Assembly (NCBI GenBank): GCA_958296045.1
Contig: CATQHT010000001.1
Coordinates: 773,395-837,394, forward strand
Direction of reading: 5' to 3'
DNA from: Rhodothermales bacterium
GTDB lineage: Bacteria > Bacteroidota > Rhodothermia > Rhodothermales > Bin80
Length of the DNA stretch: 64,000 nucleotides
The notes beneath the pieces were generated by a model, which saw only the letters and a list, made by a program, of their open reading frames with translations, did not search any database and had not been told where the DNA came from. How positions within the stretch are numbered: the stretch's first letter is position 1; every line of letters starts with the position of its first letter. Positions 1 through 64,000 of the stretch are shown one piece after another. The position numbers and the translations under genes are program-made.

Positions 1-274
1 ATCCCCACCTAGTGCCGGCTGTGGCTGGGCGGGGCCATTGGCTGGCATGCAGGCTGGCCCATGGGTCTCCATGTCGCGGCTCAAGCAATGCTACCATTTG
101 CAGCCGTCGACTCACGGAGGATGGCCTGCTCTTCTGGGGTCCTGCCCCGAGCCAGCGCACGCATGGGTGGCGGCGGCGCCAGAAGGTGGCGGCGGCTGCG
201 TAGCCTCGCTAAAGAGGCATGAGCCGCAGCATGAATAACGCTTCGTTTGTCGGCATCAGGCCCGAACCAGTGCT

Positions 275-3034
275 ATGAAAGCCATGCGCGGCTGCCGGCT
301 GATTGCCCTTATGTTGAGTTTAGCGTGGGCACCATCCGCCCTCGGGCAAGGCAAGGTCGCAGGCCACGTTCAGGACCGTTCCACCGGAGAAGGACTGATT
401 GGAGTCACGGTCCTGATTGACGGCAGCACGCGTGGGACCATCACGGACGCCGACGGCAATTATGTGCTGCTCAACATGCGTCCAGGCAAGCACACGCTTG
501 TGTTTAGCTATGTGGGCTATGCAACCCAGCGTATCACCGATATCGCCGTTGCTACAGGACAGACTACAAGGATCGATGTCCGTCTGGCGGAATCAGTGAT
601 CGAGCAGGAAGAGATTATCGTCCAGGCCGAGCGCCCGCTCGTACAGAAGGACCTGACGGCATCCAAGAAGACGGTGGTCGCCGAAGAGATTGACGCTCTG
701 CCGGTAGAAAGCCTCTTCGGCGTGCTGGCCACGCAGGCCGGTGTCACCACTGGAGCCAGCGGCGAACTCCATGTCCGCGGCGGACGCAGCAATGAGATAT
801 CCTACCTGGTGGACGGCTTAGCGGTCAGCAACCCATTTAACACCAATGGCATCGCTACGCGGGTAGCCATCGACGCTATTGAGGAAATGACGGTTATATC
901 CGGCGCCTTTAATGCGGAATACGGCAAAGCGATGTCGGCGGTGGTGAACCTTGTCACAAAGGAAGGCGGAGACCGGTATGACGGGTCCGTCAGCGTGTAC
1001 GGCGGCGACTTTCTGACCGACAGCGAAGACCTGTTCTTTCTGCCGTCAGGCGTGGACCTCAACTCGCGGACGCTGGAAGGGTCACTAAGCGGGCCGTTGC
1101 CCTTGGGCTCTCGGATGCGCTTTCTGATGTCTGGGCGATATGATCGCGACCAGGGCCACCTGTACGGCATCCGCCAGCACCTACCGTCGGACTCGGCCAA
1201 CTTCAATGGGCCCTTCTGGTATTACGAAATCCACGGTAGTCCTTGGTGGGCCTATGTGGATTCCGCCGTGACGTTGCCTGATGGCTCGGTGGTCGGTGGG
1301 GACGGTCTGCCGCTGCCCGATGAACGCGTGCCCATGAGTCCGAGCATGCGCATGAATGTGCTGGGCAAGCTGAGCCTGCGGCCGTCACGAGAGACGCAGC
1401 TAGAATACTCCTACCTGATTGACCACAGCCGGCGCAAATCGTTCTCGTTCGGCTACCGGTTCAACCCTGACGGGACCGCTACGCAACGGCGTAGCAACCA
1501 GAATCACAGCCTTCACTGGACGCATACCGTTAGCGAGCGCGCTTTCTATACCGTCAAGTTGTCGTGGGCGCTCAGCCGATACATGAACTATCTTTACGAG
1601 GATCCTTTGGACCCGCGCTACGTGAAGGATGTCGGCGGCTTGGGCGGCGGCAACGTGACCGGCTTTCCGGGCAACAATTTCCTGTTTGGCGGCAATCAGA
1701 AGGCGCACATCTACGAAGACTCGGGTTCGCTGCGCGCTAAGGCTGACTACACGCATCAGATCGGGATCACCCACGAGCTGAAGGCGGGCGTTGAGGTGCA
1801 GAGCCACAGCCTGAGCCGACAGAACTTTGTCGTGCTCTACGACGGCAATCAGTACCTCGCACCTACCGTGGCGCCGGTAGCTAACCCGTCGCATGACCGG
1901 TACGACGATCAGCGCGTTCTCGAGTTGAGCGTGTACGCGCAGGATAAGCTCGAATTTGACGACTTTATCATTAACGCGGGGTTGCGCTTTGAGCGTTTTG
2001 ACCCGAACGGGCAGTATATCCCTAACCTGTTTGAGCCTACAGGAGAGCTTGGCCAGGCCCAGGTCAAGAACATGGTGCTTCCCCGCCTGGGTGTGTCGTT
2101 TCCTATCACAGAGCGCGGCATCATCCACTTCTCATACGGGCACTTTGCGCAGATGCCGTCGTTGCGCAACCTGTATGTCAACCCCGAATTCGAGTTTCCC
2201 AAGGGTAGAGCGCCTACGTTCGGTAACACCAACCTGCGTCCAGAGCGGACCATCCAGTACGAGATAGGCCTGCAGCAACAGATGGGCGAGCTGCTCGCCG
2301 TGCACATGACCGGGTACTTTAAGGATATCCGCGATTATATGGCACTGCAGCTTGTCCGTTATTCCACCATTGCTGGGGAAGACCTGTTCAACATCTATCT
2401 GAACAAGGCCTATGCGAATGTCACCGGACTGACCGTGGCTCTGACCCGCAGACGCAGTCGTACGGGCTTGGTATCGGCCACGGTTGACTACACGTTTCAG
2501 ATCGCCGAAGGCAGCGATGATGACGCGAACCGGTTCTTTTTCAATCGCCTCTCAGGTCGCGAAAATGAATTAGAGGTGGTCCCCCTGCCCTTTGACCAGC
2601 GCCATGTGCTTTCCTCTACGGTCACGATCGCACGAGCGGGAGACTGGAGCGTAGCCTTTAACGGCCAGTTTGCTACGGGCTACCCGTATTCGCCTCTAAT
2701 CCTGGATCAGAATGTGGACCTACCCACGCGCAGCGGCCGCAAGCCCTCCAAGCTCAGGGTCGACCTGCACGCATACAAAGAGTTTACGCCGGGTCCGCTG
2801 CGGTTGCGCGTCTTTGCCAAAGTGTTTAATGTGCTCGACCGACGCAACGAGAACTTCGTGTTTAATGACACCGGGCGGGCCACCTATTCACTTGCGGCGC
2901 AGCGCAACCTGCACGCCACATGGGAGCCGAACTATGACCTGCCGGGCATTCACACGCTGACGGAGTATAACACACGTCCGCACTGGTTCACCAGTCCGCG
3001 GCATGTGAAGGTAGGCGTCACCCTGTCGTTCTGA
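275..3034 (+). CDS. TonB-dependent outer-membrane receptor with N-terminal carboxypeptidase-regulatory-like domain
   Basis: 919-aa ORF with a signal peptide (LSLAWAPSALG). The N-terminal beta-sandwich 'GHVQD..GEGLIGVTVLIDGSTRGTITDADGNYVLLNMRPGKHTLVFSYVGY' is typical of CarbopepD_reg-type TBDRs. It has a plug-like segment and a long beta-barrel ending in an aromatic residue (...GVTLSF). Confidence 0.85.
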   Translation: MKAMRGCRLIALMLSLAWAPSALGQGKVAGHVQDRSTGEGLIGVTVLIDGSTRGTITDADGNYVLLNMRPGKHTLVFSYVGYATQRITDIAVATGQTTRIDVRLAESVIEQEEIIVQAERPLVQKDLTASKKTVVAEEIDALPVESLFGVLATQAGVTTGASGELHVRGGRSNEISYLVDGLAVSNPFNTNGIATRVAIDAIEEMTVISGAFNAEYGKAMSAVVNLVTKEGGDRYDGSVSVYGGDFLTDSEDLFFLPSGVDLNSRTLEGSLSGPLPLGSRMRFLMSGRYDRDQGHLYGIRQHLPSDSANFNGPFWYYEIHGSPWWAYVDSAVTLPDGSVVGGDGLPLPDERVPMSPSMRMNVLGKLSLRPSRETQLEYSYLIDHSRRKSFSFGYRFNPDGTATQRRSNQNHSLHWTHTVSERAFYTVKLSWALSRYMNYLYEDPLDPRYVKDVGGLGGGNVTGFPGNNFLFGGNQKAHIYEDSGSLRAKADYTHQIGITHELKAGVEVQSHSLSRQNFVVLYDGNQYLAPTVAPVANPSHDRYDDQRVLELSVYAQDKLEFDDFIINAGLRFERFDPNGQYIPNLFEPTGELGQAQVKNMVLPRLGVSFPITERGIIHFSYGHFAQMPSLRNLYVNPEFEFPKGRAPTFGNTNLRPERTIQYEIGLQQQMGELLAVHMTGYFKDIRDYMALQLVRYSTIAGEDLFNIYLNKAYANVTGLTVALTRRRSRTGLVSATVDYTFQIAEGSDDDANRFFFNRLSGRENELEVVPLPFDQRHVLSSTVTIARAGDWSVAFNGQFATGYPYSPLILDQNVDLPTRSGRKPSKLRVDLHAYKEFTPGPLRLRVFAKVFNVLDRRNENFVFNDTGRATYSLAAQRNLHATWEPNYDLPGIHTLTEYNTRPHWFTSPRHVKVGVTLSF

Positions 3035-3039
3035 CTGCG

Positions 3040-6000
3040 ATGGCAAAGAGCTTCATTACTGCTACGCTTACGACGGCGGTGCTTTTGGGTGCCACTGGGT
3101 CTGCCAGTGCGCAGCTCTTACGCGAACGTGGTTGGGACCCCATGGACGTGCGCCAGTGGTTAGATGCTCTGGGGCGATTTCCGATGAGTGCGGCCTCTAG
3201 CGCAGATTGCGGCGTCGATATCACCAACCGGCGGGACGCGATCTTGAATGGCAATCGCATCACCACGCAGATTTTCAACTTCGGGTCCATCTCGGCGCCT
3301 GGCAACACCATCACGGACATCGTTTGGAACGGGCTTGGCTACGGCTACGAGTTTGGTCCCCTCGTAGCGGCGGAAATTGTCGACACGTACCGAGAAGACG
3401 GGCGGGCACGAGATCCGCAAAGCGTGCCGCTAGATGACGACCAGGGTCGGCCGGTACGCGATGACCAGGGGCGCCAGGTCTACGTGATGCGCATAGTGTC
3501 TGACGGTCTGGTGTCCAACGGTGGCGAGATTTCGCCGGACGGCTCCACGTACTGGGGCTGGCAGCCGGTGCCGTGTGCGGAGCCTGTCGGCAGCTTCGAG
3601 GGGCTGGAAGTGGTAGATCCAGATTCGGACAAGATCCCCACCAATGATGCGCCCGACGACAACCTGGACGGCAAGCCGGATTCGTGGCCTGCGGCGTGGT
3701 ATAGCGAAACGCTTGAGCGGTATGTATGGCCTGGCGCTCTGCAGCAGGGAGCCTCCAACGCGGACAAGGAGACGCTGTACTTTATGAACGACTACACCAA
3801 CAGCGAATTCAGCTATTGGCCAGTACCGTCAGACAGCTCCAAACGAGGGTTGGGTCTGGAGGTGGAAGTGCGGCTGTATCAGTGGGCGAACCCGCTGGCG
3901 GAGGACGTCATATTTCTCATTTACAAGATTTCCAACAAGAGCGAGAAGGATCTGGAAAAGGTCATCTTCGGGATGTGGGGTGACCCCCATGTCGGTGGCC
4001 CGCGCGACTGGGCGGACGACCTGGCCTACTATGATGAGGCGCTCAACATGGTGTTTGCCTGGGATGATGATGGCCGCTCAGATATAGCAGGCAGGGTTCC
4101 TGGGTATTTCGGGTACAAGTTTCTGGAGAGTCCGGGCGTGGATGATGACGGCATCGACAACGATGGCGACGGGCTGATCGATGAGTCGTGGACGGATGGG
4201 ATAGATAATGATGGCGACTGGGATCCTAATCGCGACGATGTAGGCATCGACGGCATTCCCGGTACCGGTGACACAGGCGAGGGAGACGGCTTACCGACGG
4301 CCGGATCCCAGTTTGACATCACCAAGCCGGGCGAACCCAACTTTGAGTTCACCGACATTGACGAGAGCGACCAATTCGGGCTGACCTCGTTTGCTTCCCC
4401 TCCGTTTGCTGGCAATCGGGTGTCCAACGATGCCCGACTGTGGGATCTGGTCACGCCGGGGCGCTTTGACGAGGTGCCAGCGGAGCCAGGCGATTACGTC
4501 TTTCTGTACGGGTCAGGCTCATTTCGGCTGCGCGCGGGAGACACCAAGCGGTTTTCTATCGCGCTGATTTTGGGTGAGAACCGGGAGGACCTGCGCCTGA
4601 ACGCCCAGATCGCACAGCAGATCTACGATGTGGGCTACGTGTTTGCCAAGCCTCCTGACAAGCCCACGCTGCGCGTGGCTCCAGGGGATCGCAAAATCAC
4701 GCTGTACTGGGACGATGTGGCAGAGCGGTCTGTGGATCCGCTGACGCGCGAACAGGACTTTGAGGGTTATGTGCTTTTCCGGTCCACGGACCACGAGTTT
4801 TCTGACCAGCAGACCATCACCGACATCAATGGGAGTCGGTTCCTGTTTGCGCCCCACAAGACGGTGCAGGGGGTGGATGTCCGATATGACCTGGACAATG
4901 GCATCAAGGGTGTCTCACAGATTCCCTTCCCAGGCCGGGGCGTGGCATATGACCTTGGGGATGACACGGGTTTGTTTCACACGTTTGTGGACTCCAACAA
5001 CGTCATCAACGGACAGACATACTATTACGCGCTTGCTGCCTATGATCGCGGCTTCGCGGGCGATGCCGGAAATGCGTTTACCAACGGGATTCCGCCAAGC
5101 GAAACCAGCAAGACCATCACATTTGATCCGACTACGGACACCTACATCTTTGACTTAAACACGACCCGAGCGATAGCTAGGCCTCGTGTGGCTGGCTACG
5201 TCGCGCCTGCTGCGCTGGGCGACTCTGGATTGGTGCACCAGGAGGGACATGCCACCGGCTTGCTTCGGATCGACGTGGTTGATGAGTTGGCGGTGCTAGA
5301 TGGTCAACCCTACCGGGTGACGTTTGAACCCATCGGCTCGCAGTTGACCTATTCAGTGATCAACGAGGGACCGGTCACAGCCATCCTGACTGCGGCACCG
5401 GGCAAGAGCCAGACCACCACTTACCGCAATCTGCTGCCTAGTTCTGTAGAGGTGCGAACAGCGGACGGGCGCTTGCTCGCTTTGGGCATCGACTATGTCG
5501 TCAATGCGGCGCTGGGCACGATAAACCTCAATCCGTCAGCAGGGGTGCTCGCCGGGGCCATACTAACGGCGACGTTTGCCTATGCGCCCGTCTTCGAGAG
5601 CACTCTGTTTGCGGGTGAGGAAGGGAATCTGGTGTTCGAAGGGCTGCACGTATTCGTCACCGACGACGAGTTGGAGATCAATAGTGCGGATACCGGATGG
5701 AATTCGGACGATCTGGAAATCAGTTACGAAATCTTTGTGGCCACGGCGGGACCAGGTCGCGTTCCGCAGCCATCCGACTATGTGATCCGCTTCGCGGACA
5801 GCCCCATCGGGACCAGCTTTAGCAACAACGTGCCCATCCCTTTCGAGGTGATCAACCTTACGGCGGCCAACCTGCCAATTGAGGCCTTCAGCCCCGACTT
5901 TGACCGAGATGACGAGTGGGATGTGGATGAGCCGATCGTCTTTCTGGAGATGCTTGAGGGCGTGCTAACGTCAACTTGGGAGGTGAGGCTAGAGGATGTG

Positions 6001-6438
6001 GGACTCATGCCCGGCGAAGGCGACGACTTCTATCTGATGACCTTCAAGCCGTTTGCGAGCCGCGATGTGTTTCGGTTTCGAACACGTGCAGCGGGTACGG
6101 ATGCCACGTTGGCGGAGCAGGAGCTGCAGGACATCTATGTGGTGCCCAACCCCTATGTGGCCACTTCTGCTTTTGAGCCTCGCAACCCCATATCGAGGAC
6201 GGAGCGTGGCGAGCGGCGGCTGTATTTTGCTGGTGTACCCAGGCAGTGCACCATTCGGATATACACGCTGGCTGGAGAACTCGTAGAGACGTTGTACCAT
6301 AACAGTTCGCTCGATGACGGCAAGGTGTTCTGGGATCTGCGCACCAAGGACAACATGAACCTTGCCTACGGTCTGTACCTGTTCCATGTGGATAGTCCAG
6401 AAGGCACCTTTGTCGGTAAGTTCGCGGTGATCAAATGA
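3040..6438 (+). CDS. Large secreted protein with Asp-rich Ca-binding-like repeats, FN3-like domain and T9SS/FlgD-Ig-like C-terminal domain
   Basis: 1132-aa ORF starting 6 nt after the TBDR stop, with a signal peptide (..GATGSASAQ). It has the repeat 'DDDGIDNDGDGLIDESWTDGIDNDGDWDPNRDD' and an FN3-like 'KPTLRVAPGDRKITLYWDD..FEGYVLFRS'. The C-terminus 'VVPNPY...IRIYTLAGELVETL...GLYLFHVD...GKFAVIK' resembles a sorting domain. Confidence 0.6.
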   Translation: MAKSFITATLTTAVLLGATGSASAQLLRERGWDPMDVRQWLDALGRFPMSAASSADCGVDITNRRDAILNGNRITTQIFNFGSISAPGNTITDIVWNGLGYGYEFGPLVAAEIVDTYREDGRARDPQSVPLDDDQGRPVRDDQGRQVYVMRIVSDGLVSNGGEISPDGSTYWGWQPVPCAEPVGSFEGLEVVDPDSDKIPTNDAPDDNLDGKPDSWPAAWYSETLERYVWPGALQQGASNADKETLYFMNDYTNSEFSYWPVPSDSSKRGLGLEVEVRLYQWANPLAEDVIFLIYKISNKSEKDLEKVIFGMWGDPHVGGPRDWADDLAYYDEALNMVFAWDDDGRSDIAGRVPGYFGYKFLESPGVDDDGIDNDGDGLIDESWTDGIDNDGDWDPNRDDVGIDGIPGTGDTGEGDGLPTAGSQFDITKPGEPNFEFTDIDESDQFGLTSFASPPFAGNRVSNDARLWDLVTPGRFDEVPAEPGDYVFLYGSGSFRLRAGDTKRFSIALILGENREDLRLNAQIAQQIYDVGYVFAKPPDKPTLRVAPGDRKITLYWDDVAERSVDPLTREQDFEGYVLFRSTDHEFSDQQTITDINGSRFLFAPHKTVQGVDVRYDLDNGIKGVSQIPFPGRGVAYDLGDDTGLFHTFVDSNNVINGQTYYYALAAYDRGFAGDAGNAFTNGIPPSETSKTITFDPTTDTYIFDLNTTRAIARPRVAGYVAPAALGDSGLVHQEGHATGLLRIDVVDELAVLDGQPYRVTFEPIGSQLTYSVINEGPVTAILTAAPGKSQTTTYRNLLPSSVEVRTADGRLLALGIDYVVNAALGTINLNPSAGVLAGAILTATFAYAPVFESTLFAGEEGNLVFEGLHVFVTDDELEINSADTGWNSDDLEISYEIFVATAGPGRVPQPSDYVIRFADSPIGTSFSNNVPIPFEVINLTAANLPIEAFSPDFDRDDEWDVDEPIVFLEMLEGVLTSTWEVRLEDVGLMPGEGDDFYLMTFKPFASRDVFRFRTRAAGTDATLAEQELQDIYVVPNPYVATSAFEPRNPISRTERGERRLYFAGVPRQCTIRIYTLAGELVETLYHNSSLDDGKVFWDLRTKDNMNLAYGLYLFHVDSPEGTFVGKFAVIK

Positions 6439-7526
6439 CCTGCCGCCATAAATCCGCTTTTGGCGGTGGTCGCCTCGCTTTGGTGCCAGCGCTGACAGTT
6501 GCGATGATGGCTGCCGCCATCCTTGCGATGCCCGCTCATGGCCAGGACGACCCGGCCACGCCCGACGCTAGCACGATCACTCGCGTAGGCACTACGGCTG
6601 CGCAGTTTCTCAAGCTCGGCGTCGGCGCCCGCGCCATTGCGCTGGGAGGCGCATACGTGGCAGAAAGCAGCGACCTGTCGTCGCTGTACTGGAATCCCGC
6701 CGGACTGGCTAGGCTGAGCGGCCACAATGTGCAGCTCAATGCCACGCGCTATCTCGCTGACGTGGAATACAATATGGCTGCCTTCGGCACCATCGTACCG
6801 GGCATTGGGAGCGTTGGACTTTCGCTGCTCCTTCTAGACTCTGGCGACATGGCTGTGCGCACCGAATCCGACCCAGAGGGCACTGGCGAGCAGTTCAAGG
6901 TGCAGAGCTTTGCTATCCAGGCCACGTTTGCCCGAAACCTCACGGATCGTTTTTCTATCGGTGGATCGCTGAAATACATACAGGAGCGTATCTGGCACAG
7001 CACCGCTTCTGCCATCGCCATCGATGTCGGGACCCTATTCACGACGCCGTTTGACGGGCTGCGCCTAGGGGCCAGCATGTCAAATCTGGGACCGAAGATG
7101 CGCATGGACGGGCGCGACATTCTGTTCAGCGAGGATCCGAGTCCCAACACGCAGGGAACGGCGGAAATCATCAATGCGCAGTACCGCATGGATGCCCATC
7201 CGCTGCCGCTGTTGTTTCGCGTAGGGGTGGCGTGGGATGCGTACGATACCGGAACGCATCGGCTTCTGGTGTCCACGGATGCGGCGCATCCGAACGACAA
7301 TGCGGAGTATATCAATGCAGGCTTCGAATACAGTTTCCGCGACCTTATTGCCTTCCGAGTCGGTTACCGCAACCTCTTTGAGCCAGACACAGAGCAAGGG
7401 CTCACCGCTGGTGCCAGCCTTCAGCTTCAGGTAGACCGGTCGCTGCGCACCAGCTTAGACTATGCGTACGCGGACTTTGGCCGTCTGACTGAGACGCACT
7501 GGTTTACCGTCAATCTATCGTTCTGA
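6435..7526 (+). CDS. PorV/PorQ-family outer-membrane beta-barrel protein (T9SS shuttle-like paralog)
   Basis: 363 aa. The start overlaps the upstream stop (ATGA at 6435-6438). It has a signal peptide, the PorV/LptO-type motif 'GARAIALGGAYVAESSDLSSLYWNPAGLA', and ends ...TVNLSF. Confidence 0.75.
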   Translation: MTCRHKSAFGGGRLALVPALTVAMMAAAILAMPAHGQDDPATPDASTITRVGTTAAQFLKLGVGARAIALGGAYVAESSDLSSLYWNPAGLARLSGHNVQLNATRYLADVEYNMAAFGTIVPGIGSVGLSLLLLDSGDMAVRTESDPEGTGEQFKVQSFAIQATFARNLTDRFSIGGSLKYIQERIWHSTASAIAIDVGTLFTTPFDGLRLGASMSNLGPKMRMDGRDILFSEDPSPNTQGTAEIINAQYRMDAHPLPLLFRVGVAWDAYDTGTHRLLVSTDAAHPNDNAEYINAGFEYSFRDLIAFRVGYRNLFEPDTEQGLTAGASLQLQVDRSLRTSLDYAYADFGRLTETHWFTVNLSF

Positions 7527-7529
7527 CGC

Positions 7530-9152
7530 GTGCGGCGGCTACTCTTTGTGCTTGCAGCATTCGTATGGGCGCCGTCTGTGGCAGGTCAGCTTGTAGCGGA
7601 CATGATTGATGCGCCGGTTGCTGTGACGGCGCCTGTGTTGCAAGTGGACGGTGCGGCCCGCGTCATCGCCATCGAGAGTTCAGGAGCGCTTTCGCCGTTC
7701 ACAGGCATCGCGCTCCAGGGTACTGCCACTGGAGACTCATTGCATGGCCAGGTACGGTTTGAGTCGGCAGTGGGTGCTGGCTGGAGCGCATGGGCACCGC
7801 TGTATATCGTGCGATCGTACACGGATGCTGCATTCCTGGCTGCGTACCGCAGCGACGAGGTGCATACCGCTCTTCGCTTTGAGCTCCGTTTTGAGCTCTC
7901 TGCCAAAGGAACGGTGGAGATTATTCAGGCGGGGACGTTTCTCGATGAGGCGCCATCGCCGCCACCGGACGCGGCGCCAAGAGGTGGGCAGGCGAGCGAT
8001 TACAAGATTATGGCCCCCGACCTGCATGATCGTGCGGAATGGGGCGCGGAGCCCTTCCGGGGCACCCCGCAGCCGCTTGCCCAGCCGGATTACTTGCGCA
8101 TGACGCTGCACCATACCGCGGGGTTTGCTGCGGTGACGCTGACCGAGGGTCTGGAGCAGGTGAAGCGAATCCAGGATTTTCACCAGAACGGCCGCGGCTG
8201 GAGCGACATTGGCTACCACTACTTGATGGACCAAGAGGGTCGGCTGTACCAGGGGCGTCCATGGCTTAACCCGAGCGCGCCGTTTGATCAGGGGCCACCG
8301 TTGGCTTTGGGCGCACATGTGGGTGGCAACAATACGGGCAACATTGGCGTGTCGCTCATGGGATGTTACCATCCTCCAGAAGGGTCCGACTGCCAGGATG
8401 AGATGACCGTAGCTGCGGTGGATTCTCTCGTGGCCTCGTACGCATACCTCTCCGAGCGGTACGGCGTTAATCCAGATGCTCTGCGCGGCCATCGCGACTT
8501 CAGCAGTACCGCCTGCCCGGGTGACAACAATTACGGGATGCTGGATTCATTCCGTGAAGACATTGCGGACCTTCTCATCACCGGTAACGCGGCCTTGGGC
8601 ACCGCTGCGCTGTCGGCCATTGCGGATACCTCGGGCGTAGTCGCGCTGCGGTGGCGTTTTCTGACTGACCTGGGCATCGATACCTTTACCATATGGCGTG
8701 ACGGACTTGGTGGGCGTTCGCCCATCGTGGTTCGCCGTGGCGCCGTCGATGGAACCTGGGTGGACACAGCGGTGAAGCGTCCTGGTGCGTTGACGTACAG
8801 TCTGGTGGCACGAGGTTCGCACAGGCGGGAACAGATCCTCAGCACGGCGACGGTGGAGGTACGTGGGCACGCGGCTATTCATTTGGCACATAGCTTCCCC
8901 AATCCTGCTTCGGCAAGCACCACCATCCGGTACTTTCTTGCGCAGGCCGGCATCGTGACGCTGGAGGTGTTTGATGCGGCAGGCCGCCGAGTGGCCAGTT
9001 TGGTGGAGGCGTACAGAGATAAGGACTTGTGGTACTCTGTTGTGTTGAATACGCGTGGGTTGGCACCTGGCACATACTACTATCAGCTGCGCGTCGAGGG
9101 GTTTGCGGACACGATCTATCAGGCAGCCGCGCCGCTGGTCGTTGCGAGGTAG
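7530..9152 (+). CDS. N-acetylmuramoyl-L-alanine amidase (amidase_2/PGRP fold) with T9SS C-terminal sorting domain
   Basis: 540 aa with a GTG start. Motifs: 'LHHTAG', 'GWSDIGYHYLMDQEGRLYQGR', 'GAHVGGNNTGNIGVSLMG', 'GHRDF..TACPG'. The C-terminus 'FPNPASASTTIRY..VTLEVFDAAGRRV..GTYYYQLRV' is a T9SS CTD. Confidence 0.8.
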   Translation: MRRLLFVLAAFVWAPSVAGQLVADMIDAPVAVTAPVLQVDGAARVIAIESSGALSPFTGIALQGTATGDSLHGQVRFESAVGAGWSAWAPLYIVRSYTDAAFLAAYRSDEVHTALRFELRFELSAKGTVEIIQAGTFLDEAPSPPPDAAPRGGQASDYKIMAPDLHDRAEWGAEPFRGTPQPLAQPDYLRMTLHHTAGFAAVTLTEGLEQVKRIQDFHQNGRGWSDIGYHYLMDQEGRLYQGRPWLNPSAPFDQGPPLALGAHVGGNNTGNIGVSLMGCYHPPEGSDCQDEMTVAAVDSLVASYAYLSERYGVNPDALRGHRDFSSTACPGDNNYGMLDSFREDIADLLITGNAALGTAALSAIADTSGVVALRWRFLTDLGIDTFTIWRDGLGGRSPIVVRRGAVDGTWVDTAVKRPGALTYSLVARGSHRREQILSTATVEVRGHAAIHLAHSFPNPASASTTIRYFLAQAGIVTLEVFDAAGRRVASLVEAYRDKDLWYSVVLNTRGLAPGTYYYQLRVEGFADTIYQAAAPLVVAR

Positions 9153-9999
9153 GCGGAGAATGCCCACGGCGGCGTGCAGATTCAGAAGCCGTGCCGTCCG
9201 AACCTACACGGCCCCTATTGCGCTCACGTTGATTCAATCGCCAACACAATTTCAAACCGTTAGAGCCTCTAAGTGGCACAATTGGCTGATCCAAACATCT
9301 ATCTGAGGTGCGTGGCATGCTGGGGGCGAGCACGCCGTTTCCCTTCAGATTCTGATAGTACCGAGAGCATTGCATGCGACCTGTGCAAGAAAAGCATCGT
9401 AGGGGTTGCGGCGCGGCAGGAATTCGACAAGATCCTGCGGGAAGGTGAGCGCAATGACGTACGTATCGCCCAAGGGAAGCCATCAACGTATCGCGCTGAT
9501 GCTCACTTTGTGGCAAAGGTAATCCTTGCCTATTCCGATCCACTGCGCCACCAATTCCGGCTTCAAGCGCGCCACCCTACGTCTTGTGTTCAGCGACAAT
9601 TAGAATTGCGGTTGGCGACAACTAGAATTGAGGGGGAACGAATCGGTGCGACGCGTATGTATGGGCAGGATTGTTCACCTGTCAACATGCATTCAACATG
9701 GTTACCGATCAGCAAGTCAAGCTCCTGTTATGCCGCTCTTGCGGACCTTCGCCGCACGAAGACTCGGTTGAAGGTAGGCCGACACGATCTGGACGGCCGG
9801 TGTTAAACGTAAAGGATTGTGTTCCTCTACGATGAGAGCTGTCACAACCTGATCCAGCTTTGAATGGGCTGCTTGGTACTTGTTTGGGTTCAAGTCCTCG
9901 TAATCCCCTAATTCGCGCCCACGAGGAAGAAGCACCTGTCGATGGTACACTGAGGATTGCGGGCAAGCGCTGTGTCGATCCCTCGCACTGGTGATTTCG

Positions 10000-12099
10000 T
10001 CAGCGTGTTTGCAGAGTTCGAGATCGGATCGTCAACGCAGGGTTGAGGCTGAAGAAATTGTGCGGCCTTATGTGGATTGTCTTCCAGTCCGTCGACATAA
10101 CCGGCCAGTCCTCGGCCCGGGTAATGTGGTGGAAGCCTGTGGTGAACCAGGTCACCACATCTGTGCCCTGCAGCGGTCTGTCGGCCTTGACCCACTCGGC
10201 CAGCGTATCCGAGCCGTCGCTCTGCATCGCGAAGTCGCCGCCGGCGTAGCGCCGGGTCGGGTCGTAGACGGTGTTCCATATTGTATACTCGATGTAAGCG
10301 TTGCGCTTCATTGGCGGGTCAACCGCGAAGTCGAATGGCCCGTAAGCCACGTTGCCGTGGTGGATCATGTATGCAGGGTGGTGGCCCAGCGGCGTAAGCT
10401 CGGCCTCGTTTGCCACCAGGAAGTACCTTGGCGCCACAGCGCTTAGTCTGTAGCGAGCCTTGAGCTCAGTGGCTGGGTGCGAGCGTCGAACGGTCCAGAA
10501 GGAGCGGCGCGGGTTGTCCGGCGGCGGTTCATCCGGTACGATCTCCAGGACAGCGGGGTGGTTGAAGCGACCGTCGATGTCAAAGTCAAGGCGGAAGTTG
10601 AAATAGTGGTCGTGGAACGGGGCCACAAGATTCGGCGCTACCAACGTTCCGTGTGCGGTATCGGTGGCGGAAGAGTCCTGCATGGTAGTGGAAGCAACAC
10701 CCTTGACCGCGTCCAGACCGGTGGCACCAATTGCGATATGGATGTCACCGTTCTGCCGAAACCGATAGTCGATCAGATAGTCGTAGTTGCCGATCACCGA
10801 AGCAGTGCGCACAACCAGCTCGGTATCCGGCCTACCCTCGGCTGGGACAAACCTGTCATCGCTTTGGGCGAACACCTCGAAATGTCGCCACGCAGGGTCG
10901 CCAACGTAGCGCTCGAATATGCAGATGACATCTGGAATCGTAAGTGGCTGGCCCCGATCATCGCTGACGACCGTGGGCAGGAAGGTGGCATGGGCGGGAC
11001 AATCGAGGCCAGCTTCGAGCGGGCTGAGGAACAGGCCAAAGCCGTATTCGCCGCTGTCCATAAAGGTGCGGAAATACCAGCTCTGCGCGGGGTCCATGTA
11101 GGGCACGAACACCTCGGAGAGGTGGGCTTGGTAGAGCACCGAGCGCCATCGCTCGCCGTCGCGCACATCTACGGTAGAAAGTACCACACCCTCGCGCTTA
11201 CCAACGCGCAGGCGGAAGCGCCAGATGTCCCACATAACACGGGAGCCCTCTATTTCGAAGCCAGCGCCGCCCGGTTGCGCCAAAGTGACTGGGCTCGACC
11301 GGGGTCGCAACGGGACCCGGGCGGCTACCTCGTGCTGCGTGTACCCCCAGTTATCTTTCGGCACTGGTACAACAGCTTCATCGACTACGTCGATAGCGCG
11401 GTTCGACGATAGATCTACGACTGCCAGAAGGCCCTCTATCGGCTTGGCGTAGTAATTCGAACCAGACGGGTTGAGGTAGCAGGGGACTTTCATCAGGCGC
11501 GTGCCGTCGTACTCCGGCGCCGGGTAGTTGCCGGCGGTTAGCGGCAGACAAAACACGTCGTCTGGCGTCAAGCCCCTTCGTGTTAATCCGGCGACCATGC
11601 CCGGATGCTCGAGAGCGGCGTTCATGGCACTGGTGAACTCCTCGAATAGCACCATCGGCTGCCCCTCGGCCGGGCCGGCGGCCACAACTGCACCGCGATC
11701 GAGGTCGACGACGGCAGTGCGGAAATCGCTTCGGTCGTGAAGATGTACCAAGGCGCGACGGGGCCCAGGGTCTCCGTCCGTCCACGCTAGCACAGTGGCC
11801 TTCGGCGGCTCGAGCAATTCGATCAGCGGGTATCGTGTCTGGTCATCCGCCTCGCCAGAGTGATTTAAAATCTCGGTGACACGGCGGATTTCTGCGCTCG
11901 TCAAGCCGTCAAGCGGGTGGGGGGTCGCCAATGCTTGGCCACCAGACGGCCTGGCAGTTGTGGCCATCAGCACAATGGCGAACAGCAGCCCTATCGCCGC
12001 GGGGTGGCCAAAGGCGACCGCGAATCGGTTTTGGACTCCCTTGTGCTGCCACACGCTGGTGCAAGGTGTGCTGTTGAGCGCGGAATGTACAGGACTCAT
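10000..12099 (-). CDS. Copper-containing primary amine oxidase (TPQ cofactor)
   Basis: 699 aa. It has the TPQ consensus 'SVIGNYDYLIDY' and the His-ligand regions 'FHDHYFNFRLDFD' and 'GFHHITRAEDWPVM'. The N-terminal hydrophobic/signal region means the true start may lie internal to the ORF start. Confidence 0.9.
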   Translation of the reverse strand: MSPVHSALNSTPCTSVWQHKGVQNRFAVAFGHPAAIGLLFAIVLMATTARPSGGQALATPHPLDGLTSAEIRRVTEILNHSGEADDQTRYPLIELLEPPKATVLAWTDGDPGPRRALVHLHDRSDFRTAVVDLDRGAVVAAGPAEGQPMVLFEEFTSAMNAALEHPGMVAGLTRRGLTPDDVFCLPLTAGNYPAPEYDGTRLMKVPCYLNPSGSNYYAKPIEGLLAVVDLSSNRAIDVVDEAVVPVPKDNWGYTQHEVAARVPLRPRSSPVTLAQPGGAGFEIEGSRVMWDIWRFRLRVGKREGVVLSTVDVRDGERWRSVLYQAHLSEVFVPYMDPAQSWYFRTFMDSGEYGFGLFLSPLEAGLDCPAHATFLPTVVSDDRGQPLTIPDVICIFERYVGDPAWRHFEVFAQSDDRFVPAEGRPDTELVVRTASVIGNYDYLIDYRFRQNGDIHIAIGATGLDAVKGVASTTMQDSSATDTAHGTLVAPNLVAPFHDHYFNFRLDFDIDGRFNHPAVLEIVPDEPPPDNPRRSFWTVRRSHPATELKARYRLSAVAPRYFLVANEAELTPLGHHPAYMIHHGNVAYGPFDFAVDPPMKRNAYIEYTIWNTVYDPTRRYAGGDFAMQSDGSDTLAEWVKADRPLQGTDVVTWFTTGFHHITRAEDWPVMSTDWKTIHIRPHNFFSLNPALTIRSRTLQTR

Positions 12100-12305
12100 C
12101 GTCGGAATTCGTTTAGTGGAGGGACCTCTTGCAAGACCCGTTAAGCAGAGAGGATTTCTGGGTAGGTTACAAAACTAAGGACCGGATGCTCCGATTCCGG
12201 CATTTCCCGGGTAGCCAAAATGGATAATGAAAACGTAAGGCAACTAGAGGCGCCCATATTCCTTAGAGCAATGCTACGTGGTATCTGCATCAGTTGTCAA
12301 CGACA

Positions 12306-13202
12306 GCTCCCTTTCTTGAGCAACGAAGCGTTGCAGGCCTGAGCATCCTGGATTTCCCACTCCCCCGGTGGCTGCGTCCTCGCTATCGAACTCAGCGACC
12401 GCCTACTGGAATGGACAAGCAAGCCGGGCCCGAGGAACCTTCAGCTCGCTTCTGGAAACCGTCCATGGTCGGCCACGAGGCTCCGCTACATGAGCCGCTT
12501 CCCGATCGTCTTTGCCACGACGTGCTGAGTCTGGACCATCGTATCCAATGCCCGGATGTTGTACCGCCCCGCGAAGGCGTGGACGTAGGCCTGGAGGTGC
12601 TGCGTGCTGAGTCGGTGGTAGACCCCCTTATGTGCCCGCGCAAGCTATCTGCCAGAACGAATTGACCCCGTTCATGTGGATCGTCGCGCTTACGAGATAC
12701 CGGACGTATTCGGCCACCGAGTGCGTCACCGTCTCGTGTTCTCGCCCGGTTTCCTTGAAGGCTGCCGTGTCGTCGGTGAAGACTAGAGCGCCGGGGGCTG
12801 CATGTTCGACCGCGAAGCCCTGTAGCGTCTCCCGCTTCATGCGGTCAATCACCCTCGCGACTATGTGTCCGGTCACCCGGTCCTTGGTCTGGAGCACCGC
12901 AGTCTTCCCGGACCCCAGCCCACCTCTACCAGTTCGAGTTGCTCCAATTCGCCCGTTTACCGCCAACGTTGCACTCGTCCACCTCGACCAGCCCCTCGAA
13001 GCCGGTCCGCACCTCGTCGAATGCCTCCCGGATCCAATGTAGCATGAACCAGGCGTACGGGTACGAGATATCGGTGCAGCTTGATCGCTCCGACTTCCTT
13101 GTGGCTGGTCCGTTCGAGGTAGATTGCCCAATCCCACATCTGAAAGGGACGCTTCGAGGCTTCCATGCTGGTCCCGGTCTTTCCGATGTGGCTCTTAGTC
13201 AT
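12306..13202 (-). pseudogene. IS1595-family transposase, 5'-truncated and frameshifted (copy A)
   Basis: Three minus-strand frames together give 'TGTSMEASKRPFQMWDWAIYL..', 'HRDISYPYAWFMLHWIREAF..LVEVDECNVGGKR', 'GKTAVLQTKDRVTGHIVARVIDRMKRETLQGFAVEHAAPGALVFTDDTAAFKE..HETVTHS..YV..TIHMNGVNSFW' and 'KGVYHRLSTQHLQAYVHAFAGRYNIR'. This is the IS1595/ISXO2-like DDE layout. The N-terminal zinc-ribbon part is absent. Confidence 0.75.
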
Positions 13203-16200
13203 TGTAGTCGCCTCTTGGATTCGTTGAACGACGCCATTAGCAGCGCGCCAATGCGCTGTGCCATATGCGAAAAATATTGAACCTCATCAGGACGAAGTGC
13301 TCTGTTCAGGACTTTATGTTCCCGATAGGATAACCACTTCTTAAGCACCTGGTAACCGCTAAGCCGGTAGTTCCAGACGCTGGCCGGGACGTTGGACCAG
13401 AAGGCTTCCTCATTCAGGTACACATCGAAGGTCGTTTCACCGAGTACGGTTATGTGCTTTGACAGCGCGTCGCGCTCCTCCACTCGATAAGCGCGTTCGA
13501 CAATGCGGCCGTTTCCGGGCATTACTGCGTCACCATTACCGCGGCGACCCCAGCCCGCGGTTACCTTGAAGTTCTTGTCCGCCATATAGAGCGCCTCAAC
13601 CTTACTCGCAACACCAATCTTGGGATACAGCTGTATCCCGGTGCTGCTTGGCACGGGTTGCTCCGAATCGAGCAGCGCGGCCAGCAAGCGCCCGCGTCTT
13701 GCCGAGCGAGTTAGTGCTTGAGCCGCTCCTTTGCCCCCGCCATCCGGCCATCCGGGCAGAGGGATGCGCGGCCATTCCATGCGCAATGCTCCAGAGTTGG
13801 CTTCTCGATACGCTGGATCATGCAGTGTCGCAAGCACATGGTGAAACAAATCTTCGACACCAAGACCGAGGCGGGCGAGATACTGCTCCGCCCGTCCGGT
13901 AAGGTTTGCACGGCGTTTTTCACGACCATCGCACGTCAGCCCATTGTCGAGCAGCCAAGCCGGAAACCAGCTGGACAGTCCGTTCCCGAAGTTATCAGCG
14001 AGATTGCCCACCGAGGTTCCTCGCGTGAATTCTTCCCGAGCCTCGCGTTCACGGGCTTCAAGCCATATATTCCCGTTGAATACTTGTGGCGCGTAGTCGG
14101 CGCGCTTTCTGTCGAGCAGCTTCGTATCCTTCTCCCAGTAAAGCCACCGGGTGTCGAATGGCCGGTATGCAAAGCGAATGAACCCGCTTTCGTCTGGCCC
14201 TCCGCGCCTGAGGAGCGCGTCGCGCACTGGACGGGCATCGAACTGAGCAGTGGACTTCATAGCCCTCGGATAGCGTCGCGCGATCTCCTCATGGCTCAGT
14301 CTCGAGTCAAAATATTCGCCAATACGCGTCTTGAGGCAGTCAAGGTCTATGTCAACCAGAAAGCTGTCGCGACTTGTCTTAACGCCGGGAAAAGAGACAG
14401 GGAACAGGTCAGGCAACGCAGGCCATTCGAACCAGTCACTACTCATGGTTATTGGCTTGAATGGCAGACCCAGTGGAATGGAAGGTGTGAAATCGGAGTA
14501 CAGTGTGTCTGAATCGGTCTCGGCAGAGACGATTAGCTCAGCAGCTTTTGACTGTCCCCACAAATGCCGGAAGGCGATGGCGCCGCTGGGTTTGTGGTTC
14601 CGTTTACGAATCAGCGTCGCAATGGCCGTACCCACCTGAATACCCACCGACTTGCTAGGGACCGTGAATATGCTCGGATCCGGTTCTCCAGAGGGCGTCT
14701 TGCCTCCCTTTCGCGTATCGCCGTTCAGGCAGTCGATCCGAATCGTGTCAAATGCCTTCAGGTAACGCTCCCTCATCCCGGTAAAGGACAAGCCGTCCAG
14801 CCAAGAGTAGTTGGAGATGAAGCAAACTACCCCTCGCCCGGTTTTTTCCACGATGCGTCGCTCAGCCATGCGGAAGAAGCGCACGTATAGGTCATTCAGG
14901 CCCTGTCCTTTGGGTCTGCGCACGCGTTGAGTCGTCCGGTACGCTTCTGAGAGCTCGCGTTCCTCATTCACCGCCACGCTTGCAAAACCGTTGTAGGGCG
15001 GGTTGCCTAGGATCACAAGAACCGGTTTCTTTTGCTTCACCTGCTCCGCCCGGTCGCGCTCCTCTTCGAATTCCGGGAAGAGCAGCGGCTTGGTCGTGCC
15101 CGGCTCCCAGCCCGTTAGCGCATTGGTAAGAAAAACCCCGGGACGCTCCGATCCGTCTCCCGCTAACGGTATGCCCAGATTCTGCATCGTGAGGCCAATC
15201 TGCAGATGGGCCACCACGAATGGCGCAGGCATGATTTCGAATCCGAAGACTCGCTCAGTCGCTGCCTTCTTTATGTACACGCCGCCGAGCGCCCCGAAGC
15301 CCTGCTCCTTGAGATTGCCAGCGATGCGGCGGAGCACTTCCGCTAGGTAGGCGCCCGTGCCACAGCACGGGTCGAGCACATATACGTTCTCGTCCGCGAG
15401 TCCTGCCGCGATGCTCAGATCGTCCTTCAGCGCCCTATCCACGCGCGCCACCATGTACTGAACAACTGTGGTCGGTGTGTACCAAACCCCCAACTGCTTT
15501 CTGAGAACGGGATCGAATGCTTCGAGGAACGGTTCGTAGAAATACTGAACCGCCTCTCCCTCACTAAACCGTGAAAAGAACTTTGTCCTCTCCACCCGGT
15601 CCAGCGCTGCTGATGTCCAATTCAGTATCTCGTCCAGGCCGAGCGGCTTCAATCGGCCCGGGTCGGACAGCTGCTGAAACAAGGCGCGCAGCACGGGTGT
15701 ACGCAAAAACCAGACCGCTTCGCGCCAATTGAACCGCTTTGGAGTATAATGGCCGTCGTATAGTGGGCCGCTGCTCTTATCCTGAACATTGCGAGACCAC
15801 AGCACCCACGCGGAAAAGACGCCGTAGAACAGCGTCTGAATCAAAGTCGAATGGAAGAAATGTTTCCCCCGCTCTCCCTCGAATCGAATCCCAAGCGCTT
15901 CCTCCATTGCCGAGCGGACGGCCAGAAGCGATTCACCATTCCCCGCCGCTGTAATGCGATCCAAGCCGTCGCGCGCGTAGGAAGCCAGCAGCCACGCCAA
16001 GTCTTTGGGCTCGGCCAGGGTGGCCTGCTGCGAAAGCGCCCGCGCCAGATACTCACCGAGGCTCATGCCCACCTTGTGGGCGAAATCGCGCGGTTCTTCC
16101 ACCCTGCGCCAGAATTCGTCTACTGCCTCCGCCAGCGTGAAAGACTCGAGCTTGGCGTGGCTTCCCGTCCCATCCGGTCCCACTAGAACGAAGCTCCGAA

Positions 16201-16633
16201 GATTCGTAACCAGCACCAGCTGGTAATGGCCCAGGTATCGGCTCACCTGCTCGGAGCGCGCCGTCAAATGGGCGTCGTCATACACGCCCTTCACCTCGAC
16301 GACGCCGCGCTCTGGAATCTGCCCCGGCATCGGACGGCCCCTCTGAATTTGCCCCGACGCGTACAAAGCAATGTCGGGATGGCCAACCCCCTGATCTGCC
16401 AATTCGGACACGCAGAATACCGTGGGCTTGAGCGTAGCGCCCACGGCGCCCAAAAGGCCTGCCAGCGCCGGATAATACGACCGTTCTCTTGTCGCGCCGC
16501 CGGAGGCACGCACATGCCGGATATCCGCAAAATATGCCTCCGCCGCAGCAACCAGCTCCTTGTTCGTTTTGGCCATGGTATTATTCCAGCAATTCAGGTG
16601 CGGCAAGCAGCAGCGGCATTAGCATTAAGGTAA
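12872..16633. repeat. Direct repeat, copy A of the collinear 3762-bp core (offset 4267 bp to copy B)
   Basis: Base-by-base comparison with 17139-20900. Homology ends exactly after 'attaaggtaa' (16633). It extends further left, with indels, to ~12305. Confidence 0.9.
13199..16576 (-). CDS. Single-chain type IIG/IIL (MmeI-like) restriction-modification enzyme: PD-(D/E)xK-like nuclease + N6-adenine methyltransferase + TRD (copy 1)
   Basis: 1125 aa counted from the ATG shared with copy 2. The track ORF runs 10 codons further upstream, to 16606. N-terminus 'HPDIALY...VVEVKG..SRYLGHYQLVLVTNLRSFVL', SAM motif I 'VLDPCCGTGAYL', motif IV 'LGNPPYNGF', and C-terminal 'YRLSGYQVLKKWLSYRE', a motif seen in MmeI-family and type ISP enzymes. 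Confidence 0.8.
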   Translation of the reverse strand: MAKTNKELVAAAEAYFADIRHVRASGGATRERSYYPALAGLLGAVGATLKPTVFCVSELADQGVGHPDIALYASGQIQRGRPMPGQIPERGVVEVKGVYDDAHLTARSEQVSRYLGHYQLVLVTNLRSFVLVGPDGTGSHAKLESFTLAEAVDEFWRRVEEPRDFAHKVGMSLGEYLARALSQQATLAEPKDLAWLLASYARDGLDRITAAGNGESLLAVRSAMEEALGIRFEGERGKHFFHSTLIQTLFYGVFSAWVLWSRNVQDKSSGPLYDGHYTPKRFNWREAVWFLRTPVLRALFQQLSDPGRLKPLGLDEILNWTSAALDRVERTKFFSRFSEGEAVQYFYEPFLEAFDPVLRKQLGVWYTPTTVVQYMVARVDRALKDDLSIAAGLADENVYVLDPCCGTGAYLAEVLRRIAGNLKEQGFGALGGVYIKKAATERVFGFEIMPAPFVVAHLQIGLTMQNLGIPLAGDGSERPGVFLTNALTGWEPGTTKPLLFPEFEEERDRAEQVKQKKPVLVILGNPPYNGFASVAVNEERELSEAYRTTQRVRRPKGQGLNDLYVRFFRMAERRIVEKTGRGVVCFISNYSWLDGLSFTGMRERYLKAFDTIRIDCLNGDTRKGGKTPSGEPDPSIFTVPSKSVGIQVGTAIATLIRKRNHKPSGAIAFRHLWGQSKAAELIVSAETDSDTLYSDFTPSIPLGLPFKPITMSSDWFEWPALPDLFPVSFPGVKTSRDSFLVDIDLDCLKTRIGEYFDSRLSHEEIARRYPRAMKSTAQFDARPVRDALLRRGGPDESGFIRFAYRPFDTRWLYWEKDTKLLDRKRADYAPQVFNGNIWLEAREREAREEFTRGTSVGNLADNFGNGLSSWFPAWLLDNGLTCDGREKRRANLTGRAEQYLARLGLGVEDLFHHVLATLHDPAYREANSGALRMEWPRIPLPGWPDGGGKGAAQALTRSARRGRLLAALLDSEQPVPSSTGIQLYPKIGVASKVEALYMADKNFKVTAGWGRRGNGDAVMPGNGRIVERAYRVEERDALSKHITVLGETTFDVYLNEEAFWSNVPASVWNYRLSGYQVLKKWLSYREHKVLNRALRPDEVQYFSHMAQRIGALLMASFNESKRRLQ

Positions 16634-16815
16634 CGGTGAATGCGTGACTGAGGCAACATTCCCCTCCCTCACAGACGGACCCTGTAGCCGATCCAGCGCT
16701 CCCCCCCCAGGGGGGCGAATTCTTGGACCGCGTCCGAAGCCGTGCGATATCGCTTAGCTTCGCGGTTTCGTAGTTGGTGGCCTCCACGTCGAACGGCTTG
16801 CGCGGGTTATGGCAG

Positions 16816-17469
16816 GCTCCCTTTCTTGAGCAGCGAAACGTGCAGGCCTGAGCCTCCAGGTTTTTCCAGCTCCTGTATGTTACGCCGCCCTGCGAAGGCG
16901 TTGACGTAGGCCTGGTGGTTCGGGATGAGCCGGTGGCAGACCTCCTTGTGTACCTGCTTCAGCATCGAAATGACTCGACCCCGTTCGTGTGGATCGCCAC
17001 GCCTTCGGGATACCGGGCGTATTCGGCCGCCGAGTGCGTCACCGTCTCGCGCTCTCGCCCGATGCCCTTGTAGGCTGGCGCTTCGTCGGTCTAGAGGAGA
17101 GTGCTGGGGTCGCATTTAGGTCCATAAAGCCCTGGAGTGTCACCCGGTCCTTGGCCTGGAGCACCGCGGGCTTCCCGGACCCCGGCCCACCTCTACCAGT
17201 TCGAGTTGCTCCAATTCGCCCGTTTACCGCCAACGTTGCACTCGTCCACCTCGACCAGCCCCTCGAAGCCGGTCCGCACCTCGTCGAATGCCTCCCGGAT
17301 CCGATGTAGCATGAACCAGGCGTACGGGTACGAGATATCGGTGCAGCTTGATCGCTCCGACTTCCTTGTGGCTGGTCCGTTCGAGGTAGATTGCCCAATC
17401 CCACATCTGAAAGGGACGCTTCGAGGCTTCCATGCTGGTCCCGGTCTTTCCGATGTGGATCTCAGTCAT
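16816..17469 (-). pseudogene. IS1595-family transposase, 5'-truncated, frameshifted and internally deleted (copy B)
   Basis: It has the same junction and N-terminal fragment as copy A ('MTEIHIGKTGTSMEASKRPFQMWDWAIYL') and the C-terminal 'SMLKQVHKEVCHRLIPNHQAYVNAFAGRRNIQ'. It lacks ~45 bp and ~190 bp that are present in copy A. Confidence 0.7.
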
Positions 17470-20400
17470 TGTAGTCGCCTCTTGGATTCGTTGAACGACG
17501 CCATTAGCAGCGCGCCAATGCGCTGTGCCATATACGAAAAATATTGAACCTCATCAGGACGAAGTGCTCTGTTCAGGACTTTATGTTCCCGATAGGACAA
17601 CCACTTCTTAAGCACCTGGTAACCGCTAAGCCGGTAGTTCCAGACGCGGGCGGGGACGTTGGACCAGAAGGCTTCCTCATTCAGGTACACATCGAAGGTC
17701 GTTTTACCGAGTACGGTTATGTGCTTTGACAGCGCGTTGCGCTCCTCCACTCGATAAGCGCGTTCGACAATGCGGCCGTTTCCAGGCATTACTGCGTCAC
17801 CATTACCGCGGCGACCCCAGCCCGCGGTTACCTTGAAGTTCTTGTCCGCCATGTAGAGAGCTTCAACCTTACTCGCAACACCAATTTTGGGATACAGCTG
17901 TATCCCGGTGCTGCTTGGCACGGGTTGCTCCGAATCGAGCAGCGCGGCCAGCAAGCGCCCGCGTCTTGCCGAGCGAGTTAGTGCTTGAGCCGCTCCTTCG
18001 CCCCCGCCATCCGGCCATCCGGGCAGAGGGATGCGCGGCCATTCCATGCGCAATGCTCCAGAGTTGGCTTCTCGATACGCTGGATCATGCAGTGTCGCAA
18101 GCACATGGTGAAACAAATCTTCGACACCAAGACCGAGGCGGGCGAGATACTGCTCCGCCCGTCCGGTAAGGTTTGCACGGCGTTTTTCACGACCATCGCA
18201 CGTCAGCCCATTGTCGAGCAGCCAAGCCGGAAACCAGCTGGACAGTCCGTTTCCGAAGTTATCAGCAAGACTGCCCACCGAGGTTCCTCGCGTGAATTCT
18301 TCCCGAGCTTCGCGTTCACGGGCTTCAAGCCATATATTCCCGTTGAATACATGTGGCGCGTAGTCGGCGCGTTTTTCGTCAAGCAGCTTCGTATCCTTCT
18401 CCCAGTAAAGCCACCGGATGTCAAATGGCCGGTATGCGTAGCGGATGAATCCGCTTTCGTCTGGCCCTCCGCGCCTAAGGAGCGCGTCGCGAACGGAGCG
18501 GGCATCGAAGCGAGCAGTGGACTTCATAGCCCTCGGATAGCGTCGCGCGATCTCCTCATGGCTCAGTCCCGGGTCAAAATATTCGCCAATACGCGTCTTG
18601 AGGCAGTCAAGGTCTATGTCAACCAGAAAGCTGTCGCGACTTGTCTTGACGCCGGGAAAAGAGACAGGGAACAGGTCAGGCAGCGCAGGCCATTCGAACC
18701 AGTCATTACTCATGGTTATTGGCTTGAATGGCAGACCCAGTGGAACGGAAGGTGTGAAATCGGAGTACAGTTTACCTGAATCGGTCTCGGCAGAGACGAT
18801 TAGCTCAGCAGCTTTTGACTGTCCCCACAAATGCCGGAAGGCGATGGTACCGTTGGGTTTGTGGTTCCGTTTACGAATCAGCGTCGCAATGGCCGTACCC
18901 ACCTGAATACCCACCGACTTGCTAGGGACCGTGAATATGCTCGGATCCGGTTCTCCAGAGGGCGTCTTGCCTCCCTTTCGCGTATCGCCGTTCAGGCAGT
19001 CGATCCGAATCGTGTCAAATGCCTTCAGGTAACGCTCCCTCATCCCGGTAAAGGACAAGCCGTCCAGCCAAGAGTAGTTGGAGATGAAGCAAACTACCCC
19101 TCGCCCGGTTTTTTCCACGATGCGTCGCTCAGCCATGCGGAAGAAGCGCACGTATAGGTCATTCAGGCCCTGTCCTTTGGGTCTGCGCACGCGCTGAGTC
19201 GTCCGGTACGCTTCCGAGAGCTCGCGTTCCTCATTCACCGCCACGCTTGCAAAACCGTTGTAGGGCGGGTTGCCTAGGATCACAAGAACCGGTTTCTTTT
19301 GCTTCACTTGCTCCGCCCGGTCGCGCTCCTCTTCGAATTCCGGGAAGAGCAGCGGCTTGGTCGTGCCCGGCTCCCAGCCCGTTAGCGCATTGGTAAGAAA
19401 AACCCCGGGACGCTCCGATCCGTCTCCCGCTAACGGTATGCCCAGATTCTGCATCGTGAGGCCAATCTGCAGATGGGCCACCACGAATGGCGCAGGCATG
19501 ATTTCGAATCCGAAGACTCGCTCAGTCGCTGCCTTCTTTATATACACGCCGCCGAGCGCCCCGAAGCCCTGCTCCTTGAGATTGCCAGCGATGCGGCGGA
19601 GCACTTCCGCTAGGTAGGCGCCCGTGCCACAGCACGGGTCGAGCACATATACGTTCTCGTCCGCGAGTCCTGCCGCGATGCCCAGATCGTCCTTCAGCGC
19701 CCTATCCACGCGCGCCACCATGTACTGAACAACTGTGGTCGGTGTGTACCAAACCCCCAACTGCTTTCTGAGAACGGGATCGAATGCTTCGAGGAACGGT
19801 TCGTAGAAATACTGAACCGCCTCTCCCTCACTAAACCGTGAAAAGAACTTTGTCCTCTCCACCCGGTCCAGCGCTGCTGATGTCCAATTCAGTATCTCGT
19901 CCAGGCCGAGCGGCTTCAATCGGCCCGGGTCGGACAGCTGCTGAAACAAGGCGCGCAGCACGGGTGTACGCAAAAACCAGACCGCTTCGCGCCAATTGAA
20001 CCGCTTTGGAGTATAATGGCCGTCGTATAGTGGGCCGCTGCTCTTATCCTGAACATTGCGAGACCACAGCACCCACGCGGAAAAGACGCCGTAGAACAGC
20101 GTCTGAATCAAAGTCGAATGGAAGAAATGTTTCCCCCGCTCTCCCTCGAATCGAATCCCAAGCGCTTCCTCCATTGCCGAGCGGACGGCCAGAAGCGATT
20201 CACCATTCCCCGCCGCTGTAATGCGATCCAAGCCGTCGCGCGCGTAGGAAGCCAGCAGCCACGCCAAGTCTTTGGGCTCGGCCAGGGTGGCCTGCTGCGA
20301 AAGCGCCCGCGCCAGATACTCACCGAGGCTCATGCCCACCTTGTGGGCGAAATCGCGCGGTTCTTCCACCCTGCGCCAGAATTCGTCTACTGCCTCCGCC

Positions 20401-20900
20401 AGCGTGAAAGACTCGAGCTTGGCGTGGCTTCCCGTCCCATCCGGTCCCACTAGAACGAAGCTCCGAAGATTCGTAACCAGCACCAGCTGGTAATGGCCCA
20501 GGTATCGGCTCACCTGCTCGGAGCGCGCCGTCAAATGGGCGTCGTCATACACGCCCTTCACCTCGACGACGCCGCGCTCTGGAATCTGCCCCGGCATCGG
20601 ACGGCCCCTCTGAATTTGCCCCGACGCGTACAAAGCAATGTCGGGATGGCCAACCCCCTGATCTGCCAATTCGGACACGCAGAATACCGTGGGCTTGAGC
20701 GTAGCGCCCACGGCGCCCAAAAGGCCTGCCAGCGCCGGATAATACGACCGTTCTCTTGTCGCGCCGCCGGAGGCACGCACATGCCGGATATCCGCAAAAT
20801 ATGCCTCCGCCGCAGCAACCAGCTCCTTGTTCGTTTTGGCCATGGTATTATTCCAGCAATTCAGGTGCGGTAAGCAGCAGCGGCATTAGCATTAAGGTAA
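17139..20900. repeat. Direct repeat, copy B of the collinear 3762-bp core
   Basis: Matches 12872-16633. Homology ends at 20900, immediately before 'tgtagggagc' (the putative IS30 left end). Confidence 0.9.
17466..20843 (-). CDS. Single-chain type IIG/IIL (MmeI-like) restriction-modification enzyme (copy 2)
   Basis: 1125 aa, collinear with copy 1 at a +4267 bp offset, with the same nuclease, MTase and C-terminal motifs. There are ~20 aa differences, almost all in the C-terminal ~440 aa. Confidence 0.8.
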   Translation of the reverse strand: MAKTNKELVAAAEAYFADIRHVRASGGATRERSYYPALAGLLGAVGATLKPTVFCVSELADQGVGHPDIALYASGQIQRGRPMPGQIPERGVVEVKGVYDDAHLTARSEQVSRYLGHYQLVLVTNLRSFVLVGPDGTGSHAKLESFTLAEAVDEFWRRVEEPRDFAHKVGMSLGEYLARALSQQATLAEPKDLAWLLASYARDGLDRITAAGNGESLLAVRSAMEEALGIRFEGERGKHFFHSTLIQTLFYGVFSAWVLWSRNVQDKSSGPLYDGHYTPKRFNWREAVWFLRTPVLRALFQQLSDPGRLKPLGLDEILNWTSAALDRVERTKFFSRFSEGEAVQYFYEPFLEAFDPVLRKQLGVWYTPTTVVQYMVARVDRALKDDLGIAAGLADENVYVLDPCCGTGAYLAEVLRRIAGNLKEQGFGALGGVYIKKAATERVFGFEIMPAPFVVAHLQIGLTMQNLGIPLAGDGSERPGVFLTNALTGWEPGTTKPLLFPEFEEERDRAEQVKQKKPVLVILGNPPYNGFASVAVNEERELSEAYRTTQRVRRPKGQGLNDLYVRFFRMAERRIVEKTGRGVVCFISNYSWLDGLSFTGMRERYLKAFDTIRIDCLNGDTRKGGKTPSGEPDPSIFTVPSKSVGIQVGTAIATLIRKRNHKPNGTIAFRHLWGQSKAAELIVSAETDSGKLYSDFTPSVPLGLPFKPITMSNDWFEWPALPDLFPVSFPGVKTSRDSFLVDIDLDCLKTRIGEYFDPGLSHEEIARRYPRAMKSTARFDARSVRDALLRRGGPDESGFIRYAYRPFDIRWLYWEKDTKLLDEKRADYAPHVFNGNIWLEAREREAREEFTRGTSVGSLADNFGNGLSSWFPAWLLDNGLTCDGREKRRANLTGRAEQYLARLGLGVEDLFHHVLATLHDPAYREANSGALRMEWPRIPLPGWPDGGGEGAAQALTRSARRGRLLAALLDSEQPVPSSTGIQLYPKIGVASKVEALYMADKNFKVTAGWGRRGNGDAVMPGNGRIVERAYRVEERNALSKHITVLGKTTFDVYLNEEAFWSNVPARVWNYRLSGYQVLKKWLSYREHKVLNRALRPDEVQYFSYMAQRIGALLMASFNESKRRLQ

Positions 20901-22193
20901 TGTAGGGAGCTATAACAACATCTACTAGACACGTTGTAAAGGCCGGGTCCATTTAACAAGGAAGTGCAACACTTGATTTGGCAGAGCAATGGGTTGGCGA
21001 GCGCGTTGGCATCCCGATGGAGCCGTAAGGTCCAGAGGCTGTTGGTAGGTATTGTGGTGATTGGAGGGTATCAGATGGCAAAGGGCTACCGTCATCTTTC
21101 GTACGAGGAAAGGTGTCAGATTCATGCGTTGAAAAAGCGGGCGGATTCAATACGCGGCATAGCGCGGCAGTTGGGTCGTTCGCCATCGACGATCAGTCGA
21201 GAGGTGCGGCGCAACAGTGGAGGTGGAGGCTATCGGTATAAGCAGGCGGACTGATTCGCTCGTGCGCGGCGCCAGAAAGCGTCGTTGCATCCTCGTAAGC
21301 TGACCGCAGCGCTGTGGGCCATGGTGCGCGAGAAGCTTGCCTTGCACTGGAGTCTGGAGCCAATCGCGGGTCGGCTTCGTCATGATGGGGTCGTTGCGTT
21401 GAGCACCACATGGATCTACCGGTACATTTGGAGCAACAGGGTAGCTGGAGGATCGTTGTACAAGCTAATTCTCCGTAGCGGTAAGCGTTACAGCAGGCGT
21501 AGCCAGCGCGGTGCTGGGCGCGGCCTGATACCGAATCGTGTAGACATCAGCGAACGGGATCCCATAGTGGAGAGCAAGACGCGTATAGGCGACTGGGATG
21601 TGGATACGATCATTGGGGGCAAGCACCAGGGTGCGTTGGTATCGATGGTCGACCGTGCGTCGAAACTCGCGTTTCTTGCACTGGTATCTTCGAAGGCTGC
21701 GAGCGGTGTCCGCCGCGCGATCGTAGCGTGTCTGAAACCGGTGAAGGATCGGGTGCATACTATCACGGCGGACAACGGGAAGGAATTCGCTCATCACGAG
21801 CAAATCGCCCGGGCCCTTTTAGCGTCGTTTTACTATGCGCGGCCGTACCATTCCTTAGAGCGTGGCGTGAACGAGCACACCAATGGCCTGGTACGGCAAT
21901 ACTTTCCGAAGGCGACCAACTTCCGCGCTGTTGAGCCGGCAGCGGGAATGCGGGTACAGACGATTCTGAAGGATCGTCCACGTAAGTGCTTGGGTTACCG
22001 CACACCGGCGGAAGTCTTCATTAGCGCGCGGTAGGCTGCAGCGGCCGCTGTGGAGGGTGCACCAAGGTCTGAGCCAGACCCGACAGCAGAAGCCGGTGCG
22101 CCTGGATCAGCGATTCCCAGCAGTTCAGCTTGTGATGATGGATTGATTTGGTCGTATAACCAGAACGACCGGTAGAGCACGATACCGTTTACA
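20901..22193 (+). mobile_element. IS30-family insertion sequence (right end uncertain)
   Basis: The left end 'TGTAGGGAGCTATAACAACATC' resembles the TGTAG.. terminus of IS30 and begins exactly where repeat homology stops. The element contains an IS30-type transposase. The candidate right end '..ccgtttaca' (22193) gives only a weak inverted-repeat match. Confidence 0.6.
21075..22034 (+). pseudogene. IS30-family transposase interrupted by one in-frame TGA (21252-21254)
   Basis: 'MAKGYRHLSYEERCQIHALKKR..IRGIARQLGRSPSTISREVRRN' (HTH) is followed by TGA. The same frame then continues '..FARARRQKASLHPRKL...DWDVDTI...ITADNGKEFAHHE...YFARPYHS.ERG.NEHTNGL.RQYFPK' (DDE). Confidence 0.8.
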
Positions 22194-22427
22194 TGCGGCA
22201 TCATGCATGGCTGCGCGCATGGGAAAGGGTGTTTGCCCCGCTGGCGCCGAAGCTCTTGCGCCCAAAGCGCTGTTTCAGTCTGCCCGACGCCGTTCCATCT
22301 CCGGTCGGGTTTCGCCCTCCCTTCGATGGAACGGCCCCTTCCTGCTCTCTTCGCTAATCCCTGCCTCTATTTGCGAGCACACTGACCTGATTGTATATGT
22401 TGCGCTTCGGAGTTAAATTGGGGCAGC

Positions 22428-22664
22428 AAAGATGCACGCATTGAAGGGCAACTGTTCGTAGCAGTGCTGGCCTACCACGTCTCCCATTTGATTCGCACAA
22501 AGCTCACGGCCAACCATATCCATGAAGGCTGGGATTCGCTCCGCTTCAGGCTCAACCAGATTCTTCGGATTACCACGGTGATGCCAAAGAGTAAGCACCG
22601 CTATATCGTCCTCAGATATTATAGTACGGACGCGGCCGAGACGATGAGGTATTTTGCCGCCTAA
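22428..22664 (+). pseudogene. C-terminal remnant of an IS4-superfamily (IS1634/IS4-like) DDE transposase
   Basis: 'KDARIEGQLFVAVLAYHVSHLIRTKL...' matches the conserved '..rieGHlf..flAl..' tail of these transposases. No upstream catalytic region is present. Confidence 0.5.
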
Positions 22665-22690
22665 CAGCTAACCACCAACGCAACGCTCAT

Positions 22691-23854
22691 ATGAAGAAAC
22701 CTAGTAACGCAAACGCAGAGCAGAGAAAGATCTTCGTGGGTCTTGATGTCCACAGGGACACGATTGCTGTCTGCGCGTACGATCCACAAAAGCACGCGAA
22801 CTGCTATGCTCTGGAAATTTCCAGCCATGACCCGAAACGGCTCCGCACTGTGATGGAGAACATCCGCGACAAATTCGGTGAGCCGCAATGCTGCTATGAG
22901 GCATCATCCTGCGGTTATACGCTCTATAGAACGTTGCACGACCTTGGGTTCGCCTGCGAGGTGATTGCACCGTCCTCGGTGCCACGGCGACCCGGTGACC
23001 GGGTAAAGACGGATCGCGGTGATGCAGCGAAGCTCGCCCAGTTCTATGCGGCCGGTCTATTGACGGTGATTCACGTACCAGACGACGCCCTGATCAGCGA
23101 GCGATCCGTCGTGCGCCGACGGGTTTCACTCGCTCAAGATCTGACCAAGGTCAAGCAGCGTCTAGTGCTCTTATTGCAAAGCCGCGGTCATGTATACCGG
23201 GCAGGCAAGAACTGGACGCAAAAATTCTGGCACTGGTTGAACGACCTATCTCTTAACGATAACGATGCATTTACGCTGGGCACCCTGATGGCTCAGATTG
23301 ATACGCTCAATGCCCAGATCCGCCAGGTAGAAGACCGAATCGCAGAGATTTCAAAAACCTCCCGATACCAGCGAACGGTACAGGAACTGCAAGGCTTCCG
23401 CGGCATCGATCTCTTTACAGCCATGCAGTTGGCCTGTGAACTGGGAGACATCCGCCGTTTCGCACATCCCAGGTCGCTGATGGCGTACGTTGGGCTAGTA
23501 CCTTCGGAGCACTTTTCCGGAAGCCACACACGACCCGGTCCTATCACTAAGACACGGAACGCTTTTGCTCGTAGGGCGCTGATCTCTGCGGCGTGGAAAT
23601 ACACGCACCCTCCGCGGCGCAGCGTGGCCTTGATCCGTCGCCAGGAGCACTGCACGCCAGCCGTGATTGCCATTAGTTGGCGGGCCCAGCAACGACTCCA
23701 CAAACGGTACCAGCGGCTGGTACATCGTAAGGCGCCGTCCAAAGCTATCGTGGCCATTGCACGTGAACTTACCGGCTTTCTCTGGGAAGCTATGCAGACG
23801 GTGCCGCCAGTGGCGGCATCGTCTCAGGAACCACGTATCACCCCTTCAACCTGA
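22691..23854 (+). CDS. IS110-family transposase (DEDD RuvC-like N-domain + Tnp_20 C-domain)
   Basis: 387 aa with 'IFVGLDVHRD', 'CCYEASSCGY', 'VKTDRGDAAKLA', and C-terminal 'LQGFRGIDLFTAMQLACELGDIRRF..PRSLMAYVGLVPSEHFSG....GPITKTRNAFARRAL'. Confidence 0.9.
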   Translation: MKKPSNANAEQRKIFVGLDVHRDTIAVCAYDPQKHANCYALEISSHDPKRLRTVMENIRDKFGEPQCCYEASSCGYTLYRTLHDLGFACEVIAPSSVPRRPGDRVKTDRGDAAKLAQFYAAGLLTVIHVPDDALISERSVVRRRVSLAQDLTKVKQRLVLLLQSRGHVYRAGKNWTQKFWHWLNDLSLNDNDAFTLGTLMAQIDTLNAQIRQVEDRIAEISKTSRYQRTVQELQGFRGIDLFTAMQLACELGDIRRFAHPRSLMAYVGLVPSEHFSGSHTRPGPITKTRNAFARRALISAAWKYTHPPRRSVALIRRQEHCTPAVIAISWRAQQRLHKRYQRLVHRKAPSKAIVAIARELTGFLWEAMQTVPPVAASSQEPRITPST

Positions 23855-24736
23855 GCCCCTCTCGGGAAGGGGGATCCTGAACACGGATGGAGAATCCATG
23901 TATCCACTGTGGGGTAGCCCTTGCGGCGAGCCCGCGAAATCAGATTATGGTAGCTCCCGTCGAAATCGATATCAGGCGTTACGGTTGGCTCTGCCGACTT
24001 AAGCACGCGAACACCAGTTTGATCAGCCGTCGACTCAGGCAGGTCCCCTTTCCCGTGAGCGGTTCCGTGAAAGTCATGTGAACTCCACGCACATATCGTC
24101 CGTTCGGTTGCAAGTGTCCGTACTACACCAATGGATCAACAGTTAACACCATTGCTGCAGCGGATCGTCCAGAGTCTGGGCATGAGCTACGATCCCGCGG
24201 CGATAAGAAGCAAGGAGGAGTACTTTGGTGAGCCGAGCGATCTCGAAAAACCTCCTGACCCATGAATCCTGTTACGCTCCCCATGCCTCACGCCAGTACC
24301 CACTCCAGAAGGAGCAGCGTGAGCTGTGCCCAATTCGGACCGATCAGGCCCGATGACGGAGCCCCTATACGATGGAGGACACGCAAAACAGGGGCGACCA
24401 CCACTTTAAATCAGCAACGACCGCCTCAGTAAACAGCAAACAGCAAGGTCCCTTAGCCCCCGATATAACGCCCCCCAAGACCGAGGACAGGGGAGGTCCG
24501 GCCTTGCATTTCACTACCAGTGACGAAGTTGGGTCAAGCTAATATGAATCCCGACTCGCGTCAAGCTATCGTTATAAGCCCCTCCTGGAAACGTTGTGGA
24601 CCACCTGACGCAGGAGACTGCGCACCAAGCGCACCAGTAATTGTCTACATGCCGCAAGGGCAGGCGCCATGGCGTGATCTCTGGCCTGCCTGGTGCGGCA
24701 TGACAAACCCAAGTGCAGCGCAAATCCGGGCGTCTA

Positions 24737-27670
24737 TCAGAATACAAGGATCGGACGCGCATGGGTGTGCATCTGACGTCCGCCTTTGGCGGTCATCCGT
24801 ACTATGTACATGCCTGGAGAAACGCGCCCTCCCAGCTCATTGCGACCATCCCACGTCACAGCATGAATGCCAGCCGGACGCTGATCGTCCAGCACTGTGC
24901 GTATTCGGCGTCCCAACAAGTCGTAGACCGTCAAGGAAACACTGCTCATTGCAGCCGTCTCGATACGCAGCGTCACAGGAGTCACCGCAGGGTGTGGGAA
25001 CGGTGCATGCACCTGCCAGGCGCTCGCCGGGGCCACCTCATTATCGGCGGCGGTGCTGACGTGATCCCAAAAGGTAACCGCATGGTCTGCATTCGTTAGA
25101 AACTCGCTCTCACTGCTACCGGAGATTAGCGCAAATGCGACCTCTACTGAGTTGCCCGGCTGAATCGAAAATGGCCCCGCGGCGATAAGCTGTGAAACAT
25201 CCTTGGCCACCTGAGAGCCCTCGACTTGGCCATTGTTCTGCACGCCTCCAGTAAGCAGATTCCACTTTTCGCTTCCCGTAAAGCCGTTGTTCCCTTGGCC
25301 GCGATAGATGGTGGCCGCATTATCAATGGCGGCATAATGGAGCGTGTGCGGGGTCAATAGACGTACGCCTGTTACCGCGGTAGGATTGGAAGCATGGTCC
25401 ATCACCCACCCGGTGCCGCGCTGCGCATCCCAGCCCACCACATCGCTTGCTCCAGGCGCGACATCCCAGTCAAAAAACAAGCCCACATGCATGTTGTCAA
25501 TCTCGTTCGCATTCTGGTTGGTGATGGTGTACTGAAGGATCAGCAAATCCTGATAGTTCGGATTGTCGTCCACATAGCTTTCCTGCAGCACCTCCACGCC
25601 AATCGGGTTCAGCGCATAAGAGTCATCCAAAGTCACCCTGCCCTGCTCTGAGGACCGCAGGCCAGGCTGCATAACCTCCATAGCTGTTCCGCTCTTGATC
25701 ACAAAGTCGCGCTGCTGATCGTTGGGGTCGGCTTCTTGCTGTCGAACACAGTCCGACACCCTGGACGCTGAGGTTGCGATCAAGAGTCCGCCTTCGAACA
25801 GCACATCCTGAGGCGTACCGGATGCATTGGTGAGGTTGAAGCCTACGCCACGCGAGTTAGGGGCACCCTGATATGAGGTATAGCCGATATTTCCTTCGTC
25901 TGTGATGCTTACGGACAAGCCCGGTGTCGAATGAGCCGCAACGCCCGTCTCATTGACCGACATGCGGAAAAGGTCAGATTCATCCGAGAACCCTGCCGAA
26001 TCCGTGATCCTGGGATACAGCCGCAACGTACGGTTGTTGGGCGCGTTGGCGTTGATCTGGAATTTGAATGTCACCTCAACACTGTCTCCGGTGGCCAGAG
26101 TCCCTATGCTGGCGGTCTGTGTAGTCCACGTGATGTAGTTGTCCAAAGACTGGAGCGATACTTCCAGGCCGGTGCCCTCTCCATGATAGTTTGTAAAGGA
26201 GGCCACGACATCCACATTGTCTCCAGATTTGATCTGCTGGTTGCCACTCTGATTCTGATAGGACCAGCCCGTGACTCGCAGTGCCGGTTGTGGCGCCGCC
26301 GTCACCGCGGCATGTGCATCCACTCTGCCTCTGCCGTACTTTCCTCTAAGAGACTGCGGGTTGGATCCGTCGATGCTGACAGCCGTGAGCCGAAGCTGCT
26401 CGCGGACCCGCTCAGGCCCCCAGGTTGGAAATTCGGTCTTTACCAGAGCGGCCACACCGGCAACCAGAGGCGCCGAAAAGGATGTGCCAGACCATTGGTC
26501 GGTAGCATTCCCAGGAAGTGTGACGTCGATCGCAACCCCAGGCGCGAAGACGTTGACGGTTCGCCCGTAATTGAAAACATTCTGGTCGTTGTTCTTGAAA
26601 GTGCCGCCTACGCTCAGCGTCGTGCTATAGGAGGAAGGGTAATGGGGCTCCACGTCCACATCGACGCCGCCGTTGCCGGAAGCTGCTACCACGAGCATGC
26701 CAGCATCAAGTGCTGCCTGGTAGACCATCTGGCCAGTGACGGAACTGCTGGACGAGCCATAGCTAGCCGTCGCGATGTGCGCCCCGTTCATGGCGGCATA
26801 CGCGATGCCCTCTAATGTATAACAGAGCAGATTCCAGTCGGAGCAACTGGCACTGAGCGGCATAAACAGCGCATTCCAGCTTGAACCAGCAATGTCGGTG
26901 CTGTTGTCCGTTACGGCCGCCGCGACGCCGGCAACAGCCGTCCCGTGCTCACCTCCCCCTAAAAGTCCAGTGGGGTCTGGTGAGTTGGTGGTGAAGTTCC
27001 AGCCGTGGATGTCATCGACATATCCATTGCCGTCATTGTCCACGCCGTCGCCGTCGATCTCGTTCGGATTGAACCAGACATTATCTTCAAGGTCCTGGTG
27101 GCGCCAGTCCGTGCCCCCGTCCACGATGGCGATCACGACGGACCCTTCCTCCCCCTTTACGACATCCCAGGCAGCTGGCAACTCCAAGCGTGGAAGATGT
27201 GTCTGCTGCGCGTAAAGGGGGTCATCTGGCGTATCAAGAAATCCAAGTGCATCGCCCACCCTCCCAATAGGTACCTTGCGGTATACGGGTTCAGCATAGC
27301 CCACTTCAGCGACGGCACTCAAGTCTTGCGCAACGATTGAAGGTCGGTGCGGGCTGGCGTACCGTACGCGATAGACGTACCGCAAGGCTTCAGCAGAAGG
27401 CGAAAGCGTACGACGTGAGGCAACTGCATCTACGATCGGAAAGGCCTTCTCGATAGCGGTTACACCGTACTGAGCGGTCCGTGCATCCAGTGCGTCAATG
27501 CCGGTCTGACCGCTGGTAAACACTAGGTCTCTGTTGTTGACCTGCATATACACCTGGCCCGGAATGGCCAGATCCGAACCGGCTGGCTGCTGCTGCGCCA
27601 TGCCGCGAGCGAGCCCGGGCCCGCAGAACATCACCATGGTTACAAAACTGAACAGAAAAGCTCTAGTCAT
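24737..27670 (-). CDS. Subtilisin-like (S8) serine protease with T9SS C-terminal sorting domain
   Basis: Catalytic triad contexts 'VIAIVDGGTD', 'EHGTAVAGVAAA', 'SGTSFSAPLVAGVAAL'. The signal peptide starts from M at 27670 ('MTRAFLFSFVTMVMFCGPGLARG'). CTD 'VSLTVYDLLGRRIRTV..GMYIVRMTA'. Confidence 0.85.
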   Translation of the reverse strand: MTRAFLFSFVTMVMFCGPGLARGMAQQQPAGSDLAIPGQVYMQVNNRDLVFTSGQTGIDALDARTAQYGVTAIEKAFPIVDAVASRRTLSPSAEALRYVYRVRYASPHRPSIVAQDLSAVAEVGYAEPVYRKVPIGRVGDALGFLDTPDDPLYAQQTHLPRLELPAAWDVVKGEEGSVVIAIVDGGTDWRHQDLEDNVWFNPNEIDGDGVDNDGNGYVDDIHGWNFTTNSPDPTGLLGGGEHGTAVAGVAAAVTDNSTDIAGSSWNALFMPLSASCSDWNLLCYTLEGIAYAAMNGAHIATASYGSSSSSVTGQMVYQAALDAGMLVVAASGNGGVDVDVEPHYPSSYSTTLSVGGTFKNNDQNVFNYGRTVNVFAPGVAIDVTLPGNATDQWSGTSFSAPLVAGVAALVKTEFPTWGPERVREQLRLTAVSIDGSNPQSLRGKYGRGRVDAHAAVTAAPQPALRVTGWSYQNQSGNQQIKSGDNVDVVASFTNYHGEGTGLEVSLQSLDNYITWTTQTASIGTLATGDSVEVTFKFQINANAPNNRTLRLYPRITDSAGFSDESDLFRMSVNETGVAAHSTPGLSVSITDEGNIGYTSYQGAPNSRGVGFNLTNASGTPQDVLFEGGLLIATSASRVSDCVRQQEADPNDQQRDFVIKSGTAMEVMQPGLRSSEQGRVTLDDSYALNPIGVEVLQESYVDDNPNYQDLLILQYTITNQNANEIDNMHVGLFFDWDVAPGASDVVGWDAQRGTGWVMDHASNPTAVTGVRLLTPHTLHYAAIDNAATIYRGQGNNGFTGSEKWNLLTGGVQNNGQVEGSQVAKDVSQLIAAGPFSIQPGNSVEVAFALISGSSESEFLTNADHAVTFWDHVSTAADNEVAPASAWQVHAPFPHPAVTPVTLRIETAAMSSVSLTVYDLLGRRIRTVLDDQRPAGIHAVTWDGRNELGGRVSPGMYIVRMTAKGGRQMHTHARPILVF

Positions 27671-28243
27671 GGGTCTTGATGCTTGATTCAATCGGAATTC
27701 CATTCGCTGCAGCGCACCAGCCCATTGGTATGACGGTGCTAACACAGCCAACGTAAAGATACAATTCGTTTCGCAGTCGAGTCGTGAAATGCTCAGCACG
27801 GTTCACGCGCAACCGGGCATACTAGACGGCGAAAAACGATGCCCTCTCGGGAAGTGCGTTGTTCCCAGTGCTGAGAATCCCAGCTCCTGCAAACCAACTG
27901 CTAGGTGGCGTAGCTACATTTGAGTAGCGTCATACTGATGGAACAAGATGTGCCTTGCAGATGGCCATATCCTGCGGACTGGGACCACAACACGTCGCGT
28001 TCCGCCCCCTCCCGTGGAATCAGCAGCGAGAATGTCTTGCAAAACGCTGTTACACTGCGGACTGCAGAATCATTAGCTAGTACCAGCTGCGTCATCCGAG
28101 ATACTGTGCTCGGTGGGTCCAGCGTGGGCCTAGCGGCATCAGACGCATGCTACGAGCATTCGTCCAAGCGCCTAAGCTGTTGATGCGCTGTCCAGAGTGG
28201 CCTTGCGGACCTGGTGTGGACCCGAAAAGCCGTACGCGTGCCA

Positions 28244-29014
28244 CTACCCGTAGACACGCCGCATCCGGGCCCGATAGTCGTCAAAGCACTCGTCAAAGCG
28301 TGCCATCGATGCCTCACTTCCGATATGGTAGCTGCTGGTTAGCACCAGCGGCGGCTGGCCCAACGCGGTGAGCTTGTGGGCTACCAGGCACTTGAGGCTG
28401 TTCACCAGAAGCGCAACACCGACAGTAGAGCCAGGCCCTACAAGGTCGGGGTGGCCCTCGATAGTGACCAAGGCATCGCCCGCCGGTGTGCAGTTGTCGA
28501 GTACCACATCGGCTATATCAATCAGGCGCTTGCCGGAGGAATGGCGGGGACGGGAGGCCCGGCAATGGTCGTCCGACACCACTACAATGACCGGCAGCGA
28601 GCGGCGCTTAGCTTCCAGAGCCACCTCCACGACTACCTCATTGACACCGCTGTTGGAAAACACCATGAACGCGTCCGGCGGCTCAAGAATGAAGTTGCGC
28701 AGGATCGTTCGCCCCAGTCCCTCCACGCGCTCAAGAAAAATCGCCTGGCGCTGGCCATTGGGCCCTACCACCATGTTGTGATACGTCAACGACAGCTCCA
28801 CGATAGGATGCCAGCCTGGAAAGCTCCCGTAGCGCGGAAACATCTCCTCTACGCCCATGCGGGAATGCCCCGAACCAAAAAGGTGTACCAGGCCGCCCTG
28901 CGCGATAGTGGTAGCGCAGAGTTGCGCCGCCTCTTCCAGCGGACCCAGTTGTGTATCTTCTATGCGCTGCAGAATCCACCGCGCCTGTGCCAGGTATGCC
29001 TTGGCCGAGTTCAT
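28244..29014 (-). CDS. SIS (sugar isomerase) domain protein, UPF0309-like
   Basis: 256 aa with 'GGLVHLFGSGHSRM', 'MVFSNSGVNEVVVEVALEAKRRSLPVIVVVS'. Confidence 0.7.
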   Translation of the reverse strand: MNSAKAYLAQARWILQRIEDTQLGPLEEAAQLCATTIAQGGLVHLFGSGHSRMGVEEMFPRYGSFPGWHPIVELSLTYHNMVVGPNGQRQAIFLERVEGLGRTILRNFILEPPDAFMVFSNSGVNEVVVEVALEAKRRSLPVIVVVSDDHCRASRPRHSSGKRLIDIADVVLDNCTPAGDALVTIEGHPDLVGPGSTVGVALLVNSLKCLVAHKLTALGQPPLVLTSSYHIGSEASMARFDECFDDYRARMRRVYG

Positions 29015-29081
29015 GATCCGAATCGTGAAGTGCGCCGTAGGTTAACCATTCCGGGTCGCTTTTCCAACCGCCAGAAATTCA

Positions 29082-30302
29082 TTGGCTATCACCATGCGGC
29101 AGCCACATAACGTCACGATGCTGGGCACCGGCCTGATTGGCCTGTTCTACACTACAACACTCCACCGGCAGCGTGGCACCGATCGCGTACTTGCCGTGTA
29201 CTCCCGCTCCCTCGAGCGCGCCCAGGAGTTTGCCAAGAAGCGGGACATCCCCTTCGCTACCTGCGACATGTCGGAAGCGATCCGCCATCGCGACACGGAC
29301 ACCGTGGTGATCGGGCTGCCAAACCACCTACACGAAGAAGCTGTACGCCTGTGCGCGGAGGCTGGCAAAGCGGTCCTGTGCACCAAGCCCCTGGCCCGGA
29401 CCGGTGCGGAAGCCAGACGTATCCTGCAACTGGCCGAGGAGAGTGGGATCTTCGCGGGCTACCTAGAAGATCTGGTCTACACGCCTAAGACGCTCAAGGC
29501 GCTCGCCTCCGTAAAGCGTGGCGCGCTCGGACGCATACTGTGGGTCCGGTCCCGTGAGACGCATAGCGGTCCGCACAGCGACTGGTTCTGGGACCTAAAA
29601 CAGGCTGGCGGGGGTGCCGTGGTCGACCTCGGATGCCACTGCATTGAAATCATCCGCAACTTTGTGGGCAAAGATGTGCGCCCGGTCGAAGTCATGTGCT
29701 GGGCTGACACGTTGGTGCACCCCATTGAGGCGGAAGACAATGCCATCGGACTGATCCGGTTTGCCAACGGCGCTGTCGGTCAGTTCGAGGTGAGCTGGAC
29801 GTTCCGAGGCGGCATGGATCTGCGTGACGAGGTGGCAGGTACGGAAGGTACCATCTGGCTGAATCACTTCTTGCGTACCGGCTTTGAGATGTTCACCAGC
29901 GGCGCGGGGGGCTATGTGGCCGAGAAGGCAGAGCAGGATACGGGATGGCTGTTTCCGGTAGGCGATGAGGTGGCCGAGCTCGGATACGTGGACATGTTCA
30001 CCGACATGTTTGATGCGATGGACGAAGGGCGTGCGCCGCAGGAGACGTTTTATGACGGCTACCTCGTAAATGCGATTATTGATGCCTGCTATGAAAGCGC
30101 TAATACCCGTCAATGGGAACCCGTCAGGCTATCTGACTGGCGCGGGCTGCCCGATGACAAGGTGCAATCCGTGACGGATCGCCGCGAAATTATTGACGGC
30201 ATGGAGGTGGTCAAACGCGAGCACATGCCCGATGGACGGCTCAAGCTGATTCTGCGCGACCCGGGTTCGGGAACGATGAGTCAGCGGGTGGTCGACGAAT
30301 GA
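29082..30302 (+). CDS. Gfo/Idh/MocA-family NAD(P)-dependent oxidoreductase (cytoplasmic)
   Basis: 406 aa with a Rossmann N-terminus '[13 protein letters not shown]', '..[23 protein letters not shown]', and a typical alpha/beta C-domain. Confidence 0.85.
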
Positions 30303-31132
30303 TCCAGACACCGTTTCTGCAGGATGAGGATTTCCTTGCAGACATCGTCGCGCACCAGGATGCATGCAGGCTCTGGTGGCTTGGGCAAAGCGGATTTCTG
30401 TTGCAGTATGGAAGTCAGCGCCTCCTGTTGGATCCGTACCTGTCCGATTCACTGACGCGCAAGTATGCGACCACGGACAAGCCTCATGACCGGATGACAG
30501 GCCGGGTCGTGGCCCCGGAGTCACTAGATGGCGTGCATGTTGCGGTGTCTACACATAATCATTCCGACCACCTTGACCGGGAGACGCTGCTGCCTCTTCG
30601 GCGTGCCAACCCCGATCTGAGCCTGATCATCCCTGAAGCAAATCGGGACTTTGTTGCTCGACGCCTGGAATGTGAGGCGGACTGGCCGCTGGGGCTGGTG
30701 GACGGAGGCAACATCACCATCGGTGCTTTTACCTTTACCGGCATAGCGTCTGCGCACGAGCTGCTGCTTACCAACAGCCTCGGGCAGCACCACTACCTGG
30801 GGTACATCGTCCAGTTCGGGCGATGGACCCTCTACCATCCCGGTGATACGATGCTGTACGAAGGGCTGGTGGAACGCTTGGCACCCTTTGATATCGACAT
30901 GGCGCTACTTCCCATCAATGGCCGTGACCCCAGGCGCCGGGTAGCGGGCAACATGGATGGTGCAGAAGCCGCGCAACTGGCCAAGGATATCGGAGCCGGC
31001 GTCGTCGTGCCATGCCATTACGACATGTTCGAATTCAATACGGCCACGCCAGAGCTGTTTCGGCGTACTGCGGAACTGCTCGGGCAGCCCTTTCGCATCC
31101 TTCGCAACGGCGAAGGTATGACGCTGAACTGA
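30299..31132 (+). CDS. MBL-fold metallo-hydrolase
   Basis: 277 aa. ATGA overlap with the upstream gene. Motifs '[10 protein letters not shown]', '[10 protein letters not shown]', 'HPGDT'. Confidence 0.75.
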
Positions 31133-31141
31133 GCGCCAGCA

Positions 31142-32035
31142 TTAGAATTTGTCTACCGCGCGATACGCTTCGATCAGTCGCTCTTCTCCCTCCTGCCCCG
31201 GAAACATGTTGCCGTGCTCCATCCCCACAATGCCGGTGAAGCCCTTGCTGTGGATGTGCCGGAACACATTCAGGTAGTTGATTTCCCCGGTGGTAGGCTC
31301 TTTGCGGCCTGGATTGTCCCCAACCTGGAAATACCCGATTTCGTCCCAGGCGCGCTCAATGTTGGGAATGAGGTTGCCCTCGGTGATCTGCTGATGGTAC
31401 AGATCATTGAGAATCTTGCACGCCGGGCTGTCTACGGCCCGGCAGATCTCATATGCCTGCGCGATTTTGGTGAGAAACAGGCCTGGATGATTCCAAGGGT
31501 TCAGGGCCTCCAGCACCATGACCAGCCCGTGCGGTTCCAGGACGGCGCTGGCCCGTTTCAGTGACTCAATCACGTAGGCGGTCTGGTAGCCCATATCCAG
31601 ACGCGGGGCCACATGTCCCGGCACCACTGTCATCCACGTAGCATTGACGCGTTTGGCAACCTCTACAGACTCTTCAATTTCCGCGAGGAACTGCGCCCGC
31701 TTATCGGGGTCGCCGTTGGCAAGGTTGGGCTCGCCCCAGGAGATGCTGTGCGCCACAAAGACCCCCATGCGCATGTTGCGGTCCGACATCGCTTTGGCAA
31801 TGGCACGCTGGGTATCGACGCTGCGCTGTTTCATGCCGTTGTCTTCCCACGCGGTGAATCCCTGGTCTGCAGCGAACAAAATCTGATCGACCAGGTCGTT
31901 GCCTGCATGATGCTTGAACATGCCGAAATGCGGCGCATAGTGGAGATTAAATGCACCCCGCGCGGCGATATTCGGCATGCAGCCCAAAGCGGCTGCACCG
32001 GCAGCCAGCGTAGTAACGAAGCTTCTGCGTCTCAT
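31142..32035 (-). CDS. Hydroxypyruvate-isomerase-like xylose-isomerase-fold TIM-barrel protein with TAT signal
   Basis: The start is taken at 'MRRRSFVTTLAAGAAALG'. The body is Hyi-like ('FTAWEDNG', 'VAKRVNATWMTVVPG', 'YFQVGDNPGR'). Confidence 0.8.
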   Translation of the reverse strand: MRRRSFVTTLAAGAAALGCMPNIAARGAFNLHYAPHFGMFKHHAGNDLVDQILFAADQGFTAWEDNGMKQRSVDTQRAIAKAMSDRNMRMGVFVAHSISWGEPNLANGDPDKRAQFLAEIEESVEVAKRVNATWMTVVPGHVAPRLDMGYQTAYVIESLKRASAVLEPHGLVMVLEALNPWNHPGLFLTKIAQAYEICRAVDSPACKILNDLYHQQITEGNLIPNIERAWDEIGYFQVGDNPGRKEPTTGEINYLNVFRHIHSKGFTGIVGMEHGNMFPGQEGEERLIEAYRAVDKF

Positions 32036-32048
32036 TCGGTTGTCTCCC

Positions 32049-32900
32049 TTATACGTCACAGATATGGATCGCCTGCTGAAGCGATACGAGTGGCGTGCGG
32101 CTTGGAATAAACTCCTGACCCACATGCCCTGCATATCCAGTCGCCGCAATTGCGCGCATGATGGCGGGATAGTTCAGCTCCTGCGTGTCGTCAATCTCGT
32201 TGCGGCCCGGGTTGCCACCGGTATGGTAGTGGCCAATATACTGGTGGTTGTCGCGGATGGTGCGAATGACATCCCCTTCCATAATTTGCATGTGGTAGAT
32301 GTCATAGAGCAGCTTGAAATGCTCCGAGTTGAGCGCCTTGACCAGAGTTACGCCCCAAGCGGTCTTGTCGCACATGTAATCCGCATGGTCCACCTTGCTG
32401 TTAAGCAGCTCCATACACAAGGTTACATCTGCCTCGCGTGCCGCGAAAAGAAGCTCTCTAAGCCCCTTGACGCACCAGCGAAGCCCTTCCTCATCGCTCA
32501 TGCCATGCCGATTGCCCGAGAAGCAGATCACTCGGTCAAACCCCGCGTCAGCGACCTCCTGGATACGCTCGCGGTACATCGGGAGCAGCCACTCATGGTC
32601 TGCAGGGTGATTGAATCCGTTTGCCAAACGGTCCTTGCCCTCGGCTACCGGCCCAAAGGGCATGGCACAGGTTAAGCCATACTTCTTAACTATCGGCCAT
32701 TCTTCGGGCTCTAACAGCTCGACGGAGCTGATACCCATGCGGGCCGCTGCCTGGGCCAGCTCCTCTACGGTGAGGTCCCGATAGCACCAGCGGCACACGG
32801 AGTGGTTGATATTGCCTTTAAGTGCGGGAATAGCTCCCGGAAGCAGGCTCGCGGCCGCAGCGCCAACGAGACCGGTTCTGACAAATTCACGTCGTTCCAT
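32049..32900 (-). CDS. Hydroxypyruvate-isomerase-like TIM-barrel protein with TAT-like signal
   Basis: 283 aa with 'MERREFVRTGLVGAAAASL', 'INHSVCRWCY', 'GHYHTGGNPGRNE'. Confidence 0.8.
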   Translation of the reverse strand: MERREFVRTGLVGAAAASLLPGAIPALKGNINHSVCRWCYRDLTVEELAQAAARMGISSVELLEPEEWPIVKKYGLTCAMPFGPVAEGKDRLANGFNHPADHEWLLPMYRERIQEVADAGFDRVICFSGNRHGMSDEEGLRWCVKGLRELLFAAREADVTLCMELLNSKVDHADYMCDKTAWGVTLVKALNSEHFKLLYDIYHMQIMEGDVIRTIRDNHQYIGHYHTGGNPGRNEIDDTQELNYPAIMRAIAATGYAGHVGQEFIPSRTPLVSLQQAIHICDV

Positions 32901-32934
32901 TTGGTGGCAGGCTTTCTACGGCGAGAGCGGCAAA

Positions 32935-33819
32935 TCAGGTAGGCAGGATGCGGTCCATGCGCCTAGCTATTTCTTGCAGTCGGATGCGGTCTCCTCCAGC
33001 AATTTCGGCTGTAGCCCAACCCTCAAAACCAATATCCGCCAGTGCCTCGGTCACGGCTGGCCAGTCACAGTCGCCCTGTCCCAGCGGCACGCGGAATCCG
33101 GCATAAGGACCTTCGAGGTCGCGTTTCTGGCGACTGTATTCCTTGATGTCGAGTTTGATGATCCGATGGCCCAGCGTGCGGATCCAGTGCTCCGGCCAGC
33201 CATAGTTGACCACATTGCCGACGTCGAAGTACCAGCCCACCATGTCGCTTTTAAATTCGTCGACGTAACGTGCGCACTCCAGCGGGCTGAGCAAGAACAT
33301 GTTCCACACATTCTCGAACGCGATCCTGACGCCGAGCTCCGCGGCAAGGGGGAGTGCTTTGCGCACCTCCGCCTGCGACCGCTCATAGGCCTGCGCGTAC
33401 GAAGTAGTCTTGTTCACCACGGCAGGGATCAAAAGAACCGTGGATGCACCGTATGCGTGAGCATCTTCGAGCGCGGTCATAAGGCCAGCCAGACCCTCGG
33501 CGCGTATAGCCGGGTCAGCATCGGACAGTGGTTTCTGCCAGTGGACGGAATCCACAACACCGTGGATAACAAGACCCGTCTCATCTCTTGCGCTGACTAC
33601 CTCGTCACGATCTAGGTCGCTGGGACTGTCCATCTCCACGCCGTCAAAGCCAAGCGATTGCAAGAGCTCAAATTTCTCCAGGATGGACAACGGCTCCTGC
33701 ACCATGCCGAACTTGACCGCTTTCTTGATGGTGCCCTGGCGAATTCCCCAAGGGCGAAAGCCTGCTGCCAGTGCGGCGGCGCCCACTACGCCCGTCTGCA
33801 TGAATGCGCGTCGCTTCAT
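32935..33819 (-). CDS. Sugar phosphate isomerase/epimerase (xylose-isomerase-like TIM barrel) with TAT signal
   Basis: 294 aa with 'MKRRAFMQTGVVGAAALAAG', 'GFDGVEMD', 'IAFENVWN', 'YFDVGNVVNYGWPEHW'. Confidence 0.8.
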   Translation of the reverse strand: MKRRAFMQTGVVGAAALAAGFRPWGIRQGTIKKAVKFGMVQEPLSILEKFELLQSLGFDGVEMDSPSDLDRDEVVSARDETGLVIHGVVDSVHWQKPLSDADPAIRAEGLAGLMTALEDAHAYGASTVLLIPAVVNKTTSYAQAYERSQAEVRKALPLAAELGVRIAFENVWNMFLLSPLECARYVDEFKSDMVGWYFDVGNVVNYGWPEHWIRTLGHRIIKLDIKEYSRQKRDLEGPYAGFRVPLGQGDCDWPAVTEALADIGFEGWATAEIAGGDRIRLQEIARRMDRILPT

Positions 33820-35120
33820 GGTGACGTCTCCGCCCAGGGCGCCCGAGACAGCTGCGTGCGGCCGGGTACGGCCACCGCTGGAAATGGCATGGGCCCAAAC
33901 GCTAGCGAGGGTGGAACTAGGCTCTGGCCCGAACTCATGAGTGCTTCCCAGGTTAGTTCTTCGCCGGTGTAGGCGCTTTCGCGCCCCAGCACGGCCGTCA
34001 AGGTGCTGTCGGCTATCTGCTGTGCCTCATTAATATACGTATCGCTCCGGATGGCGGCGATCAGGTCCGTATGCTCCTGCACATATGCGTTAAGGCCCGG
34101 CTCGGTCATCTCAAACAGCGTTTCGCCCTGGTATGATACAAGGCGTGAATGCCTGGGATGGAGCTCTGCGGTCCCCAGAGTGCCGACGATCCTGTTGGTG
34201 ACACGCCGCGTGCCCTCAACAAACTGGCGGCACTTGGCTTCTACGCGCGCACCGCCCGGATATACATATTCGATGCTGAAGTGGTCATAGATGTGACCGT
34301 AGGACGGATCCACGCGCTCAATGCGTCCTCCCATGCCGATACAGGACTCGGGGTGGGACTGAAACACCCAGTTGATCACATCCAGGTTGTGCACGAACTG
34401 CTCGACGATGTGGTCTCCAGAGAGCCACGTGAAATAGTACCAGTTGCGGCACTGCCATTCCATGTCGGACATGCCCGGCTTGCGTGCATGCAGCCAGATG
34501 GGTCCCGTCAGATAATACTCCTGGGCCGCCACGACCTGGCCGATCATGCCGTCGTGGATGCGTCGCACCGCTTCCACAAAGCTCGGCTGGCGGCGGTACA
34601 GCGTGCCTGCCACCACAGAAAGCCCTTTTTCTGACGCCACCTTACCAGCCGCCATGATCTGTTGCGCACCGGCCACATCCACGGAGACCGGTTTCTCCAT
34701 GAAGACATGCTTGCCAGCTTCTATGGCTGCGTCAAAGTGGGTGGGCCTGAACCCGGGCGGTGTGGCCAGGATCACCATATCCACATCGCTTACCATCACC
34801 CCTTGGTAAGCGTCGAAACCGACGAAGCGATGTGCCGGATCCACTTGGAGGGCCTCCCCTATCGCTTCCTGTAGCCCTGCGTAGGAACGATCCAGCCGGT
34901 CTTCGAAGAGGTCGGCCATGGCCGTGATACGGACGTTGTCTGCTCCTACGACGGCGTCGCGCGCAGCGCCGGTGCCACGGCCACCGCAGCCGACGAGGCC
35001 CACCTTCAGGACATCTGATCCAGCGGCGTACGCAAAGTTGCCGGAAGCCATCAGGGAGGCCGTCGTTGCCGCAGAGACTTTCAAAAAGCTCCGGCGCGAC
35101 ATCGGATTCTGGGTAGACAT
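33816..35120 (-). CDS. Gfo/Idh/MocA-family oxidoreductase with TAT signal (periplasmic)
   Basis: 434 aa with 'MSRRSFLKVSAATTASL', 'KVGLVGCGGRGTGAA', 'ATPPGFRPTHFDAAIEAGKHVFMEKP'. It overlaps the downstream gene by 4 nt. Confidence 0.85.
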   Translation of the reverse strand: MSTQNPMSRRSFLKVSAATTASLMASGNFAYAAGSDVLKVGLVGCGGRGTGAARDAVVGADNVRITAMADLFEDRLDRSYAGLQEAIGEALQVDPAHRFVGFDAYQGVMVSDVDMVILATPPGFRPTHFDAAIEAGKHVFMEKPVSVDVAGAQQIMAAGKVASEKGLSVVAGTLYRRQPSFVEAVRRIHDGMIGQVVAAQEYYLTGPIWLHARKPGMSDMEWQCRNWYYFTWLSGDHIVEQFVHNLDVINWVFQSHPESCIGMGGRIERVDPSYGHIYDHFSIEYVYPGGARVEAKCRQFVEGTRRVTNRIVGTLGTAELHPRHSRLVSYQGETLFEMTEPGLNAYVQEHTDLIAAIRSDTYINEAQQIADSTLTAVLGRESAYTGEELTWEALMSSGQSLVPPSLAFGPMPFPAVAVPGRTQLSRAPWAETSP

Positions 35121-36689
35121 AGGCTGCAGAGTTGGGAATCTTGGAATATACTAACCACAGGTATAGCAGGTACAAGCTGCGCCTTTGTTCGCATCTCTCC
35201 AGGTACATCTGCCGAAGAGGCCGACAACAGGGTCGTCCTGCTGACTTGGCCTTCCTCGCCACTACAAGTCGGGTCGCGACAGCAACCTCTGATGCCCATC
35301 CCTCAGTGGAACAATCCTGTGGACTCAAGCCTGAAAGCTCCGCGTTTCCACTAATAATGGCTCACCCCCTGACCATCCGCAGATGTTCGCAGAAGGATCG
35401 CATGACATGGAGTAAGCTGGAGACTATGATTACATGGTGCTGGCCAGCGCTCATGATCAAACGCCCCTGGCCTGATCAACGATATGTCGCCACGCATGCC
35501 GTTGCGCCCCAAGGGAGGAGCCAGATGCGTTAACGCGCCTGTCTGGAGCTGTGCGGGGGGCCCGGGGAAACCCGGGTCCCTATCGCGAGGTCATCCGCTG
35601 AACCTTGCGATGAGCGCCACGGCAAATGTAACCTAGTGCGCAGACTTACGTATACTGGGTTGTTACCGGATCGGTCTTAACTCAACTCCGTGCTTATGTC
35701 AAGAGGGCAGCTGGAGCTAATTGCACGTACGCGGCACAACGACTTTTGGGGGGACGCGGCAGCGGACCATCATGATATAAAACCGATTTCTCGAATCTTA
35801 GAGGAGCGTAGCTTGATCCGCGATTCTGAACATGTTGGGGGTGTGCGCTGCATGGTGGGAGAGGTAGATGACGAGGTTCCTCCCGCAAGCGTGACAGTAT
35901 ATTTGGTCAGCGGATCCGCGGGCAGCGCAGAGGAGGTTCGTGAAGTACGCTTAGAAATGGAGGTAGTAGAATTCTTCCGATTATTCAAGCAGTTCGCAAT
36001 TGTACTGGAGCCATTTGCGGCGTAGCGCCAAGGGGCTTCCTGAGTGGGTACGGGTGTGATGCAAACTTAGCTGTCGCTGCTCTGCGCTGTTCGCCTGTGT
36101 TGGTGCAAGCCGTAGACGGAGTGTACGCGGCCTCTGACCCGCTCCCAGTGGTGGTCGGCGTTCTCAAAACATGAGGCGTGCTTATCGATCTCCTCGGGCA
36201 TGATGGCCAGCGCCTGAATCCGTTTCCGAAGTTTATCCAGCTCGTTCTGGGCATTCAATACGACCTGCCCGACCTGCCGTCCGTTGATGCCCTCGGGGGT
36301 GCCCAGCACGCCGCAACGCTTTTGTCCTAACGCGAGTGCTCATGTACGCCCGGTGGCGGCATTGCTGCATGCCACGTAATCTCTGTCGGCCGTCGCCCTC
36401 CGAAGTACTGCTTCCAGCTCAGAGGACCTGTGCTTGATCACGCCCCATACGCGAACTCAACACCATTAGCCTACGTTATCGCCTATACATACCTGCCCCC
36501 CAAGCGTTCCGCCATCTTGTGGTCCTGTCCCCAGTCCACCAAGCCAGTATAGCTTTGTGCGTGTCGCTATGCATGGTGGGTCCAGAGTTACGCTGCTCTT
36601 CGCGACTGCCAACAGGCCTTCCGTTCGCGTGATTTTACGTGTCTGTTACCATACCTAGTGACATGGATAGGTGGCTGCGTATTCCGCTT

Positions 36690-36779
36690 CAAATCGACCA
36701 GTGGTTCCACGGGAAATCGACCACCGATTCCACGGCAAATCGACCAGTGGCTCCACGGCAAATCGACCACCTGAGCTGG
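36690..36779. repeat. IS21 left-end subterminal direct repeats (3.9 x 23 nt, 'aaatcgaccaNNgNttccacgg')
   Basis: Read directly: 36690-36712, 36713-36735, 36736-36758, and a partial unit at 36759-36779. Confidence 0.85.
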
Positions 36780-36946
36780 CGCGCGCCGACCGGTGGCGGC
36801 GGGGTGTAGGAGGTCGGTTAACGGGCCTGCCAAATTGGCAGTCTGGCGGAGTTAGAAACGGGTTATTGTTGCCTGTCGCGGGTGATGGCGGCAGGGCAAG
36901 CGCAGGTGGTATCGTACCCTCTTTACTTACCAAAAGAGGGGTACTT

Positions 36947-38509
36947 ATGCCAAACAAGAGGGTTGTTATGCGTGTTTTGTGGGACGTTCTGCGGTTGTCT
37001 GCGGAGTCTGATTTGAGCGTACGTGGTATTGGTCGTGCGCTGGGAATATCGCACAGCACGGTACTTGGTTACTTGCGTCGTGCTAAGGCAGCGGGTGTGC
37101 ATTGGCCTTTGCCCGAGGGTATGCCGGAGGCCAAGTTGAAGGCATTGCTTTATGGTCCGCCGGAGGTTGCCAAGGAGACGCGTCCGTTGCCGGACTGGTC
37201 CGAGGTGGAGCGTAAGATGCAGGTCAAGGGGTTCACGCGGCGCCTGATGTGGGAGCGGTACAGGCGGGACCACAGCGATGGTTACGGCTACAGCAAGTTC
37301 TGCGCTCTTTACTCTGCCTGGAAGAAGGAATTTGGCCAGGTGACGGTTCCGATGGATCATCCTGCGGGTCATTCGGCCTTCGTGGACTATGCAGGCATGC
37401 GCCTGGAGGCGATAGACCAGCTTACGCGTAAGCGGCGTCGGGTGGAGACCTTTGTTGGTGTGCTGGGATTCTCCAATTATCTCTACGTTGAGGCGACGTG
37501 GACGCAGCGTCTTGGGGACTGGCTGGGCTCGCATCGTCGCATGTTCGAGTATTTCGGGGCGGTGCCTTCCTATGTGGTCTGTGACAATTTGAAGAGTGGC
37601 GTGCGCAAGGCCCACCGATACGATCCGGAGATCAATCCGTCGTATCAGGACCTTGCGATGCACTACAAGACCGTGGTTGTGCCTACGCGTCCCGGGAAGC
37701 CCAGGGACAAGGCCAAGGTCGAGCAAGCCGTGTTGCATGCAGAGAGGCGCATTCTGGCTCCGTTAAGCGATAAGCGTTTCATCGGTCTAGCGCATGTGAA
37801 CCGGCACATTCGTGTCCATCTGAAGGAGCTTAACGAGCGGCCTTTTCAGAAGCTGGAAGGCAGTCGTAAGAGCTGGTTTGACACGTGGGAGCGATCAGCG
37901 ATGAAGCCCTTGCCGGCGGAGCCGTACGAGCACGCGGAGTGGCGCAAAGCCAAGGTGCACAGAGATGCGCACATCGAGGTGCGCTGGCACCGTTATAGCG
38001 TTCCTTATCGATATGTAGGGCGTTCGGTACAGGTTCGCCTTACAGATACCACCCTGGAGGTATTTTTTGACGACAAACGGGTGGCGACGCACCCGCGTAG
38101 CCACCAGAAAGGGGTCACCACCAAGGATGAACACATGCCGGACTCCCAGCGCCAACTGAAGGATACGAGCCGCTTCGTAACCGAGGCAGAACGTATCGGG
38201 CCGGACACACACAAGGTCGTGCAGCAGATCATCGATGCTGAACGGCACCCGCTGATTCGTTACCGCACGCTCATGGGCCTGCTCCGCTTGGCTCGCATCT
38301 ACGGTAAGAGCCGCATGGAAAACGCGTGTACGCGGGCAATCGCTATCGGCACCCGCTCGTACAGGAGCATCGCGTCCATCCTGAAGAATGGACTCGACAA
38401 GCATCCGCTGGACTCGGTGTCTCCGCCTCCCATAGACCATGACAACATCCGGGGCCCAAGCTATTACGACACCAAATCGGATTCTCCTCACCAAACCTCG
38501 AAGGACTGA
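36947..38509 (+). CDS. istA: IS21-family transposase IstA
   Basis: The start is taken at 'MPNKRVVMRVLWDVLRLSAES.LSVRGIGRALGISHSTVLGYLRRA' (HTH). DDE core '..FVDYAG..', 'VVCDNLKSGV', 'PGKPRDKAKVEQAV'. The track ORF extends upstream into the IS end. Confidence 0.9.
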   Translation: MPNKRVVMRVLWDVLRLSAESDLSVRGIGRALGISHSTVLGYLRRAKAAGVHWPLPEGMPEAKLKALLYGPPEVAKETRPLPDWSEVERKMQVKGFTRRLMWERYRRDHSDGYGYSKFCALYSAWKKEFGQVTVPMDHPAGHSAFVDYAGMRLEAIDQLTRKRRRVETFVGVLGFSNYLYVEATWTQRLGDWLGSHRRMFEYFGAVPSYVVCDNLKSGVRKAHRYDPEINPSYQDLAMHYKTVVVPTRPGKPRDKAKVEQAVLHAERRILAPLSDKRFIGLAHVNRHIRVHLKELNERPFQKLEGSRKSWFDTWERSAMKPLPAEPYEHAEWRKAKVHRDAHIEVRWHRYSVPYRYVGRSVQVRLTDTTLEVFFDDKRVATHPRSHQKGVTTKDEHMPDSQRQLKDTSRFVTEAERIGPDTHKVVQQIIDAERHPLIRYRTLMGLLRLARIYGKSRMENACTRAIAIGTRSYRSIASILKNGLDKHPLDSVSPPPIDHDNIRGPSYYDTKSDSPHQTSKD

Positions 38510-39288
38510 TGCTCCTACACCCTACCCTTGACAAGCTCGAGCAGATGCGTCTGCATGGCATGGCGCGCGCGCTGCGTGATCAGCTTACCCAACCGGAAAT
38601 GGAACAGCTCCCGTTCATGGACCGCCTGGGCCTATTGGTTGACCACGAGGAGATCGTGCGATACAACAATCGCCTGCGGTCGCGCCTACGCCGCGCCCGG
38701 TTACGCCAGGAGGCCTCCATGGCCGATCTGGACTATCGTCGCGGTCGCAATCTGGATCGGCGCCTGATGGCCTCGCTTTCCACCTGCGACTGGGTGGGCA
38801 AACATCACAATGTGATCATTACCGGACCCACCGGTGTCGGCAAGAGCTTCGTGGCGTGCGCGCTGGCGCATAAAGCCTGCATAGAGGGGTTCACCGTACG
38901 CTACCACCGACTGCATCGTCTTCTGGAAGATCTGCAACTCGCGCACGGGGACGGACGCTTCCTGAAACTGCTGAAGCAGTTGACGCGCTTCCACCTACTG
39001 GTTCTCGATGACTGGGGGTTGTCACGAATCAGTGCGCTGCACCAGCGGGATCTGCTTGAGCTAATCGATGATCGGTATCAGAAGGGATCCATCGTCGTTA
39101 CCAGTCAGATGCCTGTGAGTGTGTGGCACGAAGGCATGGAAGACCCAACACTCGCTGATGCTATCCTGGATCGCCTCATTCACAATGCACACCACATCGC
39201 GCTGAAGGGAGAGTCCATGAGACAGCGTCTGCCACAATGGCAGAACCTTCCAGAGAAGACAAGCGTAACTGACGCCAGACAGCCGTGA
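38509..39288 (+). CDS. istB: IS21-family ATP-binding helper IstB
   Basis: 259 aa with Walker A 'ITGPTGVGKSF', Walker B 'LLVLDDWG', 'AILDRLIHNAHHIALKGESMR'. Confidence 0.9.
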   Translation: MLLHPTLDKLEQMRLHGMARALRDQLTQPEMEQLPFMDRLGLLVDHEEIVRYNNRLRSRLRRARLRQEASMADLDYRRGRNLDRRLMASLSTCDWVGKHHNVIITGPTGVGKSFVACALAHKACIEGFTVRYHRLHRLLEDLQLAHGDGRFLKLLKQLTRFHLLVLDDWGLSRISALHQRDLLELIDDRYQKGSIVVTSQMPVSVWHEGMEDPTLADAILDRLIHNAHHIALKGESMRQRLPQWQNLPEKTSVTDARQP

Positions 39289-39348
39289 AAATGGTACCCA
39301 GAACAGTCACGATGCAGCGCTATCCAGCGCGGACTCAGCACGCCGAAT

Positions 39349-39428
39349 CAGGTGGTCGATTAACCGTGGAATCGGTGGTCGCCATACCGTGGAACGAGTG
39401 GTTTTTTTTCGTGGAATATGCAGTGGCA
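39349..39428. repeat. IS21 right-end subterminal repeats (inverted copies of the left-end repeat)
   Basis: 'caggtggtcgatt..ccgtggaatcggtggtcgcc..ccgtggaacgagtgg..cgtggaatatgcagtggca'. Confidence 0.8.
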
Positions 39429-39777
39429 CCAAGGGTCGGAAAAAGGTCGACCGAACACCCCGGTTATGCGGCGTAGGATGCATACTCTAATCGAAGCCAC
39501 GAGTTGTACCACCGAAGATATGTACAGGGACATCCTGTGTACCTGCGCGCATTGGCATGTGACGGCTTCGTTTGGCCACGGGCGCGGATCATCATGGAGC
39601 ATGAAGCGCTTTTCTACTCTGCCGAAACCTCCTTCCCCTGCCCTCCTCTCAATCTCCCCTCTCCACCTACAAGGATATTGATCTGCGCTGCATTTGGTAC
39701 ACGTCGCCCTAAATTGGCGGCCCGCTCTCTGCCGCACCGGTCCAACAATCAAGCCTGCGTGGGGCGTTCGGACCCGG

Positions 39778-40806
39778 CTACCACACGATGATGCCGATGC
39801 CTCCTTGTCCGCAGATATCTGTGCAGTGCGACAACTCTGGCAAATCGATGCCTGCTTGTGCCTGGAATTCACACACGCGCGCGTCAAACGCATCCTGGAA
39901 GCGCAACAGCTCGCCGGGAGCTGCCACGCTGGCCGCAGAAGCCAGTGCATCGGCCTCCATAGCGCTCTGCGCAACTACTGTGACGCTTCGCCCGTGCGTC
40001 ACCCCCAGACCGGTGCGCGGATCAACGATATGAGAATACCTGACACCATCGGATTCCATATACCGATAGGATGCACCGGACGTGGCAACCCCGCACCGAG
40101 CAAACGACACATCCCCGAAGGGGGCCAAGGTCACATCCCATCCGGGGGCACCAGGCGGAGCAGCTCCCAGAGCTATGTCGCCGCCTGCATCTACGACCGC
40201 GGCAGCAATGCCGTGCGACTGCAAGATGGCCAAAGCCTCATCGGCAGCGAAGCCTTTGGCAATACCCCCCAGGTCTAGCCGCATCCCTGGTAGCAAAAGC
40301 CTGACAGACCGGGTGGCAGAATCCAACTCTAGAAACTGATACCCTACCGCTGCTGTGGCTTCCTGCAACCTGTCAAGCGGTGGCAAACTGTGGCGCCTGA
40401 AGGCCCAGCGCCACAGCCGTGTCAGCGGTCCGACTGTCGGATCAAAAAGCCCGCCGGTTTTTCGGGCCACCTCCTGCGCTTTCGACAACACCACCCACAA
40501 GTCTTGGCTCACCGGGACAGCTTTTAGGGCACCTCCGCTGTCAGAAAGGCGCGAGAGCTCGCTGTCGACACGGTAGTCGCTCAGCGTCAGGTTGAGCTGG
40601 TCGAAACGCGCGAATGCCTGTGCAGCGCCCTGCTTCGCCTGTAAGCTGTCGGCCGCATACAGGACGATGGTAACCTTTGTCCCCATGTGCGGCGCGGCGA
40701 ACGCGAACCGCTCAAGGGGTTGTGCAGCCAAAGGGGCGGCAACTGCGAAGGCAGCGATCAGGACGACGGCGCCCCGCAGGCATCGTTGCCAACGGGCGCG
40801 GATCAA
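39778..40806 (-). CDS. apbE: FAD:protein FMN transferase (ApbE family)
   Basis: 342 aa with a signal peptide and 'HMGTKVTIV', 'SELSRLS', 'GLFDPTVGPLTRLW', 'LDLGGIAKGFAADEA', 'GGDIAL', 'VATSGASYRY', 'SHIVDPRTG', 'EADALASA'. Confidence 0.85.
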   Translation of the reverse strand: MIRARWQRCLRGAVVLIAAFAVAAPLAAQPLERFAFAAPHMGTKVTIVLYAADSLQAKQGAAQAFARFDQLNLTLSDYRVDSELSRLSDSGGALKAVPVSQDLWVVLSKAQEVARKTGGLFDPTVGPLTRLWRWAFRRHSLPPLDRLQEATAAVGYQFLELDSATRSVRLLLPGMRLDLGGIAKGFAADEALAILQSHGIAAAVVDAGGDIALGAAPPGAPGWDVTLAPFGDVSFARCGVATSGASYRYMESDGVRYSHIVDPRTGLGVTHGRSVTVVAQSAMEADALASAASVAAPGELLRFQDAFDARVCEFQAQAGIDLPELSHCTDICGQGGIGIIVW

Positions 40807-42149
40807 ATGCCGGGCTTAGGCACCGGGTAGTAGCCGTCGGCATCCGGCATGACCGGCGGATCATCATCCCAGGCAAAGTCTGTGGGTATCAGCGCCTCGT
40901 CGGAATTCAGTGCGTCCTCCCACAAAATCTCCTGACCAGAATAGGTGGCCATCCGGCCCATGATGGCACTCATCGTGGCGATGGCACCATTCTCGGTGTC
41001 CGCAAACTTGTATTCGCCCGCATTGATAGCCGCAAAGAGCTCGTCGTGCTCGACCTGGTATGGGTTGGGATCATCCTTGTCCTCGTGCTTGTACAGCACG
41101 CTGCCGTCATGCGCCAGAATCTCGCCCCTGACCGGTGCCATGCCCGCGGTGCCGTGGAAGGCTTCCGACACATTATTCGGGCAATTCTCAAAGTGACGGC
41201 ACTGGCTAAGGACGCGACGCCCTCCAGAGTACTCGAATTCCACGAAGTGGTGATCGTAGATTTCACCATGATCCTTGCCTGTTCGCACTAGGCGACCCCC
41301 CTGCCCTTGGGCCTTAACCGGATGCCCCTGCATCACCCAGTTGCCCACGTCGATGTTGTGGATATGCTGCTCAACGATGTGGTCGCCGCACAGCCAGTTG
41401 AAGTAATACCAGTTGCGCATCTGGTACTCCATCTCGGTGAGCGGACGCCCAGCCTCCTCTTCCAGCTTCGCTCTCGAGCGAACCCAGACACCACCGCTAT
41501 TCCAGTAGACACGGCCGACGCGGATATCACCAATCATCCCTTCGTGCAGGCGCCGCACCCATTCCCGGTACACGGTCTGATAGTGGCGCTGCAGACCAAC
41601 AACCACATTCAGCTCCTTGGCTTCGGCCTTCTTGCCGGTAGCCATGATCTGGCGCACACCAGGGGCATCGGTCGCCAGAGGCTTCTCCATAAACACCTGT
41701 TTGCCAGCCTCAATCGCCGCATCAAAGTGGATCGGCCTGAAGCCAGGCGGCGTGGTGAGGATCACCAAGTCGGAGTTCTCGATGACACGCTGGTAGCCGT
41801 TGAAGCCAACAAAGCGCATGTCCTCGGGCACCTCAATCTGGGCCGTCACGTCTGGCGCGTCCTCCTGCGACTGATGCAGGACATTGTAGGTGTCCACAAG
41901 TTGGTCTGCAAAGGCATCGGCCATCGCGACCAGTTTAGCGTTGGGCGCCGCACGCAATGCCTGCATGGCGGCACCCGCGCCGCGGCCGCCGCAACCGATC
42001 AGGCCCACCCGAATCGTGTCATCCACGCCATAGTACGCGCTGGCCTTAAGCGGAAACTGGCTCGCCACGACGGAGCCCACTACGGCGGCGGTCCCGCCCT
42101 TGACAAAGTCGCGCCGCGACATGCCGTGCATCCTCGTGGAGTCACCCAT
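40803..42149 (-). CDS. Gfo/Idh/MocA-family oxidoreductase with TAT signal (periplasmic)
   Basis: 448 aa with 'MSRRDFVKGGTAAVVG', 'RVGLIGCGGRGAGAA', 'TTPPGFRPIHFDAAIEAGKQVFMEKP'. It is a paralog of 33816..35120 and overlaps apbE by 4 nt. The exact start is uncertain (M1/M7/M10). Confidence 0.85.
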   Translation of the reverse strand: MGDSTRMHGMSRRDFVKGGTAAVVGSVVASQFPLKASAYYGVDDTIRVGLIGCGGRGAGAAMQALRAAPNAKLVAMADAFADQLVDTYNVLHQSQEDAPDVTAQIEVPEDMRFVGFNGYQRVIENSDLVILTTPPGFRPIHFDAAIEAGKQVFMEKPLATDAPGVRQIMATGKKAEAKELNVVVGLQRHYQTVYREWVRRLHEGMIGDIRVGRVYWNSGGVWVRSRAKLEEEAGRPLTEMEYQMRNWYYFNWLCGDHIVEQHIHNIDVGNWVMQGHPVKAQGQGGRLVRTGKDHGEIYDHHFVEFEYSGGRRVLSQCRHFENCPNNVSEAFHGTAGMAPVRGEILAHDGSVLYKHEDKDDPNPYQVEHDELFAAINAGEYKFADTENGAIATMSAIMGRMATYSGQEILWEDALNSDEALIPTDFAWDDDPPVMPDADGYYPVPKPGI

Positions 42150-42202
42150 AATGTACCTGGATTGGTTCTGGCTTAACCCAAAAGGTACGAAACGCGGACG
42201 GA

Positions 42203-43240
42203 TTATCCGCCAAGCACCAGCGCCCAGAACGCGGCCTGTTCTTCCAACGTGGGCGGCTTAATTGGTCGCGCCAACCTGAACCCGACAAAGGGCGCGTCCG
42301 TGTTCCACCACATGCTCTTGGGAATCTGCGGGTCCCTGCGCTTCCACTCTCCTTTGGAACGCAGCCGCGACGCACAACGCAGTGCATCGGCTTCGTCGTC
42401 ATAGGCACCACCGCGTACGGTGCGAGGATAAAGGCGCGTGGGCTCTGCCCAAGGATTCTCCGAAGGTATGCGCTCGTAATACGCTGCATCGTACTCGTCC
42501 AGGGTCCACTCGGCGACGTTACCATGCATGTCGTGTAGGCCCCACGGGTTGGGCTTCCTTGTTCCGGCCGGGTGATACCGCTCGCTGCTGTTAGCAGCAT
42601 ACCAGGCGTATGCATCAATGGAATCGGATGGAAAGCTGTGCGCACCGCTTGTGCCGGCGCGGCATGCATACTCCCACTCGGCCTCGGTAGGAAGCCGATA
42701 GAATTGTCCGGTCTTTTCCGTGAGCCAGCGGGCAAACTGGAGGGCAGCCCACTGGGTCATGCCCACAGCGGGGTGGCCGTGCGTGCCCATGCCATGCGCA
42801 GGATCCTCGTAAGGCGGGCTCGGGCGGGCGATGATCGCCGGATCGAATGTCGTGACACCGGGTGCCGCCTCGGTGTTGTCGCGCTCCAGCGTGCGGTACA
42901 CGGCCCATGCATCATACAGCACTTCGTGCGCAGTGATGTAGAAAGGCTGCACGGTGACGCGCCGCTGCGGCCCTTCATCTGGACTTCGTTCCGGCTCCGA
43001 GTCAGGGCTGCCCATCAGAAAGGAGCCCCCAGAAAGCTCAACCAGTACGAAACTGACCTCCGTCCCCGGGATGGTTTCCGTGATGGTGGGTGGCGCCTGG
43101 GCCATGGGCTCCAGCGCTGGTGCCGTGTCTGGCGACCTTGGTTTAGGCGCTAAGTCTCGGGTGACTTGCGGTGCAGTGCAGCCAGCCAAGAGCAGCCAAG
43201 CCGCTATGCCGAGCCAAGCGTTACTGAGCAAATGCGGCAT
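42203..43240 (-). CDS. Formylglycine-generating-enzyme (SUMF1/FGE) family lipoprotein
   Basis: The start is taken at '[21 protein letters not shown]' (lipobox). Motifs '[18 protein letters not shown]', '[16 protein letters not shown]', '[15 protein letters not shown]', 'RGGAY'. It overlaps the upstream gene by 20 nt. Confidence 0.8.
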
Positions 43241-44219
43241 CAAACGCAGCGACCGAAGGCTTGAAGTCGACGCGCTTGATGAATGCGCACGCCTCTTTGG
43301 CACCATGCTCCCGATCCATGCCACTGTCTTCCCACTCAATAGAGAGCGGTCCCTGGTATCTGGCACGATTAAGAGCGCGAATGATCTTTTCAAAATCGAT
43401 CCTGCCGCGCCCTATCGACCGAAAATCCCAGTACCGGTCGGAATCGCCAAACTCGGTGTGTCCTCCAAACACGCCAGCCGCAGTGGGCCGATCCGACCAC
43501 CATACATCCTTCATGTGGGCATGGTAGATGCGGTCGGCAAAGGCATCAATGAAGGCGACATAGTCCACGCCCTGATACCCGAAGTGGCTCGGATCATAGT
43601 TGAAGCCGAATGCTTCGCGCCGTCCGATAGCTTCCAGCGCCCGACGCGCGCTCGATATGTCAAATGCGATCTCTGTCGGATGCACCTCCAAAGCGAAGCG
43701 CACGCCCACTTCATCAAAGACATCGAGAATGGGGTTCCAGCGCTCGGCGAAGTCATCGAAGCCGGCTTGAATTATCTCGGGCGTGTTCGGCGGAAACGAA
43801 TATAGGAGCGGCCAGATGCTGCTGCCGGTGAACCCGTTTACGACGGTTACGCCTAGACGCGCGGCCGCGCGTGCCGTGCATTTCATCTCTTCTGCCGCAC
43901 GTTGGCGAACGCCTTCTGGATTGCCATCACCCCAGATGTGCGGCGGAAGGATGCTCTTATGGCGCTGATCAATAGCATCGCACACGGCCTGGCCGACCAG
44001 GTGATTGCTTATTGCAAACAGGGAAAGGTTATGGCGCGCCAGCAATTCGCGCCTGCCCTGGCAGTAGTCCTGCTCCTCAAGGGCGCGTCCGACGTCAAAA
44101 TGGTCTCCCCAGCAAGCCAACTCCAAGCCGTCGAAGCCCCATGCTGCCGCCTTCGCAGCCAGCGTCTCCAGGGGCAGGTCAGCCCACTGCCCGGTAAACA
44201 AGGTGACAGGTCGTGCCAT
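43221..44219 (-). CDS. Sugar phosphate isomerase/epimerase (xylose-isomerase-like TIM barrel), cytoplasmic
   Basis: 332 aa with '[17 protein letters not shown]', '[11 protein letters not shown]', '[13 protein letters not shown]', 'IYHAHMKD'. Confidence 0.8.
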
Positions 44220-44236
44220 GCTCTAGTGACTAATCC

Positions 44237-45400
44237 TCAGGCGGGTGGCGTGTACGCGGCATCCACCCATCCCTGGCGGCGGCCGCTTTCGAGTGCGGTC
44301 AGGATAAAGTGGACGCCACGCGCCCCATCCTGAACCGTAGGAAAGTCTGTGTCGAACGGGCCCGGCTCTTGACCCATAATAAGGGCTGAAATCGTTACCG
44401 ACGCGTTGCGGTAAATGTTGGCGAATGCTTCCAGGAAGGCCTCCGGGTGCCCGCTGGGCAGGCGGGAAGCGTGCTGCGTGGCAGGTGATAGGTAATCGTT
44501 ACCACGCTTGAGCACTTGCTCTGGGCCGTTGCCGGTGCGCAGATAAAGCCAGTTGGGATGCTCTTGGAACCACTGCAGCGACCCCTCGGAGCCGTGGACG
44601 CGGATGTTGAGATTGTTTTCTTCGCCGATGGATACCTGTGAGGCGTGCAAGACGCCGCGCGCACCGCCCTTGTAACGTAACAGCATGCTGACGTCGTCAT
44701 CAATCGGGCGCCCGGGCACGAAGGTGGTCACGTCTGCACATAGTGCCTCCAGCTCCAGACCGGTGATGTAGCGTGCTAGGTTGTCCGCATGGGAGCCGAT
44801 GTCTCCTAATGCGCCGGCTCCTGCCCGCTTCGGGTCGGTGCGCCACCCCGCCTGTTTGTGCCCTTTGCGCTCTATCGGCTTCGCCAGCCATCCCTGCGGA
44901 TATTCCACAATGACTTTGCGCACCTCACCTATACGGCCGCTGGCTACCAGGTGGCGCGCCTCCTTGACCATCGGATATCCGGTATAGTTGTGCGTAAGCG
45001 CAAATACGACTCCCGTATTGGACACCATGCGGCAGAGTGTCTCGGCATCCTCGAGCGTATTCGTCATCGGTTTGTCACAGATGACATGGTAGCCCGCCTC
45101 CAAAAACTCCTTCGCTACCGGGAAATGCATATGGTTGGGCGTCACGATAGACACGACATCCATGCCGTCGTCGCGTTCCTTCTCCCACATTGCCATCTCC
45201 TTAAACGACCCGTATGCACGATCCGGGTCCAGGCCTAGCGCCTCACCTTGCAGGCGCGACTTGGCTGGATTGGATGAAAACGCGCCAGCGACCAGGTCCA
45301 TCGTGCTATCCAGTGCAGCGGCCATGCGGTGGACCGCGCCAATAAAGGCGCCCGGTCCACCGCCCACCATGCCGTAACGAAGCCTCTCTCCTAATGCCAT
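44237..45400 (-). CDS. Gfo/Idh/MocA-family oxidoreductase, cytoplasmic
   Basis: 387 aa with '[15 protein letters not shown]', '[29 protein letters not shown]'. Confidence 0.85.
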
Positions 45401-45416
45401 GACGGAGTGCCCTTCC

Positions 45417-46283
45417 TTAAAACGTCAATGCTGCCAAATGCTCGAACCCGCGAGTGATGGTTCCAAACGGGTCCTCAGGACGATCGTGCTCAACAAAGTA
45501 ATGCTGCAGTCCAGCGGTAGCACGCTCTTTGAATATTGAGGCGAAGTCGATCGTGCCCTCCCCTACGGTGGTGATACTTTCATCGGGAGCCATATCCTTA
45601 ACATGCCACAGAGGGAAGCGCCCCGGACGTTGAGCGAAGTACTGCAACGCATCCTGCCCGCCTTTGGCGATCCAGTACAGGTCCATCTCAAAGGCGACCA
45701 GCTCATCATCGGTATTGTCGAGGAGGATGTTGAACGGCATGTGACCGTCGATCTCGAAAAACTCAAAGTCATGATTGTGGTACGCGAACTGCATGCCCTG
45801 CTCCTTGCATGCGGCACCCACCTCGGTGAAGAAGTGCGCATTCTCAAGGTACTTCGTGGACGTGCGCTCTTCCTCGGATATCCACGGGCAGACGATATAA
45901 CGGTGCCCGATCGTTTCCGCTGCCTCAAGCACGCCGGCTAGGTCTGACCTGAGCGCTTCGATAGGGACATGCGTCGCAGGTGCGGTAAGCTGCAGCTCAT
46001 CGAGCAGTGCCCGTATTGCATCGGGATCGCGCCCGAAGTACCCCGCGAACTCCAGCTCCTTATACCCCACCTCAGCAACCCTTCGCAGCGTGCCTTCAAA
46101 ATCCTCTTCCATGGGGCTGACCAGCGTAAAGAGCTGAAGTCCAATCGAGGACAAAGAATTCGAACCATCGTTTGGCGGTGTTGTGGGCTCAGAGCTCTGG
46201 TCAGGACCGTCCGTGCATCCGACGCCAGCCAGCAAGGCACCGCCCAGCCCAGCAGTAGCGTGCAAGAATGTCCTTCTATTCAT
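45417..46283 (-). CDS. Sugar phosphate isomerase/epimerase TIM-barrel protein with TAT/lipoprotein signal
   Basis: 288 aa with 'MNRRTFLHATAGLGGALLAGVGC', 'GYKELEF', 'FAYHNHDFEF', 'LWHVKD'. Confidence 0.8.
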   Translation of the reverse strand: MNRRTFLHATAGLGGALLAGVGCTDGPDQSSEPTTPPNDGSNSLSSIGLQLFTLVSPMEEDFEGTLRRVAEVGYKELEFAGYFGRDPDAIRALLDELQLTAPATHVPIEALRSDLAGVLEAAETIGHRYIVCPWISEEERTSTKYLENAHFFTEVGAACKEQGMQFAYHNHDFEFFEIDGHMPFNILLDNTDDELVAFEMDLYWIAKGGQDALQYFAQRPGRFPLWHVKDMAPDESITTVGEGTIDFASIFKERATAGLQHYFVEHDRPEDPFGTITRGFEHLAALTF

Positions 46284-46296
46284 AGTGGATGTGTGT

Positions 46297-46836
46297 TCAG
46301 GCCCATGTGCGGCCTATATCTTCGAAGGGGATGTCTCCATGATACGCGCCATATGGCGCTAGGTGCAGCTCTCTTGTGGCTCCAACCTCTGACGTATAGT
46401 ACCCGGTCACGGTCAGAAACCGCAGATCTTTGTAAAACGGGTGGGACTCAGCTTCTAAGGCGCGCAAGAGCGCTACTTGCTCTGCTGCCGAGCAAGCCAA
46501 CAGTTCCTTTCCGTAACGGGTGCGTACCTTTGCGGAAACCTCATCTAGACCGTCAGTGAAGCCCTGCGTCTCACTTTCCTGGAAGAAGTCGGTCAGCATG
46601 TTGTCGATAAAGGTATGCACTCCGGCCTCGCGGGCACCAGGCGTGTCCGTGGTCGGGATGATATGTTCAGCCAGCACCGCCACGCTTTCGAGCTGATCGC
46701 TAGTCAGCGTTCGGGGCGCAAAGCGCTGGTCATTCGGGTTCGCCCTACAGCCGCTGAGCACCCCTGCAATGGTGGACGAGGATATTGCGCCCCCCATCAG
46801 CCAAGAGATCCACTCCAGCGCGGTGCGCCTATTCAT
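46297..46836 (-). CDS. Gluconate 2-dehydrogenase subunit 3-family (small TAT subunit-like) protein
   Basis: The start is taken at 'MNRRTALEWISWLMGGAISSSTIAGVLSGC'. ~180 aa, with size and composition typical of the small subunit that normally precedes a GMC flavoprotein. Confidence 0.65.
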   Translation of the reverse strand: MNRRTALEWISWLMGGAISSSTIAGVLSGCRANPNDQRFAPRTLTSDQLESVAVLAEHIIPTTDTPGAREAGVHTFIDNMLTDFFQESETQGFTDGLDEVSAKVRTRYGKELLACSAAEQVALLRALEAESHPFYKDLRFLTVTGYYTSEVGATRELHLAPYGAYHGDIPFEDIGRTWA

Positions 46837-47085
46837 CAGATTGCCCGGTGCCTGCAAACTCTGCGGTGGCACAAGGTAAGGCTACCGGCGCAATTGTCGT
46901 GTCACCAGGGCACGGGCTGCTCGCGTAGCGAAGCATAGCGCAGCCTTATATTGGCGGGTTGAAGGCAGGGAGCAAGCGCAACCGTACCTTGCCCCAGAAA
47001 TGTGCAGAATACTTTTGCCTTCCTCTTTCCATTGTTTAACGTTTTACGATACGGCAACAATGGTCCAGCCCGTCTGGTGCGAAAT

Positions 47086-50019
47086 ATGAGAGGTATGGTG
47101 CAGATCGTTGCTACCGCAACCGTAGTCACAGCAGGCTGTGACTTGCAGGTAGCGCACAGGCCACCGCTGAGTCCAGAAGCGGCGTTGAGCACCTTTACTC
47201 TCGAGCCGGGATTTCGCATTGACCTAGTTGCCGCTGAGCCTCTCGTCATGGATCCGGTGGCGATGGATATCGACGAGCATGGACGCATCTTCGTCGTAGA
47301 GATGCCCGGCTATCCGCTCGATAGCGGGGGCTCTGGCCGTGTCAAGCTGCTCCAGGACACCGACGGCGATGGCATGCCCGATGCTGCTACCGTGTATGCG
47401 GACGGGCTGCGCTTGCCGACTGGCATTATGCGGTGGCGCGATGGCGTCATCGTGACGGATCCGCCAGAGGTGCTGTTTTTGGCAGACACGACAGGGGACG
47501 GTGTGGCGGATGTGCGCCGCGTGATGCTGACCGGATTTGCGCTCTCTAATGCGCAGCACAACGCCAACACGCCCGTCTACGGTCTGGACAACTGGATCTA
47601 TATCGCCAACAACGGTCCTATTTCGTGGACAGAAAAGTTCGCGGATCCATTTGGCGACCTCGGCAGCGCCATACGCTTTCCAGACAGTCTGGGAGGGCCC
47701 CGGCTGCCTCGCAATGGCGCGGACCGCAACGTGCGGTTTCGTCCATACACGTTTGAGCTGGAGAATCTAAGCAGCAGGTCCCAGTTTGGTCAGACCTTCG
47801 ATGCCTGGGGGCGCCATTTTCTTGTCAACAACAGCCGGCACCATATGCATGAGGTGATACCGGCCCGTTTCTTCGGCCAGAACGGTGCCACAGCTGTGGT
47901 ATCGGCACGGCATTCCACTTCCGACCACGGCAATGCGGCGCAGGTGTTTCCGCTCACGGTGGATCCAGAGCACCAGCTGCTGACGGACCGGGGCGTCTTC
48001 ACGTCTGCCTGCGGCATCACCTTCTATAAGGGAGGGCTCTTTCCTGCGGTTTACGATTCGGTGACCTTCGTAGCCGAGCCGGTGCACAACCTGGTTCACG
48101 CGGATCTCGTGCAGCCTGATGGGCCGACCTTCGTGGCTCGCCGGATGGCTGAAGGGCGGGAGTTCCTGGCTTCCACTGATTCGTGGTTTCGCCCGGTCAG
48201 CTTCAGCCAGGGCCCTGATGGCGCGCTATATGTGGTGGACTACTACCGCCAGATTGTCGAACATCCAGAATGGATGGATGACAGCCTTGCCGCACACGGC
48301 AACCTGACGCGGGGCACCTCTATGGGGCGCATCTGGCGCATTGTGCCCGACGATGCAGACTCTTTGGACTGGTACGGTGCACTACCGGCACTCAATACCT
48401 CGACGCTCGTCTCCCGCTTATCTTCCCCCAATGCCTGGTGGCGCATGACCGCCCAGCGACTGCTCATAGATCGCAAGGATTCAGCGGCCACGGTGCGGCT
48501 GCGCGCGGTGGCGGACTCCAGCCGTTACGCCTTGGCTCGGCTGCACGCCTTGTGGACGTTGAGCGGTACAGGCGCCGTGACACAGGCGGATCTGAAGGCT
48601 GCATTGGGCGATGCGGCTCCCGGCGTGCGCGAAAGTGCAGTCCGTTTGGCGGAGCTATACCCGGCACTGGAGGCGGACCTAGTAGCGTTGGCCGACGATC
48701 TGGATCCGCGTGTACGGTTCGAGGTGCTAGGAGCGCTACGCCGTTTTAACAGCATGCGGGCCCGCCAGGCCCAGTTTGCGATTCTCTGGCGTGATGTGGG
48801 CAGCATATGGGTACAGAGCCTGGCGCTCCTGGTGACACGGACTCCGCCCCAGGACATGTTGTGGCGCATCATGCGGCAATCTGCCTTGCCAGAGAGTGGG
48901 CGTGGTCAGCTTATGGAGCGAGCGTCGGCGCTGATTGCTGCTGAAGCGTCCGCAGAAGGACTATGGACCATTCTTGGCGCCTACCTCGATGAGGCTCCCA
49001 TCCTGCGCGGAATAGCTCAGGGGCTGCAGCACCGCGCTGGGCCGCTTGGGGCCCCGGCATCTGAGCGCCGTGCGCTGGTATCGCGCGTGCTTGGAGATCA
49101 CCCAGAGGCCATTGCCGATGCGTCGTTGAGTGTGCTTGCACACCTGGGTTTGGCGGCGGATTCTGCATCCGTGGAGCGAGCCCATTCGCTCCTGATGAAT
49201 CGGCAGGCATCCGTGCTGGTGCGCGCACGTGCCGCCCGTCTGTTGGGGTTGGCAAAGGTACATGGCGTTGCTCTGGCAGAGGTGGCCGCATCCAAAGACT
49301 CGACGGAGGTGCGCATGCAAGCGCTGCAAGCGCTCAGCAGCGCGCCGGGCCTTGCGCCTGCGCACGTTATCCTCGCGGCGTGGCCTGCGCTAACGCCGCA
49401 CCTTCGCCAGAGCGCACTGGCTATCTTCACTACCCAGGAACGCGCAGCGGTGCTGGTGGACGCGATGGAAGCCGGGCGCGTCGTGCCTGCCGAGATCCCA
49501 TGGCAGTACCGGGTCCGCCTGATGCGGGATACGGAAGAACCTGTCAGGTCGCGCGCGCGCGCCCTGTTGCAGCTGCCTCTGTCGTCCGTGCGTGGACGTC
49601 GTGTCCCGACTATGCCCGGGCGCCCTGATCGCGGACGTGAGCTTTTCCTTACCCGATGCGCTGCATGCCACCGAGCGGGGCCTGTAGGTGACGGACAGGC
49701 CGGGCCTGACCTTACCACCGTGCGTCACTGGTCACAGAAGGCGCTGATTGATAAGATGGCCGACCCCAGCCGGCAGGTGGCCAGCGGGTATGAGCAGTGG
49801 ATCATCGAGCAGGCGGACGGTGCCATCCTGCAGGGCGTGGTGATCGCAGAAACTCCAGTCTCAGTGACGCTCGCTACCCCGGATGCATCTTACACGCTGC
49901 CCCAAGAAGCGATTGCCACGATGCGCGTTGCCAGCGAGAGCCTGATGCCGGGTGGCTTGATGGACGGCTTGAGCGAAGCGGAGCTTGCCGACCTGTTAGC
50001 ATTCGTTTTGGGCCGTTAA
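47086..50019 (+). CDS. PVC-type heme-binding CxxCH protein (membrane-bound dehydrogenase-like N-domain, HEAT-like repeats, C-terminal cytochrome c)
   Basis: It has a lipoprotein-like start 'MRGMVQIVATATVVTAGC', the N-domain 'FTLEPGFRIDLVAAEPLVMDPVAMDIDEHGRIFVVEMPGYP', 'DGALYVVDYYRQIVEHPEWM', and the heme motif 'RCAACH'. Confidence 0.8.
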   Translation: MRGMVQIVATATVVTAGCDLQVAHRPPLSPEAALSTFTLEPGFRIDLVAAEPLVMDPVAMDIDEHGRIFVVEMPGYPLDSGGSGRVKLLQDTDGDGMPDAATVYADGLRLPTGIMRWRDGVIVTDPPEVLFLADTTGDGVADVRRVMLTGFALSNAQHNANTPVYGLDNWIYIANNGPISWTEKFADPFGDLGSAIRFPDSLGGPRLPRNGADRNVRFRPYTFELENLSSRSQFGQTFDAWGRHFLVNNSRHHMHEVIPARFFGQNGATAVVSARHSTSDHGNAAQVFPLTVDPEHQLLTDRGVFTSACGITFYKGGLFPAVYDSVTFVAEPVHNLVHADLVQPDGPTFVARRMAEGREFLASTDSWFRPVSFSQGPDGALYVVDYYRQIVEHPEWMDDSLAAHGNLTRGTSMGRIWRIVPDDADSLDWYGALPALNTSTLVSRLSSPNAWWRMTAQRLLIDRKDSAATVRLRAVADSSRYALARLHALWTLSGTGAVTQADLKAALGDAAPGVRESAVRLAELYPALEADLVALADDLDPRVRFEVLGALRRFNSMRARQAQFAILWRDVGSIWVQSLALLVTRTPPQDMLWRIMRQSALPESGRGQLMERASALIAAEASAEGLWTILGAYLDEAPILRGIAQGLQHRAGPLGAPASERRALVSRVLGDHPEAIADASLSVLAHLGLAADSASVERAHSLLMNRQASVLVRARAARLLGLAKVHGVALAEVAASKDSTEVRMQALQALSSAPGLAPAHVILAAWPALTPHLRQSALAIFTTQERAAVLVDAMEAGRVVPAEIPWQYRVRLMRDTEEPVRSRARALLQLPLSSVRGRRVPTMPGRPDRGRELFLTRCAACHRAGPVGDGQAGPDLTTVRHWSQKALIDKMADPSRQVASGYEQWIIEQADGAILQGVVIAETPVSVTLATPDASYTLPQEAIATMRVASESLMPGGLMDGLSEAELADLLAFVLGR

Positions 50020-50059
50020 GGTAAATTTCTGCCGCAACCAGCCGCGTACCGGTAACGAA

Positions 50060-50800
50060 ATGAAACAGATGACCTTCTGCATGGGCATCAGCCTTGCCCT
50101 GCTGTCTTGTGTGCCTGAAGCTCCGGCTCAAGTGCCCGACCTGAGCGAATGGTCGGTGCATGACCCTGACCGGCCGCAGCCCCCGGTTGTTACGCCGGGC
50201 GCTGATGGGGCTTCGCCTTCGGATGCTATCGTGCTCTTTGACGGATCCGACCTATCCGCGTGGCAGCACACAGACGGCAACGATGCCACTTGGACGCTGC
50301 GTGACGGCTATATGGAGGTCACCAGAGGCTCGATAATGACGAGACAAGGCTTCGGAGACATGCAGCTACATATTGAGTGGGCCACGCCCAACAGCGGTGA
50401 CGGACAGAACAGCGGCAACAGCGGTGTGTACTTGATGAACACGTATGAGGTGCAGGTTCTGAACTCGTATGAGAATGCCACCTATCCAGACGGGCAGGCC
50501 GGCTCCGTCTACGGCCAGTATCCGCCGCTCGTCAATGCCAGCAGGCCGCCTGGGCAGTGGCAGAGCTACGACATAGTGTTTCGGCGTCCGCACTTTAGCG
50601 AAGACGGCAGCCTGGAGTCTCCTGCGCGCGTAACGGTGTTCCACAATGGTGTGTTGATACAGGACAACGTCGTACTGACCGGTCCTACGGGTCACCGGTC
50701 GAGACCGCCGTACGAGGCTCATGAAGACCGTCTTCCTCTGTTGCTCCAGGATCACAGCGAGCCCACACGCTTTCGCAACATCTGGGTGCGCGAGCTCTGA
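50060..50800 (+). CDS. DUF1080 (3-keto-disaccharide hydrolase-like) secreted protein
   Basis: 246 aa with a signal peptide and 'WTLRDGYMEV', 'GDMQLHIEW', 'GNSGVYLMNTYEVQVLNSYEN.TYPDGQAGSVYGQYPP', 'VFHNGVLIQDN'. Confidence 0.85.
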   Translation: MKQMTFCMGISLALLSCVPEAPAQVPDLSEWSVHDPDRPQPPVVTPGADGASPSDAIVLFDGSDLSAWQHTDGNDATWTLRDGYMEVTRGSIMTRQGFGDMQLHIEWATPNSGDGQNSGNSGVYLMNTYEVQVLNSYENATYPDGQAGSVYGQYPPLVNASRPPGQWQSYDIVFRRPHFSEDGSLESPARVTVFHNGVLIQDNVVLTGPTGHRSRPPYEAHEDRLPLLLQDHSEPTRFRNIWVREL

Positions 50801-51394
50801 CTTTGCAGCTGCGCCTCATTGCTGGCGCTGATGTGGGCAGCACGTAGACGCGTGTCGCCGTGGCCTCTGCGGACGCCCTTGCCAGCGTCCTTGCCCGTAC
50901 GAGCGCGCCGACCCCTCAGGGTGGTCCCGCTGCTGCTGTTCGCCTGATTGCGCAGGCTGGGCCTGTAGCTACATCCAATAAAGAGGCAGGGCTAGTCGCT
51001 CCCTACGGGGATCGGGGCGCCTCGTCGAACCCAAGCGGCAATGAGGCTAAAGCTTGCTTGGCGAACTAGCTCTACCCGGTAATCACTCCAGCAGCTTAAC
51101 AACGAGCCCTCAAGATGCATAGGGCGGGCAGATCTTGGCCCTTAGCCACGCGGTTACCCGACAAGAATAGCGTAGCCCTCGTAGCGGGAGGCCGGAGCTT
51201 CACGCTGGAGGTGAATGTTACGCTGTTCTAAGTGGTAGATGCGGAGGGTCAAGGCCATTCGCGTAGCGAGCGTGAGTTAAGGGTGTATGCGCCGACCGCG
51301 ACGGGCGCGTATATCCCCCTCGCTTTGCAGGCATGCACCTTGCGGAGCGTGCGGTGAGCGAAACCATTGAGATTGCCGAGCCTTACGCCATGCG

Positions 51395-53689
51395 CTATGG
51401 TGGCTGGCGCTCCACAAGGTCGTAAATCGCTCCGAGTTCTTCGTAGGCTATGGCGCGCATCTGCAGACTTGCGTACCCACGCCACATGATTTCGTGACCA
51501 GGCGGCGGGTCGTGCTTTCGGTTCATGTAGCCGCCCATCATCGCCATCAACAAAATTCCCGAGGTGAGGTCCTTGAGTTCGGGAAGGTCGTAATTGCGGG
51601 CATAGACCCGCAACATATACATCTCCGCGTCCGTGAAAATCACTTCCGCGTCCATGCTGGCAGTTACACGCCCCAACAGCGTCATGAGCATGAGCCGCCA
51701 GGACGTGACGATATACAGCGTTATTACCCGGTGCAGGTTCTCTGCCTGCTGCATGCGCAGCTTTTCGACGCGGCAACCCGTCTTGAGTACCCGAAAGGTG
51801 TCCTCCACGCGCCAGCGCAGGGTGTAGTATTCCAGTATCTGCTCTGCCTCTTGTAGTGAGGTAACCTCCACGGTGGTTAGCAGAAACCACTCAATCCGAT
51901 CTGCACCTTTGGGCGGTGCTATCTCACGAACGTGGACCGCGGAGACCTTCACGGGATCTTCGGCAAACCCGCCTGTTGCTGGCAACCTCACTTGGCGAAA
52001 ACGCACCTCCATGCGTGCATTACGCTTCGGACGGCCCTTGTGCGTGATCCGACCAGACTTCGCCCGAAGACTCAGACGCTCTACCAAGAGCTCCAGCACA
52101 CCGGCAGCAGGTCCACGGCGCATGGCTTTAAACAGGCGATCATGGTTCTTACCCAGATTCCGATCGTGTTTGGCCCGAATCAGCACATCGGTCCGCTTCA
52201 AAGTGCGCTGCGCCGCAAAGATCTCGAATGCATCCGCTTCCCGGTCCATCACGCTAAGCACGCGCGTCTTGCGCGGCAGCGTCTGTGCAGCCTCATCTAT
52301 GTCGCGAAGCCCATCAATCCATTGATGCGTTTTAGTTTGCCCTTCCTTTTTTCTGTACGAACACCGTAATACTCCCAAGGGCAATCCCTCGTCGTTCAAC
52401 GCCAGGGTCGCGTGCAGATGTACGCCGCGCGCCTGTGCCTTGGTCTGGTTGCTACCGATTACTTCCAATCCGTCGCACTGCGGACGTGTGCTGTAACTAA
52501 TGTCTGTACCATCCTGCACGAACAGCACCGTTTTCTGGGTGCGCATCCGCTCAATGGTCCGCTGCCGGTGCGGCGCCAGTATCTTCGCAGGTGTGATGCC
52601 GAACCTATCGGCCTTCTCGATGAATCGCCAATATCCCCTTACAGCAGCTAAGTCTCGGTTGGGAACCGTGGTTACGGGCTTTCCCATCGTTTTTGCTACT
52701 AGTGCCGCGCTCTTTACCAGACGGGCGGTGCGCCGAATATGGCCCAACGCTGCACCGCCGAATTCCTGTTCCGCACAAGAGTCGCTCGCCAGCCCAGCGC
52801 CCACCTCCAGCCGGGGTCGCAATTCCACATGCGGTACGCCCAGACGATCGCGCCACGCAGGATCCAGTTCATAGGCGAATACCTTCTTCCGTGAACGCTT
52901 TCCCACGCCGCTCGGTGCATGCCGACCGCGCCCCAGGGTGAGACCTAAGTATTGGAAGCCTGCTGCCTTGAAACACGTACCCTCGTAACGTGGACACACG
53001 AAGGTCTCTACCACGTAAGGTACATACTTATACCGGGCCATGAAGTCGGAGGACAATCGCCGAAACACGCGACCCAGCACGAAGCTCGCCAGATTCTTGC
53101 ACCGAACACTTGGACGAATCAGAAAACGACTCAGGTTCACTACGCGCTTAAGATGGCCGCTGCGCTGCTCATGACTCCAGGCCATCCACCGGTCCCGCGC
53201 CTTGAGATAAAGCGCAGCGGCAGAGAATCCGACCGCCCCCAGATAACCGTGGGCGCTCTTAATTAGGTAGCGCATTTGTGCTCCCGCAAAGGTGGTCACC
53301 CCCCGGGGATGCTCTTCGTCCATGAGCGTATTCCAGATGGCGCGATCTTGTGCGCTGTCTACTCGGACGATCTCGAAATCCTCGATCTCGCGCACATCAG
53401 CCGGAACGTCCACCGCCTCTGGTACCGGTTTACCCAATAGCCGTGGCTTGGCGATTCGAAGCTTCACCTGTGGAGGGGGTAAAGCAATCTGCTCTTCAGA
53501 ATGCAGCACCCTAAGGGCCTTCATGCAGCCCGCCAGCCGCTTCTCGCCACGTGCATCGACCAAGCGGAATTGATCGCACACCATACCCGCGAGCGCACGC
53601 CGACTCTTGTCACGATGCGCCGCTACCGTAGCTGACACCTCCAGCACGGCACTGCGAAGCGTTTCCAAGATCCCGAGTGGCCCCTGCAT
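51395..53689 (-). CDS. DUF4338 (DruA-like) domain fused to Tn5/IS50-like IS4-family DDE transposase
   Basis: The N-terminal ~330 aa carry 'GAQMRYLIKS..GYLGAVGFSAAALYLKARDRWMAWSHEQR..LKRVVNLSRFLIRPSVRCKNLASFVLGRV..ETFV.PRYEGTCFKAAGFQYLGLTLGRGR'. Next comes the Tn5 N-terminal DNA-binding region 'LGHIRRTARLVK', then DDE 'VLFVQDGTDISY', 'LSVMDREADAFE' and 'YYTLRWRVEDTFRVLK' (Y-2-R-3-E-6-K). The start is taken at 'MQGPLGILETL'. The track ORF runs to 53809. Confidence 0.85.
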   Translation of the reverse strand: MQGPLGILETLRSAVLEVSATVAAHRDKSRRALAGMVCDQFRLVDARGEKRLAGCMKALRVLHSEEQIALPPPQVKLRIAKPRLLGKPVPEAVDVPADVREIEDFEIVRVDSAQDRAIWNTLMDEEHPRGVTTFAGAQMRYLIKSAHGYLGAVGFSAAALYLKARDRWMAWSHEQRSGHLKRVVNLSRFLIRPSVRCKNLASFVLGRVFRRLSSDFMARYKYVPYVVETFVCPRYEGTCFKAAGFQYLGLTLGRGRHAPSGVGKRSRKKVFAYELDPAWRDRLGVPHVELRPRLEVGAGLASDSCAEQEFGGAALGHIRRTARLVKSAALVAKTMGKPVTTVPNRDLAAVRGYWRFIEKADRFGITPAKILAPHRQRTIERMRTQKTVLFVQDGTDISYSTRPQCDGLEVIGSNQTKAQARGVHLHATLALNDEGLPLGVLRCSYRKKEGQTKTHQWIDGLRDIDEAAQTLPRKTRVLSVMDREADAFEIFAAQRTLKRTDVLIRAKHDRNLGKNHDRLFKAMRRGPAAGVLELLVERLSLRAKSGRITHKGRPKRNARMEVRFRQVRLPATGGFAEDPVKVSAVHVREIAPPKGADRIEWFLLTTVEVTSLQEAEQILEYYTLRWRVEDTFRVLKTGCRVEKLRMQQAENLHRVITLYIVTSWRLMLMTLLGRVTASMDAEVIFTDAEMYMLRVYARNYDLPELKDLTSGILLMAMMGGYMNRKHDPPPGHEIMWRGYASLQMRAIAYEELGAIYDLVERQPP

Positions 53690-54139
53690 GCCCGTAAGGT
53701 AACGGACACAAACGTGGTTGTCAAGTCGACCATTAGCCCAAGGGGCAGACCTAGGATCCGCCCTTACGTACGCGGGCATACCTGCGTGACTACGCCGCAT
53801 ACATGCCAAAAACGCACGTCAACCCCAGTCCGCATGGCCGCTCGATCATTGACCAGGTGCGCCCTCAATAGAAGATCACCCGCACCCGCAACCAGATTCC
53901 CGAAGAACATCGGCGAATAGCGATACCTGTCAGAGCTAAGAGTCATGGCTGCTCTGCTGAGTTGAGTATTCCTCAACCTGCCCGAAGCCGAGGTTACCGC
54001 ATAGCCATAGAGGACCGCACCCAAACATAAGCAGGGCAAATCTCCCGGCTTAAATGCCCTTTGCGAGACAATTACGTTGGTCCGCTGCCAGAGTCAAGTA
54101 GCAACGGCACCGCCGAAGCAAACACCGAGAAGCACGGCA

Positions 54140-54357
54140 AGCAGATGAAGCCTGATCCCGTACACGCGCCGCTCATGCATGTGCGCAGATTCAGGGAGAA
54201 TGTGCTCAAGGTAGGGGGACGCCTGACCAGACATGCACGGCAGCTGCACTTCTATCTCGCCGAGTCCGCAAAGAAGCTGTGGGAGACCTTCTGGGAAAAC
54301 ACATGGAAGCTGCGCTGGCAGACCCTGTGCTGGCCGAGTCTGCCTAAACGGTGCTAA
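54140..54357 (+). pseudogene. C-terminal remnant of a DDE transposase (IS1380-like tail)
   Basis: 'RRFRENVLKVGGRLTRHARQLHFYLAESAKKLWETFWEN' resembles the IS1380-type C-terminus '..lR..ll.vagrlvrhaRr..l.l..'. No catalytic core lies upstream. Confidence 0.4.
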
Positions 54358-54728
54358 GAGGCCACCGACCGGCTTCCTGACCACGTTAACGCACCTCCCC
54401 AAGGGCGACCAACAAGAGCCCAGCGCCAAGCTACGCCCGCGCGACATTAATTCGCCCCGCTGAGCGGCAAACAGACACCCTGAGCGCGCCGCAAACCCGC
54501 AAAATCGCTCTCTCGCTCCACGACTAGGTCCCATCAACGGGTCATACCCCTGCCTCCAAGGCATTTCCCCTCAACGGCCGCCCACGAATTCCAAGTAGTG
54601 AATAGGGTGGGTTTATTCATTGAAATGGACCGTATAGGCCCCCTCTTAGTTGAAAAGTGACGCACTCAGCGTTACATGCATTGTAACAAAGTATCCATGC
54701 AATACTTTGCTGCTGTTTTATGCAAATT

Positions 54729-55031
54729 TCAGACGTGAATTATGCGGCTTGAATCTGGCACTAGGCGGTCCAGCAGGTTGCGGATCTGCCCGTCAGAGGG
54801 AATGCCTTGCATGCCAAACAGCGTCTGGCAGTTGGAACGGCCCTAGTCGTCCTGCATCCTCCGCTGAAAAGCAGGAAAGGAGGGCGATGGCAGAAAGAAG
54901 CAGGCACATGCGCTCAACACGGCATCGGCCAGCGTGTAGCGCAGATTGGGTCCCTGGCGGTTATCCTCAAATGCACCGGCGGCCGATCGGATGCGTCTCA
55001 GCACATCGCGCAGCAGCTTGCTTGGTGTCAT
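54729..55031 (-). pseudogene. N-terminal remnant of a DDE transposase with in-frame TAG (family uncertain)
   Basis: '..NLRYTLADAVLSACACFFLPSPSFPAFQRRMQDD*GRSNCQTLFGMQGIPSDGQIRNLLDRL' matches the conserved N-terminus of a transposase family ('kY.L.D...sa...F..q.pSfL.fQr......n...lFg....PSd.qIR..LD'). It is truncated after ~100 codons. Confidence 0.4.
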
Positions 55032-55313
55032 GGGTGTACCTCAGAGTGAAAGACAAAAGCACGCTATAGCAGGGCATCGCTGGACCGGTATTGCCAGTCC
55101 ATACACCCATCATACACAAATCGTCTGCTGAACAGGCATTCCCGTAAACCCTACATGCATCCACATTTAGAATCGCTGTGGGCTCCCGGGTCGACTTGCC
55201 CTTTTCACCCTAGTGTCCTTACCTTTGGTGCGCAAACTGGAGTACTGCGTTATGGTAAGCTCTAAAGCAATGCTATATCCGACCCAGGGCGCAGCCCGGC
55301 GTCTGGAAAATTC

Positions 55314-55326
55314 GGGGGGGGGGGGG
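55314..55326 (+). repeat. G13 homopolymer tract 69 nt upstream of the giant LRR gene start
   Basis: Counted directly, and consistent with the track ORF 55213..55422 reading '..ENSGGGGYS..'. Confidence 0.95.
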
Positions 55327-55394
55327 TATTCCTCACGATCCTTTCTGCGCTGCTTCGCGGAGCCCTGCCCAGACGCGCTGGCTGCTCGCTGCGC

Positions 55395-58300
55395 GTGGGT
55401 ATGGCAGCGATTGCCTGTCTAACGGCGGCGCACGTTGGTACGGCACAGGACATCGAAACCGTTATATTCCCAGTCCTGAGGGCCCTCTACAACGCAACTG
55501 ACGGCGACAACTGGACGAATACCACGGATAACAACCGACCGTGGGATGTGACCAGCGTACCGACTGCAGCAGAGTTGGAGAATTGGCATGGGATTGCTTA
55601 CATCTTTGGCGAACTCGTTGGCGTGGCTCTTGAAAACAACGGGCTTTCTGGTACGATCCCGGTTGAATTGGGCAACCCGGGACTGACATCATTAGTGACA
55701 TTGGGCCTAGCCGAAAACTCTCTCACTGGTACGGTCCCGGGCGAGTTGGGCGAATTGTCGGCCCTAATAGCGTTAGACATTCAATACAATAGGCTTACGG
55801 GGGTATTGCCCTTCGAGCTGACCAATCTGACCAGCCTCCAAGGCTTCTGGTTTAATGATAACGATGGTCTTTGTGCGCCCGTCGACGATGACTTTCAGGA
55901 TTGGCTTGATCCGTTTGCAGTCCCCGTACCCCCCGGTCCCAATTGTACTGCGCCTGTGTTACCAGAAATCGAAGATAAGAAGTATACAGAAGGTGTATTG
56001 GTTCCAGGGGACATGCTTCCGGCTGCGATGGGCGGTATTCCGCCATACGGTGAATATAGTCTCTCGCCGGATCCGCCTTCGGGCCTGGAGTTTAATCGCG
56101 ACACGCGTGTCATAAGCGGCACGCCATTGGAGGTTTTTCCTCGGGCGCCGTTCACGTATACAGTTACGGATGGGGCAATGGGGACCGCGTCACAGACATT
56201 CACCATCGAGGTTGTTACGGCGGCGTTGTTTTTAGAGGACGTGCCAGAGCAGGTGTATTCCTTCGGGCAAGAGGTCTCCTTCTTCCTTCCTGAGGCACGC
56301 GGCGGCGTTCCGCCGCACCGCTACGCGCTGACGCCGGATCCGCCGGAGGGACTGGTGTTTGACGAGAACACGCGTGAGCTCAGTGGTACGCCGACCGAAG
56401 TCGTTGCGCGACAGGAGTACACGTACACGGTAACAGATGCAGCGCAGGTGACCGTACCGGTAGAGTTTGGCATCGAGGTGACGTTGGCTTGGGCGGAGGT
56501 GCCAGATCGGACCTATACCTTTGAAGTGCCTATCGTGCCCTTGGAGCTTCCCGAGCCTCTTGGCGGCACGGCTCCTTACGAGTATACCGTTTCTCCAGTG
56601 CTGCCGCCGGGTTTGGCGTTTGATGAACAAGTAGGGTCACTCACGGGCACGCCATCGGTGGGTGTGCCTCGAACGAAGTACACCTGGGGGGCGAGGGACG
56701 CTGCCGGATTCGTGGTGGCGCGGTCCTCGTTTATGGAGGTGCGGTTGGCGTTATTCGCGATCCAGGATTATTCGTTTCCGTTAGGAGTGGAGATCGTTCC
56801 GCTGGTGTTCCCTTCTGCGCAGGGTGGCACCGGTGTGGTCGAGTACACGCTGACGCCGGCGCTTCCTGAGGGTTTGGACTTTGATGAGTTTGCGCGCGTG
56901 CTCTTCGGCACGCCGACCGAAGCTATGGGAGAGACCGAGTACACGTACCGGGCCGAGGATGCGGAGGGCGCTTTTGGTGAGCAGACCTTTTCTATGGAGG
57001 TGCTATCACTGGTTTTACCTATCGTTGCGGACACGGTCTTTGTGGTGGGCGAGGCGGTCGACTGGGTGTTGCCCGAGGCTGTGGTCGGTACGCCTCCCTT
57101 AGTCTATTCGTTGGATGGGGCGCTTCCAGAGGGGTTGACGTTTGTTCCTGGAATGCGCACGCTCCATGGCATGCCGACGGCGGTGGCAGACGCGCAGGAC
57201 TATGTGTATGAGGTTGAGGACGGGGAGGGTTTGACGGCGCAGGCGCCCTTCACCATAGCGGTGGTGCCGGCGGAGCTGCGGCTGCCTCTGGTAGCGGCGC
57301 AGCACTATGTGGCAGAGAGGGAGATGTCCCGGGTGCTGCCGGAGGCTACGGGCGGTACGCCTCCCTTAGTCTATACGTTGGATGGGGTGCTTCCTGAGGG
57401 GCTGGCATTTGATTCTGGTACGCGCACGCTCAGTGGTACGCCGACGTTGGCGGTGCCACGCGCGGAGTATCGGTACGGGGTGGAGGATGCCGAAGGCGAT
57501 ACGACATCGCAGGCGTTCGTTATGGAGATCCATGGCGCGTTCACCTTGCCGTCTGTGCCTGACCAGGACTTTACGGTAGGGGAGGACCGCTCGGTGGAGT
57601 TGCCGTTGGCGTCGGGCGGCTTGGGTTCGCCCACGTATATGCTGACGCCGGCGTTGCCGTCGGGGCTCACCTTTGATGCGTCCTCGCGTGTGCTGAGCGG
57701 CACGCCGACCGCCGTCGCGGCTCCTATGACGTACACGTATGCGGCGACGGATACGACCGGCACCCCTGTCGAGCGGGAGTTTATGCTGGCGGTCTACGAT
57801 GTGCTGACGTTGCCCGAGGTAGCGGATCAGCGTTATGTGTACGGGGAGCAGATTTCGTTGGCTTTGCCACCGGCCGTGGGAGGTAACCCGGGGTACACGT
57901 ATAGCTTAATGCCGGATCCGCCGGAGGGACTGGTGTTTGATTCCACGGCCACGGCGCGCGTGCTGAGCGGCACGCCTACCCAGGCCACCGCGCCTGAGGA
58001 GTACACGTACATGGCGACGGATGCGAACGGTGCGACGGCGTCGGGCACCTTCTATATTGAGGTGGCCTTAGCGTTGGCATCCATTGATGATCAGAAGTAT
58101 CGGGTGGGAGAGGCTGCGAGCGTGGTGCTTCCCGCAGCGCTGGGTGGCGCGGATCCGATGTATATGCTGACGCCGGCGTTGCCGTCGGGGCTGACCTTTG
58201 ATGCGGCCACGCGTACGTTGGGTGGCACGCCTATGGAAGCCACCGCGCCTGTGGAGTACGCGTACGTGGCGACGGATGCGGCCGGTCTGGCGGCTTCGGA

Positions 58301-61079
58301 CACGTTCCTTATCGAGGTCGCGTTGGCGTTGGCCTCGGTGGAGGATCAGGCGTATGAGGTCGACGTCTTAGTGCCAGACGTGATGCTTCCCGCAGCGCGG
58401 GGTGGCACGGATCCGTACACGTACGTGCTGACGCCCTCGCTGCCTTTGGGGCTCACGTTTGATGCGTCTATACGTGTGCTGGGTGGCACGCCGACCGTAG
58501 CCACCGCGCCTGTGGAGTACACGTACCTGGCGACGGATGCGGCCGGTCTGGTGGCTTCGGACACGTTCCTTATCACGGTGCGGCTGGCGTTGGCTTCCAT
58601 TGCGGATCAGGCGTATGCGGTGGGAGAGGATACGAGCCTGGTGCTTCCTGCAGCGCGTGGTGGCACGGATCCGTACAGGTATGCGTTGACCCCGGATCTG
58701 CCTGTGGGCCTGGCGTTTGACCGTACCACGCGTGTGCTCAGCGGCACGCCTACCGAGGCTACGGCGCCTGTGGAGTACAGGTACGCGGCGACGGATGCGG
58801 CCGGCTTGGCGGCTTCGGACACGTTCCTTATCGAGGTGTATGTGGCGCTGATGCTGCCGGGGGTGGAGGATCAGGTGTTCGGGGTAGGCCAGCAGGTCAC
58901 TTGGGTGTTACCTGCGGCCGCGGGGGGTGAGCATCCCCACGCGTATCGGCTGGATCCGGCTCCCCCGGTCGGGCTGGCCTTTGAGGCATCTACGCGCACG
59001 TTGAGCGGGGTGCCGACGGCGGCGGTGGCTGCCACCGGCTATACGTATACGGTAGAGGACGCCAGCGGGCGGCAGGCTTCCCAACCGTTTAGCATAGAGG
59101 TGTTGGGCTCGCTCCTGTTGCCTGCGGTGCCGGATACGGTCTTTACGGTGGACGAAGATATCGTGCCGTGGATGCTTCCCCCAGCTACCGGTGGCAGGAG
59201 TCCGTACGAGTATGTGTTGCATCCCGACCCGCCTGCGGGGTTGGTGTATGACGAGGCGTCGCGCACCCTCAGCGGCCGCCCCTTGACGATACTGTTGCCA
59301 CAGCCTTACACGTATACGGTGACGGATGCGTTGGGCATGGAGACCGCGCGGACGTTTGATATCACGGTGGGGGCGCCGGCTGCTTTGCTTACCGACCGTG
59401 CGGCGCTGATCGCGTTGCATGAGGACGCCGGTGGCGAGCGCTGGACGGACCGCAGCGGCTGGCTGGATCCGCCTGCCGACGTGGTAGCGTTCACCGCGGA
59501 GGCGCTGGAGGCATGGTTTGGGGTTTCGGTGGACTCCGGCCGCGTGGTGGCGTTAACGCTGCCGCACAACAATGTGGAAGGCACGTTGCCAGAGGCGTTG
59601 GGGGATCTGACGGCGCTGGAGCAGCTGCACCTCTACGGCAATAGGTTGCAGGGCCGCATCCCTGCGGCGCTGGGGCGGCTGGACAGCCTGCGCGGGCTGC
59701 TCCTGCACGACAACGAGCTGACGGGCTCTATCCCAGACTCTTTGGGTCGGCTGGTCCATCTGCGGGAGCTGTGGCTGTATGGCAATGCGCTGGGGGGTTC
59801 GCTGCCCACCACGTTGGGGCAGCTGGACAGCTTGCGCGGGCTGCTGCTGCATGGCAACGCGCTGGTGGGCACGATCCCGCCTGCGCTGGGGGCTCTGGTG
59901 CGGCTGGAGGATCTGTGGTTACAGGACAACCGTCTGGAGGGCTCGATACCGCCCACGTTGGGGCAGCTGGACCGTCTGCGTACGTTGCTCTTGCATGGCA
60001 ACGCGCTCACGGGTACGATACCGCCTACGTTGGGAGATCTCACGCGGCTGGAGGATCTGTGGTTACAGCACAACGGTCTGGAGGGCTCGATCCCGAGCGC
60101 GTTGGGGCAGCTGGACCGCTTGCGTGGGTTGCTGCTGCATGGCAACGCGCTGGTGGGCACGATACCGCCGGTGTTGGGGGATCTGTCCGCGCTGCGTTGG
60201 CTGCAGTTGCAGCATAACGCGCTAGAGGGAGGGGTACCGTCCGCGCTGGGGCAGCTGGCACATCTGGAGCGGTTGCAGCTCGAGGGCAACAGGCTGACGG
60301 GCGCGTTGCCCGACTCTTTGGGTGAGCTGGCGGCGCTGACGCATCTGTATGTGCACGACAACATGTTGACAGGCATGTTGCCGCAGGCTTTGCGGCAGCT
60401 TACCGCATTGCAGGAGTTGTTCTTTGGTGGTGCGGACCAGGCGCTCTGTGCGCCGGTGGATGCGCCCTATCGGGCGTGGTTGGCGTCTTTGGAGGCGGTG
60501 CGGGGCCCGCACTGCGGGGAGCACGGGCTGGTGTTTGCGGCCTCGGTGCCGGATCTCCAGTTCACCGCGGATCAGCGCGTAGCGGATGTGGCGTTGCCGC
60601 CTGCCGAGGGGGGCACCGCGCCTTATCGCTACGTGCTGGATCCGGCGTTGCCCACCGGGCTGGCGTATGAGGCTGACGCACGCGTGCTGCGCGGGGTGCC
60701 GGTGGCATCCACAGCGCCGGTGACCTATACGTATACGGCGATGGATGCGACAGGGCGTACCGGGCAGCTGTCGTTCACGCTGGCGGTAGCGCCACCGATG
60801 GCCGACGGGCTATTGCTCCATGGCAACTATCCCAACCCGTTTAGGGACTACACGCATGTGGAGATCAGCCTGGCGCACGATGCCGACGTGCGCCTAGCGG
60901 TCTTTGACCTTTTGGGTCGCCGCGTGGTGGATCAGGCGCTGGGGCGCCTGCCAGCGGGCGCGCATCGGCGTCTGGCGATACAGGTGCATAGCGTGCCAGG
61001 CATCTACCTGTACCGCGTCGTGGCCACGATGCCAGACGAGACGATCGTGCGCACAGGCCATTTGACCGTGGTACGCTAA
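55395..61079 (+). CDS. Giant surface protein: plant-type LRR block / 13 Ig-like (He_PIG/'putative Ig') repeats / second LRR block / 1 Ig-like repeat / T9SS C-terminal sorting domain
   Basis: 1894 aa. The LRR cap is 'LRALYNATDGDNWTN' and the LRRs follow 'L..L..L.L..N.L.G.IP..LG'. The Ig-like repeats are ~87-95 aa with consensus 'Y.L.P.LP.GL.FD...R.LSGTPT.....EYTY.ATDA.G..AS..F.IEV'. CTD 'GNYPNPFRDYTHVEISL..VRLAVFDLLGRRV..GIYLYRVVA'. The GTG start gives a weak signal peptide (see findings). Confidence 0.85.
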   Translation: MGMAAIACLTAAHVGTAQDIETVIFPVLRALYNATDGDNWTNTTDNNRPWDVTSVPTAAELENWHGIAYIFGELVGVALENNGLSGTIPVELGNPGLTSLVTLGLAENSLTGTVPGELGELSALIALDIQYNRLTGVLPFELTNLTSLQGFWFNDNDGLCAPVDDDFQDWLDPFAVPVPPGPNCTAPVLPEIEDKKYTEGVLVPGDMLPAAMGGIPPYGEYSLSPDPPSGLEFNRDTRVISGTPLEVFPRAPFTYTVTDGAMGTASQTFTIEVVTAALFLEDVPEQVYSFGQEVSFFLPEARGGVPPHRYALTPDPPEGLVFDENTRELSGTPTEVVARQEYTYTVTDAAQVTVPVEFGIEVTLAWAEVPDRTYTFEVPIVPLELPEPLGGTAPYEYTVSPVLPPGLAFDEQVGSLTGTPSVGVPRTKYTWGARDAAGFVVARSSFMEVRLALFAIQDYSFPLGVEIVPLVFPSAQGGTGVVEYTLTPALPEGLDFDEFARVLFGTPTEAMGETEYTYRAEDAEGAFGEQTFSMEVLSLVLPIVADTVFVVGEAVDWVLPEAVVGTPPLVYSLDGALPEGLTFVPGMRTLHGMPTAVADAQDYVYEVEDGEGLTAQAPFTIAVVPAELRLPLVAAQHYVAEREMSRVLPEATGGTPPLVYTLDGVLPEGLAFDSGTRTLSGTPTLAVPRAEYRYGVEDAEGDTTSQAFVMEIHGAFTLPSVPDQDFTVGEDRSVELPLASGGLGSPTYMLTPALPSGLTFDASSRVLSGTPTAVAAPMTYTYAATDTTGTPVEREFMLAVYDVLTLPEVADQRYVYGEQISLALPPAVGGNPGYTYSLMPDPPEGLVFDSTATARVLSGTPTQATAPEEYTYMATDANGATASGTFYIEVALALASIDDQKYRVGEAASVVLPAALGGADPMYMLTPALPSGLTFDAATRTLGGTPMEATAPVEYAYVATDAAGLAASDTFLIEVALALASVEDQAYEVDVLVPDVMLPAARGGTDPYTYVLTPSLPLGLTFDASIRVLGGTPTVATAPVEYTYLATDAAGLVASDTFLITVRLALASIADQAYAVGEDTSLVLPAARGGTDPYRYALTPDLPVGLAFDRTTRVLSGTPTEATAPVEYRYAATDAAGLAASDTFLIEVYVALMLPGVEDQVFGVGQQVTWVLPAAAGGEHPHAYRLDPAPPVGLAFEASTRTLSGVPTAAVAATGYTYTVEDASGRQASQPFSIEVLGSLLLPAVPDTVFTVDEDIVPWMLPPATGGRSPYEYVLHPDPPAGLVYDEASRTLSGRPLTILLPQPYTYTVTDALGMETARTFDITVGAPAALLTDRAALIALHEDAGGERWTDRSGWLDPPADVVAFTAEALEAWFGVSVDSGRVVALTLPHNNVEGTLPEALGDLTALEQLHLYGNRLQGRIPAALGRLDSLRGLLLHDNELTGSIPDSLGRLVHLRELWLYGNALGGSLPTTLGQLDSLRGLLLHGNALVGTIPPALGALVRLEDLWLQDNRLEGSIPPTLGQLDRLRTLLLHGNALTGTIPPTLGDLTRLEDLWLQHNGLEGSIPSALGQLDRLRGLLLHGNALVGTIPPVLGDLSALRWLQLQHNALEGGVPSALGQLAHLERLQLEGNRLTGALPDSLGELAALTHLYVHDNMLTGMLPQALRQLTALQELFFGGADQALCAPVDAPYRAWLASLEAVRGPHCGEHGLVFAASVPDLQFTADQRVADVALPPAEGGTAPYRYVLDPALPTGLAYEADARVLRGVPVASTAPVTYTYTAMDATGRTGQLSFTLAVAPPMADGLLLHGNYPNPFRDYTHVEISLAHDADVRLAVFDLLGRRVVDQALGRLPAGAHRRLAIQVHSVPGIYLYRVVATMPDETIVRTGHLTVVR
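55977..59370 (+). repeat. Array of 13 tandem Ig-like domain repeats (~258-285 nt period), central units near-identical over 30-45 nt stretches
   Basis: The motif '..SGTPT..' recurs 13 times. 'gcgacggatgcggccggtctgg.ggcttcggacacgttccttatc' recurs at ~58269, ~58527 and ~58788. Confidence 0.8.
59555..60430 (+). repeat. Array of ~12 tandem 24-aa (72-nt) leucine-rich repeats with 48/96-aa super-periodicity
   Basis: 'LGQLDSLRGLLLHGNALVGTIPPALG' and 'LGQLDRLRGLLLHGNALVGTIPPVLG' are encoded by ~90% identical 75-nt stretches 288 nt apart. Confidence 0.85.
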
Positions 61080-61089
61080 TACTAGAGGT

Positions 61090-61785
61090 ATGATGAAGAG
61101 AGCAAGCCTGTTGATGGCGGGGTTGATGGCTCCCCTTGTGGTGTTGGCGCAGCCGCAGGACGCGGATGTGAGCCAGTGGGTGCTGCCCGCTGCCGAGGTA
61201 CACGACCTGGCGTTTGTGCGTCAGTTTCTAGAGGACCAGATCATCGTTCCTGCGCATGCGGCGTACACGTCGGCGGTCTTTTTGGATGTGACGCAGGACG
61301 GGTTCGGCACCAATGACTTGTTGGTGTTGCAGCCCAGCCGGGAGCAGTTTCTGTTGAGCGCATACTTGCCAGAATCGATGCTCAGCGCGCTGACGGCACT
61401 CAACTTGGCGCAGGACTATCGTCTCACCACGGTGCGTGCGCAGAGCGAGGTCATCACCGAGGAGGCCGAGCAGGAGGCGCATCCGCGCAAGGCGTTAGCG
61501 GGCGCGCTGTTGCGCTCGGTGCTGCCCTACTATCCGGAAGGATCGCTAGACATCTATCTGCGTCAGCGTGGTGACGACATCAACATCACGCTGTGGGGGT
61601 ATGAGCAGGCCTTGTTTCGGTTTGTGCCGCAGGCCACCCAATGCGTGCCGCCGCCGTCGGAGCCGTTGATGGTGGAGCTGTATTCGGAGCCGACGATCCG
61701 CACGCACCTCGACTTCGAGGGGTGCGTAGTGGTGGAGACGTGGACCGCAGACGGTAACGTAGTGTCTCGCGCGTGCAACGAATAG
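61090..61785 (+). CDS. Secreted hypothetical protein
   Basis: 231 aa with signal peptide 'MMKRASLLMAGLMAPLVVLAQP'. It starts 10 nt after the giant gene stop, and the next gene starts at the adjacent nucleotide. I recognised no family. Confidence 0.6.
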   Translation: MMKRASLLMAGLMAPLVVLAQPQDADVSQWVLPAAEVHDLAFVRQFLEDQIIVPAHAAYTSAVFLDVTQDGFGTNDLLVLQPSREQFLLSAYLPESMLSALTALNLAQDYRLTTVRAQSEVITEEAEQEAHPRKALAGALLRSVLPYYPEGSLDIYLRQRGDDINITLWGYEQALFRFVPQATQCVPPPSEPLMVELYSEPTIRTHLDFEGCVVVETWTADGNVVSRACNE

Positions 61786-62187
61786 ATGGAAGCGCATCGC
61801 ACCGACCTACAGCTGTTCGTTGATCTGGGCTTTATCCTGCTGGCGGCCTTCTTTCTGTTGACCGAGCAGGTGCCGCGCTTGCAGGTGCCTCTGCCAGGAG
61901 AGGAACAGGAGGCCGAGGCGCCCGAAGAAACCACCGAGGTCTATACGGTCCACTTTGATGAGCGCATGCAAGTGGTGGTGGTACATGAGCCGGAGCAGAC
62001 ACCGTTTTGTACGGCCGCTACCGTGGCAGCGCTGCAGACCTGTCTGGTCCGGGTGCACATGCAGACGCCCGAGAGTGTGCTGTTGCTTTCCCCGCAGGGT
62101 GATGCCACGTTGCAGCAGCTGGTCACCTTGCTGGACCTGTGTCTGGCCCAACGGTGGGCGTGTACGATAGCGCAGCAGCCAGAATGA
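61786..62187 (+). CDS. ExbD/TolR-like small membrane protein (divergent)
   Basis: 133 aa. The N-terminal TM 'DLQLFVDLGFILLAAFFLLT' resembles the ExbD 'l.PliDvvflLLiFFm'. The periplasmic alpha/beta part ends '..VLLLSPQGDATLQQLVTLLDLCLAQ', like the ExbD 'v.i.aD....y..vv.vmd'. Confidence 0.45.
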   Translation: MEAHRTDLQLFVDLGFILLAAFFLLTEQVPRLQVPLPGEEQEAEAPEETTEVYTVHFDERMQVVVVHEPEQTPFCTAATVAALQTCLVRVHMQTPESVLLLSPQGDATLQQLVTLLDLCLAQRWACTIAQQPE

Positions 62188-63158
62188 ATACGAGGCGACG
62201 TCTGTGGGAGTGGGGCACGTTCGGGGCGTTGCTCTGCATGATCGGTGTGGTGCTGACGCTGCTTCCGGTGCCTCGGGGCGGCCGCTCGCAGGTGGTGCCG
62301 GACCGCCTCTTCTTTTTGCCTATCGTGCCCCCGTCACTGGCGCTGGAGCCTATAGAGCCGGAGGCGTCCGAGTCGTTAGAGGAGGAGGCTGAGGCGGCAC
62401 TCACGGACGACGCGCTGGCCCAGATGCTCTCCGAAGCGTTCGGGACGCCGGAGGCGGCCACCGTAGCGTCGGTGGATCTGGCGTCGCAGTCCACCGAGGC
62501 GCTGGCGGTCGACGGGCTGGACCTGAGCAGCTGGGGCACGGGCCAAGACCCGCGGGGGCTGGGCACCGTGCAACAGCAAGACCTGGCGCTGCCAGGACGC
62601 ACCCGATCGACTCCCAGGCTGGCGCCCACGCTGGTACAGCCGGAGGTGTCTGGAAGCGGCGGCAGCGACCTGCGCTGGACGCTGGAGGCGCGCAGCGACA
62701 CCACGGCGCCAGCGCTCACGACGCAGGCGGTGGCGCGACGGGCCCCCGTGACGCTAGAAGACTTTAGCGAGGTCGTAGTCAACGATGCGCTGGCGCAGTG
62801 GATTGTCGCTGCGCCGTCGCCCCTGGATCCGGGCATACAGTCGCTCTTTGGCGCCGGGCCCGAGGTGCACACGGCCCGCCATGTCGTCACCGTGGCGGGC
62901 ACCCCCTTCGAGCTGCAGCTGATGCTCGCGCCCATCAATGGCGAGATACGGGTCGTGCTGATCCAGCAAGAGAAGCTGTATTACTTCGTCAGCCCCCGGG
63001 GGCAACAGCAGGCCAGCTACTTTCAGGTGGGCACGATTCGGCGGGATGCCCAAGGGCGTATCGTCACCGTAGAGAGCGAAGACCTCTCTCCGCAAGGGGC
63101 CGAAGCGCAAGCCTTCTATCGCCTCTTTGTCGACTGGTGGCACGCCCAAGACCCATAA
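62184..63158 (+). CDS. Single-pass membrane protein with acidic/Pro-rich linker and C-terminal globular domain (TonB-like topology, no TonB motif recognised)
   Basis: The start is taken at 'MNTRRRLWEWGTFGALLCMIGVVLTLL' (ATGA overlap with the upstream stop), followed by a linker 'PPSLALEPIEPEASESLEEEAEAALTDD'. Confidence 0.55.
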   Translation: MNTRRRLWEWGTFGALLCMIGVVLTLLPVPRGGRSQVVPDRLFFLPIVPPSLALEPIEPEASESLEEEAEAALTDDALAQMLSEAFGTPEAATVASVDLASQSTEALAVDGLDLSSWGTGQDPRGLGTVQQQDLALPGRTRSTPRLAPTLVQPEVSGSGGSDLRWTLEARSDTTAPALTTQAVARRAPVTLEDFSEVVVNDALAQWIVAAPSPLDPGIQSLFGAGPEVHTARHVVTVAGTPFELQLMLAPINGEIRVVLIQQEKLYYFVSPRGQQQASYFQVGTIRRDAQGRIVTVESEDLSPQGAEAQAFYRLFVDWWHAQDP

Positions 63159-63161
63159 GCT

Positions 63162-63512
63162 ATGGACGAATCGCTGGTGGATATCATCCTTATCCTGTTG
63201 GCTGGCCTGGTGGCGGTCAGCACCATGCCCCAGTTTGCTGTGGAGCCTCCGGTGAGTGTGGAGGTCAACGAGGGGGCGCAGGTGCTGATGCCCCTCCAGG
63301 TGGCCCTCACGCCCGAGGGGGCGCTGCGCAGCGGGACCCCGGTCCGTACGATAAGCGCACAGGAGCTGTACGACCTGGTGCGCGCGGCCGCGCCAGACCA
63401 AGCCGTGGAGCTCACCGCAGACCACAGCGTGCCAGCGCGGCTGGTGATCCAAGCCAACATTATTGTACAACAAGCCGGACGAGAAGCGGTCATCATCGTC
63501 CAGGCAGACTAA
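63162..63512 (+). CDS. ExbD/TolR-like small membrane protein (divergent, second copy)
   Basis: 116 aa with TM 'LVDIILILLAGLVAVS' and C-terminal 'AVELTADHSVPARLVIQANIIVQQAGREAVIIV', like the ExbD 'v.l.aD..v.y..vv.vmd....aG...v.l'. Confidence 0.45.
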   Translation: MDESLVDIILILLAGLVAVSTMPQFAVEPPVSVEVNEGAQVLMPLQVALTPEGALRSGTPVRTISAQELYDLVRAAAPDQAVELTADHSVPARLVIQANIIVQQAGREAVIIVQAD

Positions 63513-63529
63513 TCGTTCAGGCAGACTCA

Positions 63530-64000
63530 ATGACTATGCTTCGGAGCGTTGCACTGATCCTCGTTGTTATCCTGGGTGCGGGGTGTTCCACGTCGCGCGA
63601 AGCGGTGGTGCCCCCACCCCCAGCCCCTATGGAGGCGCCTATCGTGTCGCCCCCCTTGGCGGGGGTCGACTCGCTGGTAGTCCACGAGGTGGCGACCTCG
63701 TTTGATAGCACGTTTGTGGCCGCACCAAGAGAGCAGGCGGGCGAGGCACGCTTTCTGGAAGGCCGCCAAGTGCAGCAGCGTCTCGACAGCCTGCTCCAAC
63801 AGCGGCACGGCGCCGCCCCGCTGCACCGCAGCACCACCGAGCCCGACACGGCCGCGTACGAAGCGGCACAGCGCACGGTGCTAGACGCCGTACAGGCCCA
63901 GGCGCAGCAGGATAGCGCGCGCGCATTGACGCTGCTTGGGGACGCGCAGCGCCTCTATGAAGCAGCGCTGCAGCACAACCCCACCCACGAAGAGGCCCGC
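63530..64000 (+). CDS. Lipoprotein, partial (runs off the window), Ala/Gln-rich helical (TPR-like?)
   Basis: My own translation of frame 2 from the ATG at 63530 is 'MTMLRSVALILVVILGAGCSTSRE...' (lipobox LGAGC). The frame stays open to 64000. It is absent from the ORF track because no stop falls inside the window. Confidence 0.6.
   Translation, partial: MTMLRSVALILVVILGAGCSTSREAVVPPPPAPMEAPIVSPPLAGVDSLVVHEVATSFDSTFVAAPREQAGEARFLEGRQVQQRLDSLLQQRHGAAPLHRSTTEPDTAAYEAAQRTVLDAVQAQAQQDSARALTLLGDAQRLYEAALQHNPTHEEAR

Follow-up and report, generated by a model that had tools for sequence, protein, structure and literature searches.

The window analysed here, 64,000 nt of Rhodothermales contig CATQHT010000001.1, contains two intact tandem RM genes, hereafter copy A (P0121) and copy B (P0001), each of which encodes a complete stand-alone type IIG/IIL enzyme resembling DrdV. 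The pair is a mosaic under purifying selection, produced by gene conversion or allele exchange, and on the sequence evidence we lean slightly towards the two enzymes differing by one base in specificity.

Copies A (13199-16576; TRD state hybrid) and B (17466-20843; TRD class I) lie on the minus strand and are, as the first-pass annotation had stated, 1125-aa single-chain ORFs without internal stops, collinear with a fixed 4267-bp offset (an in-frame TTG upstream of copy A would give 1135 aa if used). Each is part of a repeat unit of about 4.1-4.3 kb, comprising the RM gene and a dead IS1595-family transposase remnant, that occurs twice in direct orientation. The high-identity collinear block (12872-16633 versus 17139-20900) is 98.46% identical over 3763 nt; beyond it the unit extends at 75-86% identity with indels (12306-16633 for A, 16816-20900 for B), which accounts for the start coordinate, 12306, of the first-pass annotation. 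The minus-strand remnant 3' of copy A (12306-13198) is frameshifted and 5'-truncated, lacks the N-terminal zinc-ribbon part and adjoins the RM stop codon; the one 3' of copy B (16816-17465, minus strand) is likewise frameshifted and 5'-truncated and is shorter, about 190 nt and 46 nt being missing relative to the copy A remnant. The two remnants are 98% identical over the proximal 327 nt and 75-86% identical in their distal part. At the other end, both genes are preceded by a common 57-nt leader with one mismatch (16577-16633 in A, 20844-20900 in B, minus strand), upstream of which the sequences are unrelated. A 182-nt junction (16634-16815), unmatched elsewhere in the window, separates the units; it contains a palindrome, C8-A-G6, at about 16699-16714.

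In each protein, a PD-ExK nuclease at the N-terminus is predicted to be followed by a helical connector, a gamma-class N6-adenine MTase and a TRD of the Type ISP type. The motifs listed in the first-pass annotation were all located: the PD-ExK-type motif reads HPD68 ... E94-V-K96, SAM motif I (VLDPCCGTGAYL) occupies residues 400-411 (15344-15379 in copy A), GNPPYNGF residues 524-531 (NPPY at 14993-15004 in copy A) and GYQVLKKWL residues 1074-1082. The segment from SAM motif I to the catalytic NPPY (14993-15379, minus strand) is identical in copy B (19260-19646). The nuclease catalytic residues E31, D68 and E94-x-K96 (16289-16486 in A, 20556-20753 in B, minus strand) are invariant across 50 family members, as is NPPY in the family, and have motif-level counterparts in E25, D64, E79 and K81 of DrdV (bioRxiv 10.1101/2021.01.06.425610). 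Pfam matches were Type_ISP_C (6.6e-37), N6_Mtase and Eco57I; PADLOC type IIG models matched residues 26-941 with E-values down to 4e-85, and profile searches of the PDB returned DrdV (1e-38), LlaBIII (2e-32) and LlaGI (3e-31). An AlphaFold model had a pLDDT of 35, too low for mapping residues in three dimensions. The description of the proteins as MmeI-like does not hold as family membership: among the MmeI Pfam models the sole match was MmeI_Mtase at 16.2 bits (cut-off 27), the MmeI_N, hel, TRD and C domains being absent, and no MmeI chain appeared among the PDB matches; the closest matches are DrdV and, for the TRD, the Type ISP enzymes. The stand-alone architecture that had been proposed agrees with the loci of about 70 relatives, among which we found no conserved partner gene (no neighbour was kept in more than 7 of them).

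The two genes differ at 51 nt, falling in 46 codons (21 non-synonymous, 25 synonymous). A single replacement falls at codon 388, and the remaining 20 lie at codons 664-1104; the span is the last 462 aa instead of the last 440 or so given in the first-pass annotation, whose example substitutions were all correct. Synonymous differences, which had been overlooked, cluster where the replacements cluster. The longest identical run, 1188 nt (15416-16603 in A, 19683-20870 in B, minus strand), extends from 27 nt of the leader through the nuclease and the connector into the start of the MTase domain, and a run of this length was matched in 0 of 20000 permutations. Indeed, dS is 0 over codons 1-387, and the chance of finding no synonymous difference within the first 433 codons is 5e-6. 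The TRD core block (codons 750-865; 13982-14329 in A, 18249-18596 in B, minus strand) has a dS of 0.188 and a dN of 0.040, and its 116 codons hold 11 of the 21 replacements. Most of the remaining sequence differs by 1-4%, the TRD core and the distal part of the IS remnant (about 20% divergence) being much more diverged.

This range of dS along the gene, from 0 to 0.19, implies mosaic evolution, and not the simple divergence of a recently duplicated enzyme that had been proposed. A and B are mutual closest relatives in every block. We infer that the 1188-nt tract is a gene-conversion tract and that the duplication is not very recent. Most of the repeat unit may have been homogenised by gene conversion after an older duplication or, alternatively, a diverged TRD-core allele may have recombined into one copy.

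The Type ISP recognition elements were mapped onto the TRD as Loop IV (730-737), helix H (782-790), Loop V (820-827) and Loop VI (860-869). The counterparts of helix H and Loop V lie in the TRD core block, as does the beginning of Loop VI (its first six residues, 860-865; PMC4872093). Loop IV, Loop VI and the MTase recognition loops are identical in A and B, and the most variable recognition loop of the family (about 857-870) differs only by N858S, just outside Loop VI. The TRD residues that distinguish the copies are Q778, P783, F802, T809 and R823 in A, and R778, S783, Y802, I809 and E823 in B. The candidate specificity switch is codon 823 (AGA, Arg, at 14108-14110 in A; GAA, Glu, at 18375-18377 in B, minus strand). 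Residue 823 aligns with DrdV Y764 in pairwise and profile alignments and with LlaGI N1327 in a profile alignment; its counterparts in the published structure-based alignment are LlaBIII R1319 and TaqII R777/TaqIII Y777 (PMC4872093, PMC5587805), the mapping through LlaBIII's own HMM alignment being shifted by two residues. In Type ISP enzymes, an Arg at 1327 is correlated with an outermost C:G (PMC4872093, PMC5587805). The first-pass annotation had placed the differences in the specificity part of the protein, and this was borne out; one replacement, R823E, is aligned with known base-contact or specificity residues.

Residue 823 covaries with residue 778 (CAG, Gln, at 14243-14245 in A; CGC, Arg, at 18510-18512 in B, minus strand): their mutual information is 0.64 (rank 4 of 1124 positions), with a 2x2 table of 115/14/0/55 (Fisher 4e-34). 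E823 occurs solely alongside R778 (115/115), and residues other than R778 solely alongside R823 (55/55). Both A and B obey this family rule, and their differences are concordant with the predicted direction. Because 14 relatives combine R778 with R823, the two positions may form a structural pair (e.g. a salt bridge) and not a base-reading one.

In all likelihood the motifs of the two enzymes are related and asymmetric, with most positions in common, given that A and B do not differ in the MTase loops, Loop IV or Loop VI. The differing position would probably be one outer base pair, read by Loop V residue 823 and the coupled residue 778, perhaps with a contribution from helix-H residue 783. 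Like DrdV, each enzyme would provide self-protection by methylating its own motif and would cleave unmodified DNA a fixed distance away.

A less probable but serious alternative is that the pair is a redundant, IS-associated local duplication with unchanged specificity, the 21 replacements being near-neutral drift at tolerant surface positions of the TRD, the conversion pattern incidental, and the copies providing a dosage effect only or being en route to loss. No signal of positive selection was detected: omega is about 0.25 for the whole gene, falls to 0.21 in the most divergent block and lies significantly below 1, so most replacements are explained by drift at tolerant sites. The sites that differ are the more variable, high-entropy sites of the family (p = 0.004), and the four TRD recognition elements are not enriched in replacements (2 of the 20 C-terminal ones versus about 1.5 expected by length), and Loop IV, Loop VI and all MTase loops are the same in both copies. 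Moreover, local copies of the RM gene are common and mostly decaying (in 8 of 80 loci, fragments accompany a full-length gene as its neighbours), and two loci (L026, L034) carry co-resident paralogs with identical recognition loops. Against redundancy, however, both 778/823 partners changed jointly and as the rule predicts, the charge reversal at 823 affects a residue homologous to base-contact residues of DrdV and LlaGI (and, via the published alignment, LlaBIII), the TRD core remained diverged while its flanks were homogenised, and both ORFs are wholly intact despite their age. We retain, with reserve, the one-base difference as our preferred reading.

It is improbable that one copy is functionally compromised (e.g. 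methylation-only or inactive) and maintained by conversion repair from its neighbour. Copy A does depart from conserved residues (G388S, G in 43/48; H831Q, H in 46/48; R778Q), as does copy B (D690G, D in 41/48), and the invariant L700 is replaced in both; however, the derived states are distributed over the two copies, the 3375 nt of each are free of stop codons and frameshifts, the catalytic motifs are all intact and identical, and omega is low. About as improbable is an assembly artefact in which a single-copy locus was assembled head to tail from the variants of two strains, no cell carrying the tandem pair: the source is apparently metagenomic (a single 1.05-Mb contig), the A and B proteins are seen only there, their differences resemble allelic variation and searching metagenome contigs for the junction gave no independent confirmation, but the non-repeated flanks differ, the 182-nt junction is unique, the IS remnants show large indels and a divergence unlike that of co-assembled strain alleles, and in relatives, independent long assemblies at chromosome scale contain three-copy tandem arrays as well as decaying duplicates next to one another.

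Among the relatives, N-terminal 660-residue regions can be 97-99% identical with TRD cores only 51-90% identical. Of 1312 pairs that share 90% identity or more across residues 1-660, 625 differ in their 823 state, and their TRD-core identity goes down to 51%. One locus (L036) has three intact tandem paralogs combining two MTase-loop types with two TRD classes, and one chromosome carries both a class I and a class II gene (P0065 and P0105). Near-identical N-terminal regions with different TRD cores point to TRD-core exchange as the normal mode of variation of the family. In Helicobacter type IIG and type III genes, 'domain movement' is likewise TRD exchange between conserved frameworks. TRD swapping in Type I HsdS (PMC5399793) also combines a conserved framework with exchangeable specificity modules through homologous recombination at conserved flanks. 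In the present family, by contrast, the module makes up only about 100 codons within a single-chain enzyme, and the two alleles of the window differ by point substitutions only.

The best match of solved structure is DrdV, a type IIL RM enzyme recognising CATGNAC (PDB 7LO5/7LVV; residues 343-940 of A/B), which is likewise encoded by a stand-alone gene, is of comparable length (1029 aa, against 1125 aa for A/B) and has its domains in the same order (PD-ExK, helical connector, gamma-MTase with NPPY, C-terminal TRD). The similarity is only distant; no significant alignment was obtained over the N-terminal 340 aa (domain score -3.6 bits), and the recognition residues differ. [quoted passage not shown] The MmeI family shares the logic of nuclease, MTase and TRD in a single chain, with individual bases set by a few TRD residues, so that specificity varies among close homologues (PMC2731913, PMC2731914, PMC4833311), whereas A/B fall outside this family by sequence.

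The pair is a useful case of RM-enzyme diversification, though not an unprecedented one. The precedent is TaqII and TaqIII of Thermus aquaticus YT-1, two co-resident single-chain enzymes of the IIC/IIG/IIL type that are 93% identical, carry a Type ISP-like TRD and recognise GACCGA and CACCCA, respectively (PMC5587805). The position proposed as separating their specificities by setting the outermost base, R777 versus Y777 (1327 in LlaGI), corresponds to residue 823 of A/B (PMC5587805). TaqII and TaqIII are encoded on separate plasmids and differ at about 7% of residues, whereas A and B are adjacent, 98.1% identical and a conversion mosaic.

Copy A (13199–16576) and copy B (17466–20843) are minus-strand ORFs of 1125 aa lying at a constant offset of 4267 bp, as the first-pass annotation had it. 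The example substitutions that it listed were all borne out by codon comparison of the two genes, and the motifs that it named are found at residues 400–411 (VLDPCCGTGAYL), 524–531 (GNPPYNGF) and 1074–1082 (GYQVLKKWL), residue numbering being common to both copies. The genes differ at 51 nucleotides in 46 codons, which yields 21 replacements and 25 synonymous codons. One replacement is located at codon 388 and the remaining 20 at codons 664–1104; the C-terminal clustering of replacements reported at first pass is thus real, but the synonymous differences cluster likewise. Note that at codon 700 (14477–14479 in copy A, 18744–18746 in copy B) one copy has Ile and the other Val, while 48 of 48 relatives have Leu, and that at codons 1066 and 1104 the copies disagree with each other and with the family consensus, so that the same sites have changed repeatedly.

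The two proteins are predicted to be DrdV-like type IIG/IIL single-chain enzymes. In Pfam, residues 723–1092 match the C-terminal specificity domain of Type ISP enzymes (PF18135, Type_ISP_C; 6.6e-37, 127.8 bits), and N6_Mtase and Eco57I also match. The PADLOC model REase_MTase_IIG covers residues 26–941 in two segments (26–533, 4.4e-85; 323–941, 7.6e-68). The signatures of a gamma-class N6-adenine methyltransferase (MTase) are present (SAM motif I at 400–411, NPPY at 525–528), and nuclease, MTase and target recognition domain (TRD) are found in one polypeptide, the combination that characterizes type IIG/IIC enzymes. When the PDB was searched with both the single sequence and a family profile, the best solved-structure matches were DrdV (7LO5), LlaBIII and LlaGI, residues 343–940 aligning with residues 283–878 of DrdV (E 2.7e-33 for the single sequence, 1e-38 for the profile). 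One further PDB match, 7vru, is a methyltransferase chain going by the depositor's name, and none in either search was labelled MmeI or had the length of MmeI. Membership of the MmeI family, as proposed at first pass, was not upheld: in Pfam, MmeI_Mtase reached 16.2 bits against a cut-off of 27, and MmeI_N, MmeI_hel, MmeI_TRD and MmeI_C did not match. The proteins are MmeI-like in general design only.

The N-terminal 340 residues matched none of the nuclease and MmeI models at E <= 10, their sole match, to PAP_PilO (E 0.11), being at chance level. Residues E31, D68, E94 and K96, which are invariant among 50 homologues, nevertheless correspond to the nuclease residues E25, D64, E79 and K81 of DrdV (bioRxiv 10.1101/2021.01.06.425610), at motif level only, the N-terminal alignment to DrdV being not significant (-3.6 bits). 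DrdV methylates one strand, cuts at a fixed distance and requires several bound sites or oligomerization (bioRxiv 10.1101/2021.01.06.425610). An SF2 helicase-like ATPase/translocase domain was not found in Pfam, NCBIfam or PADLOC, and the proteins are therefore not Type ISP enzymes; the alignments to LlaGI and LlaBIII begin at the MTase domains of the latter, and the length is 1125 aa versus ~1570. A reading as PglX of BREX was rejected, the PglX model giving only 2e-5 (20.5 bits) and no brx or pglZ genes being present among the neighbours tested. Since no neighbouring gene family is conserved over the loci of ~70 relatives, the commonest flanking protein family being present in no more than 7 of them, the enzyme is stand-alone. 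An AlphaFold2 model computed on a 50-sequence alignment was unusable for fold search or three-dimensional mapping (mean pLDDT 34.9, pTM 0.27) because the alignment is too shallow in diversity (70–77% identity).

To locate the replacements relative to DNA recognition, we placed published base-contact residues on the protein via HMMER alignments, with an uncertainty of 1–3 residues in the vicinity of helix H and Loop VI, and of 2 residues where the placement runs via LlaBIII. The MTase contacts of DrdV (N448, Q485, K486, K488, N548, R554 and D564) fall at N525, 556–559, 622, 628 and 639, and its TRD contacts (N673, R721, Y764, D803 and K807) at S735, ~781–785, 823, ~861/862 and ~865/866. The recognition elements of Type ISP enzymes (PMC4872093) correspond to residues 730–737 (Loop IV), 782–790 (helix H), 820–827 (Loop V) and 860–869 (Loop VI). 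All the MTase loops, Loop IV and Loop VI are devoid of differences between A and B. As most of the reading elements are identical, the two enzymes probably share most motif positions. Two replacements do lie within recognition elements: helix H carries P783S and Loop V carries R823E, while N858S sits two residues ahead of Loop VI.

Residue 823 aligns with DrdV Y764 and LlaGI N1327, and R823E reverses the charge. By the published structure-based alignment, this position is that of LlaBIII R1319, a residue that contacts the guanine of the outermost pair in bidentate fashion, and in Type ISP enzymes an Arg at this position correlates with C:G at the outermost base pair (PMC4872093). By this correlation, Arg would predict that the guanine of the C:G pair lies on the strand that is not methylated. 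Likewise, R777 of TaqII and Y777 of TaqIII, at the same alignment position, have been proposed, together with S737 or P737 in helix H, to separate the specificities of these two enzymes (PMC5587805).

Among 185 non-identical relatives, residue 823 is Glu in 115, Arg in 69 and Asp in 1, and its state covaries with residues 824, 818, 819 and 778 (for 778, MI 0.64, rank 4 of 1124 positions). Indeed, E823 always occurs with R778 (115/115), and any other residue at 778 always with R823 (55/55; Fisher p 4e-34). This coupling does not merely reflect shared ancestry, since, of 1312 pairs sharing 90% identity or more over residues 1–660, 625 differ in their 823 state. Copy B displays the common class I state, R778 ... 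E823-K824, and copy A displays Q778 ... R823-K824; as two of the 21 replacements fall there, both coupled residues differ between the copies, in the direction that the rule allows. Many pairs of homologues on different contigs are 97–99% identical over residues 1–660 and only 51–90% identical in the TRD core (codons 750–865), a pattern that implies, as read from these alignments, frequent recombinational exchange of a module of ~100 codons. In this family, variation normally arises by swapping of TRD cores while the N-terminal framework stays constant.

Along the gene pair, divergence is strongly uneven. No synonymous difference precedes codon 434 (P = 5e-6 under a uniform distribution of positions), and the longest perfectly identical run, 15416–16603 (1188 nt), attains a length that was reached in 0 of 20000 permutations. 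By the Nei–Gojobori method, dS and dN are both 0 for codons 1–387, and amount to 0.020 and 0.002 for codons 388–660, 0.049 and 0.045 for codons 661–720 (a block that rests on 8 differences only), 0.188 and 0.040 for the TRD core, and 0.037 and 0.009 for codons 866–1125. Omega is 0.25 overall and 0.27 for codons 661–1125, and replacements make up a significantly smaller share of the differences than expected under neutrality (p = 4e-5). The five codons hit twice are, by a rough hand estimate, about what a local divergence of 8% would produce and do not look like a signal of selection. The clustered synonymous changes and the low omega thus characterize a mosaic under purifying selection, and not a fresh, positively selected duplicate; the first-pass annotation had taken the clustered replacements as a possible sign of a recent duplicate splitting into two specificities.

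The repeat unit extends beyond the genes. A collinear block of high identity (98.46% over 3763 nt) spans 12872–16633 and 17139–20900, and the repeat goes on leftwards to 12306 (A) and 16816 (B) with 75–86% identity and indels. This left part is a dead transposase gene of the IS1595 family, in which the DDE_Tnp_IS1595 domain is still recognizable (49.5 bits); in both copies the coding sequence is scattered over three reading frames and lacks its N-terminal part. The remnant adjoins the stop codon of the restriction–modification (RM) gene identically downstream of A and B, and the identical truncation indicates that a single ancestral arrangement of RM gene and IS remnant was duplicated. Rightwards, the units have just 57 nt of leader in common, and a unique junction of 182 nt (16634–16815) separates them. 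The distal part of the remnant is ~20% diverged, close to the dS of the TRD core, which fits an older duplication after which gene conversion would have homogenized everything but the unit edge and the TRD core. The divergence of the remnant could also stem from ectopic conversion by other IS copies, and the diverged TRD-core allele could have been imported from a close, unsampled strain. Import from a known outside relative was not supported, A and B being mutually closest in every block and no sampled relative coming nearer to either core (92% versus <=86%).

Several other origins of the locus were discarded. The RM gene is not the passenger of an active IS1595 transposon, since both copies have a truncated, frameshifted transposase and relatives show no IS1595 association; unequal crossing-over between flanking IS copies is unsupported, as no IS1595 sequence occurs upstream of B and the junction is unique. 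A phase-variable or shufflon-type RM locus was likewise rejected: both copies are in direct orientation, and the recombinases nearby, those of IS30 and IS110, are transposases rather than invertases. Inside either RM gene, a search for phase-variation features revealed no homopolymer of at least 7 nt and no SSR. The sole homopolymer of this length within 12000–21400 belongs to a C8-A-G6 palindrome in the unique junction (16699–16714), ~125 nt upstream of the start codon of copy A, which could act as a hairpin or a terminator separating the two genes, or else be prone to slippage. A promoter and terminator scan returned fewer matches than in shuffled sequence, none of them upstream of A or B.

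The window is unusually dense in insertion sequences. Besides the two IS1595 remnants, it contains IS30 (21064–22034) and IS110 (22691–23854), which adjoin copy B, and, farther off, IS21 (36671–39288) and IS4 (51395–53809); the N-terminal part of IS30 is interrupted by a stop, and IS21 is followed by an adjacent ORF of 259 aa. The neighbours of the RM pair are IS remnants, a copper amine oxidase and a subtilase. Elsewhere, 55395–61079 encodes an 1894-aa protein with leucine-rich-repeat regions resembling the LRR domains of type III effectors, whose gene has internal DNA repeats that are ~79% identical (57957–58318 versus 58473–58837, and 59790–59970 versus 60078–60258); it may be a eukaryote-like repeat protein as in host-associated bacteria. 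A type IX secretion-related cluster at 275–9152 comprises a SusC/TonB-type outer-membrane protein, a 1132-aa protein of unknown function, a PorV/PorQ-family protein and a protein with a T9SS sorting tail, a gene content that suggests a source within the FCB group or a related lineage.

The RM gene belongs to a very large family: all 8000 of the 8000 scored candidates had E < 1e-20. Homologues at 57–76% amino-acid identity are spread over MAGs from ten or more phyla (among them Acidobacteriota, Gemmatimonadota, Latescibacterota, Chloroflexota, Binatia, Proteobacteria, Nitrospinota and Thermodesulfobacteriota), the top match being 74% in a scan of GTDB representatives among which the source genome was not included. 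Most of these bins carry names resembling those of sponge-microbiome projects, which suggests extensive horizontal transfer of one defence gene among sponge-associated communities. One relative's locus, L036 on a Latescibacterota chromosome, harbours three tandem intact paralogs (10001–20933; 1116, 1119 and 1112 aa; 86–91% identical) that form a combinatorial array: the first combines MTase-loop type a with TRD class I, the second type b with class II, and the third type a with class II. Their dS exceeds 1 in the swapped blocks and is 0.1–0.5 elsewhere. P0065 and P0105, two homologues of class I and class II, respectively, are dispersed on one chromosome.

Local duplication is frequent, since 8 of 80 loci contain decaying N- or C-terminal RM fragments that are 78–99% identical to the adjacent full-length gene, except for the shortest ones (L023 and L045, just 39–50%). 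These fragments (L006:18286–19029; L008:14726–14956; L009:1031–1633 and 5541–6052; L020:18980–20135; L023:14102–14388; L045:5625–5911; L053:106–684; L074:17636–18016) lie on the same strand as the full-length copy, 0.3–9 kb away, and look like decaying local duplicates; they might also serve as donor cassettes for TRD exchange. Note that in five relatives a small ORF of ~164 aa starting MKPTVYIETSVISYL is located directly downstream of the RM gene (L033:13563–14057 and four more), with a degraded copy located in the L036 array between its first and second paralogs (13349–13919); it looks like a candidate PIN/VapC-type toxin.

By homology with DrdV, in each enzyme of the pair an asymmetric motif would be bound between the MTase and the TRD and its target adenine flipped out. 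The adenine would then be methylated, thereby protecting the host, or else the DNA would be cut at a fixed distance after the assembly of several DNA-bound protomers. We lean towards A and B recognizing motifs that share most positions but not the outer base pair, which Loop V would read. The main rival, to which we give appreciable but distinctly lower weight, is a redundant duplicate of unchanged specificity. By count, the two replacements within recognition elements, P783S and R823E, are no enrichment (2 observed versus ~1.5 expected), and the sites that differ are the more variable sites of the family. Moreover, at L026 and L034 co-resident copies have identical recognition loops, so that retained paralogs need not differ. 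On the other side stands the coupled change at 778 and 823. It is improbable that one of the copies is compromised: both carry the PD-ExK-type motif HPD68 ... E94-V-K96. That the duplication is an assembly artefact we regard as similarly improbable, though P0121 and P0001, the products of A and B, occur in the protein database only from one 1.05-Mb contig; an exact search for a 36-nt junction sequence in metagenome contigs gave 0 matches and was uninformative.

In DrdV, the nuclease and connector domains mediate the assembly of several DNA-bound protomers and license cleavage. A tandem array might, although we think it unlikely, act as one combinatorial defence module, in which conversion would keep nuclease and connector identical and so allow mixed cleavage complexes of paralogs whose TRD cores differ. 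Sites on invading DNA that belong to two or three different motifs would then cooperate in cutting, raising the effective target density, while on the host genome each paralog would keep its own motif protected; the three-copy L036 array would be the mature form and the window pair an early or minimal one.

Should the specificities of A and B differ, as we favour, the two genes would constitute a natural near-isogenic pair, 21 residues apart and with one clear candidate determinant (778/823), and would allow a direct test of the base-reading code of the DrdV/Type ISP TRD fold, which bears on the engineering of restriction enzymes and methyltransferases of chosen specificity. The spread over phyla, the TRD-core exchange and the repeated local duplicates, sometimes intact arrays, make the family a system in which to study how defence specificity diversifies and moves in a host-associated community. 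Type I systems are well known for TRD swapping. As a functional precedent, TaqII and TaqIII come closest, co-resident paralogs that are 93% identical and recognize different motifs but are encoded on two plasmids (PMC5587805), and single-base specificity engineering is documented for MmeI (PMC2731914, PMC4833311). Current concepts are unchanged, since TRD swapping and the co-residence of paralogous IIG/IIL enzymes with distinct motifs had both been documented already; new here are the tandem arrangement and its clear concerted-evolution mosaic, the very low number of differences and the family context.

What the first reader, a model, noticed from the sequence alone, without database searches (positions are those of the whole stretch)
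55213..55401. G13 homopolymer immediately upstream of the giant LRR/Ig surface-protein gene: candidate phase-variation switch acting on the signal peptide
A run of 13 G (55314-55326) sits 69 nt before the GTG assigned as the start (55395). In the gene's frame there is no ATG, GTG or TTG between the upstream stop (55263) and 55395. The resulting N-terminus (MGMAAIACLTAAHVGTAQ) lacks the positively charged n-region of a signal peptide. A different frame opens upstream (GTG 55213, ATG 55252) and reads through the tract ('..RRLENSGGGG'). With G14 or G11 this upstream ORF would join the giant gene in frame, adding '..VFLTILSALLRGALPRRAGCSLR' ahead of the hydrophobic core. That gives a much better export signal. 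Slipped-strand changes in the tract could thus switch production or export of a 1894-aa T9SS cargo ON and OFF. This contingency-locus logic is well known in pathogens, but I am not aware of it having been described for this lineage.
Basis: partly seen in the sequence, partly recalled or inferred. Interest (0 to 1): 0.62.

Follow-up and report, generated by a model that had tools for sequence, protein, structure and literature searches.

The report
Variable poly-G switch before surface-protein gene
A run of 13 G's at the start of a giant surface-protein gene of an uncultured sponge-associated bacterium has a different length (9, 10, 11 or 13 G) in different natural populations, and only some lengths join the gene to its likely true start, so it is probably a slippage-driven ON/OFF switch of a kind well known in pathogens but, in my literature searches, not found reported for sponge symbionts.

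Summary
G13 lies at 55314-55326, where about 0.003 such runs are expected by chance. The giant ORF has no in-frame start before GTG 55395, and an upstream ORF (ATG 55252) would join it at G14, G11 or G8.

The host is a sponge-associated Rhodothermales. The gene encodes LRR and 14 He_PIG stretches plus a borderline T9SS sorting domain.

Assembled contigs of public runs show the same tract, uninterrupted, as G13, G9, G10 and G11. The G11 allele is the predicted ON form. All indels and repeat-number variants seen inside the gene body keep the frame.

ATG 55252 looks like a real start. A Bacteroidota-type -7 box (TACCTTTG) lies 25 nt upstream, and the initiation region is unstructured like other starts in this window. 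GTG 55395 sits in unusually strong structure.

My best reading (confidence about 0.5) is translational phase variation through a poly-G tract in the leader coding region. This would be a new member of a known kind.

Not shown: length heterogeneity within one population (no raw reads were available), the real start codon, and any phenotype. Four of five haplotypes are OFF. A non-coding 5'-UTR tract remains the main rival.

The parts
55196..55198 (+). TTG, candidate -33 element of a Bacteroidota-type promoter
   Evidence: It lies 21 nt upstream of the -7 box. The otherwise unalignable upstream sequence of the X10 haplotype also has a TTG, 20 nt upstream. This is an inference; the transcription start has not been mapped.
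55220..55227 (+). TACCTTTG, a match to the Bacteroidota -7 promoter consensus TAnnTTTG
   Evidence: The motif is enriched in the window's intergenic DNA: 9 observed against 2.7 expected from shuffles, P about 0.0025 (matches listed). Homology between the window and the divergent X10 contig begins at 55218, just before this box.
55252..55313 (+). Leader ORF upstream of the tract (MVSSKAMLYPTQGAARRLENS), with ATG at 55252 and a second in-frame ATG at 55270; proposed true start of the gene
   Evidence: The initiation region (-25..+25) folds at -8.8 kcal/mol, against -7.4 +/- 3.8 for 17 other starts in the window. This frame has the best codon-usage score of the three: +3.7 against -8.0 and -2.9, shuffle P = 0.065. 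Both ATGs appear unchanged in the G9 and G11 haplotypes; for G11 this is inferred from the absence of listed differences.
55314..55326 (+). G13 homopolymer, the hypermutable tract
   Evidence: Alleles in public runs are G13 (X1), G9 (X1, X2, X3, X4, X9), G10 (X5) and G11 (X10). None is interrupted.
55326..55394 (+). Extension of the giant ORF's frame that has no start codon (VFLTILSALLRGALPRRAGCSLR): a hydrophobic segment followed by a basic stretch just before the signal-peptide core
   Evidence: Between haplotypes there are 3 synonymous and 4 mostly conservative non-synonymous changes in this frame, which does not decide the question. The codon-usage score is the best of the three frames but weak: +0.5, P = 0.22.
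55395..55448 (+). GTG 55395 (first canonical start of the ORF as assembled) and the signal-peptide core VGMAAIACLTAAHVGTAQ, with predicted cleavage before D at 55449
   Evidence: The initiation region folds at -19.7 kcal/mol with 68% GC, more structured than all 17 other starts. ATG 55401 is CTG in every other haplotype. The AQ|D-then-LxALYNAT layout matches the homologues P0004 and P0073. Contig depth here is 4-10 times that of the flanks, so more genomes or gene copies share this segment than share the tract.
55420..55422 (+). TGA that ends the leader ORF in the G13 and G10 (OFF) alleles
55395..61079 (+). Giant surface-protein ORF (1894 aa): N-terminal LRR block, 14 He_PIG Ig-like stretches, a second LRR block, C-terminal T9SS sorting domain
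   Evidence: Pfam He_PIG 4.4e-118 (14 stretches), LRR_8, LRR_4 and LRR_14. NCBIfam TIGR04183 at 23.1 bits against a cut-off of 23, at residues 1812-1876. Every indel or repeat-number variant seen in other haplotypes keeps the frame.
60828..61022 (+). T9SS type A C-terminal sorting domain (residues 1812-1876)
   Evidence: the match passes only marginally.
55000..55178 (.). Context: end of a multi-copy element that abuts the gene's promoter region
   Evidence: Contig depth is 100-470 here against 8-25 downstream. Many contigs diverge at 55178, 55179 or 55183.

Best explanation
The tract is a slipped-strand 'contingency' switch inside the 5' coding region of the giant LRR/He_PIG surface-protein gene. 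Inferred chain of events: transcription starts a few bases after the -7 box TACCTTTG (55220-55227). Ribosomes begin at the first AUG (55252, or 55270 in the same frame), translate about 20 codons and then read the poly-G as a glycine run. When the tract has 3n+2 G's (G8, G11, G14), they continue into VFLTILSALLRGALPRRAGCSLR and the signal-peptide core, and make the full-length exported T9SS cargo. With G13 or G10 they stop at TGA 55420. With G12 or G9 they stop about 81 codons in. Those alleles are OFF, or at most leaky through weak initiation at GTG 55395 or polymerase slippage. Replication slippage changes the tract length from time to time, so a symbiont population carries cells with and without this host-facing protein. 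Shown here: the tract, its frame logic, its length polymorphism between natural populations including one ON allele, and frame conservation in the rest of the gene. Inferred: the promoter, the start codon, reversibility and rate of switching, and any selective benefit.
For: (1) The tract is far longer than chance allows and is unique in the window. (2) Four lengths (G13, G9, G10, G11) occur at the same site in contigs from runs of at least four differently labelled samples dated 2018-2025. G9 was reproduced in five runs of two samples. The tract stays uninterrupted although the flanks differ by about 3-8%. (3) The G11 allele (X10) gives one continuous ORF from ATG 55252 through the signal peptide into the LRR cap. 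(4) The gene body tolerates only frame-preserving length changes: two compensated +1/-1 pairs, +3, -1851, -2097 and +72 nt, all with net change a multiple of three. The first 834 nt of a G9 haplotype carry 36 substitutions but no stop or indel. The gene is therefore kept translatable, in contrast with the non-triplet changes at the tract. (5) ATG 55252 has the features of a start in this genome: a -7 box 25 nt upstream, the motif enriched in intergenic DNA (P about 0.0025), and an unstructured AT-richer initiation region (-8.8 kcal/mol). GTG 55395 is the most structured of 18 starts compared (-19.7 kcal/mol, z about -3.2). (6) From GTG the signal peptide has no basic n-region, unlike other exported proteins here. 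The in-frame codons without a start just upstream supply RR..R and a strong hydrophobic segment. (7) The design is classical for surface proteins: a repeat in the leader or signal-sequence coding region. One reported case is an LRR protein, L. monocytogenes inlA, with a 5' poly(A) tract (PMC2831843).
Against: Four of five haplotypes (G13, G10 and two diverged G9 haplotypes) are OFF under this model. Only the most divergent copy (X10) is ON, and 1 in 3 ON is what a non-coding tract would give. Two G9 haplotypes that differ by 5-6 SNPs share the same length, so switching may not be very fast. In X1 the two lengths are linked to different SNPs, which is strain difference rather than demonstrated within-clone variation. 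Changes in the leader ORF between haplotypes are mostly non-synonymous (T>I/V, Q>R, G>D; one synonymous). Codon-usage support is weak (P = 0.065 and 0.22). The ON leader of about 65 aa with two hydrophobic segments is atypical for a Sec signal. No other gene with a poly-G at a matching distance upstream of the LRR-cap motif was found in 185,579 species genomes, and no orthologue was found for comparison. The exact length in the window could be off by one if the assembly is long-read based.
Confidence: 0.5

Rival explanations
1. The tract is not translated. The gene starts at GTG 55395 (or at a rare start such as CTG 55365), and the poly-G lies in a roughly 160-nt 5' untranslated leader. Its length drifts freely because no reading frame constrains it. 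Either it has no effect, or it tunes expression gradually through RNA structure or short upstream ORFs, rather than switching ON and OFF.
For: All three frames occur among five haplotypes, and most are 'OFF' although the 5.7-kb ORF is kept intact in populations where only G9 was assembled. Substitutions in the leader ORF are mostly non-synonymous, and codon statistics are not significant. A CTG start at 55365 would give a textbook MPRRAGCSLRVG... signal peptide. Repeats in intergenic or 5'-UTR positions that affect expression are known (PMC12721329).
Against: GTG 55395 sits in the most structured, GC-rich initiation region of 18 compared, and from it the signal peptide lacks a basic n-region. 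The frame upstream of GTG stays open through the tract and encodes signal-peptide-like sequence. A -7 box followed 25 nt later by an AUG in a typical initiation context would then be coincidence. There is no Rfam family and no unusual fold in the leader.
Confidence: 0.25
2. The gene's 5' end is decaying. A frameshift at a mutation-prone homopolymer, possibly after the neighbouring multi-copy element rearranged the upstream region, has silenced the gene in most lineages. The length differences are one-way damage rather than a reversible switch.
For: Most alleles are out of frame. The promoter region abuts the end of a repeated element at 55178, next to a Tn5-like transposase. The N-terminal 278 codons show 23 non-synonymous against 4 synonymous codon changes between two haplotypes, which could reflect relaxed constraint.
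Against: There are no stops or frameshifts in 5.7 kb. All six length variants seen in other haplotypes have a net change that is a multiple of three, which is not expected for a dead gene. The tract remains a pure G run of 9-13 in every haplotype instead of decaying. Fragments 90-99.5% identical to the gene body occur in metatranscriptome contigs, which is weak evidence because DNA carry-over is possible.
Confidence: 0.12
3. The window's G13 is a homopolymer miscall for G14 (or G11). In this strain the gene is simply intact from ATG 55252, and there is nothing special about its state.
For: Related chromosome-level Rhodothermales MAGs come from long-read projects. Long homopolymers are the main residual error of such reads (my own knowledge). 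A G9 tract also splits a gene into two frames in another long-read-style metagenome contig, L066.
Against: A Logan contig of run X1 independently shows exactly G13 at depth 5.4. G9 was reproduced identically in five runs. Even if this one length were wrong by one, the differences among G9, G10, G11 and G13 across runs would remain, and with them the tract's variability.
Confidence: 0.08
4. Expression does not depend on DNA length alone. RNA polymerase slips on the long G run and produces a mixture of transcript lengths, so that 'OFF' DNA alleles still yield some in-frame mRNA.
For: The tract is long enough for slippage in principle, and the ORF is maintained in populations that carry OFF lengths. 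That polymerase slippage can rescue frameshifted homopolymer genes in endosymbionts is my own knowledge.
Against: There are no RNA reads across the tract apart from one low-depth contig of an uncertain library type, which shows a single length, G10. As far as I know, slippage is best documented for A/T runs, not G runs.
Confidence: 0.05

Closest known systems
Poly-G/C contingency genes of Campylobacter jejuni and Neisseria meningitidis (for example hmbR/hpuA, nalP, mspA)
   Same: A G/C homopolymer of about 8-13 lies inside the 5' part of a surface or secreted-protein ORF. Slippage by a non-multiple of three switches translation ON or OFF, and tract lengths differ between isolates (PMC8355987, PMC3025981, PMC3786947, PMC3723659, PMC5084427).
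   Different: Here the host is an uncultured, non-pathogenic sponge-associated Rhodothermales. Switching within a clone has not been observed. The start codon is inferred, not mapped. Only this one tract is known, whereas those pathogens carry dozens.
Repeats in the signal-sequence coding region of outer-membrane protein genes (Neisseria opa CTCTT repeats; Helicobacter pylori hop/bab/sab CT repeats)
   Same: The repeat lies between the start codon and the hydrophobic core or cleavage site, so that the frame of the mature adhesin depends on repeat number (my own knowledge).
   Different: Here the repeat is a mononucleotide rather than a penta- or dinucleotide. The leader is much longer (about 65 aa). 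No multigene family has been demonstrated here.
Listeria monocytogenes inlA 5' poly(A) tract
   Same: A 5' homopolymer reversibly truncates an LRR-containing surface protein that mediates interaction with host cells. The frameshift alleles have several independent origins (PMC2831843).
   Different: That tract is A7-type, in a Gram-positive pathogen, with the switching frequency measured experimentally. Here the tract is G9-13 and nothing has been measured.
Homopolymers outside the ORF that modulate transcription or mRNA fate (Bordetella fim poly-C promoters; Treponema pallidum tpr poly-G; Haemophilus 5'-UTR repeats)
   Same: This would be the matching class if the non-coding rival is correct: a poly-G/C upstream of a surface-protein gene whose length tunes expression (PMC1891110, PMC12721329; the T. 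pallidum case is from my own knowledge).
   Different: No sigma-70-type promoter spans the tract. The only promoter-like element found lies upstream of it, so changes in promoter spacing are unlikely to be the mechanism.
Eukaryotic-like (LRR, ankyrin) proteins of sponge symbionts
   Same: It is an LRR-rich, exported protein in a sponge-associated bacterium. This class is thought to mediate recognition by, or evasion of, host cells (PMC8546597, PMC5845141, PMC6306507).
   Different: Two literature searches brought up no paper on repeat-mediated phase variation in sponge symbionts or in Bacteroidota; a further search combining Rhodothermales, sponge, LRR and T9SS found no paper at all. The He_PIG/T9SS architecture and the poly-G leader are specific to this gene.

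Membership tests
Simple-sequence-repeat contingency (phase-variable) locus | An uninterrupted repeat long enough to be hypermutable (G/C of about 8 or more) | tested here: met
   G13 in the window and G9-G11 elsewhere, never interrupted. About 0.003 such runs are expected by chance.
Simple-sequence-repeat contingency (phase-variable) locus | The repeat is placed so that length changes alter expression (inside the ORF, or within promoter or leader) | tested here: inconclusive
   The frame logic holds if translation starts at ATG 55252 or 55270. Promoter-motif and initiation-region evidence favours that start. Coding tests on the flanks are not significant, and the start has not been mapped.
Simple-sequence-repeat contingency (phase-variable) locus | Repeat length polymorphic among strains or populations, with both ON and OFF alleles | tested here: met
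   G13, G10 and G9 are OFF and G11 is ON, across runs X1-X5, X9 and X10.
Simple-sequence-repeat contingency (phase-variable) locus | High-frequency, reversible length change within a clonal lineage | not testable with these tools
   Only assembled Logan contigs were available. Contigs drop minor variants, and the co-occurring G13 and G9 in X1 lie on different SNP haplotypes.
Simple-sequence-repeat contingency (phase-variable) locus | Switch in protein production or phenotype | not testable with these tools
   The organism is uncultured. Metatranscriptome contigs give only sparse, low-depth matches to the gene body.
T9SS type A cargo protein | C-terminal sorting domain (TIGR04183 / PF18962) | tested here: met
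   TIGR04183 scores 23.1 bits against a cut-off of 23 at residues 1812-1876, which is marginal. There is also a C-terminal match to NF052323. Pfam PF18962 was not reported at E <= 0.01.
T9SS type A cargo protein | N-terminal Sec signal peptide | tested here: inconclusive
   A hydrophobic core and a TAQ|D site are present. A basic n-region exists only if translation starts upstream of GTG 55395. No signal-peptide predictor was available.
T9SS type A cargo protein | T9SS machinery encoded in the same genome | not tested
   Only a 64-kb window is available. The lineage (Rhodothermales) is one in which T9SS is common (my own knowledge).
Bacteroidota-type sigma-A promoter | -7 element TAnnTTTG, with a -33 TTTG about 19-21 nt upstream | tested here: met
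   TACCTTTG lies at 55220-55227. cTTG lies 21 nt upstream, matching 3 of the 4 bases of the -33 element. The motif is enriched in intergenic DNA. Function and transcription start are not mapped.

The most novel reading that the evidence does not exclude
The promoter, AUG leader, poly-G and signal-peptide segment may be a shared 5' cassette placed in front of several different LRR/Ig surface-protein bodies in sponge-associated Rhodothermales. That would make a multigene, independently switchable repertoire of host-facing 'eukaryotic-like' proteins, comparable to opa or vlp families, which lets an extracellular animal symbiont vary its surface within the host. Three observations point this way. 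The X10 contig shares the cassette and then diverges right after the LRR cap. The X6 contig is identical up to the fourth G and then continues into unrelated sequence. The signal-peptide core has 4-10 times the depth of either flank.
Probability: 0.15. Interest if true: 0.75.

Novelty: new member of a known kind. Interest (0 to 1): 0.5.

Why it matters
Sponge symbionts carry many exported 'eukaryotic-like' repeat proteins that are thought to govern recognition and phagocytosis by the host. How their expression is controlled in these uncultured bacteria is not known. A slippage switch on one of the largest of them would mean that stochastic surface variation, so far regarded mainly as a pathogen strategy, also operates in ancient mutualistic or commensal animal-microbe associations, and in the Rhodothermales/Bacteroidota lineage, where (to my knowledge) the phase variation described so far works mostly through invertible DNA. 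It also gives a cheap read-out that can be tested in metagenomes: tract length per haplotype, compared across hosts, tissues and life stages. On the practical side, gene callers will truncate or mis-start such genes, so symbiont 'secretomes' may be systematically under-called at homopolymers.

Tried and rejected
1. Orthologue comparison failed. There was no exact-flank match in GTDB species genomes or JGI metagenomes, and no close relative of the first 502 aa in either collection. The protein is not on record in the assembly index. A protein search returned only LRR proteins with at most 56% identity over part of the query and none of the leader.

2. I searched 185,579 genomes for the same architecture elsewhere, a G run of 9 or more placed 140-170 nt before a YNATDG-coding motif. 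There were no hits.

3. Raw-read length heterogeneity could not be examined. All runs that hold the locus are kept only as contigs.

4. Codon-usage log-likelihood on the two flanks puts the right frames on top but is not significant.

5. Synonymous/non-synonymous counts in the 23 codons between the tract and GTG gave 3 synonymous and 4 non-synonymous changes across the haplotypes. For the five differences between the window and one G9 haplotype, the gene frame and one alternative frame tie at 3 synonymous to 2 non-synonymous, so the test is uninformative.

6. A sigma-70 promoter with the tract as spacer was rejected. TGGAAA-N17-TATTCC is a poor match, and the scan found none.

7. A riboswitch or structured leader was rejected. 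There is no Rfam hit, and the fold z-score is -0.96.

8. The similarity of the leader's 'RRLE' to the n-region of P0073 is not significant.

9. The X6 continuation sequence is not elsewhere in the window.

10. The repeated element at 55000-55178 has no second copy in the window, and its ORFs match no Pfam family.
Full report
**Observation.**
- A run of 13 G occupies 55314-55326.
- It is the only homopolymer longer than 8 in the 64-kb window. A first-order Markov model expects about 0.003 G or C runs of this length.
- The 1894-aa ORF 55395-61079 has GTG 55395 as its first ATG/GTG/TTG. Its frame is nevertheless open back to the TAA at 55263, and the 43 in-frame codons in between contain no canonical start.
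- A second ORF (GTG 55213; ATG 55252 and 55270) runs through the tract in another frame and stops at TGA 55420-55422.
- Rebuilding the region with other tract lengths shows that G14, G11 or G8 fuse this upstream ORF to the giant ORF. G13 and G10 stop after 55-56 codons, and G12 and G9 after 81-82 codons.

**What the gene and organism are.**
- Pfam finds 14 He_PIG Ig-like stretches (E = 4e-118) and two blocks of leucine-rich repeats.
- NCBIfam finds a T9SS type A sorting domain at the C-terminus, only just above its cut-off: 23.1 bits against 23.
- A conserved neighbouring gene places the window in Rhodothermales. The nearest genomes are metagenome-assembled genomes, several from sponges and corals, at about 60% protein identity.
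- The public runs that hold this locus are sponge-derived samples.
- Genes in the window show no Shine-Dalgarno motifs, as is usual in the Bacteroidota-like lineages.

**The tract in other populations.** No orthologue could be retrieved from GTDB species genomes, JGI metagenomes or the protein collection. Logan contigs of public runs do cover the site.

| Run(s) | Tract length | Notes |
|---|---|---|
| X1 | G13 | depth 5.4; the contig differs from the window at three nearby bases |
| X1, X2, X3, X4, X9 | G9 | two samples, two SNP haplotypes |
| X5 | G10 | library type uncertain, possibly RNA |
| X10 | G11 | a 2018 sponge metagenome |

- In one search the flanking 'TATTCCTCACG' follows directly after 9, 10 or 11 G.
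- The flanks TCTGGAAAATTC and TATTCCTCACG are conserved, and no allele has an interrupted tract, although the surrounding sequence differs by about 3-8%.
- The tract is therefore real, evolutionarily persistent and variable in length, and all three reading frames occur.
Its reconstructed sequence reads MVSSKAMLYPVRDAARRLENSGGGVFLTILSALLRGALPRRVGCSLRVGLAAIACLSAAHVGTAQD... without a stop.
- Where G13 and G9 co-occur (X1) they sit on different SNP haplotypes. This is strain-level difference, not demonstrated within-clone switching.
- No raw reads were available, so the key test of heterogeneity within a population could not be run.

**Is the gene kept functional?** In the variant haplotypes, every length change inside the 5.7-kb body preserves the frame:
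- two compensated +1/-1 pairs;
- a +3 insertion;
- repeat-number changes whose net sizes are 1851 nt and 2097 nt lost and 72 nt gained, all multiples of three.

An 834-nt stretch of a G9 haplotype has 36 substitutions, no stop and no indel. Of the changed codons, 23 are non-synonymous and 4 synonymous, clustered in patches. This points to diversifying selection on a host-facing surface or to relaxed constraint. The contrast matters: only triplet changes in the body, non-triplet changes at the tract. It means the tract is either outside the translated region or is a tolerated switch.

**Where does translation start?** Four lines favour ATG 55252.
1. TACCTTTG at 55220-55227 matches the Bacteroidota -7 promoter consensus TAnnTTTG. 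In this window the motif is enriched in intergenic DNA: 9 observed against 2.7 expected, P about 0.0025. A TTG lies 21 nt upstream. The otherwise unalignable upstream sequence of X10 also has a TTG, 20 nt upstream. ATG 55252 would then be the first AUG, about 15-20 nt into the transcript.
2. Initiation regions of 17 other genes here are unstructured (-7.4 +/- 3.8 kcal/mol for -25..+25), against -12.3 +/- 4.4 for random 50-mers. ATG 55252 scores -8.8, whereas GTG 55395 scores -19.7, the most structured of all.
3. From GTG the signal peptide has no basic residue ahead of its core, unlike the other exported proteins in the window. The in-frame codons without a start just upstream encode RR..R and a strongly hydrophobic VFLTILSALL.
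4. Codon usage ranks the ATG frame first upstream of the tract and the gene frame first downstream of it. That is the expected pattern for a frameshift at the tract, but significance is weak: P = 0.065 and 0.22.

Several points count against this start.
- The leader ORF's substitutions are mostly non-synonymous.
- The ON leader, at about 65 aa with two hydrophobic segments, is unusually long.
- ATG 55401 is not conserved, but GTG 55395 is.
- Four of five haplotypes are OFF.

**Mechanism and rivals.** I consider translational phase variation by slipped-strand mispairing in the leader coding region the best explanation (confidence about 0.5). The rivals are:
- a non-coding tract in a long 5' UTR, with the start at GTG 55395 or a rare start codon, either neutral or acting as an expression rheostat (0.25);
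- one-way decay of the 5' end next to a mobile-element boundary (0.12), which the frame-preserving variation in the body argues against;
- an off-by-one homopolymer call in this assembly (0.08), which would change this strain's state but not the variability;
- transcriptional slippage that makes OFF alleles leaky (0.05).

No Rfam family and no unusual RNA fold were found in the leader. No sigma-70 promoter spans the tract.

**Comparison with known systems.** The design is the classical contingency-locus design: a homopolymer in the 5' or leader part of a surface-protein gene.
- It is known from Campylobacter and Neisseria poly-G genes (PMC8355987, PMC3786947, PMC3723659, PMC5084427).
- It is known from signal-sequence repeats of opa and Helicobacter outer-membrane protein genes (my own knowledge).
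- It is known for an LRR protein, the 5' poly(A) tract of Listeria inlA (PMC2831843).
- Against the defining features: tract length, polymorphism between populations, and the presence of both ON and OFF alleles are met. Placement within the translated region is inconclusive. Reversible high-frequency switching and phenotype are not testable here.
- Two literature searches brought up no paper reporting such switching in sponge symbionts or in Bacteroidota, and a third, on Rhodothermales, sponge, LRR and T9SS together, found no paper at all. LRR 'eukaryotic-like proteins' are an established theme in sponge symbiosis.
- I therefore rate this a new member of a known kind, of moderate interest (0.5).

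**Most novel reading that remains open.** The cassette of promoter, leader, poly-G and signal peptide may front several different LRR/Ig genes.
- X10 shares it and then diverges right after the LRR cap.
- X6 is identical up to the fourth G and then continues into unrelated sequence.
- The signal-peptide core has 4-10 times the depth of its flanks.

A switchable multigene surface repertoire in an animal symbiont would be more interesting, but I give it only about 0.15.

Noticed in passing
window 55000-55183: Contig depth is 100-470x here against 8-25x for the gene's leader. Many contigs in every run diverge at 55178, 55179 or 55183. This looks like the end of a multi-copy (mobile?) element that abuts the promoter region of the giant gene. 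It has no second copy in the window, and the small ORFs inside it (54843-55031 minus strand, 54094-54564 minus strand) match no Pfam family.
   Followed up: partly
window 51395-53809 (-): An 804-aa ORF combines an N-terminal DruA (Druantia) domain with a DDE_Tnp_1 transposase domain and a Tn5 dimerisation domain. IS21-type (36671-39288) and IS110-type (22691-23854) transposases are also present. The region is rich in mobile elements.
   Followed up: no
window 13199-16606 (-) and 17466-20843 (-): Two tandem genes, 98% identical, encode an enzyme of about 1130 aa that resembles a Type ISP / Type IIG restriction-modification enzyme (N6_Mtase, Eco57I and Type_ISP_C domains). Nearly all differences lie in the C-terminal half, which contains the specificity domain. 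This suggests a recent duplication with diverging target recognition.
   Followed up: partly
window 55395-61079: Other haplotypes of the giant gene carry in-frame repeat-number variants (net -1851, -2097, +72 and +3 nt). Amino-acid divergence in the N-terminal LRR block is strikingly high: 23 non-synonymous against 4 synonymous codon changes in 278 codons, clustered at 55587-55634 and 56127-56173. This points to diversifying selection or mosaic recombination.
   Followed up: partly
window 55226-55317 (run X6): A 151-nt contig from a third host label is 100% identical up to the fourth G of the tract. It then continues as CCCCGGGCCGCGTGGGTGTGTTGAAGACGC, which is not found in the window. No X6 contig matches the gene downstream. 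This is either a different junction at the tract or an assembly artefact.
   Followed up: partly
window 55360-55455: Contig depth rises stepwise to 4-10 times that of both flanks across the signal-peptide core (...RVG[M/L]AAIACLTAAHVGTAQD). More genomes or gene copies share this segment than share the poly-G leader.
   Followed up: partly
L066 4146-4154: In an unrelated long-read-style metagenome contig, a G9 run separates two frames of what looks like one gene (ORFs 3772-5073 and 4103-5065). It lies immediately downstream of an LRR protein gene (P0073). This is either another homopolymer frameshift of the same kind or a sequencing error.
   Followed up: partly
window 55239-55247: Five linked substitutions within 9 nt (CTGGAGTACTG to CTAGGGTGCAA) lie between the -7 box and ATG 55252. 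They distinguish the G9 haplotypes from the window, while the otherwise more divergent G11 haplotype (X10) appears to carry the window's version; that is inferred from the absence of listed differences. This suggests mosaic recombination in the leader.
   Followed up: no
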